Source: Vicinamibacteria bacterium
Lineage (GTDB): Bacteria; Acidobacteriota; Vicinamibacteria; Vicinamibacterales; UBA8438
Reading direction: 5' to 3'
Length of the DNA stretch: 64,000 nt
NCBI GenBank assembly: GCA_963578725.1
Contig: CAUZDS010000010.1
Coordinates: forward strand, 15,686-79,685
Made by a program: the position numbers and the translations under genes. Positions 1 through 64,000 of the stretch are shown here, piece by piece. Each line of letters begins with the position of its first letter. Within the stretch, counting starts at the first letter, position 1. The notes beneath the pieces are model-generated. The model was not told where the DNA came from. It worked only from the letters and a program-made list of their open reading frames with translations, and did no database searches.

Positions 1-951
1 CGGCGGGTATCCGTGCCCGATGGCGGGTCGCAACCCTTGCCCAGTCGAGTCTCGCACCCAGACAATAAGGCCGTTGGCGTTCATGAGCGCGGCCGCTCGG
101 GCGAGAATTGCGGGCAATTCGCTCGTGTCCGACAGCCTGCAGAGGTCGGTGCACAGGTCGGCGGCGACCCGAAGGTCCGGCGTAGGTCCAGCCGGGGTGG
201 CCTCGGATGCGGTGTTGGCACCGCGAGAGGTCTCGGCGGCAGGTGAAGCGGCCAGGTCGAGATCGTCGAGCATCAACCGGTCTTCAGGGGATAATTCCGC
301 CGTGCCGGTCTGGATCGACCCGTCGGCGTCGGCCGAATCGGAGCCATCCTGGTCCTCGCTGCGCCTCATCGGTACCAGCAGGAGCAAGGCCAGCATGCTG
401 ACACCGGCGGCCGCTGCGACCATTATTGCTTGCGAGGACCGGGTGGCCCTGATGGTCTCGTTCCGCACGGTGTGCTCGGTGGCGCGCGCAAACTCGACAT
501 GCGTGGCGGCCCTGGCGACGAGCTTGAGACCATCGGTGAAGACGAGATCCGATGCCAGGAGCGATTGCTCCGCGTCCAGATGCTCTTGGGCGCGCCGGTC
601 CATGCGCTCCAGATCCGCCAGTGCCCCGTCGGCCGCGTCGAGTGCCTCGATCGAGGTCGAGCTGATTGCGAGCCGCCGCAGGTTGTCGAGGCTGCCTCGC
701 ACCGTATCCAGATGGCTGTTGACTTGAGCGGTCCAGTACAACCGATCCTGGCCGGCTGCCACGTAGGCCTGCTGGGCGGCGCCTAGATCGGCGAGTGTCA
801 GGGACAGGGTCCAGCTGAGATCGGTGAAGACACGCTGGATGCTCCGTTCGTCGTCGAGCGCCCGTTCCGACAGTAGGATTTTATTTCCGGTGAATCCCAG
901 CGTCGCCAGGGCCACGACTACGACCGCGATCCAAACCCTGCGACGTCCCAT
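1..951 (-). CDS. Membrane-anchored protein with possible C-terminal GAF-like sensor domain (partial; 3' end lies beyond window start)
   Basis: Absent from the ORF track because there is no stop inside the window. My reverse-strand translation from ATG 951-949 stays open to position 1 (MGRRRVWIAVVVVALATLGF...). It shows an N-terminal TM, a second TM (AIMVAAAAGVSMLALLLLV) and ends ...LIVWVRDSTGQGLRPAIGHGYP, resembling the start of a GAF fold. Third codon positions are G/C-rich. The listed + ORFs 20..727 and 430..786 are S/R-rich antisense artefacts. Confidence 0.55.
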   Translation of the reverse strand, partial: MGRRRVWIAVVVVALATLGFTGNKILLSERALDDERSIQRVFTDLSWTLSLTLADLGAAQQAYVAAGQDRLYWTAQVNSHLDTVRGSLDNLRRLAISSTSIEALDAADGALADLERMDRRAQEHLDAEQSLLASDLVFTDGLKLVARAATHVEFARATEHTVRNETIRATRSSQAIMVAAAAGVSMLALLLLVPMRRSEDQDGSDSADADGSIQTGTAELSPEDRLMLDDLDLAASPAAETSRGANTASEATPAGPTPDLRVAADLCTDLCRLSDTSELPAILARAAALMNANGLIVWVRDSTGQGLRPAIGHGYPP

Positions 952-1061
952 CCTGAGCAGCTACTATAACATTGGCGTCGAGCGAGGGAGCATGGCATGG
1001 ACGCGAATGTGCGGATCCGGTTGCGCTCGCCGGTTCGTCCACGGTTGAGAACCGACGGCCG

Positions 1062-1964
1062 ATGACCGCGTCACTTTCACCAGCAGCAGCCATCATCAAC
1101 CCGGTTGCCGGCCCAATTTCTCGTGACAAGGGCAGACACTGGCTGATGGAAGTCGTCCGCGGCGCCCTCGGCGAGGCGAACCTCACCGGAGAGATCGTCT
1201 TCACCGAGCGCGCCGGGCATGGACGCGAGCTCGCGGCGGACTTCGTGCGGCGCGGATTTTCGCCGATCATCGCTTGGGGTGGCGACGGCACCGTTAACGA
1301 GGTCGCCTCAGCCCTGATGTTTCAGGACGCAGTGATGGCCATCGTGCCCGCCGGGTCAGGCAACGGGCTGGCTCGCGAGCTGGGAATCAGTTTGCGCCCA
1401 GAGCGTGCGATCGCGACCGCCGTCTATGGTCACGATCGGACGATCGATGTTGGGGAACTGGGCGGCCGCATCTTCGTCAACCTCGCTGGGGTCGGGTTGG
1501 ACGCGAACGTGGTCAGACTCTTCGATCGCCTCTCCGGGCGCGGGCTGCTCCGTTACGTCCTGGCGACGCTGTCACAGGTCTTCAGTTACGTGGCGGAGGT
1601 TTACGTCATCACCGCGGGGGCGGAAACGTTCGAGCAGCGTGCGCTGATCGTGGAGCTGGCGAATGGCCGGCAATACGGGAACGGCGCGCTGATCGCGCCG
1701 GGTGCCAGGCTCGATGACGGCCTGCTCGATCTGGTGGTCGTGGGGCCGCTCAGCCCGCTGCGCGTGCTCTGGGGCGCGCGGCGTCTGTTCAACGGGACGA
1801 TCGACCGCGAACCGGGTGTGACCGTCCGGACCGCCAGCACCATCACGATCTCCGCCGAGCGGCCGATCCCGTTCCACGTCGACGGAGAGGTCGAGCAGGG
1901 CGCCCGGTTTCTGACGGCGACCGTGCACTCGCACGCACTCCGAGTGAAGGTCCCTGCGGAGTAA
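1062..1964 (+). CDS. Diacylglycerol/lipid kinase family protein (YegS/BmrU-like)
   Basis: ORF 972..1964. GGDGTVNEV and GSGNGLAREL motifs of the DAGK catalytic domain. Likely start is ATG 1062 (MTASLSPAAAIINP) rather than TTG 972. Confidence 0.85.
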   Translation: MTASLSPAAAIINPVAGPISRDKGRHWLMEVVRGALGEANLTGEIVFTERAGHGRELAADFVRRGFSPIIAWGGDGTVNEVASALMFQDAVMAIVPAGSGNGLARELGISLRPERAIATAVYGHDRTIDVGELGGRIFVNLAGVGLDANVVRLFDRLSGRGLLRYVLATLSQVFSYVAEVYVITAGAETFEQRALIVELANGRQYGNGALIAPGARLDDGLLDLVVVGPLSPLRVLWGARRLFNGTIDREPGVTVRTASTITISAERPIPFHVDGEVEQGARFLTATVHSHALRVKVPAE

Positions 1965-2089
1965 CCGATCGTGGCGGGCCAGGTGCGACGAGCGACCACA
2001 TTGGGGCACTTGTGACCATGGCGCAGTGCCCTCCAGTCGGGATGGTCGAGTGCAGGGGCCTTCGCCAAGGGCACCCTGGGCGGTCCAGC

Positions 2090-2503
2090 CTACCAGTCCC
2101 AGCGGTTAGACGCGGTGTCCCAGAGGGCGTAGCAGTCCTGCGCGACACCGGCGTCGAGGAACGCGTCCGGGAGCCCCGACATCGAACCCAGCGGTTCGAT
2201 CAGTTCCCCATTTCGATACCAGGAAGAGAGCACGTGACCCTCGTAGGGTGCCCGTTCGTCGTCGCGCGGCTCGAGAGCGGCGGAGTCGATCCGCACGCGC
2301 CAGTTTCCGGTGCCGCCGCGTCCGTCGGGTCCGGAGAAGGTCAGCTCCTCGTCATTGTGCCCGAAATCCGCGACACCTTCGAGCGAAACGATCTGCTCGG
2401 CGAATGAAGCTTTCAAGCTCGTCTCCCCGGGCTGAACCGCGCAAGCCACCACAGTCAGCAGACCGCCGGTGGTCATGGCCCACGCTGGTTTGATCCTGAT
2501 CAT
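2090..2503 (-). CDS. Hypothetical lipoprotein
   Basis: 137-aa ORF with an N-terminal hydrophobic segment ending in a lipobox-like LTVVAC. No recognisable catalytic motif. Confidence 0.6.
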   Translation of the reverse strand: MIRIKPAWAMTTGGLLTVVACAVQPGETSLKASFAEQIVSLEGVADFGHNDEELTFSGPDGRGGTGNWRVRIDSAALEPRDDERAPYEGHVLSSWYRNGELIEPLGSMSGLPDAFLDAGVAQDCYALWDTASNRWDW

Positions 2504-2645
2504 GATTCGACCTCTGTGAGGGACGCGGCCACGATACGGGTCTCAGGGGTTGACATCCAGAATGCAGGCTTCGCGTTCTAGGGAGATCGGCGCTGCGATC
2601 CCATGGCGCTGCCGATCCCGGATCCTGGGCAGACGCCTCGACCGG

Positions 2646-4418
2646 TCAGGGTCCGGCATCGCCGCTCCGGGTGTCGGACCGGGGCCGGAGGATGGCGTAG
2701 GTGGGCAGCCCGATGCCGCCGAAGTGCTTCAGCACCTCGTTCACCGGAGAGGCGTCGAGGTCCTCGGCCTGGAACTTCACCTTCACGTAGTCGCTAAGCC
2801 CGGCGACGACTGCCGGGGCCTTCAGAGTGGTCTTGTCCATCGTCAGACAGTTTTTACACCACGTGGCCCACATGTCGACAAGCACGTGCTTGTCCTCGGC
2901 ACGCGCCGCTTTGAGCCCCTGACCGAGCGAGGCGTACCAGCCCTCGGCCAGCAACTCCTGCACGCTGTCGGCGACATCGGCAGGGTCGACCCAGCGCTGA
3001 GCGAACAGTCCGTAGCTCAGACAGCCATAGTAGACCGCAGTGCCGAGGATGAAGACGCCGAAGGCGTACTTGACACGGATCATCCAGGCGCCCGGTTTGG
3101 GCATCAGCGACAGGCCGGCACCGGCGATCGGCCACGGAAGCGCCATCCCGATGCCCAGGAAGAACGGCAGGGCGAGCGCGATCGTCGTCCCCGTGCCGTA
3201 GAGGTTGCTCGAGAACACGATCACCTGAATGACCACCGGGGCGACACAGGCGCCGGCCAGAAGTGCCGCGACCGCTCCCATCCCGAAAGCGACCACGAAC
3301 GACCCACCTTCGTTGTTTTCAACGGCCAGCTTCGATTGCAGCCGCGAGAAGTCGATAGCGAGCACGTCGAACATCGCCAGGCCGAGCACGACGAACAACG
3401 TCGCGATACCGAGGTTGAACCAAGGGGACGAATTGATCGTGCCGAAGGTGCCGGCGGTCAGAATGACCACCAGCCCGAGGATGCCGTAGACGAGTGCCAT
3501 CGCTAGACCGTAGGTTCCGCCAAGCGCAAAGCCACGCATCCGTGACCCGGCCTTCGCGCCGGCGCCGATGATCGCCAGGTTGATCGGAATCATCGGCAGC
3601 ACGCACGGGGTCAGATTCAACGCCAGGCCGCCCACCAGAATGAGCGCCAGGATCGCGAGTAGCCCGCGTCCTTCGAACCATCCCTGTTCGCCTTCACCTG
3701 ACTCGGCCGCTTCCATGAAGGCGAGAAACGCCTCAGTGTCGAGATATCCGCCGGTGCTGCCCAGGACCTCGAACTCCTCGAGGGCGAGCAGCATCGACAG
3801 GTCGTCAAGGATCGGGGCACCCGCTGCCGGTGGGTCGGCGTCTCTGGCAGCCGGGTTGGTTAGGCTCAGGCCGGCGAACAGATCCGGATGGACAGTGCTG
3901 AGCGCCTGCGTGGCCGGCGCCACCGTCAGGTCGAACTGAACCTGGGCGTTCGTCGGGTTGAAGCACATCCGGTCGTTGCAGGCCTGATAGCGTAACGTGC
4001 CGGGGATCGCGTAGACACCGGGAGCTAGCGCCGCGTCGACGGTTAGCGCCGCGCCGATCAGGAACTCCTCCTCGAACACCGCCAGCGGTTCCGCCACACC
4101 GACCTGCTCCAGCAGAATCGCCTCTGGAAACGCCACGCCCTCGAGCGACAGACCAGCGGGTGGGTCGAGCGTCAGGACCGTTGGAATCAGGAGATCGTCC
4201 AACGGCGTGTTCGAGTTGACGTGAAAGCCGGGGTTGAGCCTGACCTCCAGCGCCACATGAGCGGTCGTGCCGGGGTGAACAGCGTCAGTCTCGACGATCG
4301 GGCCGATGACGACGTCTGGCGGCTGTGCCGCCGCGAGGTTCGGCAACCCACACAGCAGAATCACCCCTACTCCCAGACAGCCATGAAGACAAGTGGTTGA
4401 TCTCACTGTTGTTTCCAC
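2646..4418 (-). CDS. dsbD: Thiol:disulfide interchange protein, DsbD/ScsB-like
   Basis: 590 aa with a signal peptide, a periplasmic N-domain, a multi-TM core with LTPCVLPMIP and a C-terminal thioredoxin fold with WATWCKNC (CxxC). Confidence 0.85.
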   Translation of the reverse strand: METTVRSTTCLHGCLGVGVILLCGLPNLAAAQPPDVVIGPIVETDAVHPGTTAHVALEVRLNPGFHVNSNTPLDDLLIPTVLTLDPPAGLSLEGVAFPEAILLEQVGVAEPLAVFEEEFLIGAALTVDAALAPGVYAIPGTLRYQACNDRMCFNPTNAQVQFDLTVAPATQALSTVHPDLFAGLSLTNPAARDADPPAAGAPILDDLSMLLALEEFEVLGSTGGYLDTEAFLAFMEAAESGEGEQGWFEGRGLLAILALILVGGLALNLTPCVLPMIPINLAIIGAGAKAGSRMRGFALGGTYGLAMALVYGILGLVVILTAGTFGTINSSPWFNLGIATLFVVLGLAMFDVLAIDFSRLQSKLAVENNEGGSFVVAFGMGAVAALLAGACVAPVVIQVIVFSSNLYGTGTTIALALPFFLGIGMALPWPIAGAGLSLMPKPGAWMIRVKYAFGVFILGTAVYYGCLSYGLFAQRWVDPADVADSVQELLAEGWYASLGQGLKAARAEDKHVLVDMWATWCKNCLTMDKTTLKAPAVVAGLSDYVKVKFQAEDLDASPVNEVLKHFGGIGLPTYAILRPRSDTRSGDAGP

Positions 4419-4731
4419 TCACGATCCGGGGCCGCCACGTGTAGGCAGCGACGTCCGCCTCCGCTGGGTCGTCGGCCCGTCATACGGTCCCAGGCGAGAG
4501 GTATGTACTCATTCGGAACCGTCGGTCACAACCACGGTGCGCACGAGTGCGCACGCGACGGAGCGGCGCGGATCATCAGGCCCCAGCGCGTGACCGAGCC
4601 GAGGACTGCGGTAAAGCCCCACGTTAGTGAGACGCGCCCGTCGGCCGGCGGGTTGCATCGGCTGCTCCGGATGATGACTGCCTTGGGCGCCGTGCTCCGG
4701 ATATGGTATCGGCGAACGTCGTCCTGGCGCG

Positions 4732-7473
4732 TCAGCGATCGATTTCCGCCAACGTTACCTCTTCCGGGTCGACACGTACACGGCTCACGCGGCCCCGCGT
4801 CGGTATCCGGACTGCCGTCACACGGTCGGTCACCGGCACGACGACCGCCTCCTCCTCGCCGGACCCGTACGCCAGAGTCACGGTGACCGGTAAATCGAAG
4901 ATTCGTTCGGTCAGCTGTTCGAACCGCAGCACGACTTCCTCGCCCTGGGTCGTGTTCTCAACCTGATGCGAGAACCGCAGTTCCGGCAGTGCCGACTCGT
5001 GGATCCAGCGCTCGAAGAACCGGGTCAGCGACCTTCCGGACTCGATCTCGAACGCCAGCTGCAGCGCGTCGGTCCCAGCCTTCTGGAACCGCCACTGATG
5101 ATAGAAGCGTCGGAGACCGGCGAAGAACGCATCGTCGCCGATCAACCCACGCAACATGTGCAGCACCATGGCGCCCTTGTTGTACACGAGTGCTCGGAAA
5201 ATCCGTGGCTCGCCATCGAGATGGCCAAGGCGGTAGCCGAGATAGATCGGGCCCTCGTCGGAGTGCTGCATCGCCCAGCGCCTCATCTGGCTCAAGATGT
5301 CGTGGAAAAGCTCAGGGCCGCCTATCTGCTCGGCGTAGAGCGCGGCGAAGTACTGGGCGAGCCCCTCGCTGAGCCACTGCTCGTGGTAGTTCTTCCAGCC
5401 CACCGCCTGTCCCCACCACTGGTGCGCAACTTCGTGCGCCAGGAAGAAGTCAGGGTAGCGGCTAAAGCTTACGGGATCGGTCCGCCACGACAGCATTTGG
5501 CCAGGCTGCCTGGGCAGGGCCTTGTTCATGATGGCGAAGTACGAGGGGCTGTGACCCCCTGGCAACCGGCTGTCGGTTAGCGTCACCGTCATCGATGGGA
5601 AGGGGATATCACCCAGCAGTGCGGCGTAGAACGACGCGATGTCCGCCGTCCGGTTAACGAGGCTCTCTACCTCGTCCACGCCCCGCTCGGTGGCGTACCC
5701 GTCGATCGCCAGCGTGTCGTAGATCACGGCGCCATTCGCGCGGGTCACCGACGGTGAAACCACGTCATCCGGCAGCCGGATCATGCGCTGCAGCGGCGTG
5801 TGGTCATGGAATCTGGAGATCAAAGCCGACAGGTAGCGTGCCGGCTGGACGGCGACGAAGGAGAACCGGCGTGGACTGCTTCCCTCGGACAGACCGACCG
5901 GCGGGTTCGTGGCCAGCGGGTTACCACTGGCGACGACACCCCAGCCGGCGGGCACCGTCAACTCGAGTGCCGCGGTGGCGTAGTCGCTGGAGGGCGTTTG
6001 CGGGTACCAGTAGCTCCGGTTGCTGTAGATGTAGCGGGGTTCCCCAAGGCCAAACAAGGCTGTGGCTTCGAATATGAAGGACCGGCTGGCGATCCAGTTC
6101 TCATCGAGCTGCTGTGCTGGCAAGTCGCCCGCGTACGTCACGTTGAGGGTGAACTCGGTGCCACCCGGTACCTCCGACGGCAGGTTCACGACAACGGTGC
6201 TCTGTCCGGTCAGCCGGGCATAGAGCAGGGACCCGAATTCGGGCGACGTGATCGACGTCACCGTCAGCTCGTTGGCCAGGCGTAGACTGAACGCCGCGAT
6301 CGGCAGCCCCTTCACCCGTACCGTGAGCCGGGCGGCACCTTCGATCCGGCACCCGATCAGCTCCGGTACGTCCCGCAACGACTGCTGCGCGGTACCGAGC
6401 GGCTCGAACGAGGCGGAAATGTTGTAATCCAGCACGTCGAGCGGCACGATATCGTCGTCACCGAAGTAGCGTCCTTGGGTCGCCCGCTTCCGTGCCGACT
6501 GGTAGATCGAAATGACCCGGCTGGTCTCGCGCTCGTAGAGCGAGATGTCTTCCGGTTGCTGCCCCGATTGCGCGTAGGTCAGGGTGCCGTCGCGCTTCGT
6601 GCGCACCTCGGCGATGAAGTCACCGACGCCTGGATTCAGCGACCACAGGCGGTCGCTGATGCCGGAGAGGTCGAGGGTGAACGACAGGCCGATGAACTCG
6701 TCGAACACCTCGGTGGCTTCCCTGAACGTGTCGGGGTCGACCGACCGCTCCACGAGCCCGCTCGTGGAGACCCGCGAGTTGAACACGTCCGGGTGCAAAC
6801 GGATAAACGCCGCCTCGAACTCAGTTTCCAGCGTCTCGTTACCGCTGAAGATCCGGACCTGACCCTGCTCCGCCTCCGGTTGGGGGCTGAAGTTCATGAT
6901 CCCTGTGCCCAGCAGCACCAGTCCGGTGACGCCAAGCTCGGTCTCGGCCACGAACACCGACCCCTCGGTTAGCGTCAGCGACAGGTCATCGCCGAGTACC
7001 ACCATGTTGGCGGCGTCGTATTGCCGGGTTGGGGTCAGACGGAGATGTCGTAACCCCTCGATCGAGTCGACATGGATCTGGTCTCGGATAGACCAGACCG
7101 CCTCGTCGCCTTCCACGATCTCGAGCCGCCAGGTCTCTAACCATCCGCGCTCGTCCGATTCGGCGAACATCTCGATGGTGAGCTCGTAGCCGCCGCCTTC
7201 CGGCAGGTCGTCCAGCGGTATCAGCAAGCGGGGGGTAACCGTGACGCGGTCCGCGTCCGGGTATACGTTCTCGGCCGCGAACACCAACGCCGCCGCTTTG
7301 TCGGCCGCCGGCGACAGCAGCGACAGATAGGCCTCTGGCTCGCCGGCGAGGATTGCCTGTTCCAGGCTCTCGACCAGGGGCTCGTAGGCCGGTGCCTCAG
7401 CGGGCTGCGCCGAGGTGGGGTCGGCGAGCGCCGTCACCGCAACTAATACCACGAGGAGACGCCGTGTGATCAT
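4732..7473 (-). CDS. Secreted M1-family zinc aminopeptidase
   Basis: HEVAHQWWG followed by X18 and E (WLSEGLAQY), i.e. the HEXXH-X18-E gluzincin signature. Start placed at ATG 7473 (MITRRLLVVLVAVTALA signal peptide). The upstream 98 codons of ORF 4732..7767 look non-coding and contain the intergenic repeat. Confidence 0.9.
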   Translation of the reverse strand: MITRRLLVVLVAVTALADPTSAQPAEAPAYEPLVESLEQAILAGEPEAYLSLLSPAADKAAALVFAAENVYPDADRVTVTPRLLIPLDDLPEGGGYELTIEMFAESDERGWLETWRLEIVEGDEAVWSIRDQIHVDSIEGLRHLRLTPTRQYDAANMVVLGDDLSLTLTEGSVFVAETELGVTGLVLLGTGIMNFSPQPEAEQGQVRIFSGNETLETEFEAAFIRLHPDVFNSRVSTSGLVERSVDPDTFREATEVFDEFIGLSFTLDLSGISDRLWSLNPGVGDFIAEVRTKRDGTLTYAQSGQQPEDISLYERETSRVISIYQSARKRATQGRYFGDDDIVPLDVLDYNISASFEPLGTAQQSLRDVPELIGCRIEGAARLTVRVKGLPIAAFSLRLANELTVTSITSPEFGSLLYARLTGQSTVVVNLPSEVPGGTEFTLNVTYAGDLPAQQLDENWIASRSFIFEATALFGLGEPRYIYSNRSYWYPQTPSSDYATAALELTVPAGWGVVASGNPLATNPPVGLSEGSSPRRFSFVAVQPARYLSALISRFHDHTPLQRMIRLPDDVVSPSVTRANGAVIYDTLAIDGYATERGVDEVESLVNRTADIASFYAALLGDIPFPSMTVTLTDSRLPGGHSPSYFAIMNKALPRQPGQMLSWRTDPVSFSRYPDFFLAHEVAHQWWGQAVGWKNYHEQWLSEGLAQYFAALYAEQIGGPELFHDILSQMRRWAMQHSDEGPIYLGYRLGHLDGEPRIFRALVYNKGAMVLHMLRGLIGDDAFFAGLRRFYHQWRFQKAGTDALQLAFEIESGRSLTRFFERWIHESALPELRFSHQVENTTQGEEVVLRFEQLTERIFDLPVTVTLAYGSGEEEAVVVPVTDRVTAVRIPTRGRVSRVRVDPEEVTLAEIDR

Positions 7474-7557
7474 GGCGGGGAGCTTCTGATGGCACCTCGC
7501 GTGGCACCGAGTCCTGTCGTGGTCGATGCCGTGCTCGGCCAGTGCCGAGCGCGATGC

Positions 7558-7656
7558 GGGAGCACATTGAGGCCTCTGTGACCGAGGAACAACGCCGTCC
7601 AGCCGAGATGCGGCCACGCCGGTTGAAGGTAGGGGGGGTTCATCACGGACTCCTGG
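7558..7656 (-). repeat. Copy A of a ~100-nt conserved intergenic element (candidate structured RNA or REP/MITE-like repeat)
   Basis: The reverse complement reads ccAGGAGTCCGTGATGAAcccccccTAccTTCaACCGGCGtggccGCATCtCGgCTGGACGGCGTTGtTCCTCGGTCACAgaggCCtcAATgTGCTCCC. It aligns along its length with 31445-31541. It lies 85 nt upstream of the peptidase start. Confidence 0.7.
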
Positions 7657-7766
7657 ATTCTTCGAACGGGACTGTTCGTCACCACTGGGCCACGTTTCGT
7701 TCGCTCGCGCCACGAGCTCTGTGAGTAATATCTGTTCGCAAGACAGAGTATCGCCAGTCGGATGCA

Positions 7767-8984
7767 CTACGCCGCCGCGCGGAACCGAGCCGTAAAGGTT
7801 GCTATTTTATCGTAGATCGTCTCGAGCTCTGGTGGTGGCGCTAGGAAGACGATGCGCAGGAACCCGTCGCGCGGGTCGGTACCGAACCCCGAGCCATAGA
7901 CGCACAGCAACCCGGTCTCACGCAGTAGCCCGATGACGTAATCCACGTCGGTTCGGCCCGCCGGCAACTCGACCTTCGGCATGGCATAGAACGCTGCGCG
8001 CGGCGGGACGCACGAGATGCCCTCGATCCCGCTCAACCGTCTGGCCGTCACTTCCGCCCGCTCGCGCAGCGCGTGGATGAAGGTCGCCTTGTGGTCGTCG
8101 TTGCCGGTCAACGCCGCCGAGATGGCGAACTGCATCGGTCCGGTACTGCAGAGCCGACCGTCGGCGAGTTCCTTGATGGCACCGAGTACCGCGTTGAGCC
8201 GCTCGCCGCCGCTGACGGCGAGCCAGCCGGCGCGCCAGCCGGGAGCTTGGTAGGTCTTCGAGATCGATGAGAACGAGATGACCGGCGCGTCGGGGTCGAT
8301 CGACCCGAGCGGCGGCACCGGCGCGTCGTAGGCGAGATCTGCGTAGACCTCGTCGGCCAGGATCACGATGCCGCGCGAATCCGCCAGCTCCACGATCGCG
8401 CGGCGAGTCTCGGTGGAATAGACTGCGCCGGTCGGGTTGTTCGGATCGATGAGGACGATCGCGCGGGTCGCGGGTCCGAGCAGGCTCTCGATGTGGGCCA
8501 GATCGGGCATCCACCCGTTGCTTGGATCGGTGCGGTAGAAGACGCCACGAGCGCCCAGCTTGGCGAGCGTCGCGGTGTAGAACGGGTAGGTCGGCACCGG
8601 CACCAGCACCTCATCGCCCGTGTTAACCAGCACGGACAGCACGAGTTCGATGCCTTCGGAGGTGCCCGACGTGAGGATGACGCGGTCCGGCTCGATCGGT
8701 AGCCCCGCCGCCGCATAGGACCCGGCGACCGCCTCGCGGACCTGCCAGATACCAGCAGCCGGTGTATACCCGTTCGCGCCGTCTCGTATGGCCCGCTCGA
8801 CCGCCTCGACCAGGTGCGGCGGTGTGCGAAACCCAAAGGCGACTGGGTCTCCGATGTTGAGGTACGTGACCCGACGCCCGCTCTCTTCCACTTTCCTGGC
8901 TTCCGCCACGACGTTGCGGATGGCATAGGCGAAGCCTTTGAGGCGGCCTCCGACGGCGATCGCTGCGGGCGCACGCGCAACCAT
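7767..8984 (-). CDS. Class I/II PLP-dependent aminotransferase (AlaA/AspC-like)
   Basis: 405 aa. PLP-lysine context SFSSISKTYQAPGWRAGW and N-terminal YLNIGDP are typical of alanine/aspartate aminotransferases. Confidence 0.9.
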   Translation of the reverse strand: MVARAPAAIAVGGRLKGFAYAIRNVVAEARKVEESGRRVTYLNIGDPVAFGFRTPPHLVEAVERAIRDGANGYTPAAGIWQVREAVAGSYAAAGLPIEPDRVILTSGTSEGIELVLSVLVNTGDEVLVPVPTYPFYTATLAKLGARGVFYRTDPSNGWMPDLAHIESLLGPATRAIVLIDPNNPTGAVYSTETRRAIVELADSRGIVILADEVYADLAYDAPVPPLGSIDPDAPVISFSSISKTYQAPGWRAGWLAVSGGERLNAVLGAIKELADGRLCSTGPMQFAISAALTGNDDHKATFIHALRERAEVTARRLSGIEGISCVPPRAAFYAMPKVELPAGRTDVDYVIGLLRETGLLCVYGSGFGTDPRDGFLRIVFLAPPPELETIYDKIATFTARFRAAA

Positions 8985-9130
8985 GCGCCCATCTTATCCC
9001 AGTGCGTGTCCCACCAGAAGCGGCGGCGGGACCCGATCGCCGGCGCCGTCGAAACACAAAGAACCCGTGGCATCGATCTCGTCTGGAACCACGTTTCCGT
9101 CACGCCCCAACAGTGCGTTAAGCTCGGTGC

Positions 9131-9514
9131 ATGGCGATCCGTACGGAGCTCACCCTGCGATTAGAGAACACCCCGGGCGCGCTGGCGCGCCTGTGTCGGG
9201 CGCTGGCCGACGAGAAGGTCAACATCATCGCGATAAATCTGGAGAGCTCCGGGGTCCTGCACCTCGTGCCCGACAACCCGGTACACGCCGCCGGGCTGCT
9301 GCGCAGCCGTGACTACGCGCTTGCAGAGCGGGAGGTGCTGTATATCCAGTTGCCGAATGGTCCGGGTGCCATCGGGTCGGCAACCCGTATGCTGAGCGCC
9401 GCCGGGGTCAACATCGACTATGCTTTCGCCTCGGCGATCAACGAGCACCAGATGACTGCGCTCGTCGTTGCGGTCGACGATGCGCAACGCGCGTCGGCCG
9501 CCACGGGGATGTAA
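9131..9514 (+). CDS. ACT domain-containing protein
   Basis: 127 aa with two beta-alpha-beta-beta-alpha-beta-like halves (LRLENTPGALARLCRALADEKVNIIAI; IQLPNGPGAIGSATRMLSAAGVNIDY) typical of tandem ACT folds. Confidence 0.7.
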   Translation: MAIRTELTLRLENTPGALARLCRALADEKVNIIAINLESSGVLHLVPDNPVHAAGLLRSRDYALAEREVLYIQLPNGPGAIGSATRMLSAAGVNIDYAFASAINEHQMTALVVAVDDAQRASAATGM

Positions 9515-9517
9515 AGT

Positions 9518-9542
9518 CGGAAGACCGTCCTGCGGTCTTCCG
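9518..9542 (+). terminator. Perfect hairpin immediately after the ACT gene stop (candidate intrinsic terminator/attenuator, no U-tract)
   Basis: cggaagaccg (9518-9527), loop tcctg, then cggtcttccg (9533-9542), a perfect 10-bp stem. It starts 4 nt after TAA 9512-9514. There is no downstream T-run, so terminator function is uncertain. Confidence 0.35.
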
Positions 9543-9564
9543 AGCGGCAAGAGATCTTGCGAAG

Positions 9565-9753
9565 ATGCGACTCTACATCGACACGATGGACTCGATGCTC
9601 GTGGACTACGAGCTAGACGGGAGGGTTAGGCTCGACGGCGAGGACTGGTCGACCCCGACGCTGCAGGAACGGCGCGCGATCTTGCATGCCGCACAGACCG
9701 AGATCGAGCGGTTGCGGGAACTCGTGCTGGCGCTTGATCCTGGCGCCGATTGA
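9565..9753 (+). CDS. Small hypothetical protein (62 aa)
   Basis: ATG-initiated ORF with predominantly G/C third positions (hand check). No recognisable motif. Confidence 0.45.
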   Translation: MRLYIDTMDSMLVDYELDGRVRLDGEDWSTPTLQERRAILHAAQTEIERLRELVLALDPGAD

Positions 9754-9876
9754 ACCGGGCGTCCTGACAGCCCTCAGAGGCGCTCCCGCAGATGGTCGTT
9801 CCGGGTGTCGTCACTCCGGCCGCCGCTCCGGGATGCCGTCGGCGCGCTGTCCGAGGCGGCGTGGGGCGATGCCGGC

Positions 9877-12255
9877 TCATTGGTCGTCGTCATCGTCGCT
9901 CGTCGGTTCGCGCGGTTCGACGTCGAAGCGGAGCGCGTCGTCGACGAGGCAGATCCGCACGGTGCCGCCGTGTTCCAGTCGACCGAACAGAATCTCATCG
10001 GTGAGCGGGTTGCGCACTACCGTCTGGATGAACCGCGCAAGTGGGCGGGCGCCATATTTGGGGTCATACCCCTTCCGCGCCAGCCAGGCGCGGGCGTCGG
10101 GCTCCAAGGTGATCGCCACGTGGCGCTCCGCCAGCTGGGTCTCGAGCTGCAAGACGAACTTCTCGGCGATCGTCTCGACGACATCCACCGTCAGAGTGTC
10201 GAATGTGACGGTTGCGTCAATACGGTTGCGAAACTCCGGACTGAAGATACGCTCGATGGCTGCCTTCACCTGACCCTTGCCGCCGGTCGCCGCGTCCTCG
10301 CCAAACCCGATCGCCGTCGCGCTCATCTCACGCGACCCGGCGTTTGAGGTCATGATTACCACCGCCTGCCGGAAGTCGGCCTTCCGGCCGTTGTTGTCCG
10401 TCAACGTCGCGTGATCCATGACCTGTAGCAGGATGTTGAAGACATCCGGGTGCGCTTTCTCGATCTCGTCGAGCAGTAGTACGGCGTACGGATGCGCCCG
10501 GATGGCGTCGACGAGCAGTCCCCCCTGCTCGAAGCCGACGTAGCCGGGTGGGGCGCCGATCAGTCGCGCCACGGCATGCTTCTCCATATACTCGCTCATG
10601 TCGTAGCGGATGAACTCGTTTCCCTGGTGGATGGCCAGCTGCTTGGCCAGCTCAGTCTTCCCGACCCCGGTCGGTCCCGTGAACAAGAAGCAGCCGGCCG
10701 GCCGGTCCGGCTGACCGAGCCCCGCGCGGGCGCGCTTGATCGCGGTCACGACGGCGTCGACGGCATCTTCCTGGCCGAATACGACCCGGCGCAACGCGTC
10801 GCCGAGAGTGCGCAGCCGCTCCTTGTCCGAGACCGACGCCTGTTTCTCTGGGATCCGTGCGATCCGGGCGACCACCCGCTCGATGTCGACTGCGGTCACC
10901 CGGCGGCGGCTCGGAGCGGCGGTGTCGTCAGCGCCCTTCATACCCGTCGCCGGATCGTCCACGTCCGGCGCGGCGGTCACGGTTGCCGGCACGCGCGCCA
11001 CCGCGACGAGCCGGCCGGCAGCGATCTTCGCGCCAGCCTCATCGAGCACGTCAATCGCGCTGTCCGGGAGCCGCGAGTCCCGCAGATGCCGGCTGGCCAG
11101 CTTGACGGCGGCCTTGAGCGCCCCGTCAGTGTAGGTCACCAGATGATGCTCTTCGTAGCGCGTCCGCAGCCCGCTGAGAATCTTGACTGTCTCGTCGACG
11201 CTCGCCTCCTCGATGACTACCTTCTGGAGCCGGCGTGCCAGCCCCCGATCACGTTCGATATGTTTGAACTCGTCGAACGTGGTCGATCCGATGACCCTAA
11301 GCTCGCCTGCCGCGAGCACCGGCTTGATGAGCGTGGCTAGGTCCATCGTGCCGCCGGTGGTGGCCCCGGCGCCGACCGTCGCGTGCACCTCGTCGATGTA
11401 CAAGATCGGCAGCGGGCGTTCCGATAGTGCGCCGATCACCGCCTTAAAGCGTTCTTCGAAGTCGCCCCGGAATCGGGTGCCGGCGAGCAAGGCCGCCGTG
11501 TCGAGCGAGAACACCTCGGCGCCGCGCAGCTGTTCGGGCACGTCGTCATCGAGTAGCCTGCGCGCCAGCCCTTCGGCCAGTGCGGTCTTGCCGACGCCGG
11601 CATCGCCAACGAACACGGGGTTGTTCTTGCGGCGCCGGCAGAGTATTTCAAGGGTGCGCTGCAGTTCCTCCATGCGACCGATCAGCGGGTCGAGCTGTCC
11701 GCGTCTCGCCCGTTCCGTCAGGCTGACAGCGAACGCCGCAAGCGGGTCGCGTGAGGGTGCGGGGCGATCGCCCCCGCCCCCTTCGGCCGGTTCGGTCGCC
11801 GGGCCCCGGGCAGTTTCGCTCGGCACCTTGGAGATGCCGTGCGAGATGTAGTTCAGGACGTCGAGCCGTGTGATGTCCTGGGCTTGTAACAGCTCCGCGG
11901 CGTAGGAGTTCGGTTGTTGCAGGATGGCCGCCAGCACGTCCCCGAAACGGACCTCGTCCTTCCCGGCGCTCTGCACATGGAGGACCGCTGTCTGTAGTAC
12001 CCGCTGGAACGCCAGGGTCTGGTCTGGTTCCCGCCTGGCCGCTCCGCGTGGGAACTGTTCGAGCGTACCGAGAAACTCGTCCAGTGCGTGCCGCAGTGCG
12101 GGCAGGTCGCTCCCGCAGGCGGCCAGGATCTTCTCGCCATCAGGGTCGTGCGCCATGGCGTAGAGCAGGTGCTCGAGAGTCAGATGCGTGTGCCGCCGGG
12201 CCGCAGCCTCACGATAGGCGACGTTCAGGATCAGTTCGAGTGCGGCGCTGAACAT
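9877..12255 (-). CDS. clpA: ATP-dependent Clp protease ATP-binding subunit ClpA
   Basis: 792 aa. Clp N-domain (MFSAALELILNVAYREAAARRHTHLTLEHLL) and two AAA+ modules with Walker A GDAGVGKT and GPTGVGKT. Sits directly downstream of clpS. Confidence 0.95.
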   Translation of the reverse strand: MFSAALELILNVAYREAAARRHTHLTLEHLLYAMAHDPDGEKILAACGSDLPALRHALDEFLGTLEQFPRGAARREPDQTLAFQRVLQTAVLHVQSAGKDEVRFGDVLAAILQQPNSYAAELLQAQDITRLDVLNYISHGISKVPSETARGPATEPAEGGGGDRPAPSRDPLAAFAVSLTERARRGQLDPLIGRMEELQRTLEILCRRRKNNPVFVGDAGVGKTALAEGLARRLLDDDVPEQLRGAEVFSLDTAALLAGTRFRGDFEERFKAVIGALSERPLPILYIDEVHATVGAGATTGGTMDLATLIKPVLAAGELRVIGSTTFDEFKHIERDRGLARRLQKVVIEEASVDETVKILSGLRTRYEEHHLVTYTDGALKAAVKLASRHLRDSRLPDSAIDVLDEAGAKIAAGRLVAVARVPATVTAAPDVDDPATGMKGADDTAAPSRRRVTAVDIERVVARIARIPEKQASVSDKERLRTLGDALRRVVFGQEDAVDAVVTAIKRARAGLGQPDRPAGCFLFTGPTGVGKTELAKQLAIHQGNEFIRYDMSEYMEKHAVARLIGAPPGYVGFEQGGLLVDAIRAHPYAVLLLDEIEKAHPDVFNILLQVMDHATLTDNNGRKADFRQAVVIMTSNAGSREMSATAIGFGEDAATGGKGQVKAAIERIFSPEFRNRIDATVTFDTLTVDVVETIAEKFVLQLETQLAERHVAITLEPDARAWLARKGYDPKYGARPLARFIQTVVRNPLTDEILFGRLEHGGTVRICLVDDALRFDVEPREPTSDDDDDQ

Positions 12256-12265
12256 GGGTTCGCTG

Positions 12266-12577
12266 TCACTCCTCCTCGAGCGTCGCCTGCAACGGGAAGT
12301 CCTCTTTCCTGGCCAGGTCGTGGGTCGTCGCGACCTTGGTCTCGGCCACCTCGTAACCGTAGGCCCCGCACACCCCGTGGCCCTGCGTGTGCACCTGCAT
12401 CGTGATCCGGTGGGCCTCCACCGGGGTCTTGTGGAACACTGTCTCGAGTATCTGCACGACGAACTCCATCGTCGTGTAGTCGTCGTTCAGCAGGATGACC
12501 CGGTAGCGCGGCGCCCTCCGGATCTTCTGCTGGGTCTTCTCGAGGACCCCGTCGTCGGTGTGCGGATCGTGCGGCAT
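12266..12577 (-). CDS. clpS: Clp protease adaptor protein ClpS
   Basis: 103 aa. YRVILLNDDYTTMEFVVQILETVFHK is the characteristic ClpS core. Conserved clpS-clpA gene order. Confidence 0.9.
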   Translation of the reverse strand: MPHDPHTDDGVLEKTQQKIRRAPRYRVILLNDDYTTMEFVVQILETVFHKTPVEAHRITMQVHTQGHGVCGAYGYEVAETKVATTHDLARKEDFPLQATLEEE

Positions 12578-12650
12578 GCGATCTCGATCAGACTATGGAG
12601 ATCGTCACGAGGTCAAGCCGACGGCCTGTGCATAGTAGAATTTCACCGCC

Positions 12651-13574
12651 ATGCAGACCCTTGCCCCAGGCATCGACTATGTGGACCTTCAGTTTCTGGG
12701 ATTTCCCCGAGTCATCGCCACCGCTGTGCTCCAGAGCTCGGCCGGCGTCGCGCTGGTTGACCCGGGGCCGTCGACCTGTTTCGACACGCTGCGCGGGGCA
12801 CTGACGCGACGGGGCATCGACATCGGTGACGTCCGGACCGTGTTGCTGACACACATCCATCTCGACCACGCCGGTGTCACCGGGACCCTCGTTCGTGACA
12901 ATCCCGACATCCGGGTGTACGTGCACGAACGGGGAGCTCCGCACATGGCAGACCCGGCCAGGCTAATCGGCAGCGCGAGCCGGTTGTACGGGGACGACAT
13001 GGACCGGCTGTGGGGTGAATTCCTACCGGTGCCGCGAGACAACCTGCAGGTCCTCGGTGGCGGCGAGCGGATCAGGGCGGCCGACCGGGATTTCGAGGTC
13101 GCCTACACACCCGGTCATGCCTCGCACCACGTCAGTTACTTCGACCGATCCAGCGGAGTCGCCTTTGTTGGGGACACCGCCGGTATCCGCATGGGCCCGG
13201 AGCAGTTCGCCATGCCGCCCACGCCACCGCCCGACATCGACATCGACGTCTGGAAGGCGAGTGTGGCGTTGATCGACCGGTGGCAGGCCGACACACTGTT
13301 CATCACGCACTTCGGACCGCATGAGGCCCCTACACGTCATCTGGCCGACTTGGTCGAGCATCTCGACGGGATGGCGGCGCTGGCACGGACAGTTCTCGAG
13401 CTGGAGGGGAACGAGGAGGAACGGCTCAACCTCTTCACGGTCGAGGCGCGGCGGTATCTGCAGCGGCACATGCCGGACACCGCTGTCGCCCTCTACGACC
13501 GGGCGGCCCCGCTCGCGCAGTGTTGGCTCGGGTTGGCGCGCTACTGGAAGAAGCGAGGGATCGGCTCGGCGTGA
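12651..13574 (+). CDS. MBL-fold metallo-hydrolase
   Basis: 307 aa. HxHxDH motif as THIHLDHAG plus a downstream TPGHASHH. Confidence 0.85.
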   Translation: MQTLAPGIDYVDLQFLGFPRVIATAVLQSSAGVALVDPGPSTCFDTLRGALTRRGIDIGDVRTVLLTHIHLDHAGVTGTLVRDNPDIRVYVHERGAPHMADPARLIGSASRLYGDDMDRLWGEFLPVPRDNLQVLGGGERIRAADRDFEVAYTPGHASHHVSYFDRSSGVAFVGDTAGIRMGPEQFAMPPTPPPDIDIDVWKASVALIDRWQADTLFITHFGPHEAPTRHLADLVEHLDGMAALARTVLELEGNEEERLNLFTVEARRYLQRHMPDTAVALYDRAAPLAQCWLGLARYWKKRGIGSA

Positions 13575-13726
13575 GTACCATGGAGGCCGGCGTCGCGCTG
13601 ACGCTCTTCGTGACAGCGCAGGCAATCGCCACCGCGGCCGTCGACCGCTCGTAGCGGTCGATGGCGCCGCGAACAGGGACGGTCCAGGAGAGCACCTCGA
13701 CGGGAGATCTGGAGTCACGGCAGATT

Positions 13727-14659
13727 ATGCAACTCGGCTTCATCGGCTTGGGCACGATGGGGCGTCCGATGGCGCTCAACCTGATGACGGGCGGGCACGC
13801 CATGGCGGTGTACACCCGCCGCCCGGAGGCGGCGCGGCCGCTCGTCGACAAGGGCGCCGCAGCCTGTCCTTCCCCGGCGGCGGTGGCCGGGCGGAGCGAT
13901 GTCGTCTTCACGATGCTCACCGGCACCCGAGATGTCGAGCAGGTCGTGCTCGGCGACGATGGGGTCATCGAGGGGGTCCGCCCCAGCGCGCTCCTGATCG
14001 ATATGAGCACGATCGATCCGACCGCAACCTGCGTGATGGCCCGGACGTTGGCGGACCGGGGCATCGACCTGCTTGACGCGCCGGTTTCGGGGGGCGCCCA
14101 GGGCGCCCGCGACGCGGCCTTGACGATCATGGTGGGCGGGTCGTCGGCTGCGCTGGAGCGCGCGAGACCATTGTTCGACTTGCTGGGTCCCACGGTCATC
14201 CATATGGGTGGGTCGGGCGCCGGGCAGACGACGAAGGCATGCCATCAGCTCTCGCTGCTGGTCACCGCGCAGGGGGTAGCCGAGGCGTTGACGTTGGCGA
14301 ACCGGTGCGGGCTGGATGTCGATCGTGTACGGCAGGTGCTGATGGGGGGCGTAGCGTCGAGCCGCGTGCTGGACCTGTTCGGCGCGCGGATGGTGTCGCG
14401 CGACTTCAGCGGGGGGTTCGAATCGCGGCTCTACCACAAGGACCTCGACATCATCCTGGGTCTGGCCCGCGACCATGGGGCGGCGCTCCCGGCCGGGTCG
14501 CTAACGATGCAGTTCATCAATGCCCTGATCGAGAGCGGCCGCGGGCGCGACGACCTGTCCGCCCTGATCACCGTGGTCGAGGCACTAGGGCGCCGGGAGG
14601 CGGGGGTGGCCGCCCTGCCTGCCGTCGCTGCGGACGGAGGAGTGGCCCGGGAGGTGTGA
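13727..14659 (+). CDS. NAD(P)-dependent 3-hydroxyisobutyrate / 2-hydroxy-3-oxopropionate reductase family oxidoreductase
   Basis: GFIGLGTMGRPMA Rossmann motif at the N-terminus when started at ATG 13727. DAPVSGG motif. The ORF track start at 13661 adds 22 unlikely residues. Confidence 0.85.
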   Translation: MQLGFIGLGTMGRPMALNLMTGGHAMAVYTRRPEAARPLVDKGAAACPSPAAVAGRSDVVFTMLTGTRDVEQVVLGDDGVIEGVRPSALLIDMSTIDPTATCVMARTLADRGIDLLDAPVSGGAQGARDAALTIMVGGSSAALERARPLFDLLGPTVIHMGGSGAGQTTKACHQLSLLVTAQGVAEALTLANRCGLDVDRVRQVLMGGVASSRVLDLFGARMVSRDFSGGFESRLYHKDLDIILGLARDHGAALPAGSLTMQFINALIESGRGRDDLSALITVVEALGRREAGVAALPAVAADGGVAREV

Positions 14660-14760
14660 CGGAGCAATGTCAGACCGACCCACGACCGGGGCGAAGATCG
14701 GGCCCCGACGTGTCACAATGGGCGGATGAAGCCTAGGCCGGTCGCGGGCGAGGTGCTGGA

Positions 14761-15582
14761 GTGACGCACGGTCGGAGGGCGCGACGGCTCGTCGTCGGGA
14801 CGGTGGCCGCCCTGGCAATCGCCTCGGCGGCGTTCGGGCAGTTCGGATTCGGCCGTTCCCGCTATCCGCCCAGGCTGAAGCCGGCCGGCCAGTACGACAA
14901 CGGCTTCTCGTTTTGCCGTCTGATGTATCAGAGCGGCCAGTGGGGCCGCGGCCGCTGGTCCACCGACTACCCATTCGCCGACATCAACTTCATGGTCCGG
15001 ATGTCGGAGTTGACTTCGGCCCCTGTCAATTTCGACGATAACGGCGAGCCGAACCACTGGGTGGTGCCGATCGCCGACGACGCGCTCTTCAGCTGTCCCT
15101 TCATCGTGGTGTCGGCGGTCGGAACGATCGTGCTGTCTCAGGAAGAGGTCGTGCGCTTGCGGGAATACTTGCTGAAGGGCGGATTTCTCTGGGCCGACGA
15201 CTTCTGGGGTACCCGGGAGTGGGAGCAGTGGGAGGCAGAGATCGGCAGGGTGTTGCCACCCGCCCAGTACCCGATCGCCGACCTGCCGCTCGACCACCCG
15301 CTGTTTCACGGCATGTTCTACATCTGGGAGATCCCGCAGATCTCCAATATCGGCTTCTGGCGCAGCACGGGTGGGACCTCCGAACGGGGCTCAGAGAGCG
15401 AGGTGCCGCACTTTCGGACCATCCGCGACGAGGACGGTCGGATCATGGTTGCCATGACCCACAACACCGACATCCAGGACGCCTGGGAGCGGGAGGGGGA
15501 GGACCAGGGGTACTTCGAGCAGTTCTCGCCGGATGGCTACGCGCTCGGCGTCAACGTCCTGTTGCACGCCATGACGCACTGA
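14761..15582 (+). CDS. DUF4159 domain-containing protein
   Basis: 273 aa with an N-terminal signal/TM. The pattern FSFCRLMY...W.TDYPFADINF...PFIVVSAVG...LSQEEVVRLREYLLKGGFLWADD...DHPLFH matches my recollection of the DUF4159 family. Confidence 0.7.
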   Translation: MTHGRRARRLVVGTVAALAIASAAFGQFGFGRSRYPPRLKPAGQYDNGFSFCRLMYQSGQWGRGRWSTDYPFADINFMVRMSELTSAPVNFDDNGEPNHWVVPIADDALFSCPFIVVSAVGTIVLSQEEVVRLREYLLKGGFLWADDFWGTREWEQWEAEIGRVLPPAQYPIADLPLDHPLFHGMFYIWEIPQISNIGFWRSTGGTSERGSESEVPHFRTIRDEDGRIMVAMTHNTDIQDAWEREGEDQGYFEQFSPDGYALGVNVLLHAMTH

Positions 15583-15617
15583 GTGCGCGATACACGGCCG
15601 TCTAATTCACTCAGCGT

Positions 15618-16931
15618 TCAGACCCCCGGCACCGGGTTCCCGGCGATGTAGACCGCCTCTAGCGAGCGGGTGTTGGCGATGTCGTCGAGCGGGCTGGCGC
15701 TGAGTACCAGGAAGTCGGCCCACTTGCCGGTTTCGAGCGTGCCCAGGTCGGCATCGACTTCCATACAGCGGGCCGCGTCGTCGGTGGAGGCCTGGATCGC
15801 CTGCATCGGTGTTAGCCCCGCCTCCACCATCAGCGCGAGCTCGCCGTGCTCGAAGTAGCCCTGGAACCGTCCGACCGGGCCCGTGTCGGTGCCCATGGCA
15901 ATCGGGATGCCGGCATCGGACAGCGTCTTCAGGTTCCGCTTGGCAACCTCGAGTTGCGCTTTGTAGGTCTGCGCGCTCTGACTGTTCTTGATCCGCTCTT
16001 GATAGGCCGGCGTCGAGAGTTCCTCGATGACCGCCTGGTCGGCGTTTCGCAGAAAGAACGGGTCGTCGAAGAAGTCCGGTCGCGACTCGTAGACGTAGGT
16101 GGAGACTTCGCGCATCAGCGTCGGACAGACGCAGATTCCTGAGTCGCGCAGCAGTGTGATCAGCTCGTCGTCCACCTCGACGTCACGCACGCTGTGGGCA
16201 ATCAGATCAGTGCCCGCCTCGAGCAAGCCCCGGGCGTCTTCCAGGTAGTAGACATGCGACGCCAGTCGCAGACCGCGCTGGTGGGCGGTGTCGATTGCCG
16301 CCTGGTAGACCTCCGGGGGCATTTTCTGCCCCGCGCCCAGCCCGTCGTCAACGCGGATCTTCACGATGTCGACACCGCTGTCGGCCACGGCGTTCACCTG
16401 TGCCACGGCTTCCTCAGGTGTCACGGCCGTCACAACCGGTCCGGCTACGTAGAGCCGTGCGCGACTCAAGCCCGGCATGTCCTGGCGATCGCGCACCGCG
16501 ATGCCCTCTGGTCCGTCGCCGCCGAGGCTGAACACCGTGGTGACGCCGTAGCGTGCGTACAGCCCCAGTTGGCTTTCGACGTGCTCCTCGGTGTAGAACG
16601 ACGGATCTGCCTCGAGTCCCCGCACGTCGTTGACGTGCCCGTGCGCGTTGATCAAGCCCGGCATGATCGTGCGCCCGGTCACATCGGTCTGCTCGGCGTC
16701 GGACGGCACGTCAACCGCGTCACGCGCACCGACCGCCTCGATCCGCCCGTCGCGAACCACCAGCACGCCGTCCTCGATCGGCGCGTCGCCGGTGCCGTCG
16801 ATGATCTGCGCCCCGACGAAGACCCGCAGGCCCAGTGTAATCTCGACCGGCGGCACTTCCGGTTCACCATCGCATCCCCCAGCGGTAGCTATTCCCACAC
16901 CCAACACCACGGCAAGACCTGTTGCCTTCAT
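15618..16931 (-). CDS. Amidohydrolase-family metal-dependent hydrolase, lipoprotein
   Basis: 437 aa. Lipoprotein signal (GIATAGGC), INAHGHV metal-binding HxH motif and a C-terminal GKWADFLVL segment typical of amidohydrolases. GAGGAGG Shine-Dalgarno upstream of the ATG. Confidence 0.85.
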   Translation of the reverse strand: MKATGLAVVLGVGIATAGGCDGEPEVPPVEITLGLRVFVGAQIIDGTGDAPIEDGVLVVRDGRIEAVGARDAVDVPSDAEQTDVTGRTIMPGLINAHGHVNDVRGLEADPSFYTEEHVESQLGLYARYGVTTVFSLGGDGPEGIAVRDRQDMPGLSRARLYVAGPVVTAVTPEEAVAQVNAVADSGVDIVKIRVDDGLGAGQKMPPEVYQAAIDTAHQRGLRLASHVYYLEDARGLLEAGTDLIAHSVRDVEVDDELITLLRDSGICVCPTLMREVSTYVYESRPDFFDDPFFLRNADQAVIEELSTPAYQERIKNSQSAQTYKAQLEVAKRNLKTLSDAGIPIAMGTDTGPVGRFQGYFEHGELALMVEAGLTPMQAIQASTDDAARCMEVDADLGTLETGKWADFLVLSASPLDDIANTRSLEAVYIAGNPVPGV

Positions 16932-17061
16932 TCCCAGTCCTCCTCGAGGTTTGTTAGTCCGATTCCAGCGCGCGCACCCGTGCGCCCGCGAGGAAGCGGC
17001 GCGGGGCGAAGGGGCCCCAGCAAGCGACGAGCCGGGGTGTGGGGCGGAGACCCACGTAAGT

Positions 17062-19788
17062 TCAGTTCGCTCCCGTATTCAGCCGTTCGAGTATCTCGCC
17101 CAACTGCGCAATCTCGTCGCCGTAGCGCGCCCAGTCGCCCTCGCGCTGCGCCTGGACCGCGCGCCGGTAGTGCTCGGTGGCCTGCATCGCGAGCGGGTTA
17201 GTGCTACCCAGTGTACTTACCGCTGTACTTACCGCCCGCGTGCCGGCGTCGGTTGGGTCCTGCACGTTCAGCTGCTCCGCCACGCCGGCTCCGGCCGGCA
17301 GCGTGCCTGATCCTGACCCGAACAGCCGATCGAGCGCCGCGTCCAGCGTTTCCTCCATCACGATCTGGTTTTGATACGCCACGATGACCCGCTTCAGTTC
17401 GGGGATGCGCCCGCCGGACGCCCGCAAGTAGAGGGGGCGGATATACAGCAACGCCTCCTCGATTGGAATCACCAGCAGCGTGCCTTGGATGACCTCGGAG
17501 CCCTGCTGGTTCCAGAGCGTGAGCTGCGGTGAAATATCCTGGTCCTGGTTGATGCGGGCGACGATCTGGCTGGGCCCGAAGACCACCTTCTGTTTTGGGA
17601 ACTGAAACACCAGCATCTTGCCGTAGTGTTCCCCGTCGCTGCGTGCCACCATCCACGCTGCCAGGTTGTTCTTGCCACGCGGTGTAAACGGAAGCATCTG
17701 GATGAACTCGGCGCGCGGTTCTCCTGACAGTCGCATGATCGTGTAGTAGGGCTCCATCTGTTCACCGTCGATGACCGGCACTTCCCACTGGTCCTCACGG
17801 TTGTAGAAGACCTCCGGGTTGGTCATGTGGTAGGTCGAGTAGATCGACGTCTGCAGCGAGAACAAACCCTCGGGGTAGCGGATGTGCCGGCGCAGGTCTT
17901 CCGGCATTTCATCGAATGGACGCAGAAACTCGGGAAAGATCGCCTGCAACGTCCTGGCGATCGGCTCCTGGGCGTCGGCCAGATAGAACGAGATGGTACC
18001 GTCATAGGCATCTATGACGATCTTTACTGAGTTGCGGATGTAGTTGACCCCGGCGGTCGCTGGAGTCGCATAGGGATACAGGTCGCTGATCGTGTAGGCG
18101 TCGATGATCCAGGCCAGCCGGCCGTCCGAGATCACGAGATACGGGTCGGTGTCATAGCGGAGGAATGGGGCGACGGTGGTCACGCGGTCGACTATGTTCC
18201 GGTGATACAGGATCCGGCTGTCGTCACCGAGTTGGCTGGCGACCAGGATTTCGTAGGCACGGAACCGGACCGCGAAAAGGAATTGCCGCCAGAGCGAGGA
18301 CATCGCCACCCCGCCTCTCCCGTCATACCGGGTCGAGACGTTGTCGTCCCCTTCCGGGTAGTGGAACTCGTCGGTGTCCGTGTTCACGATGACGTAATCG
18401 TTCGACAGCTCGCCGAAGTAGATACTCGGCTGGTCGACCTGGATGTCCACCGACGAGGTGGGCGGCAGGTCCTGGATGAACAGCACCGGTAGCCCTTCCT
18501 GCGTGACCTGGTTGACCGGACCCATCGCGACCCCGAAGCCGTGGGTGTACTGGAGCCGCTCGTTCACCCAGGAGCGGTTGGGCAGGCTGTCCGAGTTCAA
18601 CTCTCGGCTCGACAGCATGATCTGCCGGTACTCCCCGTCGATGAAGTAGCGGTCGTTGTCGACCGACACGAAATCGTAGTACGTGCGGATCTCCTGGATT
18701 TGCCCGAACGTGTCGAGCAGCGGCTCGTGGTCCCAGAGCCGGACGTTGTTGATCGTCTCGGTGTTGTTCTCGATGTCGGCCATCGTCAGCGTCGCGTCCC
18801 CGGACAGCTCGCGTTCGTCGATCGACTCCAGCCCGAACGCCTGCCGGGTCGCCGCGATGTTGTGCGCGATGTAGGGCGCCTCTCGTTGCTGCTCGTCGGG
18901 TGTGACGACCAGCCGCTGCAGCCCGAACGTTACGATGTTGCCGCCGATGGCGACGAGGGCGTACAAACCGACGGCAGCGATGAGCGGCGCGTTGCGTGGC
19001 GTGAGCGCCGTGAAGGCGCTCATGCCTGCGCCGAACACCGCCACTGCCAGCAGTATGCGCAACAGCGGCGCCCGTAGCACGACGTCCACGTACGCGGCGC
19101 CGTGGAAGATGCCGGCCGGGGTCGTCAGCAGCCGCGGTACGTCGAGATAGGCGCCCCACGCCAACAACAGGAACAGCCCGGCCACGATGAGGCCCAGATG
19201 GCGTCGCGCCCCCTCGCCGATGACCAGGCCGCGGGCCGGGTCGAGCGCCAGCGTGCCCGATACGACATACGCGGCGGTCGAACCAATGAGCGAGAGCACC
19301 ACCGTCGCCAGCGCGAGATACCGAACCAGGTCGAGGAACGGCAGCGTGAAGACGTAGAAGCTGACGTCACGGCCAAACAGGGGGTCAGTCTGTCCGAACG
19401 GCACCGCGTTCTGATACTGCAGCCAGGTCAGCCACTCGCGCGAGGCGAAGATCCCCAGAAACACGGCGACCAGGGCTGCGACCCCGGTCCCCAGCAGCTG
19501 GAGTTGACGGCGGTCGAGCACGATCGGTTGAACCTCTCCGCCGCCCGGAAACAGCATGTAGGGTTTGGTGAGGCGCCGCAGCGCCAGCCGAAGATTGAAG
19601 GCCAGCGCGGCGAACGCGATAAGAAATACCAGCCCGCCCATGCTCGCCTTCGCACTGAGCGTCCGGACGAAGATGGCCGCGAAGCCGACTTCGTTGAACC
19701 AGAACCACTCGGTTAGCAGTGCCACGGCCGAGGGGACTACCAGGAAGAGCAGCAGGGCGGTGAGCAGGAAGACGAATTTGACTGGCAT
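17062..19788 (-). CDS. UPF0182 family integral membrane protein
   Basis: About 908 aa from ATG 19788 ([18 protein letters not shown]). Multi-TM N-terminal third and a large soluble region with [34 protein letters not shown], as I recall for UPF0182. Confidence 0.8.
17212..17235. repeat. Perfect 12-nt tandem duplication inside the UPF0182 gene
   Basis: tgtacttaccgc (17212-17223) is repeated exactly at 17224-17235. It is in frame and gives AVST-AVST in the protein C-terminal tail. Confidence 0.9.
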
Positions 19789-20088
19789 GTTTGGGCCTCG
19801 AGTGGCGCTACCTGGCCCCACGGACGCGCGATAAGGGGCACCAGTTTCGCCGGGTTGAGTGAGCGTGGGCGCGATACGCACTCGCGTGCCGTGTTCGCAC
19901 GGTTGCTCGGTTTTCGGCCGCCGCCCGAAAGCACGAGCTGCGTTACGATCGCTGCACTACGAGCCTACGTGACCGGCCGTCTGGACGCAACAGGAAGTGG
20001 TGCGAGACTCGACGGCGGTTTCGTGAATCGAGGACAATCACGGGGTGTACCGGAGGGATCGGACCAACATTGCGCCGGAACGCGCCGG

Positions 20089-20529
20089 GTGGTGTCGACG
20101 GCCTGCGCGGGCGACGACGAGGACCGCATCAGAGGCCAGCTGGACGACGTGGCGCAGGTCGTCAGTGTCGAGGATCGCGAAGCCCCACTGATCCGGCAGG
20201 CGCGAGCGTCTCGTTTTACTACCTACCTGACCGCTGACGCAGACGTCGATGTCGGAGCGCCGCTTTCACCGGTGGCCGGACGCGATGCGGTCGCGTGGGT
20301 GGCGGCGGCGGTGCGAGTGCCGGCCAGTGGCGTGTTAGTCAAGTTCAACGAGGTGCGGGTGACGGTCGACGACCAGACCAGACGCGCCCTCGCGACCGCC
20401 ACGGCCGTGGTCAACGCAGGGGCTACCGTTGGTGGTGAGCTGTTGCAGGCTCTGGAGCTCGAGCTGGTGTCCAGCGAGATCGGCGGCGATTGGTTGATCG
20501 AGCAGGTGCGGCTGGTCGGTATCAGGTGA
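20089..20529 (+). CDS. Hypothetical protein (start uncertain)
   Basis: The C-terminal ~100 codons of ORF 19855..20529 have strongly G/C-biased third positions (hand check from 20221 onward). The N-terminal part of the listed ORF looks non-coding. GTG 20089 is a tentative start. No motif recognised. Confidence 0.45.
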   Translation: MVSTACAGDDEDRIRGQLDDVAQVVSVEDREAPLIRQARASRFTTYLTADADVDVGAPLSPVAGRDAVAWVAAAVRVPASGVLVKFNEVRVTVDDQTRRALATATAVVNAGATVGGELLQALELELVSSEIGGDWLIEQVRLVGIR

Positions 20530-20551
20530 GCGCCGGTGGACTCGGCGCGCG

Positions 20552-21025
20552 ATGGAGCGATCGATGCGTGTGAACGTCGGAACGACGGCCCCCGATTTCG
20601 AGCTGGCCAGCCATCGTGGGCACAAGGTACGACTGTCGAGCTTCCGGGGGCGGAAGAACGTCGTCATTGCCTTTCACCCGCTGGCCTTCACCCCGGTCTG
20701 CGCGATGCAGATGCAGGGCTACGAAACCGACCGCGCATGGTTCGATGAACATGACACGCATCTGCTGGGCGTCAGCGTCGACAGCGTGCCGGCTAAGATC
20801 GAGTGGGCCAAGACCCTGGGTGGTATCTCTTACGATCTGCTGAGCGACTTCCACCCACATGGCTGCGTGGCGGCACTCTATGGCGTCCAGCGGGACGACG
20901 GTATCTCCGAACGTGCGATCTTCGTTGCCGACAAGGACGGCCGGGTGGTGTTTGCCGAGGTCTACGACATCCCCACCCTGCCCGACAGCGCAGACGTGCG
21001 CCAGGCCATCGACGCGCTCGGTTGA
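20552..21025 (+). CDS. Peroxiredoxin (AhpC/TSA family, AhpE-like)
   Basis: 157 aa. Peroxidatic Cys context HPLAFTPVC. Real start may be ATG 20564 (MRVNVGTTAPDFEL). Confidence 0.9.
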   Translation: MERSMRVNVGTTAPDFELASHRGHKVRLSSFRGRKNVVIAFHPLAFTPVCAMQMQGYETDRAWFDEHDTHLLGVSVDSVPAKIEWAKTLGGISYDLLSDFHPHGCVAALYGVQRDDGISERAIFVADKDGRVVFAEVYDIPTLPDSADVRQAIDALG

Positions 21026-21350
21026 GCCGGTCGGCGGAGCGGCGCGATCAACCGTCTTCGTCAAGGTTGCTTCGGAAGACGCCGTGAGCGGTCAGCCTGC
21101 CTGAACGTCCTGTTTTGGCCAGGGTTACAGCGGAAAGTCCGAAGCGGCGGGATTGCTGCCGCGCCCTGTAGCGGTAGCGGGGGGGTGACGGTGAAGGCGA
21201 CTCCGCGTCCCGACGCTTGATCGCGATCTGGAACCCGGAGTTGGTGATGCGCCGACACCGGCGCAGAGGGTACACTGTGGCGCCAACAGGGGGTGTCGAC
21301 CCGTGTCCTCGGGTCTGCCCAGGCAGGTCACCGAGAGGGTTGATCCCACC

Positions 21351-21785
21351 ATGAGCGATCGCAAGTACCGGCAGCGCGGCTACCAGGATGATCCGGGTCC
21401 CCGCGAGTCGCGGCTGCCGCAGCAAGGTCGACGCGACGGCGCGCCGCGCAGCGTGATCAACCGGGAGCCCGGCACACCGAACATACCCGGCTTCCACGAC
21501 GTCATGCGTTGCGCACAGTGTGGGCGGAGGCTGAAGGGGGCGATCGTGGCCGACACCACCTGTTCCGGTTGTGGGGCAGCGCTCCATACGTGCGCCCAGT
21601 GCGCGTCATTCGACACGGGCAGCCGGTTCGAATGCGTCCAGCCGATTACCGCCAGGATCTCACCGAAGGACGAGCGCAATGCGTGCAGCGTCTTCACGCC
21701 GCAGATCACCGTCGAGCGTCAGACCCATTCAGAGGTGACCGGTCCGCGCAGCGCCAAGCAAACGTTCGACGATCTCTTCAAGTGA
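21351..21785 (+). CDS. Conserved hypothetical zinc-ribbon protein
   Basis: Started at ATG 21351 (MSDRKYRQRGYQDD). Two CxxC pairs (CAQCG...CSGCG) plus CAQC. Basic N-terminus. Confidence 0.65.
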   Translation: MSDRKYRQRGYQDDPGPRESRLPQQGRRDGAPRSVINREPGTPNIPGFHDVMRCAQCGRRLKGAIVADTTCSGCGAALHTCAQCASFDTGSRFECVQPITARISPKDERNACSVFTPQITVERQTHSEVTGPRSAKQTFDDLFK

Positions 21786-22000
21786 GCGAGGTCAGGCAGA
21801 TAGGAAAAGCCCCGCCGGGTTCGGGCGGCCTCCTGCCGCCTGTCTGTGGGGGGCCTTCCGTGCCGAGCGCTGAGGTACCGCACGCTCGTCGGTGAGAAGT
21901 CCAGAGCCGGCCCGGCCGGTGGCGTGCCACGAGGCCAGACCGTCTGGTGTTGTCCGAAGCCCTGCAGCCTCTACGCGCCGATCGTCTCTGCGCGCGCCCG

Positions 22001-23665
22001 CTACTCTTCCTCTGCCCTGACGCCAGGCTGATGTTGAGGGTCCGCCGGTCGAATCTGCCGCCGGAAGTAGTTATGCAGCAGACAGATCAGAGGCAAAAAC
22101 ATGAAGCAGACTACCAGGGCAATCACACTATTGATCGCAAGCGTGCCGGGGGTGACCCCGAACAGTGTCCCCACGGAAAATGGGCTCGTGATCGTAAACA
22201 GAGTCGTCCGCGGATTCAGATTTTGAGCCGACACCACCTCGTATACGGCATTTGCCTGCTCGACGTTCTCGACAACGCCATCGAGAATCTCCAGAAACCG
22301 GTTGTCCGCCTCGCGCACCAATTCCGGGTTTAGATCCCCCTGCCGACCGCTGCGCAATATGGGTTCCAAGATGTCGTTCATCCGGTTGTAGTACGCGCGC
22401 TCTCGCTGCAGCCCGCTCTTCTCATCTTTCGACTCGATCACCCGGTTGGTCAACTCCTGGCGGTACTGAATGTCTTCGGTGGCCCCGGCCATGCTGATAA
22501 GCCGGTCCAGGAACGAATCGCCGAACTGCGTGATGAGGGCCGGCATTCCAGCCGACTGCGAGCCGTCGGCCGAGATTCTGCCTTCATCGTCCACCCTGTT
22601 CACGACGGTGCCGTTGGTGACGTAAGCACCCAACGCCTGCTCGCGGGACTGGACCTTCTGTTCGGCCTCTAGGAAGTCGGCCTCGGTGTCGAACAGGCGA
22701 TTTTCTATATACGATTGGAGCAGATTTGCATCACTCGACAGGCTGTTGTTCCAGAGGTACGCCGTGAGCGGATTGAGAAAGTACTGCGAGAGGTCTTCAA
22801 GATTGGCGCGAATCTCTGGCAGCGAGATTCGATTCACTCCGACTCGCACGACGCTGATGCCGGGCAAGGTCTGGAGATCGATAAGATTGGTGAGGAATCG
22901 GTTGATCTTCCCCCGCAGGATGTCCGCCCGCACGATCTGGTCACCCACGACGAGTTCCTGGGACAGCAGGCTGGTGGTGTACAGGCTTGTCTGGTAGTTG
23001 AGCACCCCTCTTTGCGTGGTCGCCTGGTCCGCCCACTTAGACAGGATGTCGTCGAGTACCTTGCCCATTAACTCGTCCGGGATCGTCGTCAGGCCGGTCG
23101 GGCGGAGAAAGGTGATGACGTATTGTGGCACCTCCAACGCCTGCCGCCTCGAGCGGAACTCCTCTTCGAGATTCGCCCGGTCGACAGCCGTGAGTCGAGA
23201 ATCTCCAAGCTTGGTCTGAAACTCGAATCCCAAGAGATCCAGCTCTCTGTTTGATTCCAGGACGAAGAGCCCGTTCTTGAACTGGTCGTACGTGCAATAG
23301 CGCTCCAGCTCGTTGACTTCGTAGACCTCCGTTAAGACCGGCGTTGCTATGATCTCTGAGCGGGAAAACGGAATGCCGTTCGGGTAAAGACCGTTGTCGG
23401 CACCTTCGAAAATGAGGCGGAACTCCATACTTGCCTGTCGATCCGCCGGCTGGAACACGTAGATGCAGATCGAACCGACAAGAAAGATCGCGGCCAGGAT
23501 GATCGTCCATGTCGCGAGGACCTGCCGATACTGCCACAGCGTCCTGACCAGTGGACGCAAAGAGATTTCGTCTTCGTAGATCCCGATATTCAGAGGCGGC
23601 GGGTGGCCAGCATTGTCCCCCGTGCCGCGTGTATCTTCAGTCGTCATGCCACCTCCGATCATCAA
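22001..23665 (-). CDS. Polysaccharide co-polymerase / chain-length determinant (Wzz/GumC-like)
   Basis: 554 aa. One TM near the N-terminus (WTIILAAIFLVGSICIYVF), a long predicted periplasmic helical region and a second TM at the C-terminus (INSVIALVVCFMFLPLICLL). This is the PCP topology. Confidence 0.7.
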   Translation of the reverse strand: MMIGGGMTTEDTRGTGDNAGHPPPLNIGIYEDEISLRPLVRTLWQYRQVLATWTIILAAIFLVGSICIYVFQPADRQASMEFRLIFEGADNGLYPNGIPFSRSEIIATPVLTEVYEVNELERYCTYDQFKNGLFVLESNRELDLLGFEFQTKLGDSRLTAVDRANLEEEFRSRRQALEVPQYVITFLRPTGLTTIPDELMGKVLDDILSKWADQATTQRGVLNYQTSLYTTSLLSQELVVGDQIVRADILRGKINRFLTNLIDLQTLPGISVVRVGVNRISLPEIRANLEDLSQYFLNPLTAYLWNNSLSSDANLLQSYIENRLFDTEADFLEAEQKVQSREQALGAYVTNGTVVNRVDDEGRISADGSQSAGMPALITQFGDSFLDRLISMAGATEDIQYRQELTNRVIESKDEKSGLQRERAYYNRMNDILEPILRSGRQGDLNPELVREADNRFLEILDGVVENVEQANAVYEVVSAQNLNPRTTLFTITSPFSVGTLFGVTPGTLAINSVIALVVCFMFLPLICLLHNYFRRQIRPADPQHQPGVRAEEE

Positions 23666-23698
23666 ACAACCGGCTACATCGTACCATCGAACCCGCGG

Positions 23699-24349
23699 TT
23701 AGCGGGGAAGGGGTGGGGTGACGCCGCCCTGACGGCCACGTGCTCTATCGGTGCCGGACGGTTGCCGGCCAAGACAACGCTCGATGACCGTGGCGGCTTC
23801 GTCGAGATCTGCCACTACGGCATCTGCATTCACGACTGGCGCCGCTGCGACAGACCGGCCATCGTTGTTCGTCACGAGTATGCTGAACGCGCCGAGGTGC
23901 CGGCCGAGTGCGATGTCAGAGGCCCGGTCGCCGATGACGAATGCCTCGCCGGTATCGAATCCGAGCAGCGCTGCCGCCTCCAGGGCCAAGGCGGGCTCGG
24001 GCTTGCGGCATCGGCACCGCTCGCCAGGATGATGGGGACAGATGAAGATGCCGTCGAGGACGACTCCACCTTCGGCGAGGAGCGCCTCCAGACGAGCGTG
24101 TATCGCCCTTAGGCGGACTGCGTCGAAGTATCCGCGCGCTAGGCCGGATTGATTGGTGACGACGACAAGTCCGAGTCCCATGGCCGCCATACGCGCCAGC
24201 CCTGGGAGGGCACCCGGCAACAGTTCCACCTGATCGGGGTTGGAAAGGTAGTGGCAGTCGACGTTGATCGTCCCGTCACGGTCGAGGATTACGCAGCGGC
24301 GCCGGCTAGCCGACATGGTCGTCGAGCTCACGATACATCCTTGGGTCAC
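23699..24349 (-). CDS. gmhB: D-glycero-D-manno-heptose 1,7-bisphosphate 7-phosphatase (HAD-IIIA)
   Basis: VILDRDGTIN (DxDxT), VVTNQSGLARGYF and the zinc-binding CPHHPGERCRCRKP are GmhB hallmarks. GTG 24349 overlaps the upstream stop (GTGA). Confidence 0.85.
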   Translation of the reverse strand: MTQGCIVSSTTMSASRRRCVILDRDGTINVDCHYLSNPDQVELLPGALPGLARMAAMGLGLVVVTNQSGLARGYFDAVRLRAIHARLEALLAEGGVVLDGIFICPHHPGERCRCRKPEPALALEAAALLGFDTGEAFVIGDRASDIALGRHLGAFSILVTNNDGRSVAAAPVVNADAVVADLDEAATVIERCLGRQPSGTDRARGRQGGVTPPLPR

Positions 24350-24690
24350 CGCGGCCGCTGGCTGTGCGCGTCATTCTCGGTCCGTCGTTCGAGCACGGGC
24401 TGGAGTTGGCCTGCCGCTCGCCACAACGACGAGAATGCCGCAGCGCCCCAGAGGGTTCGCTCCCACCAGGGCGCGTGGCGGCTGACGGCCAGCCCTGTGC
24501 AGAACAGAGTCATCCCGAGGGCGAATGGGATCACCCAACCACGCGTCTTGAACTGGTCCGGAAGGCGGCGGTGGGTCTCGGAAGCCAGCCAGCCGTGGTA
24601 ACTGTGGACGGCAACCAGGATCGCTAGGCCCGCTATCCAGAGGGCGCTGCTGCCGATAAGCCACCAATCCGACGAAGGGTATGTGCTCAC
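24346..24690 (-). CDS. Small integral membrane protein
   Basis: 114 aa with three hydrophobic segments. Its stop overlaps the gmhB start. Confidence 0.5.
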   Translation of the reverse strand: MSTYPSSDWWLIGSSALWIAGLAILVAVHSYHGWLASETHRRLPDQFKTRGWVIPFALGMTLFCTGLAVSRHAPWWERTLWGAAAFSSLWRAAGQLQPVLERRTENDAHSQRPR

Positions 24691-24721
24691 CGGGTGTCAT
24701 TATGCCAGGACGAAATCATCC

Positions 24722-26068
24722 TCAAGCCGTCTGCCGTCGGACGACATCGTGGTGCGCCCCGGCGATCAAGCCGAGGCCGAACCAGAAATAGAGACCCACC
24801 TTCGCACCGAGCGCGATACTGTCGGTCAGGCCGAAGAGGTGAACAGCCAGAAGGCTCGCCCACAAGCCTAGCGCCAAGCGCGCCTCGATCGCCGTTCCCC
24901 TCGTGTAGATCTCCCAGCACATGGCCGACGCCACGATGAGAATCGCGAGATACGCCACGAGGCCGGGGATGCCGACGTCAACCGCCGTCTGCAGGAAGAT
25001 GTTGTGGGCGTGCGTGTTATCAGAAGGATTGTCTGAGAAGACGAGGGGCGAGACGCTGACCAACCGCCGGAAGGTGTTGAGCCCGACACCGGCGAACGGA
25101 TGTGCGTGAATCGCCTCGAGGGCGCCTGACCAGAGTTCGGACCGCCCTTGGAGCGCCATGCCCGCAACCGGCAGTCGAGCTCCCAGCGTAGCCACCGCGA
25201 TGATGGTGCCGACGCCAACCAGGAGAAGCACCCGCCGAGACCGTCGCCTGCGCTCAGAGAACAGGCGGACTAGCATCAGCACGCTGGCTGTCACACCGGC
25301 GGCCAACCACGCGCTGCGCGACTGGCTGAGCACCAGGACCCCAACGAAGTAGAGACTGGCAAGCAAGGCAACAGTTCGCAGGAGCCGGTCTGAAAATGGG
25401 GGACCCAGCGGATTCGAACCTTCGCGGTCGCCAGTGAACCAAGTGCCGGATCGCGCTTCGCGCAGCGTCGCCCCCACGAACACCGCCAACAGCGGTAGGA
25501 AGAAGAGGGTCGTGCCACCGAGGGCGTTTGGATTTACGCCTTCATCGCGCCACGTGCCAGGCAGGCCGCTGACGAGCTGTGGGATGTGCGACGTGATGCG
25601 GGCGAGTTGACTCACGTCGTCTCCGATTCGCCACGAGACACCCACCACACCGACCGTCACGGTCGCGAGGCCGAGCAACAGGTACATCGCCACCCCCCGC
25701 CACAAGGCGGGCGCGCCCGTTACGGACAACAGTGTGGCCCGAAATACGAGCATGCCGAGCACGACACTCCCCCACTTGGGGAGCGACACCGCCGGTAGCG
25801 GTGAGATCCAGACGGCGACATGCACCATGACGAAGAGCAAGGCTAGCGGGTACCGCAGAGGCGTCCGGCGCGCAGGCGTGCGCCACTCAGCCACCTGGAT
25901 CAGCCACAGCAAAAGCAACGCACTCAGCGCGCCCGTCGTCACAACCGGGAAGCTAGAGGGAAAGAGCAGGACGGGCCCGACTAGCGCGACGCGGAGCCAC
26001 TCGTACGCGGGATTCGTCACGGCGCGAAGGAATCGTTTCATCCCAGGCTCAAGACCATGGCGCCACAC
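24722..26068 (-). CDS. O-antigen ligase/polymerase family membrane protein (WaaL/Wzy-like)
   Basis: 448 aa with more than 10 TM segments and a loop with AHPFAGVGLNTF...HAHNIFLQ typical of the O-antigen ligase (Wzy_C) family. Start may be ATG 26041. Confidence 0.75.
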   Translation of the reverse strand: MWRHGLEPGMKRFLRAVTNPAYEWLRVALVGPVLLFPSSFPVVTTGALSALLLLWLIQVAEWRTPARRTPLRYPLALLFVMVHVAVWISPLPAVSLPKWGSVVLGMLVFRATLLSVTGAPALWRGVAMYLLLGLATVTVGVVGVSWRIGDDVSQLARITSHIPQLVSGLPGTWRDEGVNPNALGGTTLFFLPLLAVFVGATLREARSGTWFTGDREGSNPLGPPFSDRLLRTVALLASLYFVGVLVLSQSRSAWLAAGVTASVLMLVRLFSERRRRSRRVLLLVGVGTIIAVATLGARLPVAGMALQGRSELWSGALEAIHAHPFAGVGLNTFRRLVSVSPLVFSDNPSDNTHAHNIFLQTAVDVGIPGLVAYLAILIVASAMCWEIYTRGTAIEARLALGLWASLLAVHLFGLTDSIALGAKVGLYFWFGLGLIAGAHHDVVRRQTA

Positions 26069-26277
26069 ACCACCCAGGTGTCACAGGTCGGAGTCCATGA
26101 AGCGGACTTGGACGAGATGCTTTCCCCGCGTGGCGCCGCTGGGGCACGTCCGGCGCTCGACGCAGTACTGTTCCGCTCGCGTCGGGTCAGGTCTCGACGC
26201 TCCGCGAATGCTGTGGTGGTACACTCGGCGCTCAGCCTTTATCGCTAAGGCGACATCATGGTGCTGGAGGACACATC

Positions 26278-27432
26278 TTGGCCTATCGCGTGCCGTTCGT
26301 CGACCCGAAGGAGCACTATCGACGCCTGAAAACCGAGATCGACGAATGCATCTCATCGACGCTCGCGAACGGCGACCTCGTCCTGCGGCAGCAGCTGCGT
26401 GACTTCGAGCGTGACTTGGCGCAGTTCGTTGGCGTCAAGTACGCAGTCGGCGTCGGCAGCGGATACCACGCGCTGCATCTCTCACTGCTCGCGGCGGGCG
26501 TCGGGCCTGGCGATGAGGTGATTTCGGTTGCGCACACCTTTGTCGCCACGGTGTCGGCCATCGTTCACACCGGCGCCACACCCGTGCTCGTAGACGTGCG
26601 GCCAGACTACAACATGGATCCGGCGGCGTTCGAGGCAGCCATCACCGAGCGCACGAAAGCGGTTATTCCGGTGCATCTCAACGGCCGCGTTTGCGACATG
26701 GATCGCATCGCCGCCATTGCTTCTCGGCACCGGCTTTCGATCGTGGAAGATGCCGCACAGGCGCTCGGTGCGACATTCGAAGGCCGTGGAGCCGGATCCT
26801 TCGGTCTAACCGGCTGTTTCAGTTTCTACCCGTTCAAGACGCTCGGCGGCCTGGGGGACGGCGGTGCTGTCACCACGAACGATGCCAACGTCGCGCGTAT
26901 GGTCACTCTGCTTCGCTACAACGGCGAGGACCGCGAGAGTGGCGTGTACCATCATCACGGCTACACCGCGCTGCTCGATAACGTGCAGGCGGCCGTGCTC
27001 GACGTCAAGCTCCGCCACCTTCCCGACTGGATCCGCCACCGTCGCGAGACGGCCGCGCGCTACACAACCGGCCTCGATGGGATCGTCGATCTCCGGCTGC
27101 CCGTTTTCGATGACCCGCGCCACCTCGACGCCTACCAGAACTACGTCATCCGGACGCCGGCACGCGACGCCCTACGCCAGCATCTGCGGAGCGCCGGTGT
27201 CGAGACGCTCGTTCACTGGGCGAGACCGCTGTGGGGCCATCCAGGTCTGGATCTCGCGGAGCCGGCCGCTCCCGAAAGCCTCGACATCTGCCGCGAGGTT
27301 ATATCGCTGCCGATGAGCGCCGAAACGACATCGGAGCACGTCGACATCACCACGGCGGCGATCCAGGGCTTCTTCGAGCAGCACCAGCGGCAGACAGTCA
27401 TGTCAAGCGACCAATCGCGTACAGCACCTTGA
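26278..27432 (+). CDS. DegT/DnrJ/EryC1/StrS-family sugar aminotransferase
   Basis: 384 aa, TTG start. FERDLAQFVG..YAVGVGSGYHALHL and the PLP-lysine context SFYPFKTLGGLGDGG. Confidence 0.9.
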   Translation: MAYRVPFVDPKEHYRRLKTEIDECISSTLANGDLVLRQQLRDFERDLAQFVGVKYAVGVGSGYHALHLSLLAAGVGPGDEVISVAHTFVATVSAIVHTGATPVLVDVRPDYNMDPAAFEAAITERTKAVIPVHLNGRVCDMDRIAAIASRHRLSIVEDAAQALGATFEGRGAGSFGLTGCFSFYPFKTLGGLGDGGAVTTNDANVARMVTLLRYNGEDRESGVYHHHGYTALLDNVQAAVLDVKLRHLPDWIRHRRETAARYTTGLDGIVDLRLPVFDDPRHLDAYQNYVIRTPARDALRQHLRSAGVETLVHWARPLWGHPGLDLAEPAAPESLDICREVISLPMSAETTSEHVDITTAAIQGFFEQHQRQTVMSSDQSRTAP

Positions 27433-28213
27433 AGTCGGTGACCACCGTTCGACCGTCGAGCGGTACCAACGGCGCCGGCGGTCCGAGGTCCGAGCCCACC
27501 GCCGTCGGGAGCGGCTCGAGCGGTCCATAGAAGGCGCGCTTGAGCCACTCCTTGCCCCGCATTGTCTTTGGAACGAGGTGCAGCCTGGCCGCGACGCGGC
27601 GGAGGAGGGCCACGACCGTCGACTGCGAGGAGTGGGGCCGAACCGGAAAAGCACCAAGCAGCCGGACCTCGAACCGGGCCCCCTCGAGGAGCCGCACGAT
27701 ATCCTGCGCGGCGAAGTAGCGGGTGCTGAAGGGACTGGGCATGAAACCGTCCCACTCGCAGTTGACCGAGCAGATGAAGAGGACCCCGTCGTTCCGGAGC
27801 ACGCGGCGCGCTTCGGCGGCGAACGCCGCCGCGTTCGGCACATAGTACAGCGCCTCGCATAACACGACGACATCGAAACTGCGATCTCTGAATGGCAACA
27901 CCTGCGCGTCCAGCCGAACGCGACAGGGACCGGTACCGTCGACGTCGCCCGCCTGGCGCAGCAGACTCTCCGTGTAGTCGCCACCAACGGCCCGTCGCGT
28001 CTTCGTGACGAGGTACCGCAGGCCGATCCCAGCGCCGCAGGCCACCTCCAACACGTCTTTGCCGGCCGACAGTTCCGCGGCCAGCTCATAGCGCGTGCGG
28101 AGCATCGACCGCTGTTCAGTCGTGGCACGCGCCGCCGATCGCTCGGTGACGGTCGAAAAGTCTTCGGTGAGCGGCCTTGCGGGCGCCACAGGTTGGTGGT
28201 CGAGATCGGGCAT
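27398..28213 (-). CDS. Class I SAM-dependent methyltransferase
   Basis: 271 aa. Motif I VLEVACGAGIG, followed by FDVVVLCEALYYV. Confidence 0.85.
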   Translation of the reverse strand: MPDLDHQPVAPARPLTEDFSTVTERSAARATTEQRSMLRTRYELAAELSAGKDVLEVACGAGIGLRYLVTKTRRAVGGDYTESLLRQAGDVDGTGPCRVRLDAQVLPFRDRSFDVVVLCEALYYVPNAAAFAAEARRVLRNDGVLFICSVNCEWDGFMPSPFSTRYFAAQDIVRLLEGARFEVRLLGAFPVRPHSSQSTVVALLRRVAARLHLVPKTMRGKEWLKRAFYGPLEPLPTAVGSDLGPPAPLVPLDGRTVVTDFKVLYAIGRLT

Positions 28214-28225
28214 GCCGGCGGAGGG

Positions 28226-29161
28226 TCAGATCGCCGGCGCCGTCACGGCGCCGGCGATCGAACCAACGAGCGCATCTACCGAGAGACCATGGCGCTCGCG
28301 AAGATATGCCTGCGTGCCTACCCGTGAGTCGAACGCCGATGGAATTCCGATGCGCATCAGTCGCGCGCGCGGGGCGTCCTGCTCAGCCAATACCTCGGCC
28401 ACGGCGCCACCGAGACCGCCGATGACGCTGTGCTCCTCGATGGTCACGACCATGGCGGTTTGCCGCGCCGCCGTGACGACGGCGTCCGTATCCAGGGGCT
28501 TCAGGGTGTGCATGCTGAAGACGGTGGCCTCGAGCCGGTGCTGGCGCGACAGCTCCTCCGCCGCTGCCATCGTATTGGCGAGCAGGCCACCGGTCGTAAT
28601 GAGCGTCAGATCACCGCCCTCGCGAACACGAATCGCTTGCCCGATTCTGAAGTCGATGGGGCCCGTGTGCACCTGCGGCTCTCCGGCCTTGCCAAGCCGC
28701 ACGTAGCAAGGACCGGAGCGGGCGATGACCGCGGGTACCGCGCGCGCGGCTTCGGTCGGATCGCCGGGCGCGATGACGGTCATACCAGGCAGAGACCGCA
28801 TGATCGCGAGATCTTCGGTGGCGTGGTGGGACACGCCCAGCGCGCCGTAAGCGAACCCGCCCCCGACCGCCGTAATCTTGACGTCTGCTCCGTGATAGCA
28901 GATGTCGTTACGCACCTGCTCGAGACAGCGGAAAGTTGGGAAGTTCGCGATCGAGTACGTGAAGACGATCTGACCGCTGAGTGCCAGGCCCGCCGCGACG
29001 CCGGCCATGTTTTGCTCTGCCACCCCGACGTTCAAGAACTGATTCGGAAAACGAGCGGCGAACTGATCCACGACCGAGTAGCCGAGATCACCGACCACAA
29101 GGGTGACCCGCGAGTCGGCCTCGGCCGCCTGGAACAGCGCGTCCATGAAGCCGGTCCTCAT
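28226..29161 (-). CDS. Transketolase, C-terminal (pyrimidine-binding) subunit
   Basis: 311 aa. FLNVGVAEQNMAGVAAGLALSG and the C-terminal domain of split transketolases. The start overlaps the upstream stop by 4 nt. Confidence 0.9.
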   Translation of the reverse strand: MRTGFMDALFQAAEADSRVTLVVGDLGYSVVDQFAARFPNQFLNVGVAEQNMAGVAAGLALSGQIVFTYSIANFPTFRCLEQVRNDICYHGADVKITAVGGGFAYGALGVSHHATEDLAIMRSLPGMTVIAPGDPTEAARAVPAVIARSGPCYVRLGKAGEPQVHTGPIDFRIGQAIRVREGGDLTLITTGGLLANTMAAAEELSRQHRLEATVFSMHTLKPLDTDAVVTAARQTAMVVTIEEHSVIGGLGGAVAEVLAEQDAPRARLMRIGIPSAFDSRVGTQAYLRERHGLSVDALVGSIAGAVTAPAI

Positions 29162-29994
29162 GCCGATGTCAACTCTTCGAGGGCCAGCGCCAGCTCGTCG
29201 TCTTCCGGTGGCCTATAGTGCCAAGCCAACCGGTTTTCCATGAAACTCACGCCTTTACCCTTCACGGTGTGCGCGATAAGGCACGTGGGACGGTGAGCCT
29301 GGAGCGGCAACGTGTCCATTGCCGCATCGATCTTCGCGAGGTCGTGGCCGTCAATCTCGCGAACCGCCCAGCCGAAGGCGCGCCACTTGTCGGCTAGCGG
29401 ATCGAGATTCAACACGTCTTCGACCCGTCCGAGACTTTGGATCTTGTTGTAGTCGACGATCGCGACGAGGTTGTCGAGGCGATGATGGGGTGCGAACAGT
29501 ACCGCCTCCCACGTTGACCCCTCGTCGCATTCGCCGTCACTGAGCACGGTGAAGACGCGATAGTCGGCGCCCGCGCGGCGGCCGGCCAGGGCCATCCCGC
29601 AGGCGATCGACAGACCGTGGCCCAACGAACCGGTCGACACGTCAATGCCCGGGGTGCCGGCGGTCGCATGACCGGCCAGCAGGGTCCCGTTCTGATAGAA
29701 CGTGTCGAGCCACTCGACCGGAAAGTACCCGCGCTCGGCCAACGCCGCGTAGAGCGCCACGCACGCATGTCCCTTGCTGAGGACCATCCTGTCGCGACCT
29801 TCCCACGCCGGGCGGGTGGGGTCGACCCTGAGGCGGCCGCCGTAGAGCACCGCGAGCAGGTCGGCGATGGACAAGGCACTGCCGATGTGTGAGCTCCGGG
29901 CGCGGTGCACCATCTGCACCGAGCGCATCCGAATCGTCCGCGCAAGATCACGATATCGCTGGTGCTGGGAACGCTCGGCTTCCACGATGGGCAT
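29158..29994 (-). CDS. Transketolase, N-terminal (ThDP-binding) subunit
   Basis: 278 aa. SHIGSALSIADLL, STGSLGHGLS and the ThDP motif LSDGECDEGSTWEA. Confidence 0.9.
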   Translation of the reverse strand: MPIVEAERSQHQRYRDLARTIRMRSVQMVHRARSSHIGSALSIADLLAVLYGGRLRVDPTRPAWEGRDRMVLSKGHACVALYAALAERGYFPVEWLDTFYQNGTLLAGHATAGTPGIDVSTGSLGHGLSIACGMALAGRRAGADYRVFTVLSDGECDEGSTWEAVLFAPHHRLDNLVAIVDYNKIQSLGRVEDVLNLDPLADKWRAFGWAVREIDGHDLAKIDAAMDTLPLQAHRPTCLIAHTVKGKGVSFMENRLAWHYRPPEDDELALALEELTSA

Positions 29995-30729
29995 CTACTC
30001 GATGCGCGCGAACCCGACGTACGGATCCCACGGGAAGCGCTTGATCTCCAACCGATTCAGCCCTATCGCCTCCACCGTCGCCAGCGTCTCCCCCGGCCAG
30101 ATCGGATTGTCGAGCTCGTCGAACGCGATCACCGCGCCCTTCGGCATCCGCGGCACCAAGTGCTCGAGCGCCGTCCGCGTGGGCTCGTACAGATCCAAGT
30201 CGAGGAAGAGCAGGCTCACAACGAGGTGACCATGTTCAGCCAGGAACGCCGGGATGGTCTTGGTTACGTCGCCCTTGACGAGGTGCACCTTATCGATGTG
30301 CCCCAGAAACCGGTCCGAATCGTAGACTCGGATGAGCTCCTGCAGCTCGTCGTATGCGTCGGCCCGAAGCCCTCCCTCGTGGGGTGACTGCCGCGGGTTA
30401 CGGTCCTTGTCCGCCACGCCGGGAAAGCCCTCGAAGCTGTCGAAGCCGTAGATCCGGCGCGTCAGGTTCGCGGGCTCCAGCACGGCGCTCAAGTGTGCCC
30501 AGGTCATCAGGCTGAAGCCACGGAATACCCCGCACTCGACGATCGACCCCTTGACGTCCAGGACGCTCTTGAACAGCTCGTAGAGGGTGATGAAACGTGT
30601 GATCGTCTTGCGCCGCGCGTAGCGCGGAAAAGTCTCGAGCCGCGTGTCGACGCTGTCACGGCTCGTCTCGAAGATACGCTCGAGCTCGGCCCCGACGCCC
30701 TCCTCGGCTGCGGTGCGCAGAGCCTTCAT
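29995..30729 (-). CDS. TylF/MycF-family (macrocin-type) O-methyltransferase
   Basis: 244 aa. IVECGVFRGFSLM and YGFDSFEGFP motifs characteristic of TylF-like sugar O-methyltransferases. Confidence 0.85.
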   Translation of the reverse strand: MKALRTAAEEGVGAELERIFETSRDSVDTRLETFPRYARRKTITRFITLYELFKSVLDVKGSIVECGVFRGFSLMTWAHLSAVLEPANLTRRIYGFDSFEGFPGVADKDRNPRQSPHEGGLRADAYDELQELIRVYDSDRFLGHIDKVHLVKGDVTKTIPAFLAEHGHLVVSLLFLDLDLYEPTRTALEHLVPRMPKGAVIAFDELDNPIWPGETLATVEAIGLNRLEIKRFPWDPYVGFARIE

Positions 30730-31373
30730 CGCGACCTCTCTCGTGGACGGCGTTGTGCGGCACGCCCACCGAACAGCGCGAGTACCGTGCTCGCGAGGAT
30801 TGCCACATCCACGCCCAACGATCGTCGCCGAACGTACTCGAGGCCAAGGCGGATCTTCTCCGGTCGTATGAGGTCGACGTATGCCGCGTCCGGATCTGGA
30901 TGCCCACGAAGGATCTCACCTTCGTGGCGGAACTGGATCGAGGCATAGTCGGTGACGCCCGGTGGCACAGTCAACAGCGCCCGCTCCTCCTCCGTATACA
31001 TCGCGACGTCGTGCTCCACCTGCGGGCGCGGGCCGACGAGGCTCATCTCCCCCCTGAGCACGTTGATGAGCTGCGGTAGCTCGTCGAGCTTGTAGGCCCG
31101 GAGCACCGCGCCGACCCGGGTGATGCGCCGATCGTCGTCCGCGGTGGACGTACCGCCTCTTTGTTCAGCGTCCGCCACCATGGTGCGGAACTTTAGCATA
31201 TGGAAGCGGCGGCCGTGCCGGCCGACGCGCAGCCCTCGATAGAAGATCGGCCCCGAAGAGTCGAGCACGATCGCCAGGGCCGTCGCCGCAAACAGCGGGG
31301 TGGTCAGCACCAGCAGCAAAGCGACGCCGACCAGATCCAGCAACCGCTTCGCAAACGGATACCACATGCTCAA
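30726..31373 (-). CDS. Polyprenyl-phosphate sugar-1-phosphate transferase (small 'bacterial sugar transferase', PglC/WbaP-C-like)
   Basis: 215 aa. One N-terminal TM, KFRTM, and DELPQLINVLRGEMSLVGPRP. Confidence 0.9.
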   Translation of the reverse strand: MSMWYPFAKRLLDLVGVALLLVLTTPLFAATALAIVLDSSGPIFYRGLRVGRHGRRFHMLKFRTMVADAEQRGGTSTADDDRRITRVGAVLRAYKLDELPQLINVLRGEMSLVGPRPQVEHDVAMYTEEERALLTVPPGVTDYASIQFRHEGEILRGHPDPDAAYVDLIRPEKIRLGLEYVRRRSLGVDVAILASTVLALFGGRAAQRRPRERSR

Positions 31374-31444
31374 CGAGCTTTCTCAGCGCCACCGTCCTCG
31401 GCGCCGCAGCTTGCTCCAAGGGTGGGTTCAGGTGCACACGCTCT

Positions 31445-31541
31445 AGAGGAGTCCGTGGTGAAAGCCCCGCTGCATTCGACCGGCGCTGCATCCCGCCTGG
31501 ACGGCGTTGCTCCTCGGTCACAAATGCCCAAATTTGCTCCC
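31445..31541 (+). repeat. Copy B of the ~100-nt conserved intergenic element
   Basis: gAGGAGTCCGTGGTGAAagCCCCgcTgcaTTCgACCGGCGctGCATCcCGcCTGGACGGCGTTGcTCCTCGGTCACAaatgCCcaAATtTGCTCCC. It aligns with the reverse complement of 7558-7656. It lies in the 319-bp gap between two minus-strand genes, 72 nt from the sugar-transferase start. Confidence 0.7.
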
Positions 31542-31692
31542 TCGTCGCGCCTTGTCAACCGGGCGCATCGCCGGTCTCGGTGCAACGCGGGGTTCCACCA
31601 CGGGCTCCTAGGCCAGGACACCCGCCAACCGCCCGAGGTGACGTCGGTTAACCCTGGGACCATGCGATCGACATACGAGGCGGGCACAGATG

Positions 31693-32775
31693 TCAGGTCG
31701 CCCGTGCTTGACCGGCGCCGGCCAGGACTTCGAGTATCGTGTCCGCGCCGACGGCTGCACTCTTGCCCACGTTGAAGACCACTTCGTCGCGCAAACGCGC
31801 GAGCCCTGCGGGCTCCGCGGTCTTCAGTGAAAGCAGTTCCCTCGCGACGCTCGGGGTGTCGACGGCCGCCTGCGGCTCGAGCACGCGACCGAGGCGCTCG
31901 CGTATGCCGACTTCCACCGGCTCCAAACCGAGGGCCGCGTACGGCGGGTTGCGGACCTTTCGCGGCGTGTCGATGAACAGTACCGGCCGGCCCGTGCTCA
32001 GTCCGAACTCCAAGGCCGCCCCTGACCAGTCGCTGACGAGCAGGCCGGCCTCGCAAAACGATCGATCGGCGTGCGCGGCCGTATCGAGCTCGAAGCGCGA
32101 CACGCCGTCGAACGCCGCCAGGATGGCCAAGAGCGCCGGAGACGCCATTCGCCATTGCATAGGATGGGGGCGGAGTCGCACCCGATATCCCCCGTCGAGC
32201 AACGCCTTGATTACCGCCTGACCATTGTGTTCGATGAGGGAGCTCGCTCCCCACGACGGGGCGACGAGGATAACCGGGTCGGTCGCGCTGGGCCTGACGT
32301 CTTGAGTGGCAAGCAGCAGCGCGTCAAGACGTGTCGAACCGTGATCGACCAGATGCTTTGCTCGGACACCGTATCGGTTTTCGCGCGCCCTGATCTCGCG
32401 GCTGTGATGCGGCCCCACGCACAAGACGGTATCGTAGGCGTCGAACGAGTCGGCGCGGTAGATCATGTGCGTGCTGTTGATGGCGTGGAATACGTAGACG
32501 TAGTGCACCGGGTGTATCGACCGCTTGAGGTGGAACACCCCGAGGTCGGGCATCGTCATGACGACAAGGTCGGCGTCGAGCGCTCGGAACAGGATCGTTC
32601 GCGCGTGGCCCTCACCGATGTGGAAGGCGGACACGAGAGCAGATTCCAACTGGAATATGGGGTCGTCCGCTGCGGTGGCCAGGACGCTCACGGGCTGCCC
32701 GTGTGTGTCGACCAACCGACGCAGGATGCCGGACAGGTGCGGCCAGTCAGCGGCGCTCTCGACATAGAACACCAC
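31693..32775 (-). CDS. TagF-like CDP-alcohol phosphotransferase family protein (putative phospho-substituent transferase)
   Basis: ILVAPSWG (cf. YAPTWR), RLRPHP and LLVSDWSGAALEFGLSTGRPVLFID (cf. LITDYSS..FDF...KP.IF) resemble the CDP-glycerol glycerophosphotransferase family. Start set at GTG 32775, downstream of the preceding gene's stop. The listed ORF start 32967 overlaps that gene. Confidence 0.6.
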   Translation of the reverse strand: MVFYVESAADWPHLSGILRRLVDTHGQPVSVLATAADDPIFQLESALVSAFHIGEGHARTILFRALDADLVVMTMPDLGVFHLKRSIHPVHYVYVFHAINSTHMIYRADSFDAYDTVLCVGPHHSREIRARENRYGVRAKHLVDHGSTRLDALLLATQDVRPSATDPVILVAPSWGASSLIEHNGQAVIKALLDGGYRVRLRPHPMQWRMASPALLAILAAFDGVSRFELDTAAHADRSFCEAGLLVSDWSGAALEFGLSTGRPVLFIDTPRKVRNPPYAALGLEPVEVGIRERLGRVLEPQAAVDTPSVARELLSLKTAEPAGLARLRDEVVFNVGKSAAVGADTILEVLAGAGQARAT

Positions 32776-32839
32776 GCGCCGGCGTTCGCGAGGCTGGCGG
32801 GCAAAGCGCCAGGCCGCGGCCAAAGGGTGAGGCCTGCGT

Positions 32840-33622
32840 TCAGTCGAGCACGCAGAACCGGTCAAGGGTGTCCTCGCGCGCGAGACGAGCGTAGAGCTCG
32901 AGGTCAGCCACCGTGTCGACTTCGAGCCAGCCTCCCGCTTGCGAAACGGCGTGGACGCGCAGGCCATGCTCGATGAGCAACTGGAGCAAGTCGGTCATAT
33001 GCAGCTGATCGCGCCCACGGCCCCTGAACACCGTGGCGCGATCGAGACTGTCGTAGAGCTTCAGCACTCGAGGCATTGCCGCGGCGGCGATGCGGAACAG
33101 GCCGATGTATTGCGCATCGATCTGATCGTAACTGTCGGCTACGGCCCCGACCTCCCGGATGAGACCGTCCGGGCCGAGGCGCAGCGTTTCCGCGTCTGTC
33201 AGGGGATTCGCCATCCGAGCCTCCCAGTACGTCCGCCACGCCGAGTCGACAACCACGGCCACGTCACCGACCGAATCCGCCAGCCTCCGAGCCACCCTCG
33301 GCTCGAACACGACGTCGCCATACGTCACGATCACGTCGTCGGTCGATTCGAGCCACGACCGTGCGGCCATGAGGCTGGTGACCATGTTCGTGGTTTCGTA
33401 GTCGGGATTCTCGAACACCCGACATCCCTGCGCGGCTGCGCGCACCTGGCTGGCACGATACCCCGCCACGACCGCGATGTCGCGCACGCCGATGGTCCGC
33501 AGCGTACTCAGCTGTCGGTCGAGCAGCGAGCGGCCGTTCAGGGGAATCAGGCACTTCGGCCGCACGGCGGTATGCGGCATCAATCTGGTACCCTGACCGG
33601 CCGCGAGAATCACCGCCTTCAT
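32840..33622 (-). CDS. LicC-like nucleotidyltransferase (putative cytidylyltransferase, Cj1416-like role)
   Basis: MKAVILAAGQGTRLMPHT..PKCLIPL (G-x-G-T-R-L NTP-transferase signature). About 260 aa. ATG 33622 overlaps the upstream stop (ATGA). Confidence 0.85.
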   Translation of the reverse strand: MKAVILAAGQGTRLMPHTAVRPKCLIPLNGRSLLDRQLSTLRTIGVRDIAVVAGYRASQVRAAAQGCRVFENPDYETTNMVTSLMAARSWLESTDDVIVTYGDVVFEPRVARRLADSVGDVAVVVDSAWRTYWEARMANPLTDAETLRLGPDGLIREVGAVADSYDQIDAQYIGLFRIAAAAMPRVLKLYDSLDRATVFRGRGRDQLHMTDLLQLLIEHGLRVHAVSQAGGWLEVDTVADLELYARLAREDTLDRFCVLD

Positions 33623-34260
33623 CGGTCTCCCCGGAGCCACGCGACCAGCGCGCGGGCCGTCGCTTCAGGCACCCCCACCCGCTCGGGGTGCCACATGACC
33701 CCGAGGAAGGGCTGCTCGCGATGGACGAACGCCTCGACCGAGGCCCCGCCGTCTGCGAGCGCCAAGGGGCGCAGGCCATCCGCCAGGTCGTCCGAGGGAA
33801 TGACCCACCGGTGAAAGCTATTGACGTCGAATCGCTCGGGCCAGTCCGCTGGCGCCGGTCCAACGACGTGCACCCGATGGGGACGCGCGACGTGCCGATC
33901 GTCCTGGACAAGGCGTCCCCCGGCGAGCGCGTGGAGTACCTGCGCCCCCCGACAGATGCCCAGCACCGGTGCCCCCCGTCCCGCAGCGATGTCCACGAGT
34001 TGGGCCTCGAGGCGATCACGTTCCGGCGCAGTTCCTTCGGTCGTCGACGCGAGGCCAGTGTCGTTACCACCGCTCAGCACGAGGCCATCGATCCCCAGAT
34101 CGTCAAAGAAGATGGATGGCGCGGCCAACACGTTTGGCACCGGTATCGGGAGACAGTCGCCTTCGATCAACAAGCGGGCGAGAGCCTGATCAAGGCAGTC
34201 CCATCGCTCACACCGACTGTCCGGCACGAACACACGGGTGGTCACCGCGATGCGTCTCAC
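33619..34260 (-). CDS. Peptidase C26 / class-I glutamine-amidotransferase-like gamma-glutamyl amidohydrolase (Cj1417-like role)
   Basis: 213 aa. Nucleophile elbow GICRGAQVL and the His-Glu pair in GVMWHPER. The start overlaps the upstream stop by 4 nt. Confidence 0.85.
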   Translation of the reverse strand: MRRIAVTTRVFVPDSRCERWDCLDQALARLLIEGDCLPIPVPNVLAAPSIFFDDLGIDGLVLSGGNDTGLASTTEGTAPERDRLEAQLVDIAAGRGAPVLGICRGAQVLHALAGGRLVQDDRHVARPHRVHVVGPAPADWPERFDVNSFHRWVIPSDDLADGLRPLALADGGASVEAFVHREQPFLGVMWHPERVGVPEATARALVAWLRGDR

Positions 34261-37200
34261 AGGAGCCGCTCGAGCCGCTGACTCTCGGAGTCGACGAGAA
34301 CTGTCTTGGCGGGTTGGAGTTGGTCGCGGAGGACCGGCCCGATTCCAATCGCGGCAGGCAGCCCCAACTCCGCCGCACGCACTGCCATGTGGGAATTGGC
34401 CCCGCCGAAGACCGTGACCAAGCCGGCGATGCCCTCGGTGAAGAGCCAGTCGTAGCCGGGATCAGCCTGCGGCACCATGACGACGGCCCCGCGCAACGCC
34501 TGCTCGGGTCGTGTGACGTGCTCGAGCACTACAAGGGGACCGATTGCCCGACTGCGGCCGACGAAATTCGGCCGCCCCCGCGACAGGCGAAACCCCCACA
34601 GGTCTCGCGACTCGAAGATGAGGGGCGGGAGCTCCACAGCCTGCACGACCGCATACCAGTCACGACCGTCCTCGACCCAGCCATGGAGATGTGTCGAGCT
34701 TGCATTACCGACCAGGAGCGCCTCGAAGTGTCTCCAGTCCAGGTATGACAGGTCGTCACGGGACAGACCGGCGGTTGAGCCAAGCTCCACGAGAGCATCG
34801 AGGGCCAGGCTCAGGTTGCGCGTGAAACGAAACTTCGCGAGCTCCCGACCTTCGATCGATTCCCGACAAAAGCGCTCGAAACGTGTGACGTCGTCGTCCA
34901 GTCCCAGGGCGCGCAGGCTGTTCGCGAGACGCGAGGCCGCACCCGGAGGCCACGCAAAGTCCGACGGACCGGGCGCCAGCGTCTCCTCTCCGGCCGGCGT
35001 GACGTCCATCTCGGCATAGGTCGGCGCCGTGATTTCATAGGTGCCGGGCCGCAGGTGTCCGTAGTCCGCCAAGAAGTCGTCGCGCGCCAGCGTCCGTGCC
35101 GACACGCGCCCGGCATCCCGAACGAACCGGTTCGTCACCGTACACAACGATCGCATGAAGGCGGACAGCGTCTGCTCGTCGATGATGTCCTCGCTGACGG
35201 CGCTGCGGAGCAGCGACGTGGCGATGAATGCGCGCCGGGCCAGATGAGCGAACGGCAACGTGCCAAATCGTGCGCAGTCATCGAGCAACGCGGCGGCGCG
35301 ATGGAGTGGCCGCCGGCCGCGGTTCAGGATCGCAGCCCGCCGCTGCTCCAAGATCTCGATCGATCTCAGATACACATCGGAGTCCGTCATCCCGCTCCGC
35401 GTAATGTCCGCCAGTGCCGCCCGTAGTGGGCCCAGACCCTCGGCGGGATACCCGTCAGCACACAGCGCGCCGAACCGCCGCTCGAGATCGAGGGTCAGAC
35501 ATGTCAGCGCGACATCGAACTCGATCTTGTCGTGGAGCTCCGGTTCCCGACGCAGCTTCGTCAGATAGGCGTCGACCAGTTGGCCGGCCAGGGGCTCCGC
35601 GAGGGCGGCCGGCACGAACGAGTTGAAGCTGGCGCGAACGTCGACATACGGATGGCCGGCGAGACTGACCACCAGCCGCGCCGGTCGGAGGTCCCGATAC
35701 CCGGACTGCGCCCGTTGCTTCGCCCACACATCATCCGTCACGAGGCGCCGATAGAGGCTGAAGGCCAACGGCCGCGGGCGCTCACCGATGATCTCGGCCG
35801 GATTCCAATCCGGCATGATGCCCCAGGCGGCGGTTCGGCCGACCTGAAACGGCGGCGGGGTCGCGGCGTCCTCGAGGAAGGTCGCGGTCGCTTCGAGCGT
35901 CGCCTGCACTCGCGCGTCACTCGCGGTCCAGGCGCTGTAGTCCGTCGCGATCGGCCGGAGTTGCAGGACCACGACCCTTCCGGCCTCATCCACGGCGAAC
36001 TCGACATCGAGCGCATCGTGGCCGACGAGCCCCTCGAGCTCCGCGAGCGCCGGCAGCACGCGTGACACGATCCCCGAGTCGCCGGTGCTCCGTGTCCCGG
36101 CTTCGTCGCTGAGCACCCGCCGATGCACGAAGATGGTCTCGATGTGCTCACCGCGCCCGGAGGTCACTCCGTTCGTCGAGCTGGTGTTTTCCTCGTAGCT
36201 GAGCACGTAGTACGGGCCACCCCGCCGGATCGTTCTGGTCATGGCGACGCCGGTGGCCATCGGATCCTGCAGCAGCGGTTGGACGAGCACTTGATCCTCG
36301 CCCTCGGCTTCGCCGTACGACGCGATGACACGCCCGACCGCCGCTTTCACTTGTGCGCGGTCGTCAGCCGAGACGTCGGCGACCGAGAGGAACCGACCCG
36401 CCTGGGACGCCACCCACCGGTCTTCGCGCTTCGTGCTGCTCCGGACGATGACCTGCCGCCCCGCGAAGCGCGACCCGATCCGGTCAAGCATCGCGGCCGA
36501 ACTCTGGCGCCATTCGCGGACCGTGCACGCGACCGACTCCAGCACGTGGCAGCGCTGAACAATGGGAGCGAGCCGATCCAGCGTATCGGCCTTTGATCCG
36601 AGTATGAACCGGGCAACCTCTTGCGGTGTGTCAAAGCTTGCCCACTCGCCTGCCGAGTCGAGCCCCCTGACTGGCACACCCCGCTCCACGAGTGTCGCGA
36701 TCAGCTTTGGCAGATTCCAGGACCGCCAGGCCTGTCGTGCCGTCTCGGGGATGGCAAGCAGCACGGCAACGGCCTCGGGCGACAGCTTCAGCAGCCCAAC
36801 GTACTGCGCGTCCGCCGTCTCCGGCGCCACGTCGGTACCAATCGCCGTGATCCGCGGCGGAGCGCCGCTCCGGGATGGAGCCAGACGGACCAACTCCAAG
36901 CTCTTCCGCCGTGAACCCCTGCGTTGCCACTGGCGGTCAACCGCCGCCACGGCCACGGCGTCCGCGCGCATCATCTGCTCAACGAGCGTCGCGGACACCA
37001 TCACGTCTCCGTAGATCACGTAGTAGGTCCGCGACGGTTCCAACGGCACGATCAAGAGAGATCCCGCGCTCCCGGTCGTCGCCCACTCCGGATTCATCGA
37101 GTAGCGCAAGTCAGGGTACCGACTCACGATCTCCTCGAACCGGTATCCTCCTACAAAGTGCACTTCCGGCTGCTGGGCCGCGAACGCGTGCAGGCACCAC

Positions 37201-37313
37201 TGGAGCGCGGCCACGCGTCCCGCTCCCTCGCTGAGCGCCGCTGGAGTCTGACCGCGAAAAGGCCTGCCGGCACCGAGTATCACGAGCGACGGTCGGGACG
37301 GGACGGTCGCCAT
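34257..37313 (-). CDS. Fusion protein: degenerate LicC-like nucleotidyltransferase domain + PPDK_N-type ATP-grasp + PEP-utilizer phosphohistidine swivel domain (putative glutamine-kinase-like enzyme, Cj1418-like role)
   Basis: The N-terminal ~250 aa (LVILGAGRPFRG...YVIYGDVMV...AQYVGLLKL) parallels the neighbouring LicC-like protein. The central region resembles the PEP/pyruvate-binding ATP-grasp. The C-terminus carries GLVTVFGGANSHMAVRAAELGLPAAIGIG with the phospho-carrier His. Start placed at ATG 37313 (TGATG overlap with the upstream ORF). The TTG 37427 extension has lower GC3 than the competing frame. Confidence 0.85.
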   Translation of the reverse strand: MATVPSRPSLVILGAGRPFRGQTPAALSEGAGRVAALQWCLHAFAAQQPEVHFVGGYRFEEIVSRYPDLRYSMNPEWATTGSAGSLLIVPLEPSRTYYVIYGDVMVSATLVEQMMRADAVAVAAVDRQWQRRGSRRKSLELVRLAPSRSGAPPRITAIGTDVAPETADAQYVGLLKLSPEAVAVLLAIPETARQAWRSWNLPKLIATLVERGVPVRGLDSAGEWASFDTPQEVARFILGSKADTLDRLAPIVQRCHVLESVACTVREWRQSSAAMLDRIGSRFAGRQVIVRSSTKREDRWVASQAGRFLSVADVSADDRAQVKAAVGRVIASYGEAEGEDQVLVQPLLQDPMATGVAMTRTIRRGGPYYVLSYEENTSSTNGVTSGRGEHIETIFVHRRVLSDEAGTRSTGDSGIVSRVLPALAELEGLVGHDALDVEFAVDEAGRVVVLQLRPIATDYSAWTASDARVQATLEATATFLEDAATPPPFQVGRTAAWGIMPDWNPAEIIGERPRPLAFSLYRRLVTDDVWAKQRAQSGYRDLRPARLVVSLAGHPYVDVRASFNSFVPAALAEPLAGQLVDAYLTKLRREPELHDKIEFDVALTCLTLDLERRFGALCADGYPAEGLGPLRAALADITRSGMTDSDVYLRSIEILEQRRAAILNRGRRPLHRAAALLDDCARFGTLPFAHLARRAFIATSLLRSAVSEDIIDEQTLSAFMRSLCTVTNRFVRDAGRVSARTLARDDFLADYGHLRPGTYEITAPTYAEMDVTPAGEETLAPGPSDFAWPPGAASRLANSLRALGLDDDVTRFERFCRESIEGRELAKFRFTRNLSLALDALVELGSTAGLSRDDLSYLDWRHFEALLVGNASSTHLHGWVEDGRDWYAVVQAVELPPLIFESRDLWGFRLSRGRPNFVGRSRAIGPLVVLEHVTRPEQALRGAVVMVPQADPGYDWLFTEGIAGLVTVFGGANSHMAVRAAELGLPAAIGIGPVLRDQLQPAKTVLVDSESQRLERLL

Positions 37314-37753
37314 CACGGCGCTCGCGATTCCGACTCGGGAAAGAGTCGGTGCACGACAGCCGCCCGGAGCCGACTGGCCATGAGGTGATATGCGTCTGGC
37401 CGCCCCGGATCCTGCGGAACGGCCCAACCAGGCACCGCCACGACCTTGCGATCATTCACATCCACCTGCGGTGGCGGCCGGCTGATCGTGGCGCGCGTAC
37501 CAACCCCTGTCGCGCGACGGAGAGCCTCCTCGTGAGGCGCCGACGAGCCTGCAGGTCCTTCCGGGTTACGCTGTGGCCAGTGCTCCGCCAGGCGGCTGAC
37601 GAGCGCCGTGGTCGATACCAGGCTGTCTGCGGTGCGCGCGACCGGTCGGTCGGCAACCCACGAGCGGAGCGTACGCGCGAGGGTGGCGGCCAGACCCCCC
37701 GCGTCACCGTGCGGAACGGAGCCCGGAGCAAATTCGGACGCTCCACCCGTCAC
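37313..37753 (-). CDS. Hypothetical protein (~146 aa), translationally coupled on both sides
   Basis: GTG 37753 overlaps the sulfatase-like stop (GTGA). Its TGA overlaps the kinase ATG (TGATG). Hand-counted GC3 is 21/30 in its last 30 codons versus 22/38 for the competing N-terminal extension of the kinase. No motif recognised. The sequence is Ala/Arg/Pro-rich, so it could still be spurious. Confidence 0.4.
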   Translation of the reverse strand: MTGGASEFAPGSVPHGDAGGLAATLARTLRSWVADRPVARTADSLVSTTALVSRLAEHWPQRNPEGPAGSSAPHEEALRRATGVGTRATISRPPPQVDVNDRKVVAVPGWAVPQDPGRPDAYHLMASRLRAAVVHRLFPESESRAP

Positions 37754-39636
37754 CGGTCGTCCACCACCGGGAGATCCGTCACGAACGTCCACCCGTCGGA
37801 GGTGAGACGGTACTTCGAGAGTTTCTTCCCGGGGAAGCCCTCTGCGCCGGTGTAGCGTCCGTGTGTGAAGAAGACGTTCTCCCGCTCCTGGCCATCGCGT
37901 AGATCCTCGACGGGTAGACCGGGCAGGTCGTCGGTGGGGAGGTCGAAATGCCTCAGTATGGTTGGCGCGATGTCGATCATCTGCACCGGCACGTCACGAT
38001 CGCGGCCACCCACGGCGTGCGGCGGCTTGACCAGCAGTAGCCCGGATGAAGACACCTCGACAGCGATACTGCGCCATTGGGCGCTGTCTCCGTAACGGAG
38101 CTCCTCCCAATTCGCGTCATTCAGATACCAGTGATCGACCGGTTGATACGTTTCTGCGGTGGGATCGAGGGCGAACGAGAGGTCGAGGCCAGGAATCGTC
38201 TCTCTGAGCAACGCGTGGTCACCGTGATCCGCCTGCACGATGATGAGCGCGTCGGCGTAGTGACCGACCTCTTTCAATCGGTTCGTCAGCATCGTGATCA
38301 TCTTCATGGCGCATGTGGCAAACGCCATGTACCTCCCGGCATTCGGGTCGACTGAGAAGATCTCTTCTCTCAGCGACGTGGCAGCGGGCACCGCCTCGGG
38401 TTCTTCGAACCGACAATCTTCATCGAGTGAATACGGCCCATGCGGGATCATCCCATGATAGAAGACGTACTGGCCGTTTGCCGGCCGGCGACGCTCTTCC
38501 GCCAGCAACTGGTTGAACTGCGCAAAACCGAACACCTGGTTGACCACCAGGCGACGCACCCGCTCTAGCAGCGCCCCGGCGCGCAGCGTGATGCCCTGAC
38601 CCCACAGCGCCGTGATCGAAAACCCGGTTGTCTCTTCGGTTCCGACGAACGGCTGGCCGGTAGTGAGCGCCGGGCCATTGAGGATGCGCCGGACCGAGTT
38701 GGGCACGATGCTCAAGAACCACAGGTCGATCACCGTCGCTGACAAAATGGTGTCCGTCGTGACCGCGGGATGGACCGCCGATAGACAGTCGTACGCCTTC
38801 TCGAGACAGAAGTACGGGGCATACGGATAGAGCGAGAGCGTCGCCCCGGCGCTGGCCAACCGATCCCAGAAGCCTTCGGCCGGCGCCGCATAGTGCCATT
38901 CACGGAACGACCCGTTCGGCTCCAAAAAGCGCCCGCGGAGCATCGCCGGCAGGGCCGTTGCCGTTTGCGAGTAGTTCGTATTGAATCGCCGATAGTAGTC
39001 GAATTCGAACTCGAGATCGGGCAACCGGTCGCGCAAGTGCTCGAAGGTTTCGCTTTGAAACGCATCCAGAACGAGGTGATAGACATTCCCCTGGGGCAGG
39101 GAGCTCGCGGGGGGACGATAGACGCGTGGCGTCTGCTGTTTCACAAGGCTCGGCGGAAGATGCCGGACGAAGCTGTAATGACCAACCACCCCGTGGCTGA
39201 CAATCAGAATCGCGGTGACCGCCCCGACGGTCGCCAGGTGGGCGAACCGGACGCGCGCCAGACCGAACCCGAGCGCCGTCAGCACGACCACCTCGATCGG
39301 GATCGCCAGAGCGACCGGGACCGTGGGGTTGTCGAGCCACGGGCGCACCGCATCGAAGACCAGCACCGTCAACGCGGCGAGAATCGCACACCGGGACAGC
39401 ACCCTGGCCGCACGAGACCGGTCTGCCGACAGAAACACCGTGGCGAGCAGCACCCAGCTCCCGAGGAAGGCGGTGAAGAACGCCGCGGTCAGATTCCAGT
39501 GATAAAGCAGATCCGCACTATTACGAAAGACGACGTTGTTGAAGGCGGCAACGAACACGACCGCGGGCGCCACGGCCGCGGCAGCGACACGGGTCGTGGC
39601 CCAGACGATCAGTGGTCGAACTGAAGTCGTTGACAT
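37750..39636 (-). CDS. Membrane-anchored sulfatase-like (alkaline-phosphatase superfamily) hydrolase/transferase, LtaS/EptA/OpgB-type architecture
   Basis: 628 aa. About 5 N-terminal TM segments followed by a soluble domain with NVYHLVLDAFQS, YHGMIPHGPY and IIVQADHGDH, typical of sulfatase-fold phosphotransferases. Confidence 0.8.
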   Translation of the reverse strand: MSTTSVRPLIVWATTRVAAAAVAPAVVFVAAFNNVVFRNSADLLYHWNLTAAFFTAFLGSWVLLATVFLSADRSRAARVLSRCAILAALTVLVFDAVRPWLDNPTVPVALAIPIEVVVLTALGFGLARVRFAHLATVGAVTAILIVSHGVVGHYSFVRHLPPSLVKQQTPRVYRPPASSLPQGNVYHLVLDAFQSETFEHLRDRLPDLEFEFDYYRRFNTNYSQTATALPAMLRGRFLEPNGSFREWHYAAPAEGFWDRLASAGATLSLYPYAPYFCLEKAYDCLSAVHPAVTTDTILSATVIDLWFLSIVPNSVRRILNGPALTTGQPFVGTEETTGFSITALWGQGITLRAGALLERVRRLVVNQVFGFAQFNQLLAEERRRPANGQYVFYHGMIPHGPYSLDEDCRFEEPEAVPAATSLREEIFSVDPNAGRYMAFATCAMKMITMLTNRLKEVGHYADALIIVQADHGDHALLRETIPGLDLSFALDPTAETYQPVDHWYLNDANWEELRYGDSAQWRSIAVEVSSSGLLLVKPPHAVGGRDRDVPVQMIDIAPTILRHFDLPTDDLPGLPVEDLRDGQERENVFFTHGRYTGAEGFPGKKLSKYRLTSDGWTFVTDLPVVDDR

Positions 39637-39678
39637 CGTTTATCCCGCGGGCCGAGCCTGGGTCACCACGGCCACCGG

Positions 39679-39909
39679 CTAGTCAGCGTTACTGCCGCCT
39701 CTGCCGACGATGCGGGATACCAGGGTCCGAATCTTGCTCCAAAACATCTTGCCCGTGAGGGCAACGACGGACGTCAGGGCAAGCAACAGCTGAACCAGCA
39801 GACCTCCGGCACCCGGGTCCAGATAGGCGTGCAACTCGGCTGTGGCCACGGTGGCGACGAATACGAGCGTGGTGACGACCACGGTGCCGCGGGTGGACAT
39901 CTCCTTCAT
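39679..39909 (-). CDS. Small membrane protein (~76 aa) with YLDPGAGG motif
   Basis: C-terminal part of ORF 39679..40194 lying downstream of the methyltransferase stop. ATG 39909 is preceded by GAGGAA at ~7 nt. Two hydrophobic segments. Alternative starts at 39924 and 39900. Confidence 0.45.
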   Translation of the reverse strand: MKEMSTRGTVVVTTLVFVATVATAELHAYLDPGAGGLLVQLLLALTSVVALTGKMFWSKIRTLVSRIVGRGGSNAD

Positions 39910-39941
39910 CGGTACGTTCCTCATCTGTTGCACGCGTGAAC

Positions 39942-40739
39942 CTACCCTTCGGCTTTTCGGGGGCGTGCCAGGACGAACACTGCCATCCACGCTTGCCACC
40001 GCAGCCACGGAATCCGCAGCAGCACGCGATCCACCGCTTCGAGCGTCGCGCGGATGACGGGAAACACGCGTGTACGCCTGAAGACCACGGCGGCGATGGT
40101 CGCCAGATGAAAGAACCGAGCCACTTCCACGCGGTCGAAGAAACGCCGTGCTTGATCGATGTCGGGCTTTCCCAGAATGTGCCCGATCTCCCATGCCGAC
40201 CGCAGACGGGGCGTCAACCGGCGGTACGTGTGAATCAGCAGGTTGTGGCGCAAGGCCTCCGTACAGATGATCTCACCTTCCGGTTTGAGTACCCGCGAGA
40301 GCTCCCGGTACGCCCTGGGTAAATCGAGATGATGCAGGACCCCATTGACTACGATGACATCGAACATGTCGTCGGCGAACGTCGTGTTCTCAGCATCCAT
40401 GACCTCGAATGTTGTCTGCTTGTCGACGCCGGCGGCGCGTGCCGCGCGCCTGGCGTTCTCGATCGACACTGGTGAGATGTCGATGCCCCAGGCCTGACCT
40501 CCAGCGGTCGCGCAGAACTGCGCCATCTGGCCGTCGCCGCAGCAGTAGTCGAGGACGGTCGCGCCGGAACAACGGTGTCGTAGCCAGCGCTCTACGAACG
40601 CGATGTTGCTCCCGGCGATGGCGTAGAACTTCTTGTTGCTCGTGTAGAGCTCATTATGTTTGAGCTCACCGCGAAGCGCGTCATGCAGTTCGCGCTCTCG
40701 CTCCAACCTGTCGCTTGCCTGTGGCGCACGTTGCTCCAT
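39942..40739 (-). CDS. Class I SAM-dependent methyltransferase
   Basis: 265 aa. Motif I VLDYCCGDGQ, then FDVIVVNGVLHHL and LKPEGEII. Confidence 0.85.
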   Translation of the reverse strand: MEQRAPQASDRLERERELHDALRGELKHNELYTSNKKFYAIAGSNIAFVERWLRHRCSGATVLDYCCGDGQMAQFCATAGGQAWGIDISPVSIENARRAARAAGVDKQTTFEVMDAENTTFADDMFDVIVVNGVLHHLDLPRAYRELSRVLKPEGEIICTEALRHNLLIHTYRRLTPRLRSAWEIGHILGKPDIDQARRFFDRVEVARFFHLATIAAVVFRRTRVFPVIRATLEAVDRVLLRIPWLRWQAWMAVFVLARPRKAEG

Positions 40740-40758
40740 CTATTTAGCTTGCCTGGAA

Positions 40759-41823
40759 TTATTTACCTTCTGTCGAGGCGGTCCTTGCGCGTGTGCTCCC
40801 TGCTGGGCGTAGGAATCGAGAACGGATAACGCCACTGATCACCCCCCACAGGCTGCCGAGTCCGTACGCGACATGCAGGCTTGTAAACATCACTGGCATC
40901 ACGAGCAGATACCGGAGGTCCCTCCGCTGCACCGCGACGTCGGCGGACGCCAGCAGGCTTAGCACGCCGTAGGCACCCAGGATGGCCACGAGCCCCCACC
41001 ACGCCACCGGAAGGAAGCTGCCGAGAACCGCCATCGCGCACACGGCGACAACGAACGCCAACGGTACCAGGTGCCGCCACGAGACGGGCATGATCGGGCT
41101 GTTAAAAAATGGCAGTATCGCCCACACGCCATTCCCCCAATTGTGGCGGCAGAACGAACCATACTCCGCCCGGGCGTAATAGTAGCTGACGATGTCCGGT
41201 ACGAGGAGCGTGCGGCCGCCAGCCTTCTTAAGGCGCAGGTTGAATTCCATGTCCTGGCCGCGCGCCAGGGCCTCGTTGAACAGACCGACCCGAGCGAACA
41301 CATCGCGTCGGTAACAGCCGCCAAACACCGTATCCACCCAGCGTGGCTCAGTCGAGTGCACCCGGAAATGCGAGTTCCCCACCCCGAATCGGTGGGACAG
41401 GCTGCTGACGATGGCCCAGCCCAACAGACTCTTCTGTCGCGGAAGCGTGTGCATGTTGCCGCCGACATTGTCAGCGCCATACGTCTGAAGGGCTTCGACC
41501 GACCGCGATACGTACCGAGCGTCGATGAGCGCGTGAGCATCCATGCGCAGGATCATGCTGCCCTGGGCGACGGTGATAGCGGTATTCAGCGCGGCGGGCG
41601 TTATCCCTTTTGGATTGTCGAGCAGCTTGATGCGCGCGTCCCGGGCCGCATAGTCACGGATGATCGCGCCGGTGCCATCCGCGCTGCGGCCGTCCACTAC
41701 CAGGATCTCGAGGCGCTCGCTCGGATAGTCGCTCGCCAGTACGGAGTCCAGACACGCACCGATGAACGGCGCTTCGTTGCGGCACGGGATCACTACCGAG
41801 ACGAACGGGACTGTCGATGTCAT
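40759..41823 (-). CDS. Family 2 glycosyltransferase with C-terminal TM segments
   Basis: VSVVIPCRNEAPFIGACLDSVLASDYP, and MDAHA (DxH/DxD position). C-terminal hydrophobic helices. Confidence 0.9.
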   Translation of the reverse strand: MTSTVPFVSVVIPCRNEAPFIGACLDSVLASDYPSERLEILVVDGRSADGTGAIIRDYAARDARIKLLDNPKGITPAALNTAITVAQGSMILRMDAHALIDARYVSRSVEALQTYGADNVGGNMHTLPRQKSLLGWAIVSSLSHRFGVGNSHFRVHSTEPRWVDTVFGGCYRRDVFARVGLFNEALARGQDMEFNLRLKKAGGRTLLVPDIVSYYYARAEYGSFCRHNWGNGVWAILPFFNSPIMPVSWRHLVPLAFVVAVCAMAVLGSFLPVAWWGLVAILGAYGVLSLLASADVAVQRRDLRYLLVMPVMFTSLHVAYGLGSLWGVISGVIRSRFLRPAGSTRARTASTEGK

Positions 41824-43184
41824 GACATCTCAGACCGTGGTAGACGGTCTTCGGACCAGGAGTGGACGACATCGCGAGCGGTGAAGTAATCGGGGCGGAT
41901 GCCGGGACGCACGAGTTGCCAGAGGTTGGCGCGCGCCGCAGCGCCACGAATGAGACTGCCAATAGCGCGCCGTCGATGAACGCCATTGAATATCTTCAGC
42001 AATCCCATCAGCGACCGCCGCCCTGGCTGACCGCGCTTCGCCAGCCGCGCGAGGTGAGCCGCGGTCCGCTGGACGCCGTCCAGTCCAGACTCAGCGTGGC
42101 CCGCCAGGGCGGCGACCGGCGAGACCGGGTCCGTTGTCCGGTGCGTCACTGCCGCTAGCAAGCCCTCGAAGGTTTGCACACGGGGCAGTTCTTCGAGCCA
42201 GTCGACTCGAAGGAACCATGGATACGGTTCTGGCTCCAGAAGAAACGCCGGCTTTCCAACGGCGTTACCATCGAGCGCGAGCGAGCTGAAGTTGGTGAAG
42301 CACGCTTCGCTGGCTGCGAGCCACTCGTGGGCATTTCCGGCCTTGCAGATGTGTACACAGTCTGGAACTTGTCCCACGAGCTCGCGGAAGCGGTCCTCAT
42401 ATTGGTGAATCGCGATCGCGGGATGCGGTCGCAGCACGATGACGAAGTCGCGGGCGTCGGGCGCATCGTTGAGACTCGCCAGCCAGCGGAAGATCTGATT
42501 GATCGTCCGGCGTACATACGCCGCATGTTCCAGCACTGTCGACTCTTCCGAACCGACGCCGATGCGGCTCCGAACGTGGTACTCACCGAAGAACCCCATG
42601 TGGCACGTCATGGGGAAGAACAACCAGCGCTTGTCGAGGGGTAGCCCAGTCGTGTCGGCGAGGTAGCGCCGAATCGAGGCTACATCGCCGTCGACTTTTC
42701 GCCGAAGCAACGCCAGCGACGGTTTACCGGTGAGCTCGATGTGCGTTGGCTCAACGCCGCAGGAGACCAAGAAGTTACGATAGTCAGCGCCCCAGCTGAC
42801 GTGATGCACGCGGGTCTTCGTGAGATGGTCCCGCGGCGGCCGGAAGCTCTTGTTGATCGGACTCAACACTTGCTCCCAGTTCATGCACGCGTATGTTATC
42901 GAGCGTCCGTAGACGGAGTTGAAGATCGCGTGGATGAACTCGGGGCCGTGCGACTCCGACTTCGACGGGGCTATTCCGGTGGATACCACGACCCGCGGCC
43001 GAATGAAGGCTGCGCTGACTACCGGACTATAGAGCGTCGAAGCGACGGCAACGGATAACCGGTACCGCTCGCGCAATACCCGAGTGACGGCCGCGATGAC
43101 CTCGAGCTCGCGATCGCGATGTTCCACGAAGAACATCACGTCGACGACGCTGCCGTCCCTATACATGGTCGATCGCCGTGTCAC
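41820..43184 (-). CDS. Uncharacterised polysaccharide-locus protein (454 aa), possibly a GT-B/capsule-type transferase
   Basis: Long ORF with the operon's codon bias. 4-nt overlap with the GT2 start. No catalytic motif I can name. The N-terminus (VDVMFFVEHRDRELEV...) vaguely recalls 'surface carbohydrate biosynthesis' proteins. Confidence 0.65.
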   Translation of the reverse strand: MTRRSTMYRDGSVVDVMFFVEHRDRELEVIAAVTRVLRERYRLSVAVASTLYSPVVSAAFIRPRVVVSTGIAPSKSESHGPEFIHAIFNSVYGRSITYACMNWEQVLSPINKSFRPPRDHLTKTRVHHVSWGADYRNFLVSCGVEPTHIELTGKPSLALLRRKVDGDVASIRRYLADTTGLPLDKRWLFFPMTCHMGFFGEYHVRSRIGVGSEESTVLEHAAYVRRTINQIFRWLASLNDAPDARDFVIVLRPHPAIAIHQYEDRFRELVGQVPDCVHICKAGNAHEWLAASEACFTNFSSLALDGNAVGKPAFLLEPEPYPWFLRVDWLEELPRVQTFEGLLAAVTHRTTDPVSPVAALAGHAESGLDGVQRTAAHLARLAKRGQPGRRSLMGLLKIFNGVHRRRAIGSLIRGAAARANLWQLVRPGIRPDYFTARDVVHSWSEDRLPRSEMS

Positions 43185-43697
43185 GAACGTATGCTTTGAC
43201 CACCCGTGCCGGCGACCCGGCGATCAGCACCTGGCCCGCGTCGAACGCGCGGTTGCAGACGGACCCGGCGCCGACCACTGACGCTGCGCGGATATGGGTC
43301 CCGATCAGCAGTGTGCTGTGGCCGCCAACCCAGGAGTTGGCCTCGATAACGATTGCTCCGGTCGTACCTGGACCCTTAAAGTTGGTGCCGTTGAACGTGT
43401 GGTTGCTGGATGCCAGCAGGCACAGCGGACCGAAGATAACGTTGTCGCCAATCAGGATCGGACCACCACCGAGCACGACACACCCATTCGCGAGATACAC
43501 GCCGTCGCCCAGCTCGAGCGTCTCGATGGCCGTCAGGACGACATCGTGAGCTACTTCGAGCCTACGGCCGCACTTCCGCATGCCGAACGAGTAGAGCCAG
43601 CCACGGAACCGCATCAGTGGCGGCGCGTCGGGGAGCCAGCCCGTAGCCGTCCTGACGAGCCACGTGTAGATCAGCAGCGGGTAGTGGGTTCGGCGCT
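43159..43697 (-). CDS. Left-handed beta-helix (hexapeptide-repeat) acyl/acetyltransferase
   Basis: The C-terminal part of ORF 43159..45165 has hexapeptide repeats (IGDNVIFGPLCLL...IEANSWVGGHSTLLIGTHIRAASVVGAGSV). The upstream two-thirds of that ORF is an R-rich artefact antisense-frame to the Wzy-like gene. Start tentatively GTG 43697. Confidence 0.7.
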
Positions 43698-43832
43698 CTG
43701 GAATCACAACCTGGTTTCGTGAACCACCGATGACGGCGCGGGCATCGTGCCCCGGTATTTCACGCCGCTCCGCTCCGCTAGGTCCCGCTGAAGTCGAGTC
43801 AAGGTACGCCGGAGACGCAGCACCCCGTGTAG

Positions 43833-45122
43833 TCAGCGCGATCGTGCACCGACGGCGTCGCCACGGCACGGGTAGGCAAGCACCGGCAACAGGATGAAGG
43901 GCCAGGCGACCGCAGACAGTGTCAAACCCGAGAACGACGGCGTGATCGCGATGTTGCTGAACAGCATGACGAGAATGACGAACGTCGCGATCGGAGTTGT
44001 GCCCTTGGTTGAGAGGCACCGCCATAGTGCCGTCAGGGCGATGAAACAGAACCCGACGAAACCGACCAGGCCCATCTCGTAGAAGATGGTCGCGAAATGG
44101 CTTTCGCTGGGTTTCCAGATGTCCGGCACTGGCTCGTCGCCCAGCAGCACCTCGGACACGCGGCTGGCAGTTCCGAGGCCGTGGCCGAACAGCAACTCGC
44201 GCGGGCTTCCGGTCACGAGTAGGTCGGTGTAGTAGGGAAGACGGTCCTCCAACGGATTGCCCACATACAGTCCGCCGACCAACGGGAGGTTCTCCAGCCC
44301 TGGGCCTACGCCCTGGGCCGTCCAGACACCGGAGATCCCGATCGCACACAGGAGCAGGAGCGCCGCGGCACGTAGGAACGACCGCTTGGCGACCAGGCAG
44401 CCGTAGGCGGAGAGCGCCATCAGCGTCGCGAACACGAATGCCGCGCTCCCGGACACCCCACCCGCCACGACTATCGGGAGCCACAGCAGCAGTCTCGCTG
44501 TTCTCGTCCTGGCCGCCAGCGCGACACACACACCCGCTATCGCCATGTAGATGCCGAGATTCTGGGGACTCCCGATCAATCCGGTGGCACGTTTGGTGAA
44601 ACCCTGGGCGATCAAATCTGCGCTCGTGTAGGGCCGGGGTGGCATGATCCCGAGTAAATCTGGGCTCCAGAAATACTGAAAGATGGCAATCACGGCCGTC
44701 GCGGCGCCCAGCCACATGTGCAGCCTGGCGTACTGCCGTATCGCGGACCAATGGTCGTGCTCGCGTGCGAGACACAGCAGCCACACGGCCACGTACGCAT
44801 AGGCGCCAACGAACCCGGCAACAGCGATACGCCAGTCGACGAATGCGACCGCGATCATGACCGACACGAGACCCGCGGCGAAAAACGGCAGCATCGGCAG
44901 CATGCCTGCCCGCAACCGCGGGTGGCTCACCGCCGCCAGGACGTTCACGCCGAACACGACCCCGGCAAGCACATAGAGCCATGCGGCAGAGGAAACGTAC
45001 CGAAGCAGGGCGTTGAACACGATGCCGGACACGAGCACCGTCATGGCAACGCGGTTGAAACGGACAAGCATGTCTATCGGAGCCGGGATTGAGCCGTCGC
45101 AGCTGTGTGAAACGACAATCAC
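43833..45122 (-). CDS. O-antigen polymerase/ligase-like polytopic membrane protein (Wzy-like)
   Basis: 429 aa with about 10-12 TM segments and a large loop with LLFGHGLGTASRV. Second member of this type in the locus. Confidence 0.7.
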   Translation of the reverse strand: MIVVSHSCDGSIPAPIDMLVRFNRVAMTVLVSGIVFNALLRYVSSAAWLYVLAGVVFGVNVLAAVSHPRLRAGMLPMLPFFAAGLVSVMIAVAFVDWRIAVAGFVGAYAYVAVWLLCLAREHDHWSAIRQYARLHMWLGAATAVIAIFQYFWSPDLLGIMPPRPYTSADLIAQGFTKRATGLIGSPQNLGIYMAIAGVCVALAARTRTARLLLWLPIVVAGGVSGSAAFVFATLMALSAYGCLVAKRSFLRAAALLLLCAIGISGVWTAQGVGPGLENLPLVGGLYVGNPLEDRLPYYTDLLVTGSPRELLFGHGLGTASRVSEVLLGDEPVPDIWKPSESHFATIFYEMGLVGFVGFCFIALTALWRCLSTKGTTPIATFVILVMLFSNIAITPSFSGLTLSAVAWPFILLPVLAYPCRGDAVGARSR

Positions 45123-45189
45123 TCGCGACGGCGGTGCCTGGCGACCGACTCTGGCCGAGTGTCACTAGCCGGGTCAGGCAGCAACCGAC

Positions 45190-46116
45190 CTACATCTTCC
45201 CCACATACGGATGATTAGTGGCCTTACGCCGCACAAGATAGTGCCCCCAGAGGTAGACCCGCACTACCAGTTTCCATAGCCATGGGCTTCGCCTGAGACC
45301 CGGCTCGAGTCGCCGACGAAGGGTGCGCAGCCGCGGGTCTGACACACCGGCGGTCTCGTGCCGCCATGGCGGCGAGACGTTGCCTTGCAGTGGTATCACT
45401 TCGGCCGTGGAGTCGGGACCCTTCTTCGCCACGACAATCGTGGCCCAAGCCTTGCGAGACCACAGCCAGGCGAACGGGGCGATCGGCGTACCGTACTCGT
45501 GCCGATACAGATGCCACTTGTCCATCGTTGCAAACGGCCGGATATGCTCAATGAGCCAGACGTCGCATCGCTCGAACCTGTTGACGGCGTAGTAGTCGAT
45601 GAAAAAGATCGGACTGAGCTGATGGTAGCCGTGATCGATGTAATTCGATGTGGGCGCGAAATGCATCACGGTTCCGCTCGAGTTGGCCAGGAGATTGATG
45701 TTTCGCAGTGCGGCGTGGACGTCATGAACGTGCTCGATGGTGCCGCTATCGATCACCGTATCGAAGCAGCCCAGTAGGTCGGAGGGCAGCGGTTTGTTCA
45801 AGTCACAGATCACGTCGGCACCCTCGTAGTCGGATACGTCAAGCGAAACCAACGTCTCGACGCCGAGCAGCTTGAAAAAGACCACGTCGCTCGTGTTGCT
45901 CGAATTCGGCGTGTCCTTCCAGGAGGGGATGTTCGTGCGAAGGTCCTGTTCCTCAGGAAGCGGATGCGGGTCCCATCCCTCTTCGCGCATCATCGTGATC
46001 ACCCGATCGTAGGTGGCGACCACGCGATTGCGTCCGAGCGTGCAGACGGCGGCCCCCAGCGGCCGGTGCCGGTGTTGACGAACGATGAACCGAAGCGCCG
46101 AGAGAGAGAGACCCAT
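45190..46116 (-). CDS. Putative SAM-dependent methyltransferase-like protein
   Basis: 308 aa. TLGRN..., DLNKPLP...FDTVIDSGTIEHVHD resembles divergent class I methyltransferases seen in O-antigen loci. No canonical GxGxG motif. Confidence 0.55.
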   Translation of the reverse strand: MGLSLSALRFIVRQHRHRPLGAAVCTLGRNRVVATYDRVITMMREEGWDPHPLPEEQDLRTNIPSWKDTPNSSNTSDVVFFKLLGVETLVSLDVSDYEGADVICDLNKPLPSDLLGCFDTVIDSGTIEHVHDVHAALRNINLLANSSGTVMHFAPTSNYIDHGYHQLSPIFFIDYYAVNRFERCDVWLIEHIRPFATMDKWHLYRHEYGTPIAPFAWLWSRKAWATIVVAKKGPDSTAEVIPLQGNVSPPWRHETAGVSDPRLRTLRRRLEPGLRRSPWLWKLVVRVYLWGHYLVRRKATNHPYVGKM

Positions 46117-47585
46117 CAGTCAAGCCCCTTCACGAACGACCGCTCCGCCAGCGACGCCGTTATCCGTGACGGGACACCCTGCAGCAGGACCAATACGACA
46201 CCGTACGTGAGCACCCCACCGATGACGGCGACGGCAAGTGCCCCCAACGTCTCAGCACCGGTCCGGAACGCGAGCAAATACACCACGGCCGCCATCACCG
46301 CACTTGCCGCCATGACCTTCAGCATGGTCTCTGAGGGAAACCGCCAGCGTAGAAATCGGCGGGAGACAACGATGACGCTCATAAGGGCTACGGCGTAGGA
46401 CGCCAGGGTCGTCCACGCCGCCGCCATGTAGCCGTGGGTCGGGACGAACAGCAGGTTCAGCACGAGATTAAGGCCCGCGGCCGGTACGAAACAGAACATC
46501 TGGATGTCCGACCGCTTGCGAACTCCCAACGCGTATGAATAGTTGTGGAGGAGTCCCCAAAGAAACGCGCCGACGGCCACCGGGGCGACGACGCGAGCGG
46601 CCAAGGCGTAGCCGTCAGGCAGAAGGAGGTTGACAATGAGCGTCGACAACACGCAGAGACCGATGGTGGCCGGCATCCCCACGATCAGATACAGCGATGT
46701 CAGATCAGTCAACAGTAGCCGAGTCTTCGTCTCGCCGTGCACTTCCCACGTCTGGAAGAGCAGCGGGCCACCGGCGAGCGCCATGATCGTGACCAGCTGG
46801 GACAAGCTGCGCTCGGTGAAATCGTAGGCGGCCGCGTATAACGCGACTTCCTCCGGCCCACGGAACGCGAGAAGTACGTACCGATCGGCAATGCTCAGCA
46901 CCATCACCAGCAACACCATCCCGACGGCCGGGACCCCGTAACGCATGATCTCCCGCGCGATGTGCGGGGTCACCCGGTCCGTGACCACTCGCCGGTACGG
47001 CACGGGTGCGGCGCACACGACGAACATCGCGAGCGTCACGAGCTGTGTCAGCAGCCAGCCCGCGAGGATCGCGACCGCCGTGGCGCCCAAGACCATGGTG
47101 AACAGGAGGCCCAGGGCCAGGCGGCCGACCGCCAGCCAGAGCCCGAGACCGAGGTACCAGTTCAAGGCCCGCGTCGCGCGTAGGAACGCTGTCATGAGCA
47201 GAATGAGCGACTCGGCAGCGAGAATGCCAGCCAGGAGCATGCCCGTCCCGCGGGGCAGCCAAGCAGGCCACACTGGCTGGGTCACGACGAGCAACCCGCA
47301 GGTCGCCGCGATGCCCCACACCGCCAGTTTGATCGTCGTGGTGTTGAACGGCTCTTGGTTGTTCTCGACGGCGTAGTGTGGCTGAAAGCGCAACACCGAC
47401 GGCGTGATCCATCCGACGGACACCGTGCTGAGGAGGCCGACCGTCGCCGTCGCGATGAGGTACTCCCCGAATTCCTGTTGCGACAACCATCGGCTGAGGA
47501 TCGGAATGCTGACCAGGTAACCAAGTGCCGTAACCGCTGCCCCAACGAAGTACTTGGCGCTATCGGTCAGAAACTGTCTGATCAC
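46116..47585 (-). CDS. Oligosaccharide-unit flippase (Wzx, MOP superfamily)
   Basis: 489 aa with about 12-14 TM segments. The N-terminal region (FLTDSAKYFVGAAVTALGYLVSIPILSRWLSQQEFGEY) is typical of polysaccharide-biosynthesis/Wzx proteins. Confidence 0.85.
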   Translation of the reverse strand: MIRQFLTDSAKYFVGAAVTALGYLVSIPILSRWLSQQEFGEYLIATATVGLLSTVSVGWITPSVLRFQPHYAVENNQEPFNTTTIKLAVWGIAATCGLLVVTQPVWPAWLPRGTGMLLAGILAAESLILLMTAFLRATRALNWYLGLGLWLAVGRLALGLLFTMVLGATAVAILAGWLLTQLVTLAMFVVCAAPVPYRRVVTDRVTPHIAREIMRYGVPAVGMVLLVMVLSIADRYVLLAFRGPEEVALYAAAYDFTERSLSQLVTIMALAGGPLLFQTWEVHGETKTRLLLTDLTSLYLIVGMPATIGLCVLSTLIVNLLLPDGYALAARVVAPVAVGAFLWGLLHNYSYALGVRKRSDIQMFCFVPAAGLNLVLNLLFVPTHGYMAAAWTTLASYAVALMSVIVVSRRFLRWRFPSETMLKVMAASAVMAAVVYLLAFRTGAETLGALAVAVIGGVLTYGVVLVLLQGVPSRITASLAERSFVKGLD

Positions 47586-47595
47586 GAAGGCTCGA

Positions 47596-48477
47596 TCACG
47601 GTTTCATCGCCAGGCAGAATGTACTCTGCCCGGCCCGCCGCGAGATCCGCGGTACATCCGCGCACGCCGTGACCACCTGACGTGTCTCGCACGACACGGT
47701 CTGGAATCCGTTACCGGCCAAGAGCGCGACCAGTTCCGCGCGGCTCCACGCGTTCTGGTGGTTGAACTGAATGCCGGTCTCGTTGGCAAGTACCCAGTCG
47801 CGGAGGAAACGCGAGACCTGACTGGGCGGGCGTGACCCGGGCAACCCCGCCAGGATGTCTTCGGCCACGGGCGGCGGTCCATGATACGCCCGCGGGTGGT
47901 GATGAAAGTCGCGCTTGAACGGATGGCCGTACTCGGCAGTCCAGAAACCACAGAACAGGAACGCCGCACGGTAGTCGAGCGAGTCCGTGATGCCACGGTT
48001 TTTCCACGTGTGCGCGACCTGCCCATAGCTCCAGTGCCGATCGGTGAAAAACGAAGGGTTCCGGCTGGCCCAACATTCGCGTGCGCGATCAAAATCTGGA
48101 ATGCAGATGATGAGCCGCCCGCCCGGACGCAGGACGCGGAAGGCCTGCGTCAAGACCCCCCCCACGGTGTTATCGTCGAGGTGCTCGAGGACGTGGGATG
48201 TGTACACGGTGTCGAGACTGTCATCGGGAAACGGCCAGACGCCGGACGGGCTGAGCCGGTAGGGCCGCCGATTGATCAGACTGCGGACTTCCTCCAGATT
48301 ATCCCAACCCGGATGCGCGAACCATGGGCCGCCGCCCACGTTCAAGCACCGCCGCCGGCGCCAGACATTCGACACCGCCACCGAGATGGCGCGCGTCCGC
48401 TCCAACGTCTGACCACCGAACGTGCGGATGGGCGGCGGAATGGCCCGGAATCGGCTCGAGCTAGGCATCGAGCTCAA
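47596..48477 (-). CDS. Class I SAM-dependent methyltransferase (Methyltransf_11/23-like)
   Basis: 293 aa. YTSHVLEHLDD and FRVLRPGGRLIICIPDFD. Contains the G8 tract. Confidence 0.8.
   Translation of the reverse strand: MSSMPSSSRFRAIPPPIRTFGGQTLERTRAISVAVSNVWRRRRCLNVGGGPWFAHPGWDNLEEVRSLINRRPYRLSPSGVWPFPDDSLDTVYTSHVLEHLDDNTVGGVLTQAFRVLRPGGRLIICIPDFDRARECWASRNPSFFTDRHWSYGQVAHTWKNRGITDSLDYRAAFLFCGFWTAEYGHPFKRDFHHHPRAYHGPPPVAEDILAGLPGSRPPSQVSRFLRDWVLANETGIQFNHQNAWSRAELVALLAGNGFQTVSCETRQVVTACADVPRISRRAGQSTFCLAMKP
48156..48163 (-). repeat. Homopolymeric G8 tract (C8 on + strand) inside the methyltransferase CDS
   Basis: Counted directly: c48156-c48163. Encodes V-G-G-V (gtg ggg ggg gtc). Confidence 0.95.
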
Positions 48478-49210
48478 CGATCGTGTCGGGGTCGGGACGC
48501 AGCCACGGGTATCGCGGATATTTCGCGTTCAGACCCGCTACGATCGGTGCCGCCTGACCGCCCAACGCCGAGCTGATCGTCAACTCGACGACGGTGCGCT
48601 CCTCGCTGGGAGCTGACGGCACCACGCCACGGTGAAGGAGCCGGCCGTTTCTGAACAAGAGCCAGGAACCGGGCGGTCCGTTCACCGCAAGGGTCTGGCC
48701 GGCTGGTGTGACGACTTCGGTCGTCCCGACCGTGGAGCCGACGGGCGACAGATACAGCAAGATCTTCATGAACGCATCGGGGAAGCCGTCGACATGCCAC
48801 TCGTTCGGCCCGACGGCCACGGCATCCGGCCGGGTCTTCCAGCACCGGGTGTTGACCACCTGCCACGGAGTCCCGAGGCAGGCGCGGACGGGTCGCTCGA
48901 TGAGGCTCAAGATCGGCGTCAGTGCGGCCCGCTGCTCGGCGTCGATACTGAGGAAGACGGTGCCCAGATTCAGCTTTTCCGCCTGTTTGTGCTCCCCGGA
49001 CAGGCCGTTTACGTATCCGTCGAGGCAGTCTCCAACGTCGAACAGCCGGGGCCTGGCGCGTCGGAACGCTGCGATGAGCCGTGTGCACTCGGCCTCGGGC
49101 ACGACCCCTTGCTTACAGCCGTCCCGCGCGAACTCCGCATCGCAAGGGCCCCTGTCTTCGGTCATGCGCGCCGCCGCGCGAGCCACACTCCAGTGCAGAT
49201 GCCACGACAC
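48461..49210 (-). CDS. Fe(II)/2-oxoglutarate-dependent oxygenase-like protein (PhyH-like)
   Basis: 249 aa. Candidate facial triad WHVDG ... LLHRG with a jelly-roll-like hydrophobic pattern. GTG start. Assignment is weak. Confidence 0.5.
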   Translation of the reverse strand: MSWHLHWSVARAAARMTEDRGPCDAEFARDGCKQGVVPEAECTRLIAAFRRARPRLFDVGDCLDGYVNGLSGEHKQAEKLNLGTVFLSIDAEQRAALTPILSLIERPVRACLGTPWQVVNTRCWKTRPDAVAVGPNEWHVDGFPDAFMKILLYLSPVGSTVGTTEVVTPAGQTLAVNGPPGSWLLFRNGRLLHRGVVPSAPSEERTVVELTISSALGGQAAPIVAGLNAKYPRYPWLRPDPDTIVELDA

Positions 49211-49403
49211 GTAACTCGCCGTGCGGTGCGGATGCGCCAGCGCGCTGACAAGGTCTCGAACGTGAATGCTGTGCCTCCTCTGTGGTCAGACGCCACCTGC
49301 CGCCCGAGCCGCCGGGCACACATGCGACGTATGAAAAGGTACCACGATTATGCCAAGGGGCTGGCGTCCGAGCAACGTCCCGTGGGCGCGCACCGTTTGG
49401 CCC

Positions 49404-50450
49404 CTATGGCAGGCTCGTGATGTCGAATCGGGTCGAGTCGAGGATTTGCCAGCCACCGGGATTCAGCTGCTTGAACAGCAGGTGCGCCATCTCGAAGTGG
49501 CCGTCGTTGTACGCGCCGGAATAGAAGGAATAGTTTGGGCGCCCAACGAACGCCGACAGCATCGAGAATCCACCCAGCGTGGTCACCGAGTACTTCGCCC
49601 GTCGGAGCAGTGCGGTCTGGACGCGCAGATTGTCGACCGTTGGCATTGTCCGGCAGTCGACGACCCATCTGTTGCCTTCCATCAAGGGAGACTCGTGATT
49701 GTCGACCGGTGAAGCCAACTGTAGTAACAAGACGGTGTAGCGCTTTGAGAGAACGTCGACCAACCGGCGGACGAAGTCGGTGTTCTTCTGCTCTGAGGCG
49801 AAGTTCCAATAGTTGAATTGAAACTTGACGGCGACACATTCACGTGAACCATCCAGCGTGATGCCGGCGGCCTCCAGGTCGAGCGGTTCGTCGACGAAGG
49901 ATCGGAATGCCAGGTGCGCTGCCTCCAGCTCTGCCGGAAGGTGAGCCTTCCAGATCGGCATGAGCAGGATGTTCATGATCATCGGATGGAGCACGTGATA
50001 CTGCCGCAGGCCAAAATAAGTGACTGCTCGCCGAAGCAACCACCGGTCGATATTGTCGACGACCAGCCGTTTCTCCAGCTTCCCCCTCCGGTGCTCGCCG
50101 ATCTTGCGCCTGAAGTCATCGGGCGCGAGAGCCCAAAACGCGTTGTAGTACCGGTCCGTGATGTTTCCATACCATGATGCGTTGCCGCCTCGCGAGATCA
50201 CGTAGGTCCGCTCGCGCGGGAGACAACCCTTGATTCGGAGATTTTCCAGAAAAGGAATCCAATAGAGCAGCTCGTGACCAACCTCCGACGTCCAGGGGCC
50301 GATGACGATCGGTCGGTCTGATTGCCTGAGCCGCGCGAGATATGCAGGAAGCGCTGTATTGCAGGTCCAGTGAAACAGTCGAAAGGCCGAGGGCGGCAGA
50401 CGCCCACCCAGAAGCTTCCCGGCTCGGACGATGGCGTGTGGTAAGGACAA
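49404..50450 (-). CDS. Uncharacterised protein (348 aa), candidate novel glycosyltransferase
   Basis: Operon-consistent ORF. PIVIGPWTSEVGHELLYWIPFL near the N-terminus. No family recognised. Confidence 0.6.
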   Translation of the reverse strand: MSLPHAIVRAGKLLGGRLPPSAFRLFHWTCNTALPAYLARLRQSDRPIVIGPWTSEVGHELLYWIPFLENLRIKGCLPRERTYVISRGGNASWYGNITDRYYNAFWALAPDDFRRKIGEHRRGKLEKRLVVDNIDRWLLRRAVTYFGLRQYHVLHPMIMNILLMPIWKAHLPAELEAAHLAFRSFVDEPLDLEAAGITLDGSRECVAVKFQFNYWNFASEQKNTDFVRRLVDVLSKRYTVLLLQLASPVDNHESPLMEGNRWVVDCRTMPTVDNLRVQTALLRRAKYSVTTLGGFSMLSAFVGRPNYSFYSGAYNDGHFEMAHLLFKQLNPGGWQILDSTRFDITSLP

Positions 50451-50515
50451 CGGTTCGCGAGCTGAAGACTATGCGACGGAGCAGGTGGTCCGATTCCCCC
50501 GGGTGATGGTGTCGG

Positions 50516-51334
50516 CTAGCCGACGCCATCCGACGGAACGACACTCGGGTTCATCCAGCCCCTGGCCCAGTAATAGACCAGTCCCACGTAGTCATGGATT
50601 GCCTGCTCCGAAACATGCAGCGCGGTTACGGACGGCAGGTATTGCGCTCGAAACGTGGTGGGCGCGACCGGATTTGCCGCTGGCGCCGGCACGGGGTCCA
50701 CTCCCTGCGCGCGGAATGCCTGCACGGCGCGCCGGATATGCGGCGCGGATGTCACCACGACGGTGCCGGTCACGTGTCGCCCTAGGAGCCAGGTTGCGAC
50801 GTGTACCGCGCTCTCGTGGGTATCATTTGAATCGGAGTCGAGCACGATGCGATGCGGCGGCACACCCGCTCGGATCAGCGCCTCCTTGAGCGCTTCGCCT
50901 TCACGGATCATGTTCGGCGGTAGGTCATAGCCACCGGCGGTTACGACTACCCAGGGCCTCGTATCAACACTCCGGTATACCCGCGCCGCCTCCAGGGCTC
51001 TCAGCGCGCTCGTGCGGGAGACCACCGCGACCTCTCTTCCCCCGGCACGATACCGGACCGTTCCGCCGTCCAGCACGACGATCGCGTTGACGACGCCAGA
51101 CTCCGGGGACCACGGATGCATGCCCAGTGTCAAGCCCCGCGTCAACAGCGCTCCACCGACCGGCACACTCAAGAACCAGTAGCTCCCGATCAAGAACACT
51201 AGCCAGCGCCGTGCCCAGTGCTGGCACCGACCCGCACGGAACAGCAGGGCGGTGCCGATCGCCACTCCGATGAACAGAAACTCGAGTCCACCCGGAACGA
51301 GCGCCGCCGTCAAAAAGGCGGTCAGGAGATCCAT
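50516..51334 (-). CDS. YdcF/DUF218 (ElyC/SanA-like) family protein
   Basis: 272 aa. N-terminal TMs, then AIVVLDGG and VLDSDSNDTHESA, typical of DUF218. Confidence 0.75.
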   Translation of the reverse strand: MDLLTAFLTAALVPGGLEFLFIGVAIGTALLFRAGRCQHWARRWLVFLIGSYWFLSVPVGGALLTRGLTLGMHPWSPESGVVNAIVVLDGGTVRYRAGGREVAVVSRTSALRALEAARVYRSVDTRPWVVVTAGGYDLPPNMIREGEALKEALIRAGVPPHRIVLDSDSNDTHESAVHVATWLLGRHVTGTVVVTSAPHIRRAVQAFRAQGVDPVPAPAANPVAPTTFRAQYLPSVTALHVSEQAIHDYVGLVYYWARGWMNPSVVPSDGVG

Positions 51335-51403
51335 GTTCGCTGCGGGTACGAACGCGGCTGGAGGAGCCTCATCGACATCGAACGGGTCGCCGTTGGCAGG
51401 TGC

Positions 51404-52270
51404 CTAAGAGGATGCGCCGTTCGGCTCGAGAGTTGGATCGTGGCCGGACAGCGCTTGGGCTCGCTGCGAGACGCCAAAAACTTCTCCGAGGCCCAGTCCT
51501 CCGTCGATGACGAGGACCTGACCGGTGATGTACGCCGATTCCTCGGAACTGAGAAAGATCGCCGCGCGAGCGACGTCGGCGGCCCGGCCGGCGCGACCCA
51601 GCGGCACGACCGACTCGACCACCGCACGCGTGGCTGAATCGTCAGTCAGACGATGCCCGGCATCGCGGTCGATCAATCCGGGAGCGAGCGCGTTCACGCG
51701 GACGCCGTGCGGACCCAGCCGTACCGCCAGCCAGCGGGTCAGGTGATTCAGGCCCGCCTTAGAAACATGGTACGGCCACGAGCACTGATCCAGGGCCACC
51801 GCGGAGCCCACGACGGATGAGATGTTAACGACCGCGCCCCGCTTGTGCGCCGCCAGATGGGGCAGCGCGGCGTCGGTCAGATTGACCACCGCTTGCAGCA
51901 CGACCTGTTCGTGCACCGCCCAATCTGCCCCACCGACCTTGCCGATCATCGAGCGATCACGGTGTGGCGCCGCGTTATTGATCAGGATATCGAGGCGCTC
52001 GAAGGTGCTAACCGTCCGAGCGACGGCCGATTGACAGCCATCGACTGTCGCGATATCGGCGCGGATGAAGGCGGCGCGGAACCCGCTCGATGTCAGGTGC
52101 TGGGCCAGCTGGCGGCCTTTCTCGACCTGGACGTCGACGATCGCCACCGCTGCGCCGGCATCAGCAAGTCCTTCGCAGATGCCGGCTCCGATCCCCTGGG
52201 CGCCGCCCGTGACGAGCGCGACCCGAGCGTCCAACGGGGCGCGAGAGTCCGCAGAGCGCGCTGGCGTCAT
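51404..52270 (-). CDS. SDR-family oxidoreductase
   Basis: VALVTGGAQGIG cofactor motif and catalytic YHVSK. Confidence 0.9.
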   Translation of the reverse strand: MTPARSADSRAPLDARVALVTGGAQGIGAGICEGLADAGAAVAIVDVQVEKGRQLAQHLTSSGFRAAFIRADIATVDGCQSAVARTVSTFERLDILINNAAPHRDRSMIGKVGGADWAVHEQVVLQAVVNLTDAALPHLAAHKRGAVVNISSVVGSAVALDQCSWPYHVSKAGLNHLTRWLAVRLGPHGVRVNALAPGLIDRDAGHRLTDDSATRAVVESVVPLGRAGRAADVARAAIFLSSEESAYITGQVLVIDGGLGLGEVFGVSQRAQALSGHDPTLEPNGASS

Positions 52271-52271
52271 G

Positions 52272-53006
52272 TCACGTCACCGGTGGACGAGCCGGTCGAA
52301 TCTCAACCCAGTTGATCGCCGCCCGGAAGTCAGCATCGAGCACATGCAGGACGGCCTTGGCGACATCGTCGGCATCGAGGTGCCAGTCCTGTGGCGCAAC
52401 TCCGGCAAGGCCGGTCGCAACCGTCCCTGGAGCCACGAGGCTGACCCGGATGCCGCGGGGATGGAGGTCCAGGAACAGGGCCTCCGTGAATCCTTGCAGT
52501 CCGAACTTCGTCGTGTTGTATCCGACGCCTCCCCGAAAGGCGTACCGGCCGGCACGGCTCCCGAGGTTGACGATGTCCGCCTGTCCGGCGGCGGTGAGCA
52601 GCGGCAGCGTGGCACGGCAGCAGTTGAAGACGCCAGTCAAATTCGTGTCGATCATGTTCTGCCAGGCTTCCGGTGTGAGCCCGTCGATTGGCGCAATCGT
52701 GCCGACACCCGCGGCATTGATCAGCGCGTCGACACGTTCGAACCGGTCACCGGCGGCGTCGACCATTGCTTCGACACTCGAGGCATCGCGCACGTCGCAC
52801 ACCATGCCAGCGAGGCGGTCGCGCCCATGCGATGCGAGGCTGCTTAGGGCGTCAGCAAGGCGCCGGCTGTCGCGTGCACAGACAAATGCGGCATCGCCGC
52901 GCTGCAGCAGGGCCCTCGCAACGGCCAGGCCAATGCCGGCGGTACCACCCGTCACAATTGCGGTGCGCACTTGTCGACGATCCAGAGCGCTTCGATCACT
53001 GAACAA
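52272..53006 (-). CDS. SDR-family oxidoreductase
   Basis: AIVTGGTAGIG cofactor motif and catalytic YNTTK. Confidence 0.9.
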   Translation of the reverse strand: MFSDRSALDRRQVRTAIVTGGTAGIGLAVARALLQRGDAAFVCARDSRRLADALSSLASHGRDRLAGMVCDVRDASSVEAMVDAAGDRFERVDALINAAGVGTIAPIDGLTPEAWQNMIDTNLTGVFNCCRATLPLLTAAGQADIVNLGSRAGRYAFRGGVGYNTTKFGLQGFTEALFLDLHPRGIRVSLVAPGTVATGLAGVAPQDWHLDADDVAKAVLHVLDADFRAAINWVEIRPARPPVT

Positions 53007-55017
53007 GCTGTGCCCGACGGAAGACTCTGTGCAAGTGGGGATATCGCATCAGCATCTTGCCCAGCCCATCGTGGGAGCTGCCGAATTCCTGCACGTACCC
53101 GGCAAGTTGCTCCCGTTGCGCTGGCAGGTGCGTCACGACATACGCCCTGGACTCTGGCGTCCGCACATCGTCGGGGAGCATCTCGAACCGCTCCGCCTCT
53201 AGCTTCTGTAGATCGAATTCAAAGTCGTCGACAAATTCCGCCTCGTATTGAGTCAGGTTCGTTTTCCGCATTTCGCTGAAGCGGCGACAGTCATCCAGAT
53301 ACAGCATGGTGAGGTCGTCGAGTCGGCTCTGCTCATCGAGCCACCTGGCCAGCTCGTCGAAGAGCGCCCGGTTGATCTTTTCAAAGAGCTGGAAGAACGC
53401 GGTGGCTTTAGCCATGGACATTTCGTTGGTGCCACGGTCGTCGTGCAGCAGACCGTCGATGTCCCGTGCCACGTTCTCCTCAAGTTCCCGCCGTGTGTCC
53501 CACAGCCGCACCGAATGACTTGCCTTGAAGTCGTCGTAGAGCTGTCGAACCTCGTCGCCACATGTTCGGCGCTTCTGAAAGAACCGCATGATGAAGTCGA
53601 ACCATGACAGGTCGTAGGCATGGCACAAACCTTGAAGCTCGGCGTAGACCTTGCCGTTGTGGACGATCTCGACGGTGAGGTCCATCTCTCGGCAGGTCAC
53701 GTAATCGTCGAAGGGCATCGTCGAACTCTCGACCAGGATCTCTTCAGATTCCACCGCGACAAACTCGCGCCCTGCGACTTTATACCGGCCAAAAGACCGT
53801 GGCATGATCCGGTGCATCGACCGCATCTTGAATTGTCGCCGCTGGTCCGGCGTGTTCAGCGCAGTCTGCGGCAGCATGATCAACTGGTACATGCGGATGT
53901 TGTCGAAGTTGGCGTCCACCGTGTCACGCAACGATTGCGTGTGGGTGTCGAGGGAATCACCGGGCAGGCCGAGGATGAGCTCGCTGTACGTCCCGGTGTC
54001 CACCTTGTTCGCAAGCAGCCCAACGTCCGCCAGTTTATCGAGAGAAATGTTCGAACGGGAGATGTTCTTGAGCACCTGCGGGTCCGTAGATTGAAGCGAC
54101 GCGGCCATGTTGAGCGCGCCGTCCAGCATCTTCGCGATGTCGACTACGCGTTCTTTCTGGTTCTTGCCTGTCGAGACGTGGATGTATCGTGGGAAGTCGA
54201 ATTTCTGCTGGCACTCCGCGATCAGCCTCGCCTTCTCATAATCCTGTTTGAACATCCCGAAGTTCGCGTCAGTGATGAACAGATCGCGCGGGCCGCGTAC
54301 GCGGCGTGAGATGTAGTCGAGCTCTTCTTCCAGGCCGTCGCGACGCTGCCCGACGATGTTGTAGTACGAGGCCCCTTCGGTGCAGAAAGCGCATCGGAAG
54401 GGGCACCCACGCGTGGTGTGGATCATGGGACACAGATGCCGGTCGAAGAACTTGTCCATCAGGCCCATGAGGTACGGAGATGGAAGTGCCGCCAGCTCGA
54501 GCCTCGGTAGTGTCGGGCCGGTCACGATACGGTCGCCACTGGCGTAGTGGCAATTCGGCAGCGCCTCACCGACGCTCTTCAGCGCCCGCGGCTCCATCCG
54601 GTGTCTTTTCAGTGCGTCGAAGAGATGGACGAACGCCTGCTCGCCTTCTTGTACGACATGGAAATCGAGGAGCGGATAGTCACGCCAGAACTGCCCAACT
54701 TCCTCTTCGGTTAGCCCGTAATTCGGGCCACCGAACACGACGGCCGTGTCCGGCCAGATGGACTTGATGACTTTGGCATAGTTATAGCTGATGTTCACGT
54801 TCCACGAGTAGTTTGCAAACCCGACGATGTCGGGACGCCGGGCATCGAGAGCGGCGCTGAGATCCTCGGGGTACTTGAACAACTCGATCTCCGTCTCGTC
54901 GGGTCGACTCTGGAGCAGATAGCCGGCAACCAGCCCGATCGACAAGGGAAAGACGTTTGAGGACAGGATGAGCCCCCGATGCGTGAGATCGGCCAGGTAT
55001 ATCAGGGTCTTGCGCAT
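52996..55017 (-). CDS. B12-binding-domain radical SAM enzyme (class B, methylase-like)
   Basis: 673 aa. N-terminal Rossmann-like B12-binding region (IVGFANYSWN...VVFGGPN), a CxxxCxxC cluster in TTRGCPFRCAFCTEG, and a long C-terminal extension. Confidence 0.85.
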   Translation of the reverse strand: MRKTLIYLADLTHRGLILSSNVFPLSIGLVAGYLLQSRPDETEIELFKYPEDLSAALDARRPDIVGFANYSWNVNISYNYAKVIKSIWPDTAVVFGGPNYGLTEEEVGQFWRDYPLLDFHVVQEGEQAFVHLFDALKRHRMEPRALKSVGEALPNCHYASGDRIVTGPTLPRLELAALPSPYLMGLMDKFFDRHLCPMIHTTRGCPFRCAFCTEGASYYNIVGQRRDGLEEELDYISRRVRGPRDLFITDANFGMFKQDYEKARLIAECQQKFDFPRYIHVSTGKNQKERVVDIAKMLDGALNMAASLQSTDPQVLKNISRSNISLDKLADVGLLANKVDTGTYSELILGLPGDSLDTHTQSLRDTVDANFDNIRMYQLIMLPQTALNTPDQRRQFKMRSMHRIMPRSFGRYKVAGREFVAVESEEILVESSTMPFDDYVTCREMDLTVEIVHNGKVYAELQGLCHAYDLSWFDFIMRFFQKRRTCGDEVRQLYDDFKASHSVRLWDTRRELEENVARDIDGLLHDDRGTNEMSMAKATAFFQLFEKINRALFDELARWLDEQSRLDDLTMLYLDDCRRFSEMRKTNLTQYEAEFVDDFEFDLQKLEAERFEMLPDDVRTPESRAYVVTHLPAQREQLAGYVQEFGSSHDGLGKMLMRYPHLHRVFRRAQLVQ

Positions 55018-55772
55018 GGTTCTTTTGAGTGTGCGGCGGACTGCGGATTAGAAGGGTCGCTCGAGCGACGCTGCGAGAAGGAGACCTCCGATCGGGCCGC
55101 ATGCAGGCTGGCTGGCGTCCCAATGTCGATGTGGGTGCCGTGATTGCGCCAGGCGAAGACCCGGCCCAGGAAGCGCGGTACCACCTCCGTGATGAAGTCG
55201 ATACGGTGGGTCCCCAAGGTCGCCATGAAGTCTACAACCTCGGGCTCCACGATATACACCGCTCCGTTGGCCAGGTTCCCCGGCGGGTCGGCAACCTTTT
55301 CGTGCAGTTCGACCACGACCCCGCGCTCGTCGAGCCGCACGATGCCACAGGAGCCGGGCGTGTTGGTCACAAACGTCATCACCGTCATCACGGTGCCGGC
55401 GGGCCGGGCCTTGTGTGCACGCACGAACGATCGAATATCGCAGACGCACAGATTGTCCGCGTGCACAAGTAGCACCGGCTCTCTCCCGATGAACTCACGG
55501 TTCACGAGCAGCGTGCCGCCGGTTCCAAGCAACTCAGGTTCATGGATGAGCGTCACCTCGGATCCATGAGGGCTTCGGCAGACGTGCCGCCTCACCTCGT
55601 CTGCCAGGTGATGGGTGTTCACCAGGAACGGTCCTAGCCCGGCTGACGACAACTGTTCCAGCCAGATGTCGAGCAATGGGCGACCCTTGATCGGCACGAG
55701 ACACTTTGGCACGGTGTCGGTCAGTGGGCGAAGCCGCGTGCCCAGTCCAGCCGCGAGGATGATCGCCTTCAT
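55002..55772 (-). CDS. Sugar-1-phosphate nucleotidyltransferase (HddC/ManC-N-like; candidate heptose-1-P guanylyltransferase)
   Basis: MKAIILAAGLGTRLRPLTDTVPKCLVPI from ATG 55772, which abuts the upstream stop at 55769-55771. About 256 aa. Confidence 0.85.
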   Translation of the reverse strand: MKAIILAAGLGTRLRPLTDTVPKCLVPIKGRPLLDIWLEQLSSAGLGPFLVNTHHLADEVRRHVCRSPHGSEVTLIHEPELLGTGGTLLVNREFIGREPVLLVHADNLCVCDIRSFVRAHKARPAGTVMTVMTFVTNTPGSCGIVRLDERGVVVELHEKVADPPGNLANGAVYIVEPEVVDFMATLGTHRIDFITEVVPRFLGRVFAWRNHGTHIDIGTPASLHAARSEVSFSQRRSSDPSNPQSAAHSKEPCARP

Positions 55773-57256
55773 GCCGTCCCGGCGAATGCGGACAGCAACT
55801 CTTCCGTCCGGATAGGCACGTTGCCGAGGCGACTGACCTGACACGCGGCCGCCGTCGATCCGACGTATGCTGCTTGCCATACCGTCGCGCCGCGCGCCAT
55901 CGCGAGTGAGCTAGCCGCCAACATCGAGTCGCCGGCACCCGCCGAGTCTCGGCTGCCGGTTGCGAAGGCTGGCAGTCGATCGGTCAGCCACCTGTCGTCA
56001 CGCATCACGGCCGCGTGAACAAGGACGCCTTCAGCGCCGAGCTTCAGCATCAGATTCTGTGCCTTGGCCTGCCGGCGTAGCGCCTCGGCGAGCACGACCA
56101 GCCCATCTTCGTGATTATGCGTGCTGATTCGAGCTTCACGCTCGGTGGGTGTCAGAAGCGCCATGCCCTGGAATCTCGCCACATCACCGATCTGCGATGA
56201 ACATTGGCTGTCGGCAATCATCAGGAGACCGCGCTCGCTACCTAGCTTCGTCACAAGGTCTACGAGCGGTTGTGGCAAGCATCCGTAGTTGTAGTCGGAG
56301 AACACCAGCAGGTCCGCCTGCTCGAGCAGCGGTCGGAGTATGCTGACGAGCGCCGCCTGCAGGTCGGCGCTGAGTCCGTGTTGCCGCAGGTAGCTGACGC
56401 GCAGCAGCGTCTTGCCCTGCGCGCGATACCGCCGCTTGATCGTGGTGGGCCGACTGTCGTCTTCCACTAGGTGAGCACGGACATGGTATTCCCGCAGACG
56501 CTCCTCGGCGATTCTCCCGGCGTCATCGCGGCCGGCCACCGCGAGATAGTCGACTTCGGCTCCCAGGCTGGCGGCGTGAGCGGCCACGATCCCGGCTCCG
56601 CCGATGAAAGACTGCTGAAGAACAGGTGTAACCACGATCGAAGGATCTTCTTGCGACATGCCGACGGGATCGCAATCGACGTATTCGTCGATGATGAGAT
56701 CGCCAATCACGACCATTCGCACACCCTGGAACCGATGGACGAGGTCGCGGAGCTCACCTACCGAGAAGCCGTGCCGCGCCGCGAAATCGGGTGGCAGGAC
56801 GACTGACGCGGAGCTCGCGGTCTGCATCTCGTGGCGGAGCAAGTCGACGGAGGAGAACACGGTCTCTCCCGATCCGAACAAGAGGTGTCCGCCATGGGCA
56901 CTGACCGACTCCTGCTCGGGGTTGTATTTGGTTTCGTGCTCCTTGCCCTTCACCACGAAGTGTGGCTTCAGGACGCGGATGAATTCTCCGACCGGCCGAC
57001 ATAGGATGAAAGCGTAGTCGACCCAACTGTTCGCCTGGGCGCCCTCGAGACGCAGCGTCTCGCTGAGTAGCGCGGCGCTGCCAGCCGTCGCGTCATCCAG
57101 CACGCCGACGACGAGAAAGTTACCGCACTCCTTGGCGAAACGCAGGAGACGCAAGTGCCCAGGATGGAGAATATTGAAATTCCCAGACACGAAGACGACG
57201 TGCGCATCGTCCGGGGCGACCTCGCGAATGTCAGCCAGTATCCGTTCAAATGGCAC
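55769..57256 (-). CDS. Bifunctional heptose-7-P kinase / heptose-1-P adenylyltransferase with reversed domain order (cytidylyltransferase-like domain N-terminal, PfkB kinase C-terminal)
   Basis: N-terminus VVFVSGNFNILHPGHLRLLRFAKECG...VVKGKE (HxGH nucleotidyltransferase, RfaE domain II type). C-terminal ~330 aa MVVIGDLIIDEYV...GGAGIVAAHAASLGA...DSAGAGDS (RfaE domain I / PfkB). Confidence 0.8.
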   Translation of the reverse strand: MPFERILADIREVAPDDAHVVFVSGNFNILHPGHLRLLRFAKECGNFLVVGVLDDATAGSAALLSETLRLEGAQANSWVDYAFILCRPVGEFIRVLKPHFVVKGKEHETKYNPEQESVSAHGGHLLFGSGETVFSSVDLLRHEMQTASSASVVLPPDFAARHGFSVGELRDLVHRFQGVRMVVIGDLIIDEYVDCDPVGMSQEDPSIVVTPVLQQSFIGGAGIVAAHAASLGAEVDYLAVAGRDDAGRIAEERLREYHVRAHLVEDDSRPTTIKRRYRAQGKTLLRVSYLRQHGLSADLQAALVSILRPLLEQADLLVFSDYNYGCLPQPLVDLVTKLGSERGLLMIADSQCSSQIGDVARFQGMALLTPTEREARISTHNHEDGLVVLAEALRRQAKAQNLMLKLGAEGVLVHAAVMRDDRWLTDRLPAFATGSRDSAGAGDSMLAASSLAMARGATVWQAAYVGSTAAACQVSRLGNVPIRTEELLSAFAGTA

Positions 57257-57280
57257 TAAGAACTACACGCCTCCTATCAT

Positions 57281-58312
57281 TCACTCCATGACCAGCAAGG
57301 GTCGAAACACACGGCGAGCCTCGAGATCTTCGAGGGCCTCGTTTACGTGAGCGAGGTCGTACCGATCCGTCAGCAATCGTTCGAGCGGCAGCTGGCCCCT
57401 GCGGTATAGCTCGGCCAGTCTCGGAATGTCCCGATCCGGTTTGCTGTCACCGCCCCAGGTGCCGGCGATGCGCTTGCCTGAAATGAGGTCGTGGGGATCT
57501 AGACAGACCTTCCGGCCAGCTTCCGGGTGGGATGCGAAGAGACACCGGCCGCCGTGCTGACGGACAGCGGCAAAGGCCTGCTCGATGGTGTCCGTCGATC
57601 CGCCCGCCTCTACGCTGTAATCGACACCACGGTCTGCGGTGAGGTCACGCACCGCCTGGAGGGGATCGCAGCTCATCGCGTTGATGGTGTGCGTGGCCCC
57701 GAACGCCCGTGCAGTCTCCAGCTTGTCTTCCGCCACGTCGACGGCGATGATTTGGCGGCAGTCGAACAGCCGGCACGCCATGAGCGCGCTTAGCCCGATC
57801 GCTCCCAAGCCGAAGACCGCTACGCTGCTCCCAGGGTCAGGACTGAGTTCATTTAACACCATCCCCGCGCCGGTTGGAAGAGCGCATCCGAAAAGCACGG
57901 CTACGTCCAGCGGCAGACCCTCGGGCACCCGAACGACCCGGTTTTCCGCCACGATCGCATGTGTGCTGAACGTGTTCACTGGACCCGCATTGATCGTGCG
58001 GTTTCCCTTGAGAAAACGTGAACCGCCAGCGTCGAGCCCTGTGCTGTGAATCCACGTGAGAATGACGGAATCGCCTGGAGCCACCTTTGTGACGCTCTCG
58101 CCCACCTCGAGCACTCTCCCGGAACCTTCGTGGCCGAGCAGATGTGGTAGCCAGCGATCAACCCCGCGTGCGCCGCGAACCTCCATCAACTGGCTGCGGC
58201 ACACGCCACTGAAGGCGATCTCGACGAGGACCTGTGCGGGTACGAGGTCCGGAATGTCGAGGTCCTCTATGCGCAGCGGGCTCCCCGCTTCGTAGAGGAC
58301 TGCGGCCCGCAT
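57281..58312 (-). CDS. Zinc-dependent medium-chain alcohol dehydrogenase
   Basis: From ATG 58312 (MRAAVLYEAGSPLRIEDL). GHEGSGRVLEVG zinc-ligand motif and GLGAIGLS Rossmann motif. Confidence 0.9.
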   Translation of the reverse strand: MRAAVLYEAGSPLRIEDLDIPDLVPAQVLVEIAFSGVCRSQLMEVRGARGVDRWLPHLLGHEGSGRVLEVGESVTKVAPGDSVILTWIHSTGLDAGGSRFLKGNRTINAGPVNTFSTHAIVAENRVVRVPEGLPLDVAVLFGCALPTGAGMVLNELSPDPGSSVAVFGLGAIGLSALMACRLFDCRQIIAVDVAEDKLETARAFGATHTINAMSCDPLQAVRDLTADRGVDYSVEAGGSTDTIEQAFAAVRQHGGRCLFASHPEAGRKVCLDPHDLISGKRIAGTWGGDSKPDRDIPRLAELYRRGQLPLERLLTDRYDLAHVNEALEDLEARRVFRPLLVME

Positions 58313-58427
58313 CCGACTGGGCCGTCGCGGGCTCGATGTGGGTTGCGTCACAGCGGTGACCGTGGCTGCGAGTGACGGACGCTGTGGCAGATCTGGCACG
58401 ATCGTTCGACGCCGACGGTGAAGCCCC

Positions 58428-58922
58428 TCACACAGGCTCGATAAGGACTGTTACTGAAGACGTCGGCCCTTTGCTAAGAGCGCACCATAGGTGAAGGGCG
58501 TGGAGGGTGATCTCCGTCAGGGCGAATCTCCGGCCCAACTGCTGCGAAAAGGCGGTGCCGGCCGACAGTTCGTCGAGGGCAAAGGCACCCAGATCCTGAC
58601 CTTCACGAAGCACCAAACCGTCGATCGAAGCCTCTCTTCGTCCGCTGTAACCGATGATCGTGGATCGTCCACCGCGGGCCCTGAACGAGCCGAGGCGGTG
58701 CAGCACCGCCGGCGCCCACTCCAGTTCCTCCAGCAGCTCTCGCCGCAGCCCCTCGTCCGGAGCTTCTTCGTCCTTGAGGTGTCCGCCGAAGAACCCCCAC
58801 TCACCAGGCTCTGAGATTCCGGCTCGGAAGTCACGAAGCTGCAGGAGGAGGCGGTTCCCGCACCACAGCACGGCCACGGCGATTCGCTCGTCCGCGGTCA
58901 CCGCGCTTCGGCGTCGACCCAT
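58428..58922 (-). CDS. NUDIX hydrolase
   Basis: From ATG 58922. Nudix box GGHLKDEEAPDEGLRRELLEELEW. Confidence 0.8.
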   Translation of the reverse strand: MGRRRSAVTADERIAVAVLWCGNRLLLQLRDFRAGISEPGEWGFFGGHLKDEEAPDEGLRRELLEELEWAPAVLHRLGSFRARGGRSTIIGYSGRREASIDGLVLREGQDLGAFALDELSAGTAFSQQLGRRFALTEITLHALHLWCALSKGPTSSVTVLIEPV

Positions 58923-59102
58923 GGGGGCCGAGCAGCCCGTGTTGAAACCCTGGGTCGCACCTAGACGCCTGGTGCGCAGTGCAGCGCATGGCCAGTACAG
59001 GGCGCGACGAAGGAGCACACCAGTCGGTATTCGACTGAGAAACAACCTAGACGGACGGGATGCGGCGGCCGTCGAACGCAGCGGGGCCTTCGCCACGGGC
59101 TG

Positions 59103-60914
59103 CTAGACACCGGCTCCTCCCCTGCCCTTGTTCTCTTTGGCGTTGGGTCGAAAGCCGCCAACCAGCATCTCAGCATCCAGGAGATCTGGGTCCAGAGAGG
59201 GCAACTGGTCCTCGAGTGGTGAGCCGTACTTGACCACAGGATAGAGCTTCTGGTCCGGATGGATTTCCACATTACACAATATCGGTCCGGGCCGTCCGTA
59301 CACGTCTTTCAACTGGGCCGCCATCGACGCCGGATCGTCGATCGTCACAACATCGAAGCCCATGGCCGTTCCCACTTTCACGAAATCCGAGAAGGCCAAA
59401 CCCGACTCTGGATGGACCCCCGCGTAGCGTCCGCCCAGCCAGGTCTGGAGGGTCTGCTTCTGAATTCCGTGGCCGTGGTTGTTGAACAGCATGACGCGAA
59501 TCGGCAAGCGATGGTGCTGGACCGTCGCGAGCTCACCCAAGCACAGCATCAGTCCTCCGTCGCCGATGATACAGGTCACGCCGCCTGGGGCCGCGAACGC
59601 GGCACCGATCGCGGCTGGCAGCGCGTATCCCATCGGGGTGTTATTCCATGCGGAGAACACCGTCTGGTTGCACTTAGGCCGAAGCCCGTTACACGTCCAG
59701 GTCAGATTGCCGCCGGTGTCCACCACGATCGTCTCGTCGTCTGGCAACTGGCACGACAGCGCCTCCACGAAGCTGTACGCCTCCACGCAGCGCCGGTCAG
59801 GAGCGCACCCGACCGTTCCCTCGAGCGGGAACCGCTTCCGCCAGTGCGACGTCTTTGCCAGCCATGGCGACAGGTCCCCCAGTTTGCGGTCATAGAGCCG
59901 CGAGCGTAGCAGTGTCAGAAATTCCGCCGCTCGGCTTTCGATCCGCAGCGCCACGGTGATGCCGCGGCCGTCGAACTTGTCCAGTTCCGCCCGATCGACG
60001 TCCACCATCGCGATGGTCGCTTCCCGCGCGAAAGCGTTCAGGAGGCCACCGGTCACGTTCTGAGAGAGCCTGGTCCCGATCGCCAGGACTAGATCCGCAT
60101 TCTGAACCGTCAAGTTGCCGAATCGCGGACCGTACACCCCCAACGTGCCGACGCGAAGCGGATGATCGACTGGAAGCAAGTCGATGGCAGCCCACGTCAG
60201 CAGGACCGGCACACCGACGTGCTCCACGAAGTCCAGAAGAGCGGTGTGGGACACGGGCGGTGTCTTGAGCCCGCCACCCAGGATTAGCACCGGCCGGCGA
60301 GCTTGGTGCAGAAGCTCCACTAGACGGTCGATGTCCCCGGTCTGGTCGTCGTGGGACGTCTGCGTTGGCCGGAACCCCTCCATCGTTTCCGGGTTCACCT
60401 CTGCTCGCTGGAGGTCATCCGGTAGGTCCACGAGCACGGGGCCGGGCCGGCCATTGAACGCAAGATGGTAGGCCTTTTCCATGTGGTACCGGATCCGAGC
60501 GGGTTCCCGTACCGACGCCACATATTTGGTCACGGACTGGAAGATCGATCGGACATCCGTCTCCTGGAAGCCGACTTGTCGCACCTGTCGGTCTCCCTTT
60601 AGACGGAAGGTGGCGACCTGACCCGTCAGCATAAAGGTCGGTATCGAATCGTAGTACGAGCAACAGACACCCGTGAGGAGATTGGTCGCGCCCGGGCCAC
60701 TGGTTGTGATGGCGGCGCCGATCCGCCCGGTGACGCGGGCGTAGCCGTCGGCGGCCACCGCGGCGGACTGTTCGTGCTGCGGGCAGACATAGGCTGTTCG
60801 TGGATGCCGGGCGACGGCATCGAACAGATGCACCGCGGCGCCGCCGGAGATACCGAAAAAGTGCGTCACCTCTCGTTGGGCCAGGAAGTCGATGACGTAC
60901 TCACTCAGTTTCAT
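59103..60914 (-). CDS. Thiamine-diphosphate enzyme of the acetolactate-synthase/YerE type
   Basis: 603 aa, three-domain ALS-like layout. N-terminal FFGISGGA...TSGPGATNL and C-terminal ThDP motif IIGDGGLMLCLGELATV...NN. Confidence 0.9.
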   Translation of the reverse strand: MKLSEYVIDFLAQREVTHFFGISGGAAVHLFDAVARHPRTAYVCPQHEQSAAVAADGYARVTGRIGAAITTSGPGATNLLTGVCCSYYDSIPTFMLTGQVATFRLKGDRQVRQVGFQETDVRSIFQSVTKYVASVREPARIRYHMEKAYHLAFNGRPGPVLVDLPDDLQRAEVNPETMEGFRPTQTSHDDQTGDIDRLVELLHQARRPVLILGGGLKTPPVSHTALLDFVEHVGVPVLLTWAAIDLLPVDHPLRVGTLGVYGPRFGNLTVQNADLVLAIGTRLSQNVTGGLLNAFAREATIAMVDVDRAELDKFDGRGITVALRIESRAAEFLTLLRSRLYDRKLGDLSPWLAKTSHWRKRFPLEGTVGCAPDRRCVEAYSFVEALSCQLPDDETIVVDTGGNLTWTCNGLRPKCNQTVFSAWNNTPMGYALPAAIGAAFAAPGGVTCIIGDGGLMLCLGELATVQHHRLPIRVMLFNNHGHGIQKQTLQTWLGGRYAGVHPESGLAFSDFVKVGTAMGFDVVTIDDPASMAAQLKDVYGRPGPILCNVEIHPDQKLYPVVKYGSPLEDQLPSLDPDLLDAEMLVGGFRPNAKENKGRGGAGV

Positions 60915-60945
60915 TGGTAGTCACGAGCCTCTGGAGCGGATGGTC

Positions 60946-61824
60946 TCAGGACCAGGGCCCCGCGTCCCGCCGGGTGATGAACAAGCTTCCATCACGATAG
61001 CTTGTGGGCATATCCGAGGATCGCCGCACAGCGGTCCATCCGTTACGCTGTGCATGCAGGTTCAGCTTCAGTTCGGTACAGTGTTGGAAGATCTGCTCGG
61101 CATTTTCACGCGTGCCCACTTCCAAGACCATGTCGGTCAGCTCCCAATCCTCTGCAGCCGTCGCGCACACGATCTGGCTTTCATGACCCTCGACGTCCAG
61201 CTTGACGAGATCCGCCCACGTCATGAGCGGTCGAATAGACGCGACCTTCACGAGAAAACGCTCCAGCTTGCCGTATGGCCGACCCTTCGAACCGGCAAGA
61301 TGGCTGCTGGTCGTATTACCTATGACACGGATGAACTCCTCCTCGCCGTCTCGGTCTGACACGGCAGCGCTGATTGCCCTGGTGCGAGAGCATGCATTTG
61401 CAGCCAGGTTTTCGCCAAGTAGCCGAAAGTGTTCGGGATCCGGCTCATAGGACTGCACCTCGTAGCCGCAACGATTCAACACGATCGAGTGGAGGCCCAG
61501 ATTCGCTCCGGCGTCGAGCACGCGGCGATACCGATCGCGGTTCGACCAGTAGAAGGCGAACAGGATCAGTTCGTCCAGGCCGAATAGATCAACCGAGTCG
61601 ATCGCTCCCATTCGGTGGTACGGGAACGCCAATCCGCCGAATGGCTCGAGCCGCTGCGGACGGTCGGCATCAGGGCCGAACCTGGCGAGCACCTGCTCCC
61701 CTGCGACCAGAGCGAGGAACTCGTATATCGGAGACATGGGAGCGTGAAACGGCGTCAGCGCCGGGAGCGCCTCGATGAGTCGATCGAGCGACGACGACAC
61801 CGATGTCACACTTCCGGTCGCCAT
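60946..61824 (-). CDS. FkbM-family methyltransferase
   Basis: From ATG 61824. VLDAGANLGLHSIVL and ADLVKLDVEGHE motifs. Confidence 0.85.
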   Translation of the reverse strand: MATGSVTSVSSSLDRLIEALPALTPFHAPMSPIYEFLALVAGEQVLARFGPDADRPQRLEPFGGLAFPYHRMGAIDSVDLFGLDELILFAFYWSNRDRYRRVLDAGANLGLHSIVLNRCGYEVQSYEPDPEHFRLLGENLAANACSRTRAISAAVSDRDGEEEFIRVIGNTTSSHLAGSKGRPYGKLERFLVKVASIRPLMTWADLVKLDVEGHESQIVCATAAEDWELTDMVLEVGTRENAEQIFQHCTELKLNLHAQRNGWTAVRRSSDMPTSYRDGSLFITRRDAGPWS

Positions 61825-62630
61825 GCGTTGCCACACCTCCTGAGCTTGTACAAATCTCGGTCGGCCAGAAGCGCCGCCGTCAGCGACGGGGTGCCCCACG
61901 CATCGTGGGCCACGCTGAAGTTCCGGCCGCCGACCACGTTTCGATCGGCCGAGAGGACCCAGTCGCAACAAGCGATCACACGTGTTAGTTGCGTCCAACT
62001 GGACGCGTCCTTCCCTTTGAGCTTGCTGATCGTCACGTCATAGGCGGCACCAGCCCGCTGGCCAGCTCTTATGGTTTCATCATGGATCTTGGTCCTCACC
62101 CAGCCTGGGCCGACGGTGACGAAACGCACATCGGGCACCTCGGCATCGAGAAGCTCCATCATCTTGGTCTGGGCGATTTTCGAGATGGTATACGCCGACA
62201 GCGCCGTTGGAGCGCTGTTCGTGCCGCTTCCCGCCCAAGCGATCACGCACGGGCCCTTCACCGCCTCACGATTTCTCGAGGGCAGCAGCGCGTGAATACA
62301 TCGCATCTGCGCGACGAAGTTCCGGTTCAGTGATTCCGCCCACGCGTCGAAGTCGACGTCGGTAAACTCACCGATCGGCTCGAGTGTGGCAGGGCATACA
62401 ACGAGCGCATCCCACGGCCCTGCGAGCTCTGCCAGCCGTGCGCACGCCGCCTTCACGGACGCCTGGACATCGAGGTCGCAATGGATCAACGAGACCCCGC
62501 GGTCCTGCAGCGCGACCGTCTTCGGTGACGACGTGCGATAGGTGCCCACGACGGCGTCACCTCGTCCGGCCCAGTGTGCCGCCAGGGCGTGACCGATGTC
62601 GCTCGACGCCGATATGACGGCAATCTTCAC
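61806..62630 (-). CDS. SDR-like NAD(P)-dependent oxidoreductase
   Basis: 274 aa. Atypical cofactor motif ISASSDIG and catalytic YTISK. Confidence 0.75.
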   Translation of the reverse strand: MKIAVISASSDIGHALAAHWAGRGDAVVGTYRTSSPKTVALQDRGVSLIHCDLDVQASVKAACARLAELAGPWDALVVCPATLEPIGEFTDVDFDAWAESLNRNFVAQMRCIHALLPSRNREAVKGPCVIAWAGSGTNSAPTALSAYTISKIAQTKMMELLDAEVPDVRFVTVGPGWVRTKIHDETIRAGQRAGAAYDVTISKLKGKDASSWTQLTRVIACCDWVLSADRNVVGGRNFSVAHDAWGTPSLTAALLADRDLYKLRRCGNAWRPEV

Positions 62631-62633
62631 AGG

Positions 62634-63728
62634 TTAGAAGGGGCCGGTAAACCAGTCGCCCGGAACGTCCGGTTGGTGGGTACGCAGCGCGGTGGTGTCC
62701 GCCACCAGCTCCCGCCCGAGGAGCCGGCCGACTTCCAGGATGATGTCGTCCGAGGTCGGATAGTACACCTGCGCCAGCGCGGGGCTGGTCGGCGACGGCG
62801 TGTCGGGAGGCGCCAACTGGCGCGGGGCACACCGTAGCGCGCTAAAGCGATTCCTGGCCACGCTGGCCACGATCTCGCTGGCGACCGAACATGTCGGATT
62901 CGCGGTGTCGACGACGAGCAGCCGGCCCGTCTTCGTCACTGACGCGTAGACGGCGTCCCAGTCTAGCGGGCGCACACTGCGCAGATCCAGAACGTCGCAG
63001 CTGACGTGCTGTTTCTCGAGAGACTCGATCGCGTGGAGCACCTCGACCGTCATATACGACAACGACACGATCGTCGCGTCACACCCCTCCCGAACGCGCC
63101 GCGCCACGCCGAGCGGGACCCGTTCGTCTCCCGGCGGTACCTCGCCTCGCAGACTGTGCAGCCACCGGTGCTCGAGGAACACCACCGGATCGGGATCGAA
63201 GATCGCCGATAGCAGCAACCCCTTGGCGTCGGCCGGCGTCGTGGGCATGACGACCTTCAAGCCGGGAATGTGCGCCAACCACGCCTGCAGATTCTGGGCG
63301 TGCGTCGGGCCCTGTCCCCACCCGCGGCCGAGAATCAGGCGGATGGTGATCGGAACGGACGCCTGTCCCCCGAACATATAGCGCCATTTGGCGGCATTGT
63401 TGACGAGCTGATCCATCGCCAAGAGAAAGAAGTCGAGGCGCTGATGCGTCATGACCGGGCGGATGCCGTTCAAGGACGCGCCGATGGCGACGCCCGTCAT
63501 CGCGTTCTCTGACGTCGGCATGTCGAACACTCGCGCCGGGCCAAACCGTTCCCGCAGACCGACCGTGGTGCCAAATATACCCTTGGGATCATCAGTGCCG
63601 AGGCCGTAGCAGATGACGTTGGAATCCAGCTCCATGGCGATGTCCAGCGCGTCCCTGACGGCATCTACGAACGTTACCTCCCGAGTTGCCGCGGGCGACG
63701 CCGTCGGCATCGAACTTTCACTGGCCAT
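62634..63728 (-). CDS. 2-oxoacid dehydrogenase E1 component, beta subunit-like (transketolase-like pyrimidine-binding)
   Basis: 364 aa. VFDMPTSENAMTGVAIGASLNGIRPV and a C-terminal transketolase-C fold. No E2/E3 genes nearby in the window. Confidence 0.9.
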   Translation of the reverse strand: MASESSMPTASPAATREVTFVDAVRDALDIAMELDSNVICYGLGTDDPKGIFGTTVGLRERFGPARVFDMPTSENAMTGVAIGASLNGIRPVMTHQRLDFFLLAMDQLVNNAAKWRYMFGGQASVPITIRLILGRGWGQGPTHAQNLQAWLAHIPGLKVVMPTTPADAKGLLLSAIFDPDPVVFLEHRWLHSLRGEVPPGDERVPLGVARRVREGCDATIVSLSYMTVEVLHAIESLEKQHVSCDVLDLRSVRPLDWDAVYASVTKTGRLLVVDTANPTCSVASEIVASVARNRFSALRCAPRQLAPPDTPSPTSPALAQVYYPTSDDIILEVGRLLGRELVADTTALRTHQPDVPGDWFTGPF

Positions 63729-63731
63729 CGC

Positions 63732-64000
63732 TCAATTCTTCGCGGACATACTTTCGGACGAACTGATGTGTTCAAACAGTTCCTCGGGTGACGGGAACAT
63801 CGAGTTCTCGGCGAACGCAAAGGCATCGTCGATTTCCGCGCGGATGTTCGCGTCCATATCCTCGAGTAGATTGCTGGGGGCGGCGCGCCCGTCGAAAAGC
63901 GCCGTCGTCAGACGGGGAATCGGATCGCGCCCTTTCCACTCCAGATACTCCGCGTCCGTCCGATAGCCGAGGTCGTTATCGAAGTTGGGCCCGCAGTGCT
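63732..64000 (-). CDS. 2-oxoacid dehydrogenase E1 component, alpha subunit-like (3' end only; gene continues beyond window)
   Basis: My reverse translation reads ...HCGPNFDNDLGYRTDAEYLEWKGRDPIPRLTTALFDGRAAPSNLLEDMDANIRAEIDDAFAFAENSMFPSPEELFEHI...* with TGA at 63734-63732. The pattern YR...E...W...DPI..L matches E1-alpha C-termini. Not in the ORF track (open at the window edge). Confidence 0.75.
   Translation of the reverse strand, partial: HCGPNFDNDLGYRTDAEYLEWKGRDPIPRLTTALFDGRAAPSNLLEDMDANIRAEIDDAFAFAENSMFPSPEELFEHISSSESMSAKN

Follow-up and report, generated by a model that had tools for sequence, protein, structure and literature searches.

The system used for comparison is the cytidine diphosphoramidate pathway of Campylobacter jejuni, which builds an activated phosphoramidate (P-N) group from glutamine, ATP and CTP to decorate a sugar polymer of the cell surface; in it, the L-glutamine kinase Cj1418, the CTP:phosphoglutamine cytidylyltransferase Cj1416 and the gamma-glutamyl-CDP-amidate hydrolase Cj1417 are accompanied by a final kinase, Cj1415, which 3'-phosphorylates the cytidine diphosphoramidate donor. 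FtaD sets a precedent among TagF-like enzymes: starting from a CDP-amino-acid donor, it attaches a non-alcohol phospho-group to a sugar (bioRxiv 10.64898/2026.02.12.704994). The window analysed here, a stretch of 64,000 nucleotides (64 kb), carries an operon of four translationally coupled minus-strand genes (31693-37313), surrounded by a polysaccharide locus encoding Wzx, Wzy_C, Bac_transf, GT2 and sugar-modifying enzymes. Unlike C. jejuni with its final kinase Cj1415, this variant has no Cj1415 in the 64 kb and features a teichoic-acid-type transferase. With somewhat better than even confidence, the operon is interpreted from homology as a phosphoramidate-activation and transfer module within a Wzx/Wzy-type polysaccharide locus.

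Organisation of the locus

The kinase and hydrolase genes overlap by 4 bp (GTGA), as do those of the hydrolase and the nucleotidyltransferase (NTase; ATGA), whereas the NTase and ORF4 are separated by 16 nt or overlap by 26 nt, according to the TTG start chosen (Table 1). The sequence-only reading had described four overlapping, co-directional genes, which the coordinates and junctions essentially bear out, the last junction being start-dependent; the motifs it cited (GGANSHMAVRAAELG, GICRGAQ, WHPE and GQGTRL) are all found, and the Pfam domain matches of the kinase, hydrolase and NTase lie far above chance.

Table 1. Features of the four-gene operon and its surroundings.
Feature	Coordinates	Strand	Length (aa)	Assignment
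Kinase	34257..37313	-	1018	ATG start; 100% identity with database protein P0001
Kinase N-terminal domain (aa 1-236)	36606..37313	-		Degenerate paralogue of Cj1416-type cytidylyltransferase
Kinase core (aa 237-1018)	34257..36605	-		ATP-grasp, central domain and phospho-His swivel; Cj1418-type L-glutamine kinase candidate
C26/GATase hydrolase	33619..34260	-	213	Cj1417-type gamma-glutamyl-CDP-amidate hydrolase candidate
NTase	32840..33622/33640	-	260/266	Cj1416-type CTP:phosphoglutamine cytidylyltransferase candidate
ORF4	31693..32823/32865	-	376/390	TagF-like (PF04464-related, GT-B) CDP-X phosphotransferase candidate, distinct clade
Multi-pass membrane protein	37750..39636	-	628	C-terminal alkaline-phosphatase/sulfatase-superfamily domain
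Class-I methyltransferase	39942-40739			Within 10 kb
Class-I methyltransferase	27401-28225			Within 10 kb
Class-I methyltransferase	47599-48528			Within 10 kb
TylF-type gene	29995-30729			Within 10 kb

Candidate activation enzymes

Comparisons were made with a genuine C. jejuni locus, whose proteins exactly match the database entries for CTP:phosphoglutamine cytidylyltransferase, gamma-glutamyl-CDP-amidate hydrolase and cytidine diphosphoramidate kinase. This direct comparison supports the proposal that genes one to three correspond to Cj1418, Cj1417 and Cj1416, each pair being reciprocal best hits within the window.

Pfam matches of the kinase to PEP-utilizers (PF00391, E = 5.6e-12) and PPDK_N (PF01326), together with a phospho-His motif (GGANSHMAVRAAELG) that contains His975 (nucleotides 34389-34391), agree with its description as a PEP-utilizer-type enzyme with an ATP-grasp and a His-swivel, a description that left the additional N-terminal domain of ~236 aa unmentioned. 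The kinase core scores 814 bits against the NF004508/PRK05849 equivalog model (cut-off 501 bits), covering model positions 5-788 of 789, versus at most 33 bits against models for PEP synthase, PPDK and rifampicin phosphotransferase, grouping it with the Cj1418 family rather than with these enzymes. Over the last 144 residues of Cj1418, the span of the direct comparison, the two C-termini share 40% identity, with the phospho-His aligned in an identical GGANSHMA-RA motif.

In BLASTP the N-terminal domain is itself 20% identical to Cj1416 across 241 aa (E = 8e-13), and its AlphaFold model (pLDDT 92, pTM 0.91) adopts the NTase fold (Foldseek, TM ~0.7), with inositol-1-P cytidylyltransferase, GlmU, PntC, MurU and LicC as the top matches. 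In the alignment, the Gly-rich loop carries a 5-residue deletion (LGAGR-----PFRG), and both the register of the GxGxR arginine and the PK lysine are lost; the domain is probably non-catalytic, with a regulatory or scaffolding role. GMPPA and GalF act as pseudo-enzymes, and by analogy the domain would most likely bind a cytidine nucleotide or tether the active NTase.

The hydrolase matches Peptidase_C26 (PF07722, E = 2e-22) and shares 30% identity with C. jejuni Cj1417 (E = 1e-25). Cys103 (GICRGAQ) and the pair His191 and Glu193 (WHPE) line up with the Cys and His-x-Glu motifs of Cj1417, in keeping with the earlier assignment to the class-I GATase/peptidase-C26 enzymes with an intact triad. The best NCBIfam family of the hydrolase is the Cj1417 model NF045546, at 90 bits versus 38 for PuuD; this score falls short of the curated cut-off of 250 bits, as do those of homologues in full Cj1415-type clusters (106-122 bits). 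The NTase, previously described as LicC-like, matches NTP_transf_3 (E = 8e-24); GQGTRL occupies its residues 9-14, and Lys23 is present. Aligned with C. jejuni Cj1416, it is 37% identical across 250 of the 253 aa (E = 2e-69) and shares the Cj1416-specific insert VVDxxWRxxW...NPLxDAETL.

ORF4, the membrane protein and the distribution of the module

The label 'TagF-like' given to ORF4 in the sequence-only reading holds for the family but not for the ORF4 sequence itself, which alone has no match in Pfam, NCBIfam or PDB sequences. Among its close homologues, 30 of 31 match PF04464, and the family profile matches TarL (8va1, 2e-5), TagF (3l7i, 6e-5) and Cps3D. His113 and Arg218-Pro219-His220 are invariant, with His220 aligned to the His of the TagF LRMH motif, and the clade comprises 542 representative clusters at E <= 1e-30. 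These features make ORF4 a candidate phosphoramidate transferase.

A further probable accessory of the module is the 628-aa membrane protein, which has no PDB or NCBIfam sequence match and a weak match to PF00884, a family matched by 9 of its 11 homologues. The invariant residues of this protein family (N184, D191, T225, H399 and H471-G472) fit a Thr nucleophile and metal ligands, a pattern that would fit an EptA/LtaS-like phosphotransferase, and the protein may handle a phospho-group outside the cytoplasm. Homologues occur in 13 ORF4-type loci, directly adjoining the kinase or ORF4 in most.

The kinase is encoded in at least 588 species genomes from many phyla, and homologues are already named 'glutamine kinase' by JGI; the rarity outside Campylobacter implied by the earlier reading was overstated, the module being common. 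One cultured bacterium with the same gene set is Pseudomonas brenneri DSM 15294. Across the 80 loci most similar to the query, the kinase, hydrolase and NTase are kept together in 74, arguing against a PuuD-type hydrolase lacking conserved synteny, and ORF4 homologues occur in 35, most of the high-scoring ones lying directly 3' of the NTase. A sister architecture features a domain with 43% identity to Cj1415, either fused to the kinase or encoded beside it, which connects the family in its entirety with the pathway known from Campylobacter.

A putative route to a phosphoramidate-decorated glycan

Functional assignments rest on homology at 30-40% identity, from which a four-step route can be proposed, its three activation steps with fair confidence. 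The kinase core would act as a Cj1418-type L-glutamine kinase, given its equivalog-level homology; the stand-alone NTase, from its end-to-end identity with Cj1416, would convert L-glutamine phosphate and CTP to CDP-L-glutamine; and the Cys-His-Glu hydrolase, as a Cj1417 homologue, would take off glutamate to leave cytidine diphosphoramidate. ORF4 would then use the CDP-linked donor directly, placing phosphoramidate on a sugar hydroxyl with release of CMP, by a reaction likened to those of TagF and FtaD on other CDP-X donors; direct transfer in the absence of 3'-phosphorylation is proposed tentatively, at a little under even confidence. The most likely product of activation would thus be cytidine diphosphoramidate, passed directly to the Wzx/Wzy glycan.

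An unlikely alternative is the canonical pathway, in which the donor would be 3'-phosphorylated by a kinase whose gene lies beyond the window, either Cj1415-like or a moonlighting enzyme of CysC type, and a nearby class-I methyltransferase would yield true MeOPN. The genome is in view for 64 kb, leaving room for a Cj1415-like or generic APS kinase elsewhere, and several class-I methyltransferases lie close by. More distant PF04464 proteins adjoin the module in at least ten other loci, three of them with a Cj1415-type kinase (L041, L044 and L056), so a TagF-like transferase alone is no evidence that 3'-phosphorylation is dispensable. A tblastn search with five APS-kinase domains and C. jejuni Cj1415 detected no APS-kinase-like gene in the window, in line with the earlier reading. 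Against the canonical pathway, a Cj1415-type kinase lies within 10 kb in 0 of 35 ORF4-clade loci versus 22 of 45 others (Fisher p = 2.7e-7), a co-occurrence statistic that is biased towards loci most similar to the query and phylogenetically non-independent. The earlier suggestion that nearby methyltransferases take the Cj1419/1420 role found no support: the methyltransferase family that Cj1415-type clusters carry between their kinase and hydrolase genes occurs in 12 such loci and in no ORF4 locus, and has no orthologue in the window, where similarity is generic (~35 bits); in this sugar-rich locus, the window's methyltransferases could equally well act on sugars, as O- or N-methyltransferases. 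Since that orthologue is lacking, an unmethylated phosphoramide is a likelier decoration than an O-methyl phosphoramidate.

Transfer of intact N-phospho-glutamine from CDP-L-glutamine by ORF4, with the hydrolase acting after transfer or tuning the donor pool to give phosphoglutamine or a mixture, is slightly less probable again. It would accord with the lack of a 3'-kinase in the window, with the literature, in which the NTase step yields CDP-L-glutamine directly, and with the CDP-N-methylthreonine donor of FtaD, which demonstrates that TagF-like enzymes accept CDP-amino acids; yet the hydrolase, intact in its triad, is present in nearly every locus, translationally coupled between kinase and NTase, and its closest characterised relative works on free CDP-L-glutamine. 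Least probable is an unrelated chemistry in which the kinase acts on another substrate while the NTase and ORF4 add a CDP-activated phospho-alcohol (teichoic-acid-like phosphoglycerol, ribitol or choline), a reading suggested by NTase matches to generic sugar-phosphate and LicC-like NTases, by the TagF family membership of ORF4 and by the JGI label 'choline kinase' on some kinase homologues. The kinase core's score on the Cj1418-family model, the Cj1416-specific insert of the NTase and the Cj1415-like kinases of sister clusters argue against it, as does the recurrent presence of a glutamine-amidotransferase-type hydrolase, for which phospho-alcohol activation offers no role.

The preferred reading, cytidine diphosphoramidate formation with transfer by ORF4, retains the core of the earlier interpretation, namely three Campylobacter counterparts and a TagF-like transferase with a differing final activation step. 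The variant in the window is distinct in its degenerate Cj1416-like domain on the kinase, its own TagF-like clade and its often adjacent membrane protein, and this form of the module, without the final kinase, is widespread but undescribed.

Gene content of the module and its locus

The four co-directional minus-strand ORFs that the sequence-only reading had claimed for 31693-37313 are all present (see table), encoding in order a kinase of the Cj1418 type, a C26/class-I GATase hydrolase, a nucleotidyltransferase (NTase) and a TagF-like protein, ORF4. Overlaps of 4 bp join the kinase to the hydrolase gene (GTGA) and the hydrolase to the NTase gene (ATGA), while the NTase and ORF4 genes lie 16 nt apart or overlap by 26 nt, according to which start is chosen. 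The quoted motifs were likewise all found: kinase His975 in GGANSHMAVRAAELG, hydrolase Cys103 in GICRGAQ and His191-x-Glu193 in WHPE, and GQGTRL in the NTase; Pfam matches are to PEP-utilizers and PPDK_N (kinase), Peptidase_C26/GATase (hydrolase) and NTP_transf_3/NTP_transferase (NTase). That reading had, however, missed an extra N-terminal domain of the kinase (~236 aa).

Between the upstream gene for an alkaline-phosphatase (AP)-superfamily membrane protein and the kinase ATG lies a 436-nt gap (37314-37749), in which one gene caller placed a 146-aa ORF; a TTG upstream of the ATG would lengthen the kinase by 38 aa, and several related loci have no such spacer between the two genes. The gap could accommodate a promoter or a small gene. 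An Rfam scan of the 64-kb window returned no RNA family.

The surrounding glycan locus encodes Wzx, Wzy_C, a small Bac_transf initiating transferase, a GT2 glycosyltransferase, DegT aminotransferases, a hexapeptide acyltransferase, split transketolase-like pairs, a TPP enzyme, a B12-radical SAM protein, an HldE-like kinase/cytidylyltransferase and several methyltransferases. A second sugar-pathway block on the minus strand (52999-63731) also includes a Zn-ADH, a NUDIX protein and an SDR; together with the split transketolase (28226-29994), it points to a glycan that also contains branched or higher-carbon sugars. Five ORFs of 274-467 aa in the polysaccharide locus have no Pfam match at E <= 0.001 and may be novel glycosyltransferases or polymerases. 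The G+C content falls to 0.59 at 22001-24000, against ~0.65 elsewhere; a 565-aa ORF in this dip (22004-23698), for which Pfam gave no match, may have been gained by horizontal transfer at the margin of the glycan locus. The overall G+C of ~65%, together with the UPF0182 family protein and the ClpC-type ATPase, was read as suggesting a host in the Actinomycetota.

Features of the window and examples from related loci (L###, loci with a related kinase; P####, database proteins)
Feature	Position or identifier	Strand	Remarks
ClpC-type ATPase	9880-12486	minus	
UPF0182 family protein	17065-19956	minus	939 bits
ORF4	31693..32823/32865	minus	376-390 aa, start-dependent
NTase	32840..33622	minus	260 aa
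C26/GATase hydrolase	33619..34260	minus	213 aa
Kinase	34257..37313	minus	ATG start, 1018 aa; P0001 in database 100% identical
AP-superfamily membrane protein	37750..39636		628 aa; directly upstream of kinase
Pfam-less ORF	41823-43223	minus	
Pfam-less ORF	43836-45161	minus	
Pfam-less ORF	45193-46119	minus	
Pfam-less ORF	48464-49285	minus	
Pfam-less ORF	49407-50468	minus	
B12-binding radical SAM protein	52999-55047	minus	
NTP transferase	55005-55910	minus	
HldE-like PfkB kinase/cytidylyltransferase fusion	55772-57262	minus	
TPP enzyme	59106-60920	minus	
Transketolase C-half	62637-63731	minus	
Neighbour-gene clusters c2 and c12, examples	L024:16020-16946, L029:15629-16807		
Type B (Cj1415-containing) architecture, examples	L064, L071, L077, L078, L082		proteins P0086-P0120
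Methyltransferase-bearing Cj1415-type loci	L056, L059, L062, L064, L066, L068, L070-L072, L074, L076, L077, L080		

Kinase, hydrolase and nucleotidyltransferase

For comparison of the first three products with the Campylobacter enzymes, a C. jejuni reference was obtained as a metagenomic contig (locus L083) by searching with a cj1416 mutagenesis primer (PMC3907429) as an exact DNA pattern. This locus encodes in turn the end of Cj1418, Cj1417, Cj1416, Cj1415 and KpsC, and its three complete proteins are exact matches to C. jejuni database clusters named gamma-glutamyl-CDP-amidate hydrolase, CTP:phosphoglutamine cytidylyltransferase and cytidine diphosphoramidate kinase.

The kinase core matches the NCBIfam model NF004508/PRK05849, which we take to be the Cj1418 (L-glutamine kinase) family model, at 814 bits (cut-off 501) with the whole model aligned, residues 270-1055 of the 1056-aa ORF corresponding to model positions 5-788 of 789. 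The link between NF004508 and Cj1418 is also backed by the name ‘glutamine kinase’ given to homologues by JGI and by 40% C-terminal identity. Assignment to PEP synthase, PPDK, rifampicin phosphotransferase or PigC was considered and rejected, each scoring <=33 bits over the swivel domain only. Matches to PF00391 (E = 5.6e-12) and PF01326 identify the phospho-His swivel and ATP-grasp; the phospho-His motif GGANSHMA(V/I)RA is identical in the window kinase and C. jejuni, with a His invariant in 26 homologues. This His occupies position 737 of Cj1418, if the length of Cj1418 is 779 aa, and His737 is its catalytic His. By BLASTP, the C-terminus of the window kinase is 40% identical to that of Cj1418, a comparison covering only the last 144 Cj1418 residues, and the match is reciprocally best; used as a query, the 144-aa C. 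jejuni C-terminus returned short fragments only.

The NTase is 37% identical to Cj1416 over 250 aa (BLASTP, E = 2e-69) and is its reciprocal best match, the other two NTase-like sequences of the window scoring far lower; VVDxxWRxxW and NPLxDAETL are common to both. With Cj1416 itself as query, no NCBIfam model specific to Cj1416 appeared among its top 25 matches. The hydrolase is the reciprocal best match in the window of Cj1417 (30% identity, E = 1e-25, BLASTP), with Cys103 (GICRGAQ) and His191-x-Glu193 aligning with LGICRGAQ and WHIER of Cj1417, and its matches to PF07722 and PF00117 indicate a class-I GATase fold with a Cys-His-Glu triad. Among NCBIfam models, NF045546 (gamma-glutamyl-CDP-amidate hydrolase) fits it far better than any other, at 90 bits, short of the curated cut-off of 250. 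This cut-off is narrowly fitted to Campylobacter: 328 bits are reached by Cj1417, against 122 for a Helicobacteraceae homologue and 106 for one encoded in an APS-kinase-fused cluster.

Two alternatives named at the outset bear on this assignment. A kinase of the PEP synthase, PPDK or rifampicin phosphotransferase type is contradicted by the difference in model scores (814 against <=33 bits), and a PuuD-type hydrolase lacking conserved synteny is at odds with the occurrence of the trio together in 74 of the 80 best loci. The interpretation of the first three genes as counterparts of Cj1418, Cj1417 and Cj1416 is thus supported at the level of sequence homology.

ORF4, the domain fused to the kinase and two locus architectures

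The designation of ORF4 as TagF-like held for its family rather than for the protein itself: the window sequence alone has no match in Pfam, NCBIfam or PDB, but 30 of 31 members of its clade match PF04464 (best E = 1.5e-16), and a clade profile matches the catalytic C-terminal Rossmann region of TarL (2e-5), TagF (6e-5) and Cps3D. Within this region, the invariant Arg218-Pro219-His220 of ORF4 aligns with TagF LRMH, the His of which we take to be His584, a pyrophosphate-binding catalytic residue. The catalytic histidines of TagF are His444 and His584; the equally invariant His113 of ORF4 lies outside the region aligned to TagF and may be a candidate for the second, catalytic-base His. A single-sequence structure model of ORF4 (pLDDT 37) was discarded, and C. 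jejuni NCTC12662 CGPTase (PMC8949473) was set aside as a guide to the Cj1421 fold, being a different gene from the MeOPN (O-methyl-phosphoramidate) transferase. The clade comprises 542 representative clusters at E <= 1e-30. Fusion partners of its members are a Formyl_trans_N-like domain (in P0444) and a YidC/60KD_IMP-like membrane domain (in P0552); encoded separately beside ORF4, the former domain occurs in 31 loci and the latter in 10, and the window has neither.

The additional N-terminal domain of the kinase aligns along its full length with Cj1416 at 20% identity (E = 8e-13), and its model (pLDDT 92) has an NTase fold with Foldseek matches including GMPPA/GMPPB structures. Relative to active Cj1416-type enzymes, it carries a 5-residue deletion in the Gly-rich loop and has lost the PK lysine. 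Degenerate NTase paralogues with regulatory roles have precedents in GMPPA and GalF; we infer that the domain is non-catalytic, serving in nucleotide sensing or in tethering of the active NTase. The 628-aa AP-superfamily membrane protein has four invariant residues (Asp191, Thr225, His399 and His471), and a Thr nucleophile is typical of EptA/LtaS-type phosphotransferases, not sulfatases. Homologues occur in 13 ORF4-type loci, where most abut the kinase or ORF4; searches of PDB and NCBIfam with this protein returned nothing useful.

No significant tblastn match to an APS-kinase-like P-loop gene was obtained in the 64 kb with Cj1415 and five APS-kinase domains as queries, bearing out the earlier observation that the window has no Cj1415 equivalent, and no orthologue of the methyltransferase family of Cj1415 clusters is present in the window. 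Relatives of the kinase are abundant: two queries returned 152 and 3024 clusters at 90% identity, many bearing the JGI name ‘glutamine kinase’, and, with each species represented by a single genome, at least 588 genomes were seen to encode one. Cultured carriers of the gene set found in the window are Pseudomonas brenneri DSM 15294 (L063, with the membrane AP-family gene, kinase, hydrolase, NTase and ORF4), Rhodoferax sp. TH121 (L005) and Bosea sp. UC22_33 (L036), and ORF4-type clusters also occur in complete genomes such as OY776568.1, OZ271919.1 and NZ_CP170556.1. Carriers include Legionella septentrionalis, Marinobacter, Halomonas, Pseudomonas brenneri, Rheinheimera, Bosea and Butyrivibrio, together with Acidimicrobiia, Solirubrobacterales, Planctomycetota, Cyanobacteria, CPR bacteria and Haloferax elongans; no Campylobacter entry is among the 120 matches listed of the 3024 relatives (Helicobacteraceae kinase query).

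Comparison of the 80 best loci, on which all co-occurrence counts rest and which are those most similar to the query and phylogenetically non-independent, distinguishes two architectures around the conserved trio, the exceptions to its co-occurrence being mostly truncated contigs. In type B loci, the kinase bears at its N-terminus a domain that shares 43% identity with Cj1415, or a neighbouring gene encodes this domain; in 12 loci, one or two class-I methyltransferases are also present, mostly between kinase and hydrolase. Type B loci look like the complete gene set of the Campylobacter type. These tandem methyltransferases (one or two, ~255 aa, usually between kinase and hydrolase in Cj1415-type clusters) parallel the cj1419/cj1420 pair and may catalyse the O-methylation step of MeOPN synthesis. 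Type A kinases carry the NTase-like N-terminal domain; the window belongs to this type, many loci of which derive from Acidimicrobiia and Solirubrobacterales MAGs. A close ORF4 homologue follows the NTase or lies nearby in 35 of the 80 loci; these 35 all have the fused N-terminal domain and lack the type B methyltransferase family.

The ORF4 clade and a Cj1415-type kinase co-occur in none of the 80 loci (Fisher p = 2.7e-7), a pattern that could be read as proof that a TagF-like transferase replaces 3'-phosphorylation. This reading was softened, as a profile search placed distant PF04464 proteins beside the module in no fewer than 10 further loci, among them three that also have a Cj1415-type kinase; the claim of exclusivity is therefore limited to the ORF4 clade.

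A sub-variant of seven loci (L003, L005, L006, L008, L036, L038 and L048) has a more divergent ORF4 (~130-150 bits), accompanied by an AsnB-type asparagine synthase, by a UDP-glucose/GDP-mannose dehydrogenase in 6/7, and by a DegT aminotransferase and hexapeptide acyltransferase in most; these companions may constitute a conserved sugar acceptor pathway.

Relation to known systems and a proposed pathway

The closest characterised relative is the MeOPN system of C. jejuni, which further comprises the methyltransferases Cj1419/Cj1420 and the MeOPN transferases Cj1421/Cj1422, and with which the window shares three orthologue-level matches (40%, 37% and 30% identity) retaining the catalytic His, Cys-His-Glu and GxGTRL/PK, the gene order cj1418-cj1417-cj1416, and a position within a surface-polysaccharide locus. 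The window differs in lacking the Cj1415-type 3'-kinase and an orthologue of the Cj1415-cluster methyltransferase, in the fusion of its kinase to a degenerate NTase domain, in the associated AP-family membrane protein, and in its candidate transferase, a TagF-like protein of only 376 aa that belongs to a separate clade; moreover, the C. jejuni capsule locus is of the Kps (ABC-transporter) type, whereas that of the window is Wzx/Wzy-dependent. Type B loci share with the window the kinase core (~40% identity), hydrolase and NTase, and the two probably follow the same pathway as far as cytidine diphosphoramidate; unlike the window, type B has the Cj1415-like domain, often 1-2 methyltransferases, and no ORF4-clade transferase.

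For the transfer step, a parallel is offered by C. difficile FtaD (CD0244), the TagF-like CDP-N-methylthreonine:GlcNAc phosphotransferase of the flagellin Type A glycan pathway FtaABCD (bioRxiv 10.64898/2026.02.12.704994), where a CDP-linked non-sugar phospho-donor is made by an NTase and then used by a TagF-like enzyme to modify a sugar hydroxyl with the phospho-group post-glycosylation; compared by description, FtaD resembles ORF4 as a TagF-like protein without the classical CDP-alcohol phosphotransferase motif. The donor there, however, is a phospho-amino acid ester (P-O) in place of the phosphoramidate (P-N) here, the acceptor is a glycoprotein, and there is neither PEP-utilizer kinase nor amidohydrolase. 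The teichoic-acid and capsule polymerases TagF, TarL and Cps3D are matched by the ORF4 clade profile, in which an invariant His aligns with the LRMH His, but the match is very distant (E = 2e-5 by profile; none with a single sequence), and ORF4, at 376 aa, has none of their N-terminal domains for membrane targeting or associated with polymerases; probably it adds a single group and is not a polymerase. The degenerate NTase domain of the kinase recalls GMPPA/GMPPB and GalF/GalU in its complete NTase fold, altered Gly-rich loop and Lys, and an active paralogue two genes downstream, although GMPPA and GalF are separate subunits and the domain in the window is fused to a kinase.

At the gene level, the module outside Campylobacter is not new, because a four-gene cluster of a Borg, a Methanoperedens extrachromosomal element, has been proposed from structure prediction to direct MeOPN synthesis (bioRxiv 10.1101/2024.11.05.622173). 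By description, this independent proposal also involves Cj1418/1417/1416-like genes outside Campylobacter, but in an archaeal host and with an NTase–PEP mutase fusion, and with no TagF-like transferase or fusion of an N-terminal NTase-like domain to the kinase described. The type A architecture appears undescribed in the literature searched, which likewise yielded no paper establishing phosphoramidate chemistry outside Campylobacter.

In the pathway proposed for the window, glutamine would be N-phosphorylated in the manner of Cj1418, which converts ATP and L-Gln to L-glutamine N-phosphate, AMP and Pi, the phosphorylated glutamine cytidylylated, and glutamate removed hydrolytically to leave cytidine diphosphoramidate; from orthologue-level homology, these three steps are considered likely. 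ORF4 would then move the phosphoramidate onto a hydroxyl of the glycan, freeing CMP; no 3'-phosphorylation and probably no O-methylation would take place. This step is suggested by gene content, co-occurrence and the FtaD precedent, and is given slightly less than an even chance. More tentative again, and on balance doubtful, is the broader proposal of an undescribed, widespread branch of phosphoramidate decoration in which the PAPS-like 3'-phosphorylation is bypassed, cytidine diphosphoramidate is the immediate donor for a dedicated TagF-like clade (at least 542 representative clusters), the pseudo-cytidylyltransferase domain couples or regulates the pathway, and in a subset of loci further processing of the group falls to a Thr-nucleophile AP-family membrane enzyme or to a YidC-like or formyltransferase-like domain; envelope polymers of Actinomycetota, Proteobacteria, Planctomycetota and others would carry an unmethylated phosphoramide as the product.

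Among the members of a widespread family, the window module is unremarkable. P-N bonds in glycans have been treated in the literature as a near-Campylobacter curiosity, in contrast with the at least 588 species-level genomes carrying the kinase in at least two architectures. If the TagF-linked variant without Cj1415 does install phosphoramidate, this would be a common envelope modification in environmental bacteria, and the last step of the pathway, namely which enzyme transfers the group and from which donor, could be tested in cultured hosts amenable to experiment. Unmethylated phosphoramide substituents have been reported on Xanthomonas campestris LOS and Shewanella MR-4 LPS; were the proposal true, the module could be the missing biosynthetic route for these orphan phosphoramides, providing candidate genes for their presence on plant-pathogen and marine LPS.

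Follow-up and report, generated by a model that had tools for sequence, protein, structure and literature searches.

A nucleotidyltransferase-fold domain without the pyrophosphorylase signature is fused to a predicted Cj1418-type L-glutamine kinase in a Vicinamibacteria bacterium

Introduction

What is the role of a cytidylyltransferase-like domain that is fused to a predicted L-glutamine kinase while an intact relative of the domain is encoded two genes downstream? The question is raised by a gene at 34257..37313 in a 64,000-nucleotide stretch of Vicinamibacteria bacterium DNA (contig CAUZDS010000010.1; hereafter the window, to which all coordinates refer; all features described lie on the minus strand). 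In Campylobacter jejuni, the L-glutamine kinase Cj1418 (EC 2.7.3.13) catalyzes the first step in modifying the capsule with O-methyl phosphoramidate (MeOPN), and Cj1415–Cj1418 together convert glutamine, ATP and CTP to CDP-phosphoramidate 3'-phosphate (PMC11800397). An initial annotation of the window described the gene as an unusual three-part fusion in which a degenerate nucleotidyltransferase (NT) domain, possibly non-catalytic, is attached to the kinase.

Results

The 1018-codon gene, encoding an NT-like N-terminal domain (N-domain) and a Cj1418-type kinase, lies in one minus-strand frame that is free of stops from 37427 to 34257. The ATG at 37313, which is overlapped by the stop of the upstream ORF, yields a protein identical (100%) to the recorded protein P0002, and all of the motifs listed in the initial annotation are present in it (LVILGAGRPFRG, YGDVMV and AQYVGLLKL). 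Homologues begin 5–20 residues ahead of the conserved VILGAG, so the upstream TTG at 37427 is not needed as a start. At the junction (residues 224–248, WASFDTPQEVARFILGSKADTLDRL, 36570..36644), no linker separates the final strand and helix of the N-domain from the first kinase motif; a 31-residue stretch here is free of gaps in all 76 fused proteins and ranks with the most conserved regions of the protein. Unfused kinases begin at G(T/S)KA(E/D)TL (GTKAETL), at approximately residue 238 of this protein. The full-length model has a pLDDT of 90 and a pTM of 0.87. That the two parts do not belong together, because translation starts downstream, because there are two genes, or because the join is an artefact of assembly or frameshift, is extremely improbable: its sole point is that Pfam by itself makes no call in the N-domain, and against it stand the stop-free frame, the overlapped ATG, the conserved gap-free junction, and the recurrence of this fused frame in over 100 protein clusters and in 61 independent genome loci. 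These data confirm that the fusion is real and that it is a single gene.

By sequence, residues 236–1018 are a Cj1418-type L-glutamine kinase of predicted activity. NCBIfam model NF004508 (789 positions) matches residues 232–1017 end to end (model positions 5–788), with 814–815 bits against a cut-off of 501, and the gene product is the predicted first enzyme of a phosphoramidate (phosphorus-nitrogen) sugar-decoration pathway. A Pfam search with the whole protein returned PPDK_N (PF01326) and PEP-utilizers (PF00391), and no match to any NT family or to anything else. The "three-part" description undercounts the architecture, which has four modules: the NT-like N-domain, an ATP-grasp part, a central helical domain and a His swivel domain. 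The ATP-grasp (PPDK_N-type, PF01326) nucleotide-binding part (approximately residues 236–465, 35919..36608) contains invariant R291-S292-S293, E297-D298, E438 and Q451-R453. The central domain (approximately residues 466–900, 34614..35918) is mostly helical according to the secondary structure of the model, includes an invariant MPDWNPAE at residues 500–507, and gave Foldseek matches to 5FBS and 5HV1; it is the presumed site of L-glutamine binding, an analogy drawn from rifampin phosphotransferase and its substrate domain. The phosphohistidine swivel domain (PEP-utilizers, residues 942–1010, 34284..34490; PF00391, E 5e-12) carries a GGxNSH motif in which G970, G971, N973, S974 and H975 (His975 codon, 34389–34391) are invariant among 76 sequences. 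The nearest solved fold to the kinase is rifampin phosphotransferase (Foldseek, E 1e-20), and Cj1418 likewise combines an ATP-grasp part with a swivel domain bearing an invariant His in a rifampin phosphotransferase-like fold.

The N-domain (residues 1–235, 36609..37313) was assigned to the NT fold by BLASTP, an AlphaFold2 model and Foldseek. Residues 1–250 match the adjacent stand-alone NT with an E value of 2e-16 (24% identity over 214 residues), which is far above chance and supports their being paralogues, as the initial annotation had supposed from the parallel with this LicC-like neighbor. The structure prediction that it had called for (pLDDT 94) gave the Rossmann-like alpha/beta NT fold, with GlmU, IPCT, PntC, LicC and MurU as top PDB matches (TM 0.65–0.74, E ~1e-11); PntC-AEPT is among the best of these, and the inactive NT paralogue GMPPA is also among the fold matches (7D74, 7D72). 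A profile of the N-domains matches GlmU and LicC at E 3e-6. No solved structure of Cj1416 was found for comparison. Domain mapping with Pfam bore out the initial annotation for the two kinase families but not for the N-domain, for which NTP_transf_3 appeared only below threshold when the domain was searched in isolation (E 0.003; 18 bits, the cut-off being 27), making the label "degenerate" apt.

We aligned 61 N-domains with 73 stand-alone NTs to follow individual residues. Residues 13–27 (LGAGRPFRGQTPAAL, 37233..37277) form an altered signature loop in place of the canonical (L)AAGxGTRL...RPKxL; at the GxG(T/S)R...PK signature the window's copy reads GAGRPFRG...TPAA, five residues shorter than the canonical loop and with Ala25 where Lys is canonical. 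The initial annotation had pointed to GAGRPFRG in place of GxGTRL, and comparison with the 73 stand-alone paralogues bears out that the signature is lost. The Arg of GTR is present in 73/73 stand-alone NTs and 23/61 N-domains, the second Gly of the signature in 73/73 and 8/61, and the Lys of PK in 73/73 and approximately none (at most a few) of the 61, where Ser (27) or Ala (12) is found instead. Outside the loop, the Asn of TNMV (72/73 versus 2/61), the Met of TNMV (73/73 versus 0/61), the Asp of DAE (73/73 versus 0/61) and the Thr of MT (73/73 versus 4/61) have likewise gone. The signature loop is the most variable part of the N-domains (RPFRG, RAVRG, KSKQF and APQVG, for example). Residues kept among the 61 N-domains are D103 (58), D126 (56), R136 (50), E145 (57), W224 (58) and E226 (55). 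Both acidic metal-ligand residues, D103 (of YGD) and D228 (in the last strand), are found in the window's copy; across the 61, 32 have Asn and 18 have Asp at the second metal-ligand position. In the model, most of the conserved clusters of the N-domain are located at or just past beta-strand C-terminal ends, where the ligand cleft of the NT fold sits.

Because the Arg and Lys of GxGTR...PK and other residues invariant in the catalytic paralogues have been lost, the N-domain most likely no longer forms a CDP-product from CTP. CTP-dependent cytidylyl transfer by this domain is unlikely, and the absence of the triphosphate-binding Arg and Lys argues against a CTP site within it. Since the signature is missing, we do not class the N-domain as an active NTP_transferase or LicC-like member, and of the earlier suggestions we prefer "possibly non-catalytic". 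The initial annotation had also proposed that the fusion couples phosphorylation to nucleotidylylation or senses CTP or a CDP-product; both proposals are narrowed by the missing Arg and Lys and by the stand-alone NT, which the N-domain does not replace. The cleft residues that were kept are compatible with a site for a CDP-type ligand or phospho-ligand, or with the docking of a partner, and conservation centered on the cleft would also fit an altered catalytic function. Arg17 and Arg20, present in the window's copy, could contact phosphate. The cleft has decayed further in the window's lineage: this copy and its two closest relatives lack E145, K146 and E226, residues preserved in the remainder of the N-domain family, so any ligand-binding role may be weakened in this lineage.

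The fusion is common across bacteria and is not unusual, contrary to the initial annotation. It is the majority architecture among the 81 best-matching loci sampled (61 fused), the fused loci span many phyla and include one archaeon and one CPR bacterium, and approximately 644 cluster representatives match the N-domain profile. Unfused relatives, of 773–800 aa, are also numerous. In a tree, all N-domains fall on one side of a branch (SH-aLRT 99) and divide into subclades that parallel the ones among the stand-alone NTs, indicating one old origin followed by co-diversification with the stand-alone NTs. The N-domain evolves faster than its neighbors: across 52 loci its median pairwise identity is 31%, whereas the stand-alone NT reaches 46%, the kinase 42% and the hydrolase 40%. 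A canonical stand-alone NT is encoded in 56/61 fused loci, usually approximately 600 nt after the kinase, and a Cj1417-like hydrolase in 58/61. The N-domain is no substitute for Cj1416.

The window's locus resembles that of Cj1418 in being an operon, inside a glycan locus, with a Cj1417-like hydrolase and a Cj1416-like NT. The hydrolase gene (33619..34260), which overlaps the kinase stop by 4 nt, encodes a class-I glutamine-amidotransferase/C26 hydrolase (Peptidase_C26, E 2e-22) that is a candidate gamma-glutamyl-CDP-amidate hydrolase; its best NCBIfam match, NF045546 GCDPHdlase, scores 90 bits, under the equivalog cut-off of 250. The stand-alone NT two genes downstream of the kinase (32840..33640; NTP_transf_3, E 8e-24) retains AAGQGTRL...RPKCL, TNMV, YGD, DAETL and EVD and is a candidate CTP:phosphoglutamine cytidylyltransferase in the role of Cj1416. 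Beyond it, a 424-aa ORF (31693..32832, the true start probably being downstream of the listed ATG at 32967) has no Pfam or NCBIfam match; however, a profile of 23 of its orthologues matches TarL, Cps3D and TagF over the catalytic region (E 1e-4 to 4e-4), making it a distant TagF/TarL-like CDP-dependent phosphotransferase and a candidate transferase of the activated group. Its orthologues scoring above 290 bits were found only in fused loci (32/61). No Cj1415-type (APS-kinase-like) 3'-kinase is encoded between 24000 and 48000 in the window, and the genome's sole match to PF01583 (APS-kinase) is a 589-aa frame on a different contig. Compared with the complete Campylobacter MeOPN donor pathway (Cj1415–Cj1418), the window's locus therefore lacks a Cj1415 counterpart.

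Discussion

Our preferred reading, to which we assign a probability of roughly 0.6, is that the protein is an L-glutamine kinase carrying a retained pseudo-enzyme N-domain with a ligand-binding or partner-docking role. The kinase, with the cytidylyltransferase paralogue rigidly fused at its N-terminus, would perform the first step; the canonical stand-alone NT two genes downstream would form CDP-L-glutamine, from which the Cj1417-like hydrolase would release cytidine diphosphoramidate; and the TagF-like enzyme would move the phosphoramidate group onto a glycan without a 3'-phosphorylation step. In C. difficile, a cytidylyltransferase paired with a TagF-like enzyme has been put forward for CDP-threonine (PMC10714395). 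The N-domain would be under selection as a pseudo-enzyme whose most probable task is to bind a pathway ligand (a phospho-ligand or one of the CDP type) or to dock the stand-alone NT; in either case it may regulate the first two steps, or couple them so that the labile N-phospho-glutamine is handed on. Of this picture, the architecture, fold, homology, signature loss, co-occurrence and conservation pattern are observed, and the substrates, the lack of activity and the regulating or coupling role are inferred.

Cj1418 itself probably differs from this protein in lacking the additional 235-residue NT-like domain; the initial annotation had supposed as much, and both the 789 positions of NF004508 and the size of the unfused relatives are consistent with it. 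The systems also differ in their host, which here is an Acidobacteriota-like bacterium, and in the last steps: C. jejuni transfers the group by Cj1421 and Cj1422, whereas the window's locus has the TagF-like candidate transferase and no 3'-kinase. With enzymes of the Cj1416/LicC type (LicC, 1JYK; IPCT, 2XME; PntC, 6PD1) the N-domain shares the fold, the Asp of YGD, a D-x-x-W segment and a W-x-E strand. Unlike them it lacks GxGTR...PK, TNMV, the Asp of DAE and the Thr of MT, has a shorter, lineage-variable loop, and is fused to a kinase with the intact copy alongside in most loci. A parallel to its proposed role is offered by GMPPA (7D72–7D74) and the regulatory large subunit of plant ADP-glucose pyrophosphorylase, which are likewise NT-fold paralogues with an altered loop beside an active paralogue. 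GMPPA, itself catalytically inactive, regulates the GDP-mannose pyrophosphorylase GMPPB allosterically, and we propose by analogy that the N-domain acts in a GMPPA-like manner through ligand sensing or partner binding. In GMPPA, however, the paralogue is a subunit of its own, with an established allosteric ligand and complex; the N-domain, by contrast, is fused to the preceding pathway enzyme, and its ligand or partner is a proposed one. Fusion of an NT domain to the enzyme of a neighboring step in a pathway for an unusual phosphorus group is also seen in PntC-AEPT (6PD1) and, in phosphonate pathways, in Fom1 and FrbH. There, the fused NT domain is the sole copy and remains catalytically competent, unlike the N-domain, which has lost the signature and has an intact second copy nearby in 56 of the 61 fused loci.

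The pseudo-enzyme reading has to be weighed against one in which the N-domain is a structural relic, once active and made redundant by the stand-alone copy, that now folds, stabilizes or oligomerizes the kinase and binds neither ligand nor partner. The rapid evolution of the domain, the drift of its signature loop, the rigid, linker-free junction with the high full-length pTM, the additional cleft losses in the window's lineage and the existence of presumably functional kinases without the domain all fit such a relic. A relic kept only for packing should, however, preserve its surface and interface rather than D103, D126, R136, E145 and E226 at the strand ends of the cleft, and the full-length N-domain has been retained across many phyla; we regard the relic as rather unlikely.

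It is unlikely, too, that the N-domain is still an enzyme with a changed chemistry or substrate, for example a transferase or hydrolase that depends on Mg and works on a CDP-linked intermediate, or an Arg/Lys-independent nucleotidyl transferase. The family-conserved residues do lie at the cleft (D103, D126, R132/R136, E145-K146 and E226), and the E-K pair is similar to EKP, the motif by which sugar-1-phosphate NTs bind phosphate. In the set of loci flanked by at least 5 kb on each side, a Cj1415-like kinase lies close to 5/39 fused loci, compared with 12/14 others in which it is close by or fused, and the window's locus follows this pattern, with the sole genomic APS-kinase match on another contig. 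This anticorrelation, however, reflects two independent changes on the kinase tree, too few for statistical testing, and six fused loci carry the N-domain and an APS-kinase-like gene together. The signature loop, unlike an active site, is the most variable part of the N-domains, E145, K146 and E226 are gone from the window's copy, and well-studied NTs of this fold all rely, as far as is known, on basic residues of the signature loop. If the N-domain were still enzymatic, it would provide a pathway step that is absent in Campylobacter, possibly offsetting the missing Cj1415-type kinase.

More doubtful still is a repurposed N-domain whose Mg-binding cleft (D103, D126 and R136, with E145-K146 and E226 in most members) would drive a new reaction on a CDP-linked substrate or phospho-glutamine, or would channel N-phospho-glutamine to the stand-alone NT. 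Were this the case, the fused proteins would represent a second, more widespread route to a phosphoramidate donor, one that needs no 3'-kinase.

A nucleotidyltransferase-like domain is fused to the glutamine kinase

The fused kinase lies in a single open frame (34257-37427, minus strand), in which ATG 37313 gives a product of 1018 aa. A protein on record (P0002) has the same length and sequence, the N-termini of homologues lie 5-20 residues ahead of a conserved VILGAG motif, and the stop codon of a small upstream ORF overlaps ATG 37313. The coordinates (34257-37313) and start proposed in the initial annotation are therefore right; a true start farther downstream, leaving the N-terminal region outside the gene, was considered and not borne out, and the fused gene stands. 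The longer start at TTG 37427 (1056 aa) is ruled out by the homologue N-termini and the protein on record.

Pfam detects PPDK_N and PEP-utilizers domains in the 1018-aa protein, and NCBIfam model NF004508 (PRK05849, 789 positions) spans residues 232-1017 with a score of 814 bits against a cut-off of 501, the only such match in the host genome. Unfused relatives of 773-788 aa open with the motif GTKAETL, which corresponds to residue ~238 of the fused kinase, placing the domain boundary at approximately residue 235. The junction, 31 residues that are gap-free in 76 of 76 fused proteins, is among the most conserved stretches of the protein. The closest solved fold to the full-length model (pLDDT 90, pTM 0.87) is rifampin phosphotransferase (E 1e-20), followed by nucleotidyltransferase (NT) folds for the N-terminal domain (N-domain). 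A Campylobacter entry was sought to check the architecture of Cj1418, and none was present among the 120 matches listed in the homologue search.

Pfam analysis of the isolated N-domain gave NTP_transf_3 below threshold (E 0.003). The possibility that the region has no NT fold was examined, and such a fold was found: an AlphaFold2 model built from 53 orthologous N-domains (pLDDT 94, pTM 0.91) has only NTs as its best PDB matches (GlmU, inositol-1-phosphate cytidylyltransferase, PntC, LicC and MurU, with GMPPA and GMPPB also listed), at query-normalised TM-scores of 0.65-0.74, and a profile of N-domains reaches GlmU and LicC at E 3e-6. The paralogy to the adjacent LicC-like protein noticed in the initial annotation likewise held, as residues 1-250 match this stand-alone NT (32840-33640, minus strand) by BLASTP at E 2e-16, with 24% identity over 214 residues.

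The fusion is widespread, old and single

The initial annotation called the fusion unusual, and it is not. A homologue search returned ~105 clusters of 990-1066 aa that cover the whole query, from Pseudomonadota, Armatimonadota, Nitrospinota, Cyanobacteria and other taxa, under the source names "choline kinase", "glutamine kinase" and "PEP/pyruvate-binding domain-containing protein". At least 581 loci of the kinase family were confirmed when one genome per species was scanned, and we analyzed the best 80 of these together with that of the window. Among these 81 loci, the NT-like domain is fused to the kinase in 61, the kinase stands alone in 13, and an APS-kinase-like (Cj1415-type) domain is fused to the kinase N-terminus in seven. 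Loci with the NT-like fusion include those of Legionella septentrionalis, Pseudomonas brenneri, Marinobacter, Halomonas, Acidimicrobiia, Solirubrobacterales, Flavobacteriales, a Helicobacteraceae metagenome-assembled genome (MAG), Haloferax elongans and a Nomurabacteria (CPR) genome. The APS-kinase-like fusions (L060, L066, L072, L073 [L073:5870-8941], L077, L078 and L079) occur in MAGs of Acidobacteriota, Planctomycetota, Vulcanimicrobiota and Alphaproteobacteria, and this partner comes from a family of pathway enzymes. The kinase has thus gained N-terminal partners of two kinds. Within the host's phylum, Acidobacteriota, the glutamine-kinase family has a sporadic distribution, with members in 3 of 301 sampled genomes and none found in four genomes of the host's own family.

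Among 1.84 billion proteins, a profile of the N-domain matched 644 cluster representatives (E <= 1e-30), the full-length ones being mostly ~1000 aa, and those short matches (~250-275 aa) that were examined were mostly truncated fused proteins running into GTKAESL. Three proteins (P0354, P0358 and P0360; L093:117-890) are stand-alone NTs of ~250 aa, and the P0358 gene adjoins an MFS transporter gene rather than a kinase gene. They do not represent a free-standing degenerate N-domain, since their GxGxRL...PK signature is intact and the N-domain and Cj1416-like profiles score them alike, at ~195 bits; they may belong to a broader family from which both the N-domains and the stand-alone NTs arose.

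A single branch (SH-aLRT support 99) separates the 61 N-domains from the other sequences in a tree of 134 NTs, and the subclades of N-domains mirror those of their stand-alone counterparts in the same loci. Nearest to the stand-alone clade are the N-domains of a Spirochaetaceae MAG (L050:9992-10681) and the Helicobacteraceae MAG (L051:10001-10675), which still carry AAGxG...PKCL and, among the fused domains seen, are the least derived. Median pairwise identity among the N-domains of the 52 loci with all four parts is 31%, lower than among the stand-alone NTs (46%), kinases (42%) and hydrolases (40%) of those loci. The fusion is old and single, and was followed by faster but constrained evolution of the N-domain and its rigid integration into the kinase.

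The N-domain has lost signature residues but kept others

Residues were counted in an alignment of the 61 fused N-domains and 73 stand-alone NTs drawn from one common set of loci. All 73 stand-alone NTs have the second Gly of GxG, the Arg of GTR, the Lys of PK, the Met of TNMV, the Asp of DAE, the Thr of MT and the Asp of EVD, and 72 have the Asn of TNMV. The corresponding numbers for the 61 N-domains are 8 for the Gly, 23 for the Arg, about 0 for the Lys (Ser in 27, Ala in 12), 0 for the Met, 0 for the Asp of DAE, 4 for the Thr, 18 for the Asp of EVD (Asn in 32) and 2 for the Asn. The signature loop of the N-domains is also five residues shorter and varies by lineage (RPFRG, RAVRG, KSKQF or APQVG). 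Other positions are kept, namely the Asp of YGD (58/61), D126 (56/61), R136 (50/61), E145 (57/61), W224 (58/61) and E226 (55/61). In the model, the conserved clusters lie mostly at or just past the C-terminal ends of beta-strands, where the known topology of the NT fold would place the ligand cleft. Loss of the signature residues together with retention of these others argues that the N-domain has lost what binds and activates NTP while its cleft is still under constraint, and the suggestion in the initial annotation that the domain may be non-catalytic is, from the alignment, probably correct. In the copy in the window and its two closest relatives, P0003 and P0004 (60% and 55% identical), E226 is replaced by Ser in all three and K146 is kept in none, and E145 is replaced in the window's copy and the nearer relative, P0003. 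These substitutions point to lineage-specific further decay of the cleft.

Gene content of the locus

Transcription of the locus, on the minus strand, runs from a gene for a sulfatase-fold membrane protein through the small ORF to the fused kinase, then to a Cj1417-like C26/GATase hydrolase (33619-34260) overlapping the kinase stop by 4 nt, the canonical NT, a 424-aa ORF (31693-32967), a Bac_transf priming transferase, a TylF-type methyltransferase, a split transketolase and another methyltransferase. A stand-alone NT is present in 56 of the 61 fused loci and the hydrolase in 58, the exceptions being mostly at contig ends. The N-domain therefore adds to the Cj1416 role and does not replace it; that it is the sole Cj1416 equivalent of its locus is ruled out by the canonical NT in the window and in those 56 loci.

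The 424-aa ORF has no Pfam or NCBIfam match. Orthologues scoring >290 bits are present in 32 of the 61 fused loci and in none of the other loci. A profile combining 23 of them matches TarL, Cps3D and TagF across the catalytic region (E 1e-4 to 4e-4), which marks the product of the ORF as a distant TagF/TarL-like CDP-dependent phosphotransferase. From its listed ATG the ORF shares 128 nt with the NT gene, and alignments to orthologues begin at approximately residue 45, so the true start is probably downstream. For CDP-threonine in the flagellin glycan of C. difficile, a pairing of a cytidylyltransferase with a TagF-like enzyme has been proposed (PMC10714395).

The locus in the window lacks the 3'-kinase, and the sole APS-kinase match of the host genome is elsewhere, in a 589-aa frame that presumably serves sulfate assimilation. 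When the count is restricted to loci flanked by 5 kb or more on each side, 5 of 39 fused loci have an APS-kinase-like gene nearby, compared with 12 of 14 others that have one nearby or fused to the kinase. This strong raw anticorrelation must be read as a clade property with no valid statistical test, because fusion state changes just twice on the kinase tree. With so few independent changes, and with both the N-domain and an APS-kinase-like gene present in six fused loci, the idea that the N-domain directly substitutes for the Cj1415 kinase is unsupported.

Several other features of the region were recorded. Directly downstream of the priming transferase and phosphoramidate-type genes, positions 28226-30729 (minus strand) hold the transketolase, whose N and C halves overlap by 4 nt, and the TylF-type O-methyltransferase, a candidate for the O-methylation step. 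A 454-aa ORF (41820-43184, minus strand) overlaps a GT2 gene and is without a family match; hhalign detected no relation between it and the TagF-like ORF (probability 0.1%). The host genome (2.74 Mb, 55 contigs, 94% complete) encodes SelB (L086:61-2007) and thus probably uses selenocysteine. This SelB is 78% identical to a Vicinamibacterales entry and its remaining named hits are from Acidobacteria, so that by SelB similarity the host resembles an Acidobacteriota of the Vicinamibacterales type.

A proposed role for the N-domain

By analogy with the Campylobacter pathway (PMC11800397, PMC6429109), the kinase would make N-phospho-L-glutamine, the stand-alone NT would convert it to CDP-L-glutamine, and the hydrolase would release cytidine diphosphoramidate. 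From its context, the TagF-like protein would then transfer phosphoramidate from this unphosphorylated CDP donor, and one of the methyltransferases of the locus would finish the group.

We favor a pseudo-enzyme role for the N-domain, either in binding a CDP-type or phospho-ligand or as a docking site for the stand-alone NT, by which the first two steps could be regulated or coupled. Inactive NT paralogues with regulatory roles provide precedents, namely GMPPA, which acts with GMPPB, and the large subunit of plant ADP-glucose pyrophosphorylase, and GMPPA is among the fold matches of the N-domain. Two rival readings are less likely. The N-domain could be a repurposed catalytic site, a reading that the conserved residues around the putative cleft speak for and the variable signature loop speaks against. 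It could instead be a purely structural relic, for which the lost signature and the conserved junction might be cited; the apparent constraint on the cleft bears against this, and the further decay in the window's lineage bears in its favor. That the fusion is an annotation artefact is set aside, given the intact frame and the number of full-length homologues. The pseudo-enzyme reading remains the one we favor.

In the literature searched, glutamine-kinase-based phosphoramidate biosynthesis is described for Campylobacter capsules (PMC11800397, PMC6429109), and the one non-Campylobacter report is a structure-based prediction for archaeal Borg elements with different fusions (bioRxiv 10.1101/2024.11.05.622173). 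No description of a kinase fused to an NT-like domain was found there, and the fused form thus represents a variant of a known pathway enzyme, in which the kinase carries a cytidylyltransferase domain without the signature, the 3'-kinase is usually absent and a TagF-like transferase is often present. It is found in free-living bacteria from many phyla, among them culturable species of Pseudomonas, Marinobacter, Halomonas and Legionella, and our data suggest that it may equal or exceed the Campylobacter-type unfused form in frequency. The gene in the window is one more member of this variant, with a somewhat more decayed N-domain. The role of the N-domain, once known, would show how a labile P-N intermediate passes between enzymes or how the pathway is regulated, and would add a bacterial case of a pseudo-enzyme that descends from the enzyme acting next in the same pathway.

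Follow-up and report, generated by a model that had tools for sequence, protein, structure and literature searches.

Two ThDP enzyme types in a conserved nucleotide-sugar cassette of a Vicinamibacteria glycan locus

Bradyrhizose is an unusual bicyclic sugar. The bradyrhizose O-antigen of photosynthetic Bradyrhizobium (ORS285, ORS278, and BTAi1) requires an 11-gene gdh operon (Busset et al., 2016; PMC4743980), a link based on a possibly polar gdh mutant in a paper that does not describe the operon contents. ThDP enzymes of two types, three-domain carboligases and E1 alpha/beta pairs, branch keto-sugars (PMC9306805, PMC12247030). For the split-gene transketolases of the miharamycin and amipurimycin pathways a hydroxyacetyl branch has been proposed, and all 13 known candidates of this kind are, according to a review, from Streptomyces (PMC12247030). 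The activity of Cj1427 from the capsular heptose modification system of Campylobacter jejuni has also been described (PMC10680097).

Here we analyze a 64,000-nt stretch of a Vicinamibacteria bacterium (UBA8438; GCA_963578725.1, contig CAUZDS010000010.1, forward strand, positions 15,686–79,685), referred to as the window. The region studied comprises window positions 59103–64000, and the contig continues beyond the window end. It contains part of a widely shared cassette that appears to turn a seven-carbon sugar into a surface sugar with additional carbons by means of two ThDP enzymes.

Gene layout of the locus

The genes named in the preliminary description of this region (E1 pair, SDR, FkbM, ThDP enzyme, NUDIX, and Zn-ADH) are all present on the minus strand and intact, and all other features given below with window coordinates are encoded on that strand as well. 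The ORFs of all named genes are open, and their Pfam E-values are far beyond chance. E1-alpha is truncated by the window end, and only its 3′ end (63732–64000; E1_dh 4e-06) lies inside. The complete gene reaches window-equivalent position 64724 (63732–64724, or 732–1724 in the numbering of locus L001) and encodes 330 aa (E1_dh 3.1e-55). It is followed by E1-beta (62634–63728, 364 aa; Pfam Transket_pyr 6e-31 and Transketolase_C 9e-30) and an SDR reductase with the YxxxK motif (61806–62630, 274 aa; adh_short 5.5e-17); the three genes are spaced 3 nt apart, as would be expected in an operon. The ORF of the FkbM methyltransferase (60946–61824; TIGR01444 2.2e-19) is open to 61998, but the ATG at 61824 is the probable start, since homologues have 286 aa; one of these, whose gene adjoins that of the ThDP enzyme in Verrucomicrobium sp. 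GAS474, is 45% identical. Then come the three-domain ThDP enzyme (59103–60914, 603 aa; TPP_enzyme_N 1e-33, M 5e-29, C 2e-29), the NUDIX hydrolase (58428–59096; NUDIX 9e-10), and the Zn-ADH (57281–58399; ADH_zinc_N and ADH_N).

In the permuted HldE-like protein (55769–57256), the only one encoded in the genome, a nucleotidyltransferase domain (CTP_transf_like, residues 23–109) precedes the PfkB heptose-7-phosphate kinase domain (residues 183–478), with rfaE_dom_I (3.6e-55) and rfaE_dom_II (5e-14) both matching under cut-off. An RmlA/HddC-like sugar-1-phosphate nucleotidyltransferase (55002–55880, probable start near 55772; NTP_transferase 8e-32) is followed by an accessory module of a KedN5-like B12-binding radical SAM enzyme (52996–55017), a probable C-methyltransferase, and two accompanying SDR reductases (52272–53006 and 51404–52270). 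Copies of the radical SAM gene with 62–70% identity occur in Sneathiella and Azospirillum cassettes, usually with both SDRs, and all three genes are found together in five Sneathiella-group loci. Past position 64000 lie a class I methyltransferase, a Cj1427-like epimerase-fold oxidoreductase, an RmlB-like 4,6-dehydratase, GmhA, and a PglF/CapD-like dehydratase. By far the best PDB match of the oxidase is 6vo6 (5e-40), which we take to be C. jejuni Cj1427, a GDP-heptose C4 dehydrogenase. In the cassette dehydratase YxxxR replaces YxxxK in most members, and its activity is therefore putative. The window also contains a GmhB-like heptose 1,7-bisphosphate phosphatase (23699–24349; NF006506 157.5 bits, cut-off 178). 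All heptose enzymes of the locus score under curated cut-offs. As the locus contains the only heptose genes of a genome with two heptosyltransferase-like genes, a role of these enzymes in LPS core synthesis is also conceivable. Jointly with the overall explanation given below, we consider it fairly probable that 59103–64000 lies at the heart of a nucleotide-sugar operon on the minus strand, which begins or ends near position 51.4 kb on one side and roughly 7 kb outside the window on the other.

The three-domain ThDP enzyme and the E1 pair

The top NCBIfam descriptions of these proteins, PDH E1 alpha/beta and acetolactate synthase large subunit, are family-level names only. Taken literally, they would imply ordinary central metabolism, namely the E1 of a pyruvate or acetoin dehydrogenase plus an acetolactate synthase, placed by chance in a glycan locus. 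Every score, however, lies under the respective equivalog cut-off: the ThDP enzyme reaches 381 bits on TIGR00118 (cut-off 538), E1-alpha 281 bits on TIGR03182 (394), and E1-beta 275 bits on NF006667 (321). The earlier observation that the E1 pair has no E2/E3 partners also holds beyond the window, as the 20 kb past base 64000 contain sugar genes instead of E2 or E3; the sole E2 of the genome is on contig C1, and another E1 is likewise encoded elsewhere. No ilvN lies near the ThDP enzyme, and the genuine ilvD-ilvB-ilvN-ilvC set is found on contig C36 of the same genome. Furthermore, neither an ortholog of the ThDP enzyme nor the cassette was found in any of 40 relatives, most of which have ilvB, and the pairing with sugar genes is kept across phyla. 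A chance placement of central metabolic enzymes is thus highly improbable.

Among PDB proteins, the ThDP enzyme matches JanthE best (345 bits), ahead of PpYerE (275) and E. coli AHAS I (274). It has kept the GDG motif and the catalytic Glu, has RLSQN in place of the AHAS motif RFDDR, and shares a 6-residue N-domain loop insertion with PpYerE and JanthE. In a small tree that covers PpYerE and JanthE as YerE-like enzymes, together with AHAS, it falls into its own clade (support 100/99), which is sister to the JanthE group; members are approximately 60% identical across phyla. A topology placing this clade with AHAS was rejected (p-AU 0.027), but so was a single clade of YerE-like and cassette enzymes (p-AU 0.014), and PpYerE grouped with AHAS in this small tree. 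An identity as acetolactate synthase is ruled out by the TIGR00118 score below cut-off, RLSQN, the own clade, and ilvBN elsewhere in the genome. Judged by its sequence, the protein is a carboligase of a distinct YerE/JanthE-like clade.

The top PDB match of E1-alpha is human PDH E1-alpha (1.7e-45). E1-beta matches Geobacillus PDH E1-beta (8e-70) in an alignment that stops at residue 331; past this region it carries a family-specific C-terminal tail (...DVPGDWFTGPF), which is kept as ...DVPGDWFxGPF in about 30 cassette E1-beta homologues.

A cassette shared across phyla and its sister operon in Bradyrhizobium

The presence of both ThDP types in one locus had been regarded as unusual, but it is not peculiar to this locus. 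Among 22 well-flanked loci, with at least 8 kb on each side of the ThDP gene, 20 have E1-alpha and E1-beta beside this gene, and in these GmhA, the Cj1427-like oxidase, the RmlB-like dehydratase, the methyltransferase, the SDR, the Zn-ADH, and the permuted HldE are also present. Gene order is shuffled among Pseudomonadota, Verrucomicrobiota, Bacteroidota, Chloroflexota, Spirochaetota, and others. The ThDP enzyme and the E1 pair thus belong to a conserved, laterally spread cassette, which adjoins a giant flagellin gene in two Rhodopseudomonas palustris genomes. An SDR homologue is present at the ThDP-gene locus in 41 of 43 cases, directly adjoining wherever gene order was read. The Zn-ADH, a core cassette gene, is class III ADH-like in PDB (2e-51) and shares 46% identity with its counterpart in the gdh operon of Bradyrhizobium. 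A NUDIX homologue, by contrast, was found in none of the other compared loci. Some loci (L031, L032, L034, and L041) have the SDR-ThDP-FkbM module without the E1 pair, so that one ThDP step can occur without the other.

The gdh operon is a sister cassette in which a split transketolase takes the place of the E1 pair. Homologues of nine of its 11 genes, the split transketolase included, occur at the locus of the window. Seven core genes (permuted HldE, NTP-transferase, Cj1427-like oxidase, GmhA, gdh-type dehydratase, Zn-ADH, and class I methyltransferase) share 39–62% identity, with 49% for the NTP-transferase and its positional equivalent, and the dehydratases have the motifs FLPY[KR]W and DMSLR in common. 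The split transketolase of the window (28226–29994; TK_N 29158–29994, TK_C 28226–29161; Pfam Transketolase_N 2e-50, Transket_pyr 2e-29, Transketolase_C 6e-24) is 51% (TK_N) and 45% (TK_C) identical to its gdh-operon counterpart and is a third ThDP system of the same glycan locus. In contrast, the Bradyrhizobium operon lacks the E1 pair, the YerE-like enzyme, FkbM, and the SDR module, and encodes two proteins absent from the window's genome, an APH kinase and one of 204 aa.

E1 pair and split transketolase share one slot, with the order dehydratase-(MT)-two-subunit ThDP enzyme-ADH, which suggests that the sugar itself is the substrate. This argues against the view that branching is due to the YerE-like enzyme alone and that the E1 pair makes or trims a donor, such as a longer 2-oxo acid or an acyloin, or forms a pyruvate-derived substituent of the acetoin/butanediol type. 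ErwE and MMAR_2332 do take longer, pre-built 2-oxo acid donors (PMC9306805), the few loci lacking E1 would agree with such a role, and several spare reductases are present. The known long-branch donors, however, come from a pyruvate aldolase, and Pfam scans of the cassette genes revealed no aldolase; an acetolactate decarboxylase and a CoA-handling gene are missing, too. We therefore consider a function of the E1 pair away from the sugar unlikely, albeit worth bearing in mind. Alternatively, the two-subunit ThDP enzyme might act before nucleotide activation, in a DXS-like coupling of pyruvate with heptose 7-phosphate at the aldehyde of the latter. The resulting 1-deoxy-nonulose phosphate would be extended at C1 and carry no branch. 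E1-beta and TK_C have weak DXS matches, such an aldose phosphate is the product of GmhA, and the APH kinase and small protein of the sister operon could handle sugar phosphates. Yet the anomeric kinase/nucleotidyltransferase is always kept in the cassette, an HldE-type route could not activate a 1-deoxy-2-ulose, and in known systems SDR-fold oxidases and dehydratases like those of the cassette need NDP-sugars, making this scenario improbable.

Proposed pathway and comparison with known systems

We favor, with reasonable but limited confidence, a heptose operon with two ThDP-dependent carbon additions that yields a doubly C-extended sugar. We infer that the substrate is a heptose, and likewise the donors, the positions attacked, the order of steps, and the use of two-carbon units from pyruvate. 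GmhA, the permuted HldE-like kinase/nucleotidyltransferase, GmhB, and the RmlA-like transferase would provide an activated heptose, on which the Cj1427-like C4 oxidase and the RmlB-like 4,6-dehydratase would place carbonyls. At these, the two ThDP enzymes could add acyl-anion units, probably acetyl from pyruvate. The E1 pair would act where the sister operon employs the split transketolase, and the YerE/JanthE-like enzyme as in yersiniose synthesis; the adjoining SDR, which we propose to be a YerF-like reductase, would then reduce the branch ketone, and FkbM would methylate. Finishing steps might involve the Zn-ADH, further SDRs, the class I methyltransferase, and the B12 radical SAM enzyme. 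The likely product is a higher sugar with at least 11 carbons that is C-branched and may be closed to a carbocycle; it would be exported via the Wzx/Wzy of the same locus. The C-branching logic recognized earlier is supported, but an activated heptose, and not a 3,6-dideoxyhexose, most probably serves as acceptor.

Like YerE, JanthE, PpYerE, ErwE, and MMAR_2332, the window enzyme is a three-domain ThDP carboligase by its GDG motif and catalytic Glu, and like PpYerE and JanthE it has the loop insertion and no RFDDR. As with YerE/YerF of Yersinia pseudotuberculosis (yersiniose A), its gene adjoins a reductase and enzymes for keto nucleotide-sugars. It differs in belonging to a separate clade, sister to JanthE and not to PpYerE, in its probable acceptor (CDP-3,6-dideoxy-4-keto-glucose in YerE), and in that its gene almost always occurs together with those of an E1 pair and of an FkbM methyltransferase. 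The C. jejuni capsular heptose system likewise oxidizes an activated heptose at C4 or dehydrates it at C4/C6 before tailoring, but uses the GDP-alpha-heptose route (HddA/HddC), only epimerizes, reduces, and methylates, and neither contains ThDP enzymes nor adds carbon.

Alpha-KADH2-class E1 pairs add C2 branches to antibiotic sugars (aldgamycin, avilamycin/everninomicin, kosinostatin, paulomycin, and KbDH in kibdelomycin). At the level of gene arrangement and family scores, they resemble the pair described here in having adjacent E1-alpha and E1-beta genes without E2/E3 among nucleotide-sugar genes and PDH-like proteins below the PDH equivalog cut-offs. Whereas those pairs act alone in actinomycete secondary-metabolite clusters, window-type pairs have the conserved E1-beta tail and occur with a second ThDP enzyme in surface-glycan or flagellin loci of Gram-negative bacteria and other phyla. 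Similarly, the split transketolases of the miharamycin and amipurimycin pathways are TK_N and TK_C genes inside a sugar pathway, but those of the window and of Bradyrhizobium extend this arrangement beyond Streptomyces, in the window to a Gram-negative-type glycan locus.

Gene content of the operon and identity of its ThDP enzymes

The preliminary description placed a three-domain ThDP enzyme, an FkbM methyltransferase, an SDR, an E1-alpha/beta pair, a NUDIX hydrolase, and a Zn-ADH in this region, and all of them were found, encoded on the minus strand. The last 88 codons of E1-alpha (63732–64000) are followed by E1-beta (62634–63728), the SDR (61806–62630), the FkbM methyltransferase (ORF 60946–61998, probable start 61824), and the 603-aa ThDP enzyme (59103–60914; TPP_enzyme_N, M, and C domains), with the NUDIX hydrolase (58428–59096) and the Zn-ADH (57281–58399) downstream. 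Beyond the Zn-ADH, the operon encodes a permuted HldE-like protein, whose nucleotidyltransferase domain stands ahead of the PfkB kinase domain, and then an RmlA/HddC-like nucleotidyltransferase, a B12 radical SAM enzyme, two SDRs, and a DUF218 protein. The contig (C10 of the source genome G000, with the window at G000:C10:15686-79685) extends 23 kb past the window end. There, E1-alpha is completed to 330 aa (E1_dh, 3e-55), and upstream of it lie genes for a class I methyltransferase, an epimerase-fold protein, an RmlB-like 4,6-dehydratase, GmhA, and a PglF/CapD-like dehydratase, with a priming transferase and a GT2 farther out. The RmlB-like dehydratase (3372–4415 of locus L001, which spans the window end; window-equivalent 66372–67415) has a TPE triad, the corresponding triad being TDE in RmlB-type enzymes and TSE in GMD, and the catalytic YxxxK of SDRs reads YxxxR in most dehydratases of the cassette, the lysine being kept in a minority. 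The top solved relative of the epimerase-fold protein is PDB 6vo6 (5e-40; runner-up 3e-24), which, going by the description line of the entry, we take to be the GDP-heptose C4 dehydrogenase Cj1427 of C. jejuni; the protein is therefore called a Cj1427-like oxidase here. The activity of Cj1427 has been reported (PMC10680097).

The E1 pair had been described as lacking E2 and E3 partners, and the sequence past the window bears this out: the 20 kb beyond base 64000 contain sugar genes and no E2 or E3. Elsewhere in the genome, the one E2 gene maps to contig C1, and C6 encodes a fused E1 alpha-beta. E1-alpha and E1-beta are adjacent inside a nucleotide-sugar cluster, without E2/E3, as they are in 28 other loci; sugar-branching E1 pairs (alpha-KADH2 class) show this arrangement, and none of the pairs AviB1/B2, AlmDI/DII, and KbDH has a solved structure. 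Although the pair resembles the heterotetrameric E1 of pyruvate dehydrogenase (PDH), both subunits score below the NCBIfam cut-offs (275 vs. 321 and 281 vs. 394 bits); neither an equivalog-level score nor the E2 and E3 genes that would accompany a PDH or acetoin dehydrogenase E1 were found. The E1-beta proteins of the cassette share a C-terminal tail of about 30 residues with the near-invariant end ...(H)DVPGDWFxGPF (window 62634–62730), which falls outside the alignment to Geobacillus PDH E1-beta. In PDH, the C-terminus of E1-beta contributes to the site at which E2 binds; this tail may therefore be relevant, and the ...DVPGDWFxGPF end may mark E2-independent E1 pairs. In the catalytic loop of E1-alpha, the histidine of the YR..GH motif is seemingly kept (TYRWREHCGP), which has no bearing on lipoyl dependence.

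The second ThDP enzyme has the three-domain ThDP fold with conserved HEQ (catalytic Glu) and GDGGL (ThDP-binding) motifs. Its proposed distinctness from anabolic acetohydroxyacid synthase (AHAS) holds, since it belongs to a clade of its own, carries RLSQN in place of RFDDR, and ilvN accompanies the true ilvB on contig C36. Against TIGR00118 it reaches 381 bits (cut-off 538), and the IlvB of the genuine ilvD-ilvB-ilvN-ilvC cluster on C36 739 bits; the neighbors of the ThDP gene are FkbM and NUDIX genes, and ilvN is not adjacent. Among solved structures, JanthE ranks first (8rph, 345 bits), followed by PpYerE (5ahk, 275) and E. coli AHAS I (274); JanthE is a characterized YerE-like enzyme that accepts ketones (PMC12188165). 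In the alignment, RLSQN stands at the RFDDR position of the window enzyme, as it does for 30 of 43 clade members, and RFDDR is kept in all three AHAS included (plant, E. coli, and the IlvB of G000). These three also lack the six-residue insertion LKGDRQVRQVGFQE of the window enzyme, the counterpart of which is LKGKRDIRQQGFQE in PpYerE and is equally long in JanthE. In a maximum likelihood tree with JanthE and PpYerE as its characterized YerE-like members, the cassette enzymes and AHAS were each recovered as a separate clade (100/99 in both cases), with the JanthE group as sister to the cassette enzymes (99/97), and a constraint uniting cassette enzymes with AHAS was rejected (p-AU 0.027). PpYerE was placed with AHAS on a long branch, and for this reason a single clade of the known YerE-like enzymes and the cassette enzymes was rejected as well (AU test, p 0.014). 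Accordingly, we refrain from placing the enzyme in one monophyletic group with PpYerE; by signature and context, it is predicted to be YerE/JanthE-like. Its loci conserve two putative keto-sugar-forming enzymes, the dehydratase and the Cj1427-like oxidase, together with the SDR as the proposed branch reductase, and it would be expected to transfer an acyl anion to a ketone, yielding a tertiary alcohol as YerE-like carboligases do.

Conservation of the cassette and its putative heptose genes

The ThDP protein has thousands of relatives of about 60% identity in metagenomes, and named carriers include Rhodopseudomonas, Sneathiella, Verrucomicrobium, and Opitutaceae. Among 48 loci taken from species genomes, 43 contain a clade member; E1-alpha and E1-beta accompany it in 28 of these 43, and the pair is present in 20 of the 22 loci flanked on each side by 8 kb or more. 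Homologs of GmhA, the dehydratase, the Cj1427-like oxidase, the class I methyltransferase, the SDR, the Zn-ADH, the permuted HldE, and usually FkbM are the further partners (35–72% identity). The set is constant and its order varies by lineage, with the recurrent blocks [GmhA, dehydratase, oxidase], [methyltransferase-E1-alpha-E1-beta], [SDR-ThDP-FkbM], and [ADH-HldE-nucleotidyltransferase]. A 308-aa protein without family match (45190–46116, minus strand) is matched by homologs of 21–34% identity in nine or more further cassette loci and may be the product of a conserved accessory gene, possibly a transferase.

The cassette occurs in at least eight phyla (carriers in Pseudomonadota, Verrucomicrobiota, Bacteroidota, Chloroflexota, Planctomycetota, Spirochaetota, Binatota, and Omnitrophota). 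No ortholog of the ThDP enzyme is encoded in any of the 40 genomes compared from the genus, family, and order of the window organism, where the best matches are IlvB at 30–35% identity and one paralog at 36%. Together with the slightly lower G+C content at 38–64 kb (0.61–0.64, compared to 0.64–0.67 over most of the first 38 kb), these distributions indicate that the cassette has spread laterally; the G+C content of the 38–64 kb region also fits a laterally acquired glycan region. The two nearest homologs of the ThDP enzyme (66 and 65% identity; L004 and L005) are on MAG contigs labeled Bifidobacteriaceae and Akkermansia muciniphila, labels that look like binning or naming errors. One might suppose that housekeeping enzymes have come to lie in a glycan locus by chance, but this is highly improbable given the lack of E2/E3 past the window end, the separate ilvBN on C36, the missing ortholog in the 40 relatives, and a pairing with sugar genes that is conserved across phyla.

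The closest matches of GmhA, the HldE-like protein, and GmhB, which is also encoded within this glycan locus, are heptose enzymes, yet every score is below the cut-off of the respective ADP-heptose pathway equivalog (GmhA 117/209, rfaE_dom_I 187/345, GmhB 157/178 bits). Moreover, the domain order of the HldE-like protein is the reverse of that in HldE, where the kinase precedes the adenylyltransferase. A tblastn search of the G000 genome revealed no second copy of GmhA or the HldE-like gene. Two heptosyltransferase-family (Glyco_transf_9) genes are located on contig C2 (110994–115223), and in view of these and of the single-copy GmhA and HldE-like genes, the heptose genes of the cassette may also supply the LPS core.

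A sister cassette linked to bradyrhizose

In Bradyrhizobium ORS285, disruption of gdh leads to the loss of the bradyrhizose O-antigen; gdh is part of an 11-gene operon whose contents were not described, and the genes for bradyrhizose synthesis were stated to be unknown (Busset et al., 2016, PMC4743980). The literature searched held no later account of these genes. The dehydratases of the cassette have the family-specific motifs xFLPY[KR]W and DMSLR[TS][FY], and the published gdh primers encode the peptides DAFLPYK(W) and DMSLRTYF. Both primer peptides recur in a metagenome relative, the cassette of which has, in place of the E1 pair and the YerE-like enzyme, a split transketolase, an APH kinase, and C-methyltransferases. 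When the primers were used as DNA probes, the forward one had no match in metagenome contigs and the reverse one a single match, in L059, which is a transketolase-type cassette and not the ORS285 operon. Neither primer was found in the 401 genomes sampled from the R. palustris family. In a large genus inferred to be Bradyrhizobium, a gdh-type dehydratase is encoded in 35 of 401 genomes. In one genome of this genus (G806), the two primer sites lie 381 bp apart within the dehydratase gene, and each differs from its primer at a single position. The operon around it consists of 11 co-directional genes, encoding in this order permuted HldE, an NTP-transferase, the Cj1427-like oxidase, GmhA, Gdh, TK_N, TK_C, a Zn-ADH, a 204-aa protein, an APH kinase, and a class I methyltransferase. 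Thus, the bradyrhizose-linked "11 sugar-modification genes" amount to a putative heptose pathway plus a split transketolase.

For nine of these 11 genes, split transketolase included, the top match in G000 is within the locus of the window (39–62% identity), and the genes for the APH kinase and the 204-aa protein have no homolog in the G000 genome. The window locus in turn adds the E1, YerE-like, SDR, and FkbM genes. It is therefore a sister variant of the gdh-type cassette and not a member of it. The E1 pair and the split transketolase occupy a common slot, dehydratase-(methyltransferase)-[two-subunit ThDP enzyme]-ADH. No Bradyrhizobium ortholog of the YerE-like enzyme was named among the best 120 matches of two large protein searches or of the dehydratase search, which is explained by the Bradyrhizobium operon being of the transketolase type, without a YerE-like gene.

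The split transketolase in the glycan locus of the window (28226–29994, minus strand; TK_N 278 aa, TK_C 311 aa) is 51 and 45% identical to that of the gdh operon and is flanked by a TylF-like O-methyltransferase (29995–30729) and a class I methyltransferase (27398–28213). As judged from the encoded proteins, the locus would thus combine three ThDP systems for carbon-carbon bond formation around one heptose core. A further pairing of two ThDP enzymes occurs in L047 and L048, where a distant three-domain ThDP enzyme (29–31% identical) is encoded directly beside a split transketolase that is 43 and 35% identical to that of the window (L047, ThDP gene 10001–11638 and transketolase halves 11728–13430; L048, 5332–6969 and 7000–8750).

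The hemiacetal rings of bradyrhizose can close through O4, O5, or O9 (review PMC9912281), which suggests to us that C4 is a tertiary alcohol carbon joined to C9. Such a center is what ThDP-dependent addition to a 4-ketone would leave, and the carbon count fits, with seven carbons from heptose, two from the transketolase reaction, and one methyl group adding up to 10.

Proposed pathway, precedents, and glycoconjugates

The pathway as we infer it would start from an activated heptose, with two nucleotidyltransferases as candidates for supplying its nucleotide. The oxidase or the dehydratase would set a carbonyl at C4, and the Zn-ADH perhaps one at C7. With pyruvate as donor, the E1 pair would attach an acetyl unit; the transketolase of the Bradyrhizobium operon would add hydroxyacetyl at the corresponding step. 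The YerE-like enzyme could then place a second acyl unit onto a ketone, with its SDR reducing the branch in the manner of YerF, and C1 units would come from the methyltransferases and the radical SAM enzyme. A farther-reaching reading is tentative, and we rate it as rather unlikely: the cassette family, in its E1 plus YerE-like version (the window and R. palustris) and its split-transketolase version (photosynthetic Bradyrhizobium), would represent the missing route to carbocyclic, heavily C-branched higher surface sugars. A C2 acyl or hydroxyacyl unit would be added by a ThDP enzyme to C4 of a 4-keto-heptose, the Zn-ADH would oxidize C7, an intramolecular aldol reaction, at this point a speculation, would close a six-membered carbocycle, and one methylation would give a C10 product such as bradyrhizose; the window organism, with all three ThDP systems, would make an even more elaborate, undescribed bicyclic sugar. 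Alternatively, the E1 pair might work off the sugar, on a donor or a substituent, a possibility to which we assign a low but appreciable probability, and a DXS-like extension at the sugar-phosphate stage seems quite improbable.

Branching of sugars by ThDP enzymes is itself known for both enzyme types, in a handful of O-antigens (YerE type) and in actinomycete antibiotics (E1 type), each pathway using a single such enzyme. The cassette described here firmly couples the two types to one another and to a supply of heptose. To our knowledge, neither this fixed combination of E1, YerE-like, and heptose-pathway genes, nor its breadth across phyla, nor the content of the bradyrhizose-linked operon has been described. 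Literature searches for the cassette (flagellin island and ALS, heptose and ThDP, transketolase and GmhA) returned nothing relevant; an earlier listing is possible in Krug et al. 2024 (Angew. Chem. e202403535), reportedly a survey of such clusters that is cited by a review of the field. That review treats the two enzyme classes apart, and all its candidate sugar transketolases are from Streptomyces (PMC12247030). The breadth of the cassette implies a widespread surface sugar of unreported structure, its ThDP enzymes deserve attention as biocatalysts for making chiral tertiary alcohols, and the question of bradyrhizose synthesis is now directly testable.

Two R. palustris strains, one of them HaA2, carry the 11-gene cassette (L002 1–11803 in HaA2) immediately next to genes for a TPR-containing glycosyltransferase (GT41-type in HaA2), an unusually long flagellin of 886 aa, and flbT/flaF (L002 12045–17373 in HaA2 and L058 11816–17143 in the other strain), an arrangement that is probably a flagellin glycosylation island. 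Verrucomicrobium sp. GAS474 carries the cassette with a GT2 and an ABC-2 transporter, and the window copy belongs to a locus of some 53 kb that also encodes Wzx, a Wzy_C protein, and priming transferases. The 'ropiose' cluster of R. palustris CGA009, which combines an aldolase with a ThDP enzyme (PMC9306805), is not the same system, as its gene set contains no E1 or heptose genes, and it serves an O-antigen, whereas the HaA2-type cassette stands beside flagellin. The cassette would thus serve different glycoconjugates, in R. palustris a flagellin island and elsewhere Wzx/Wzy or ABC-transporter polysaccharide loci, and resembles in this respect the nonulosonic-acid cassettes, which are similarly deployed on varied glycoconjugates.
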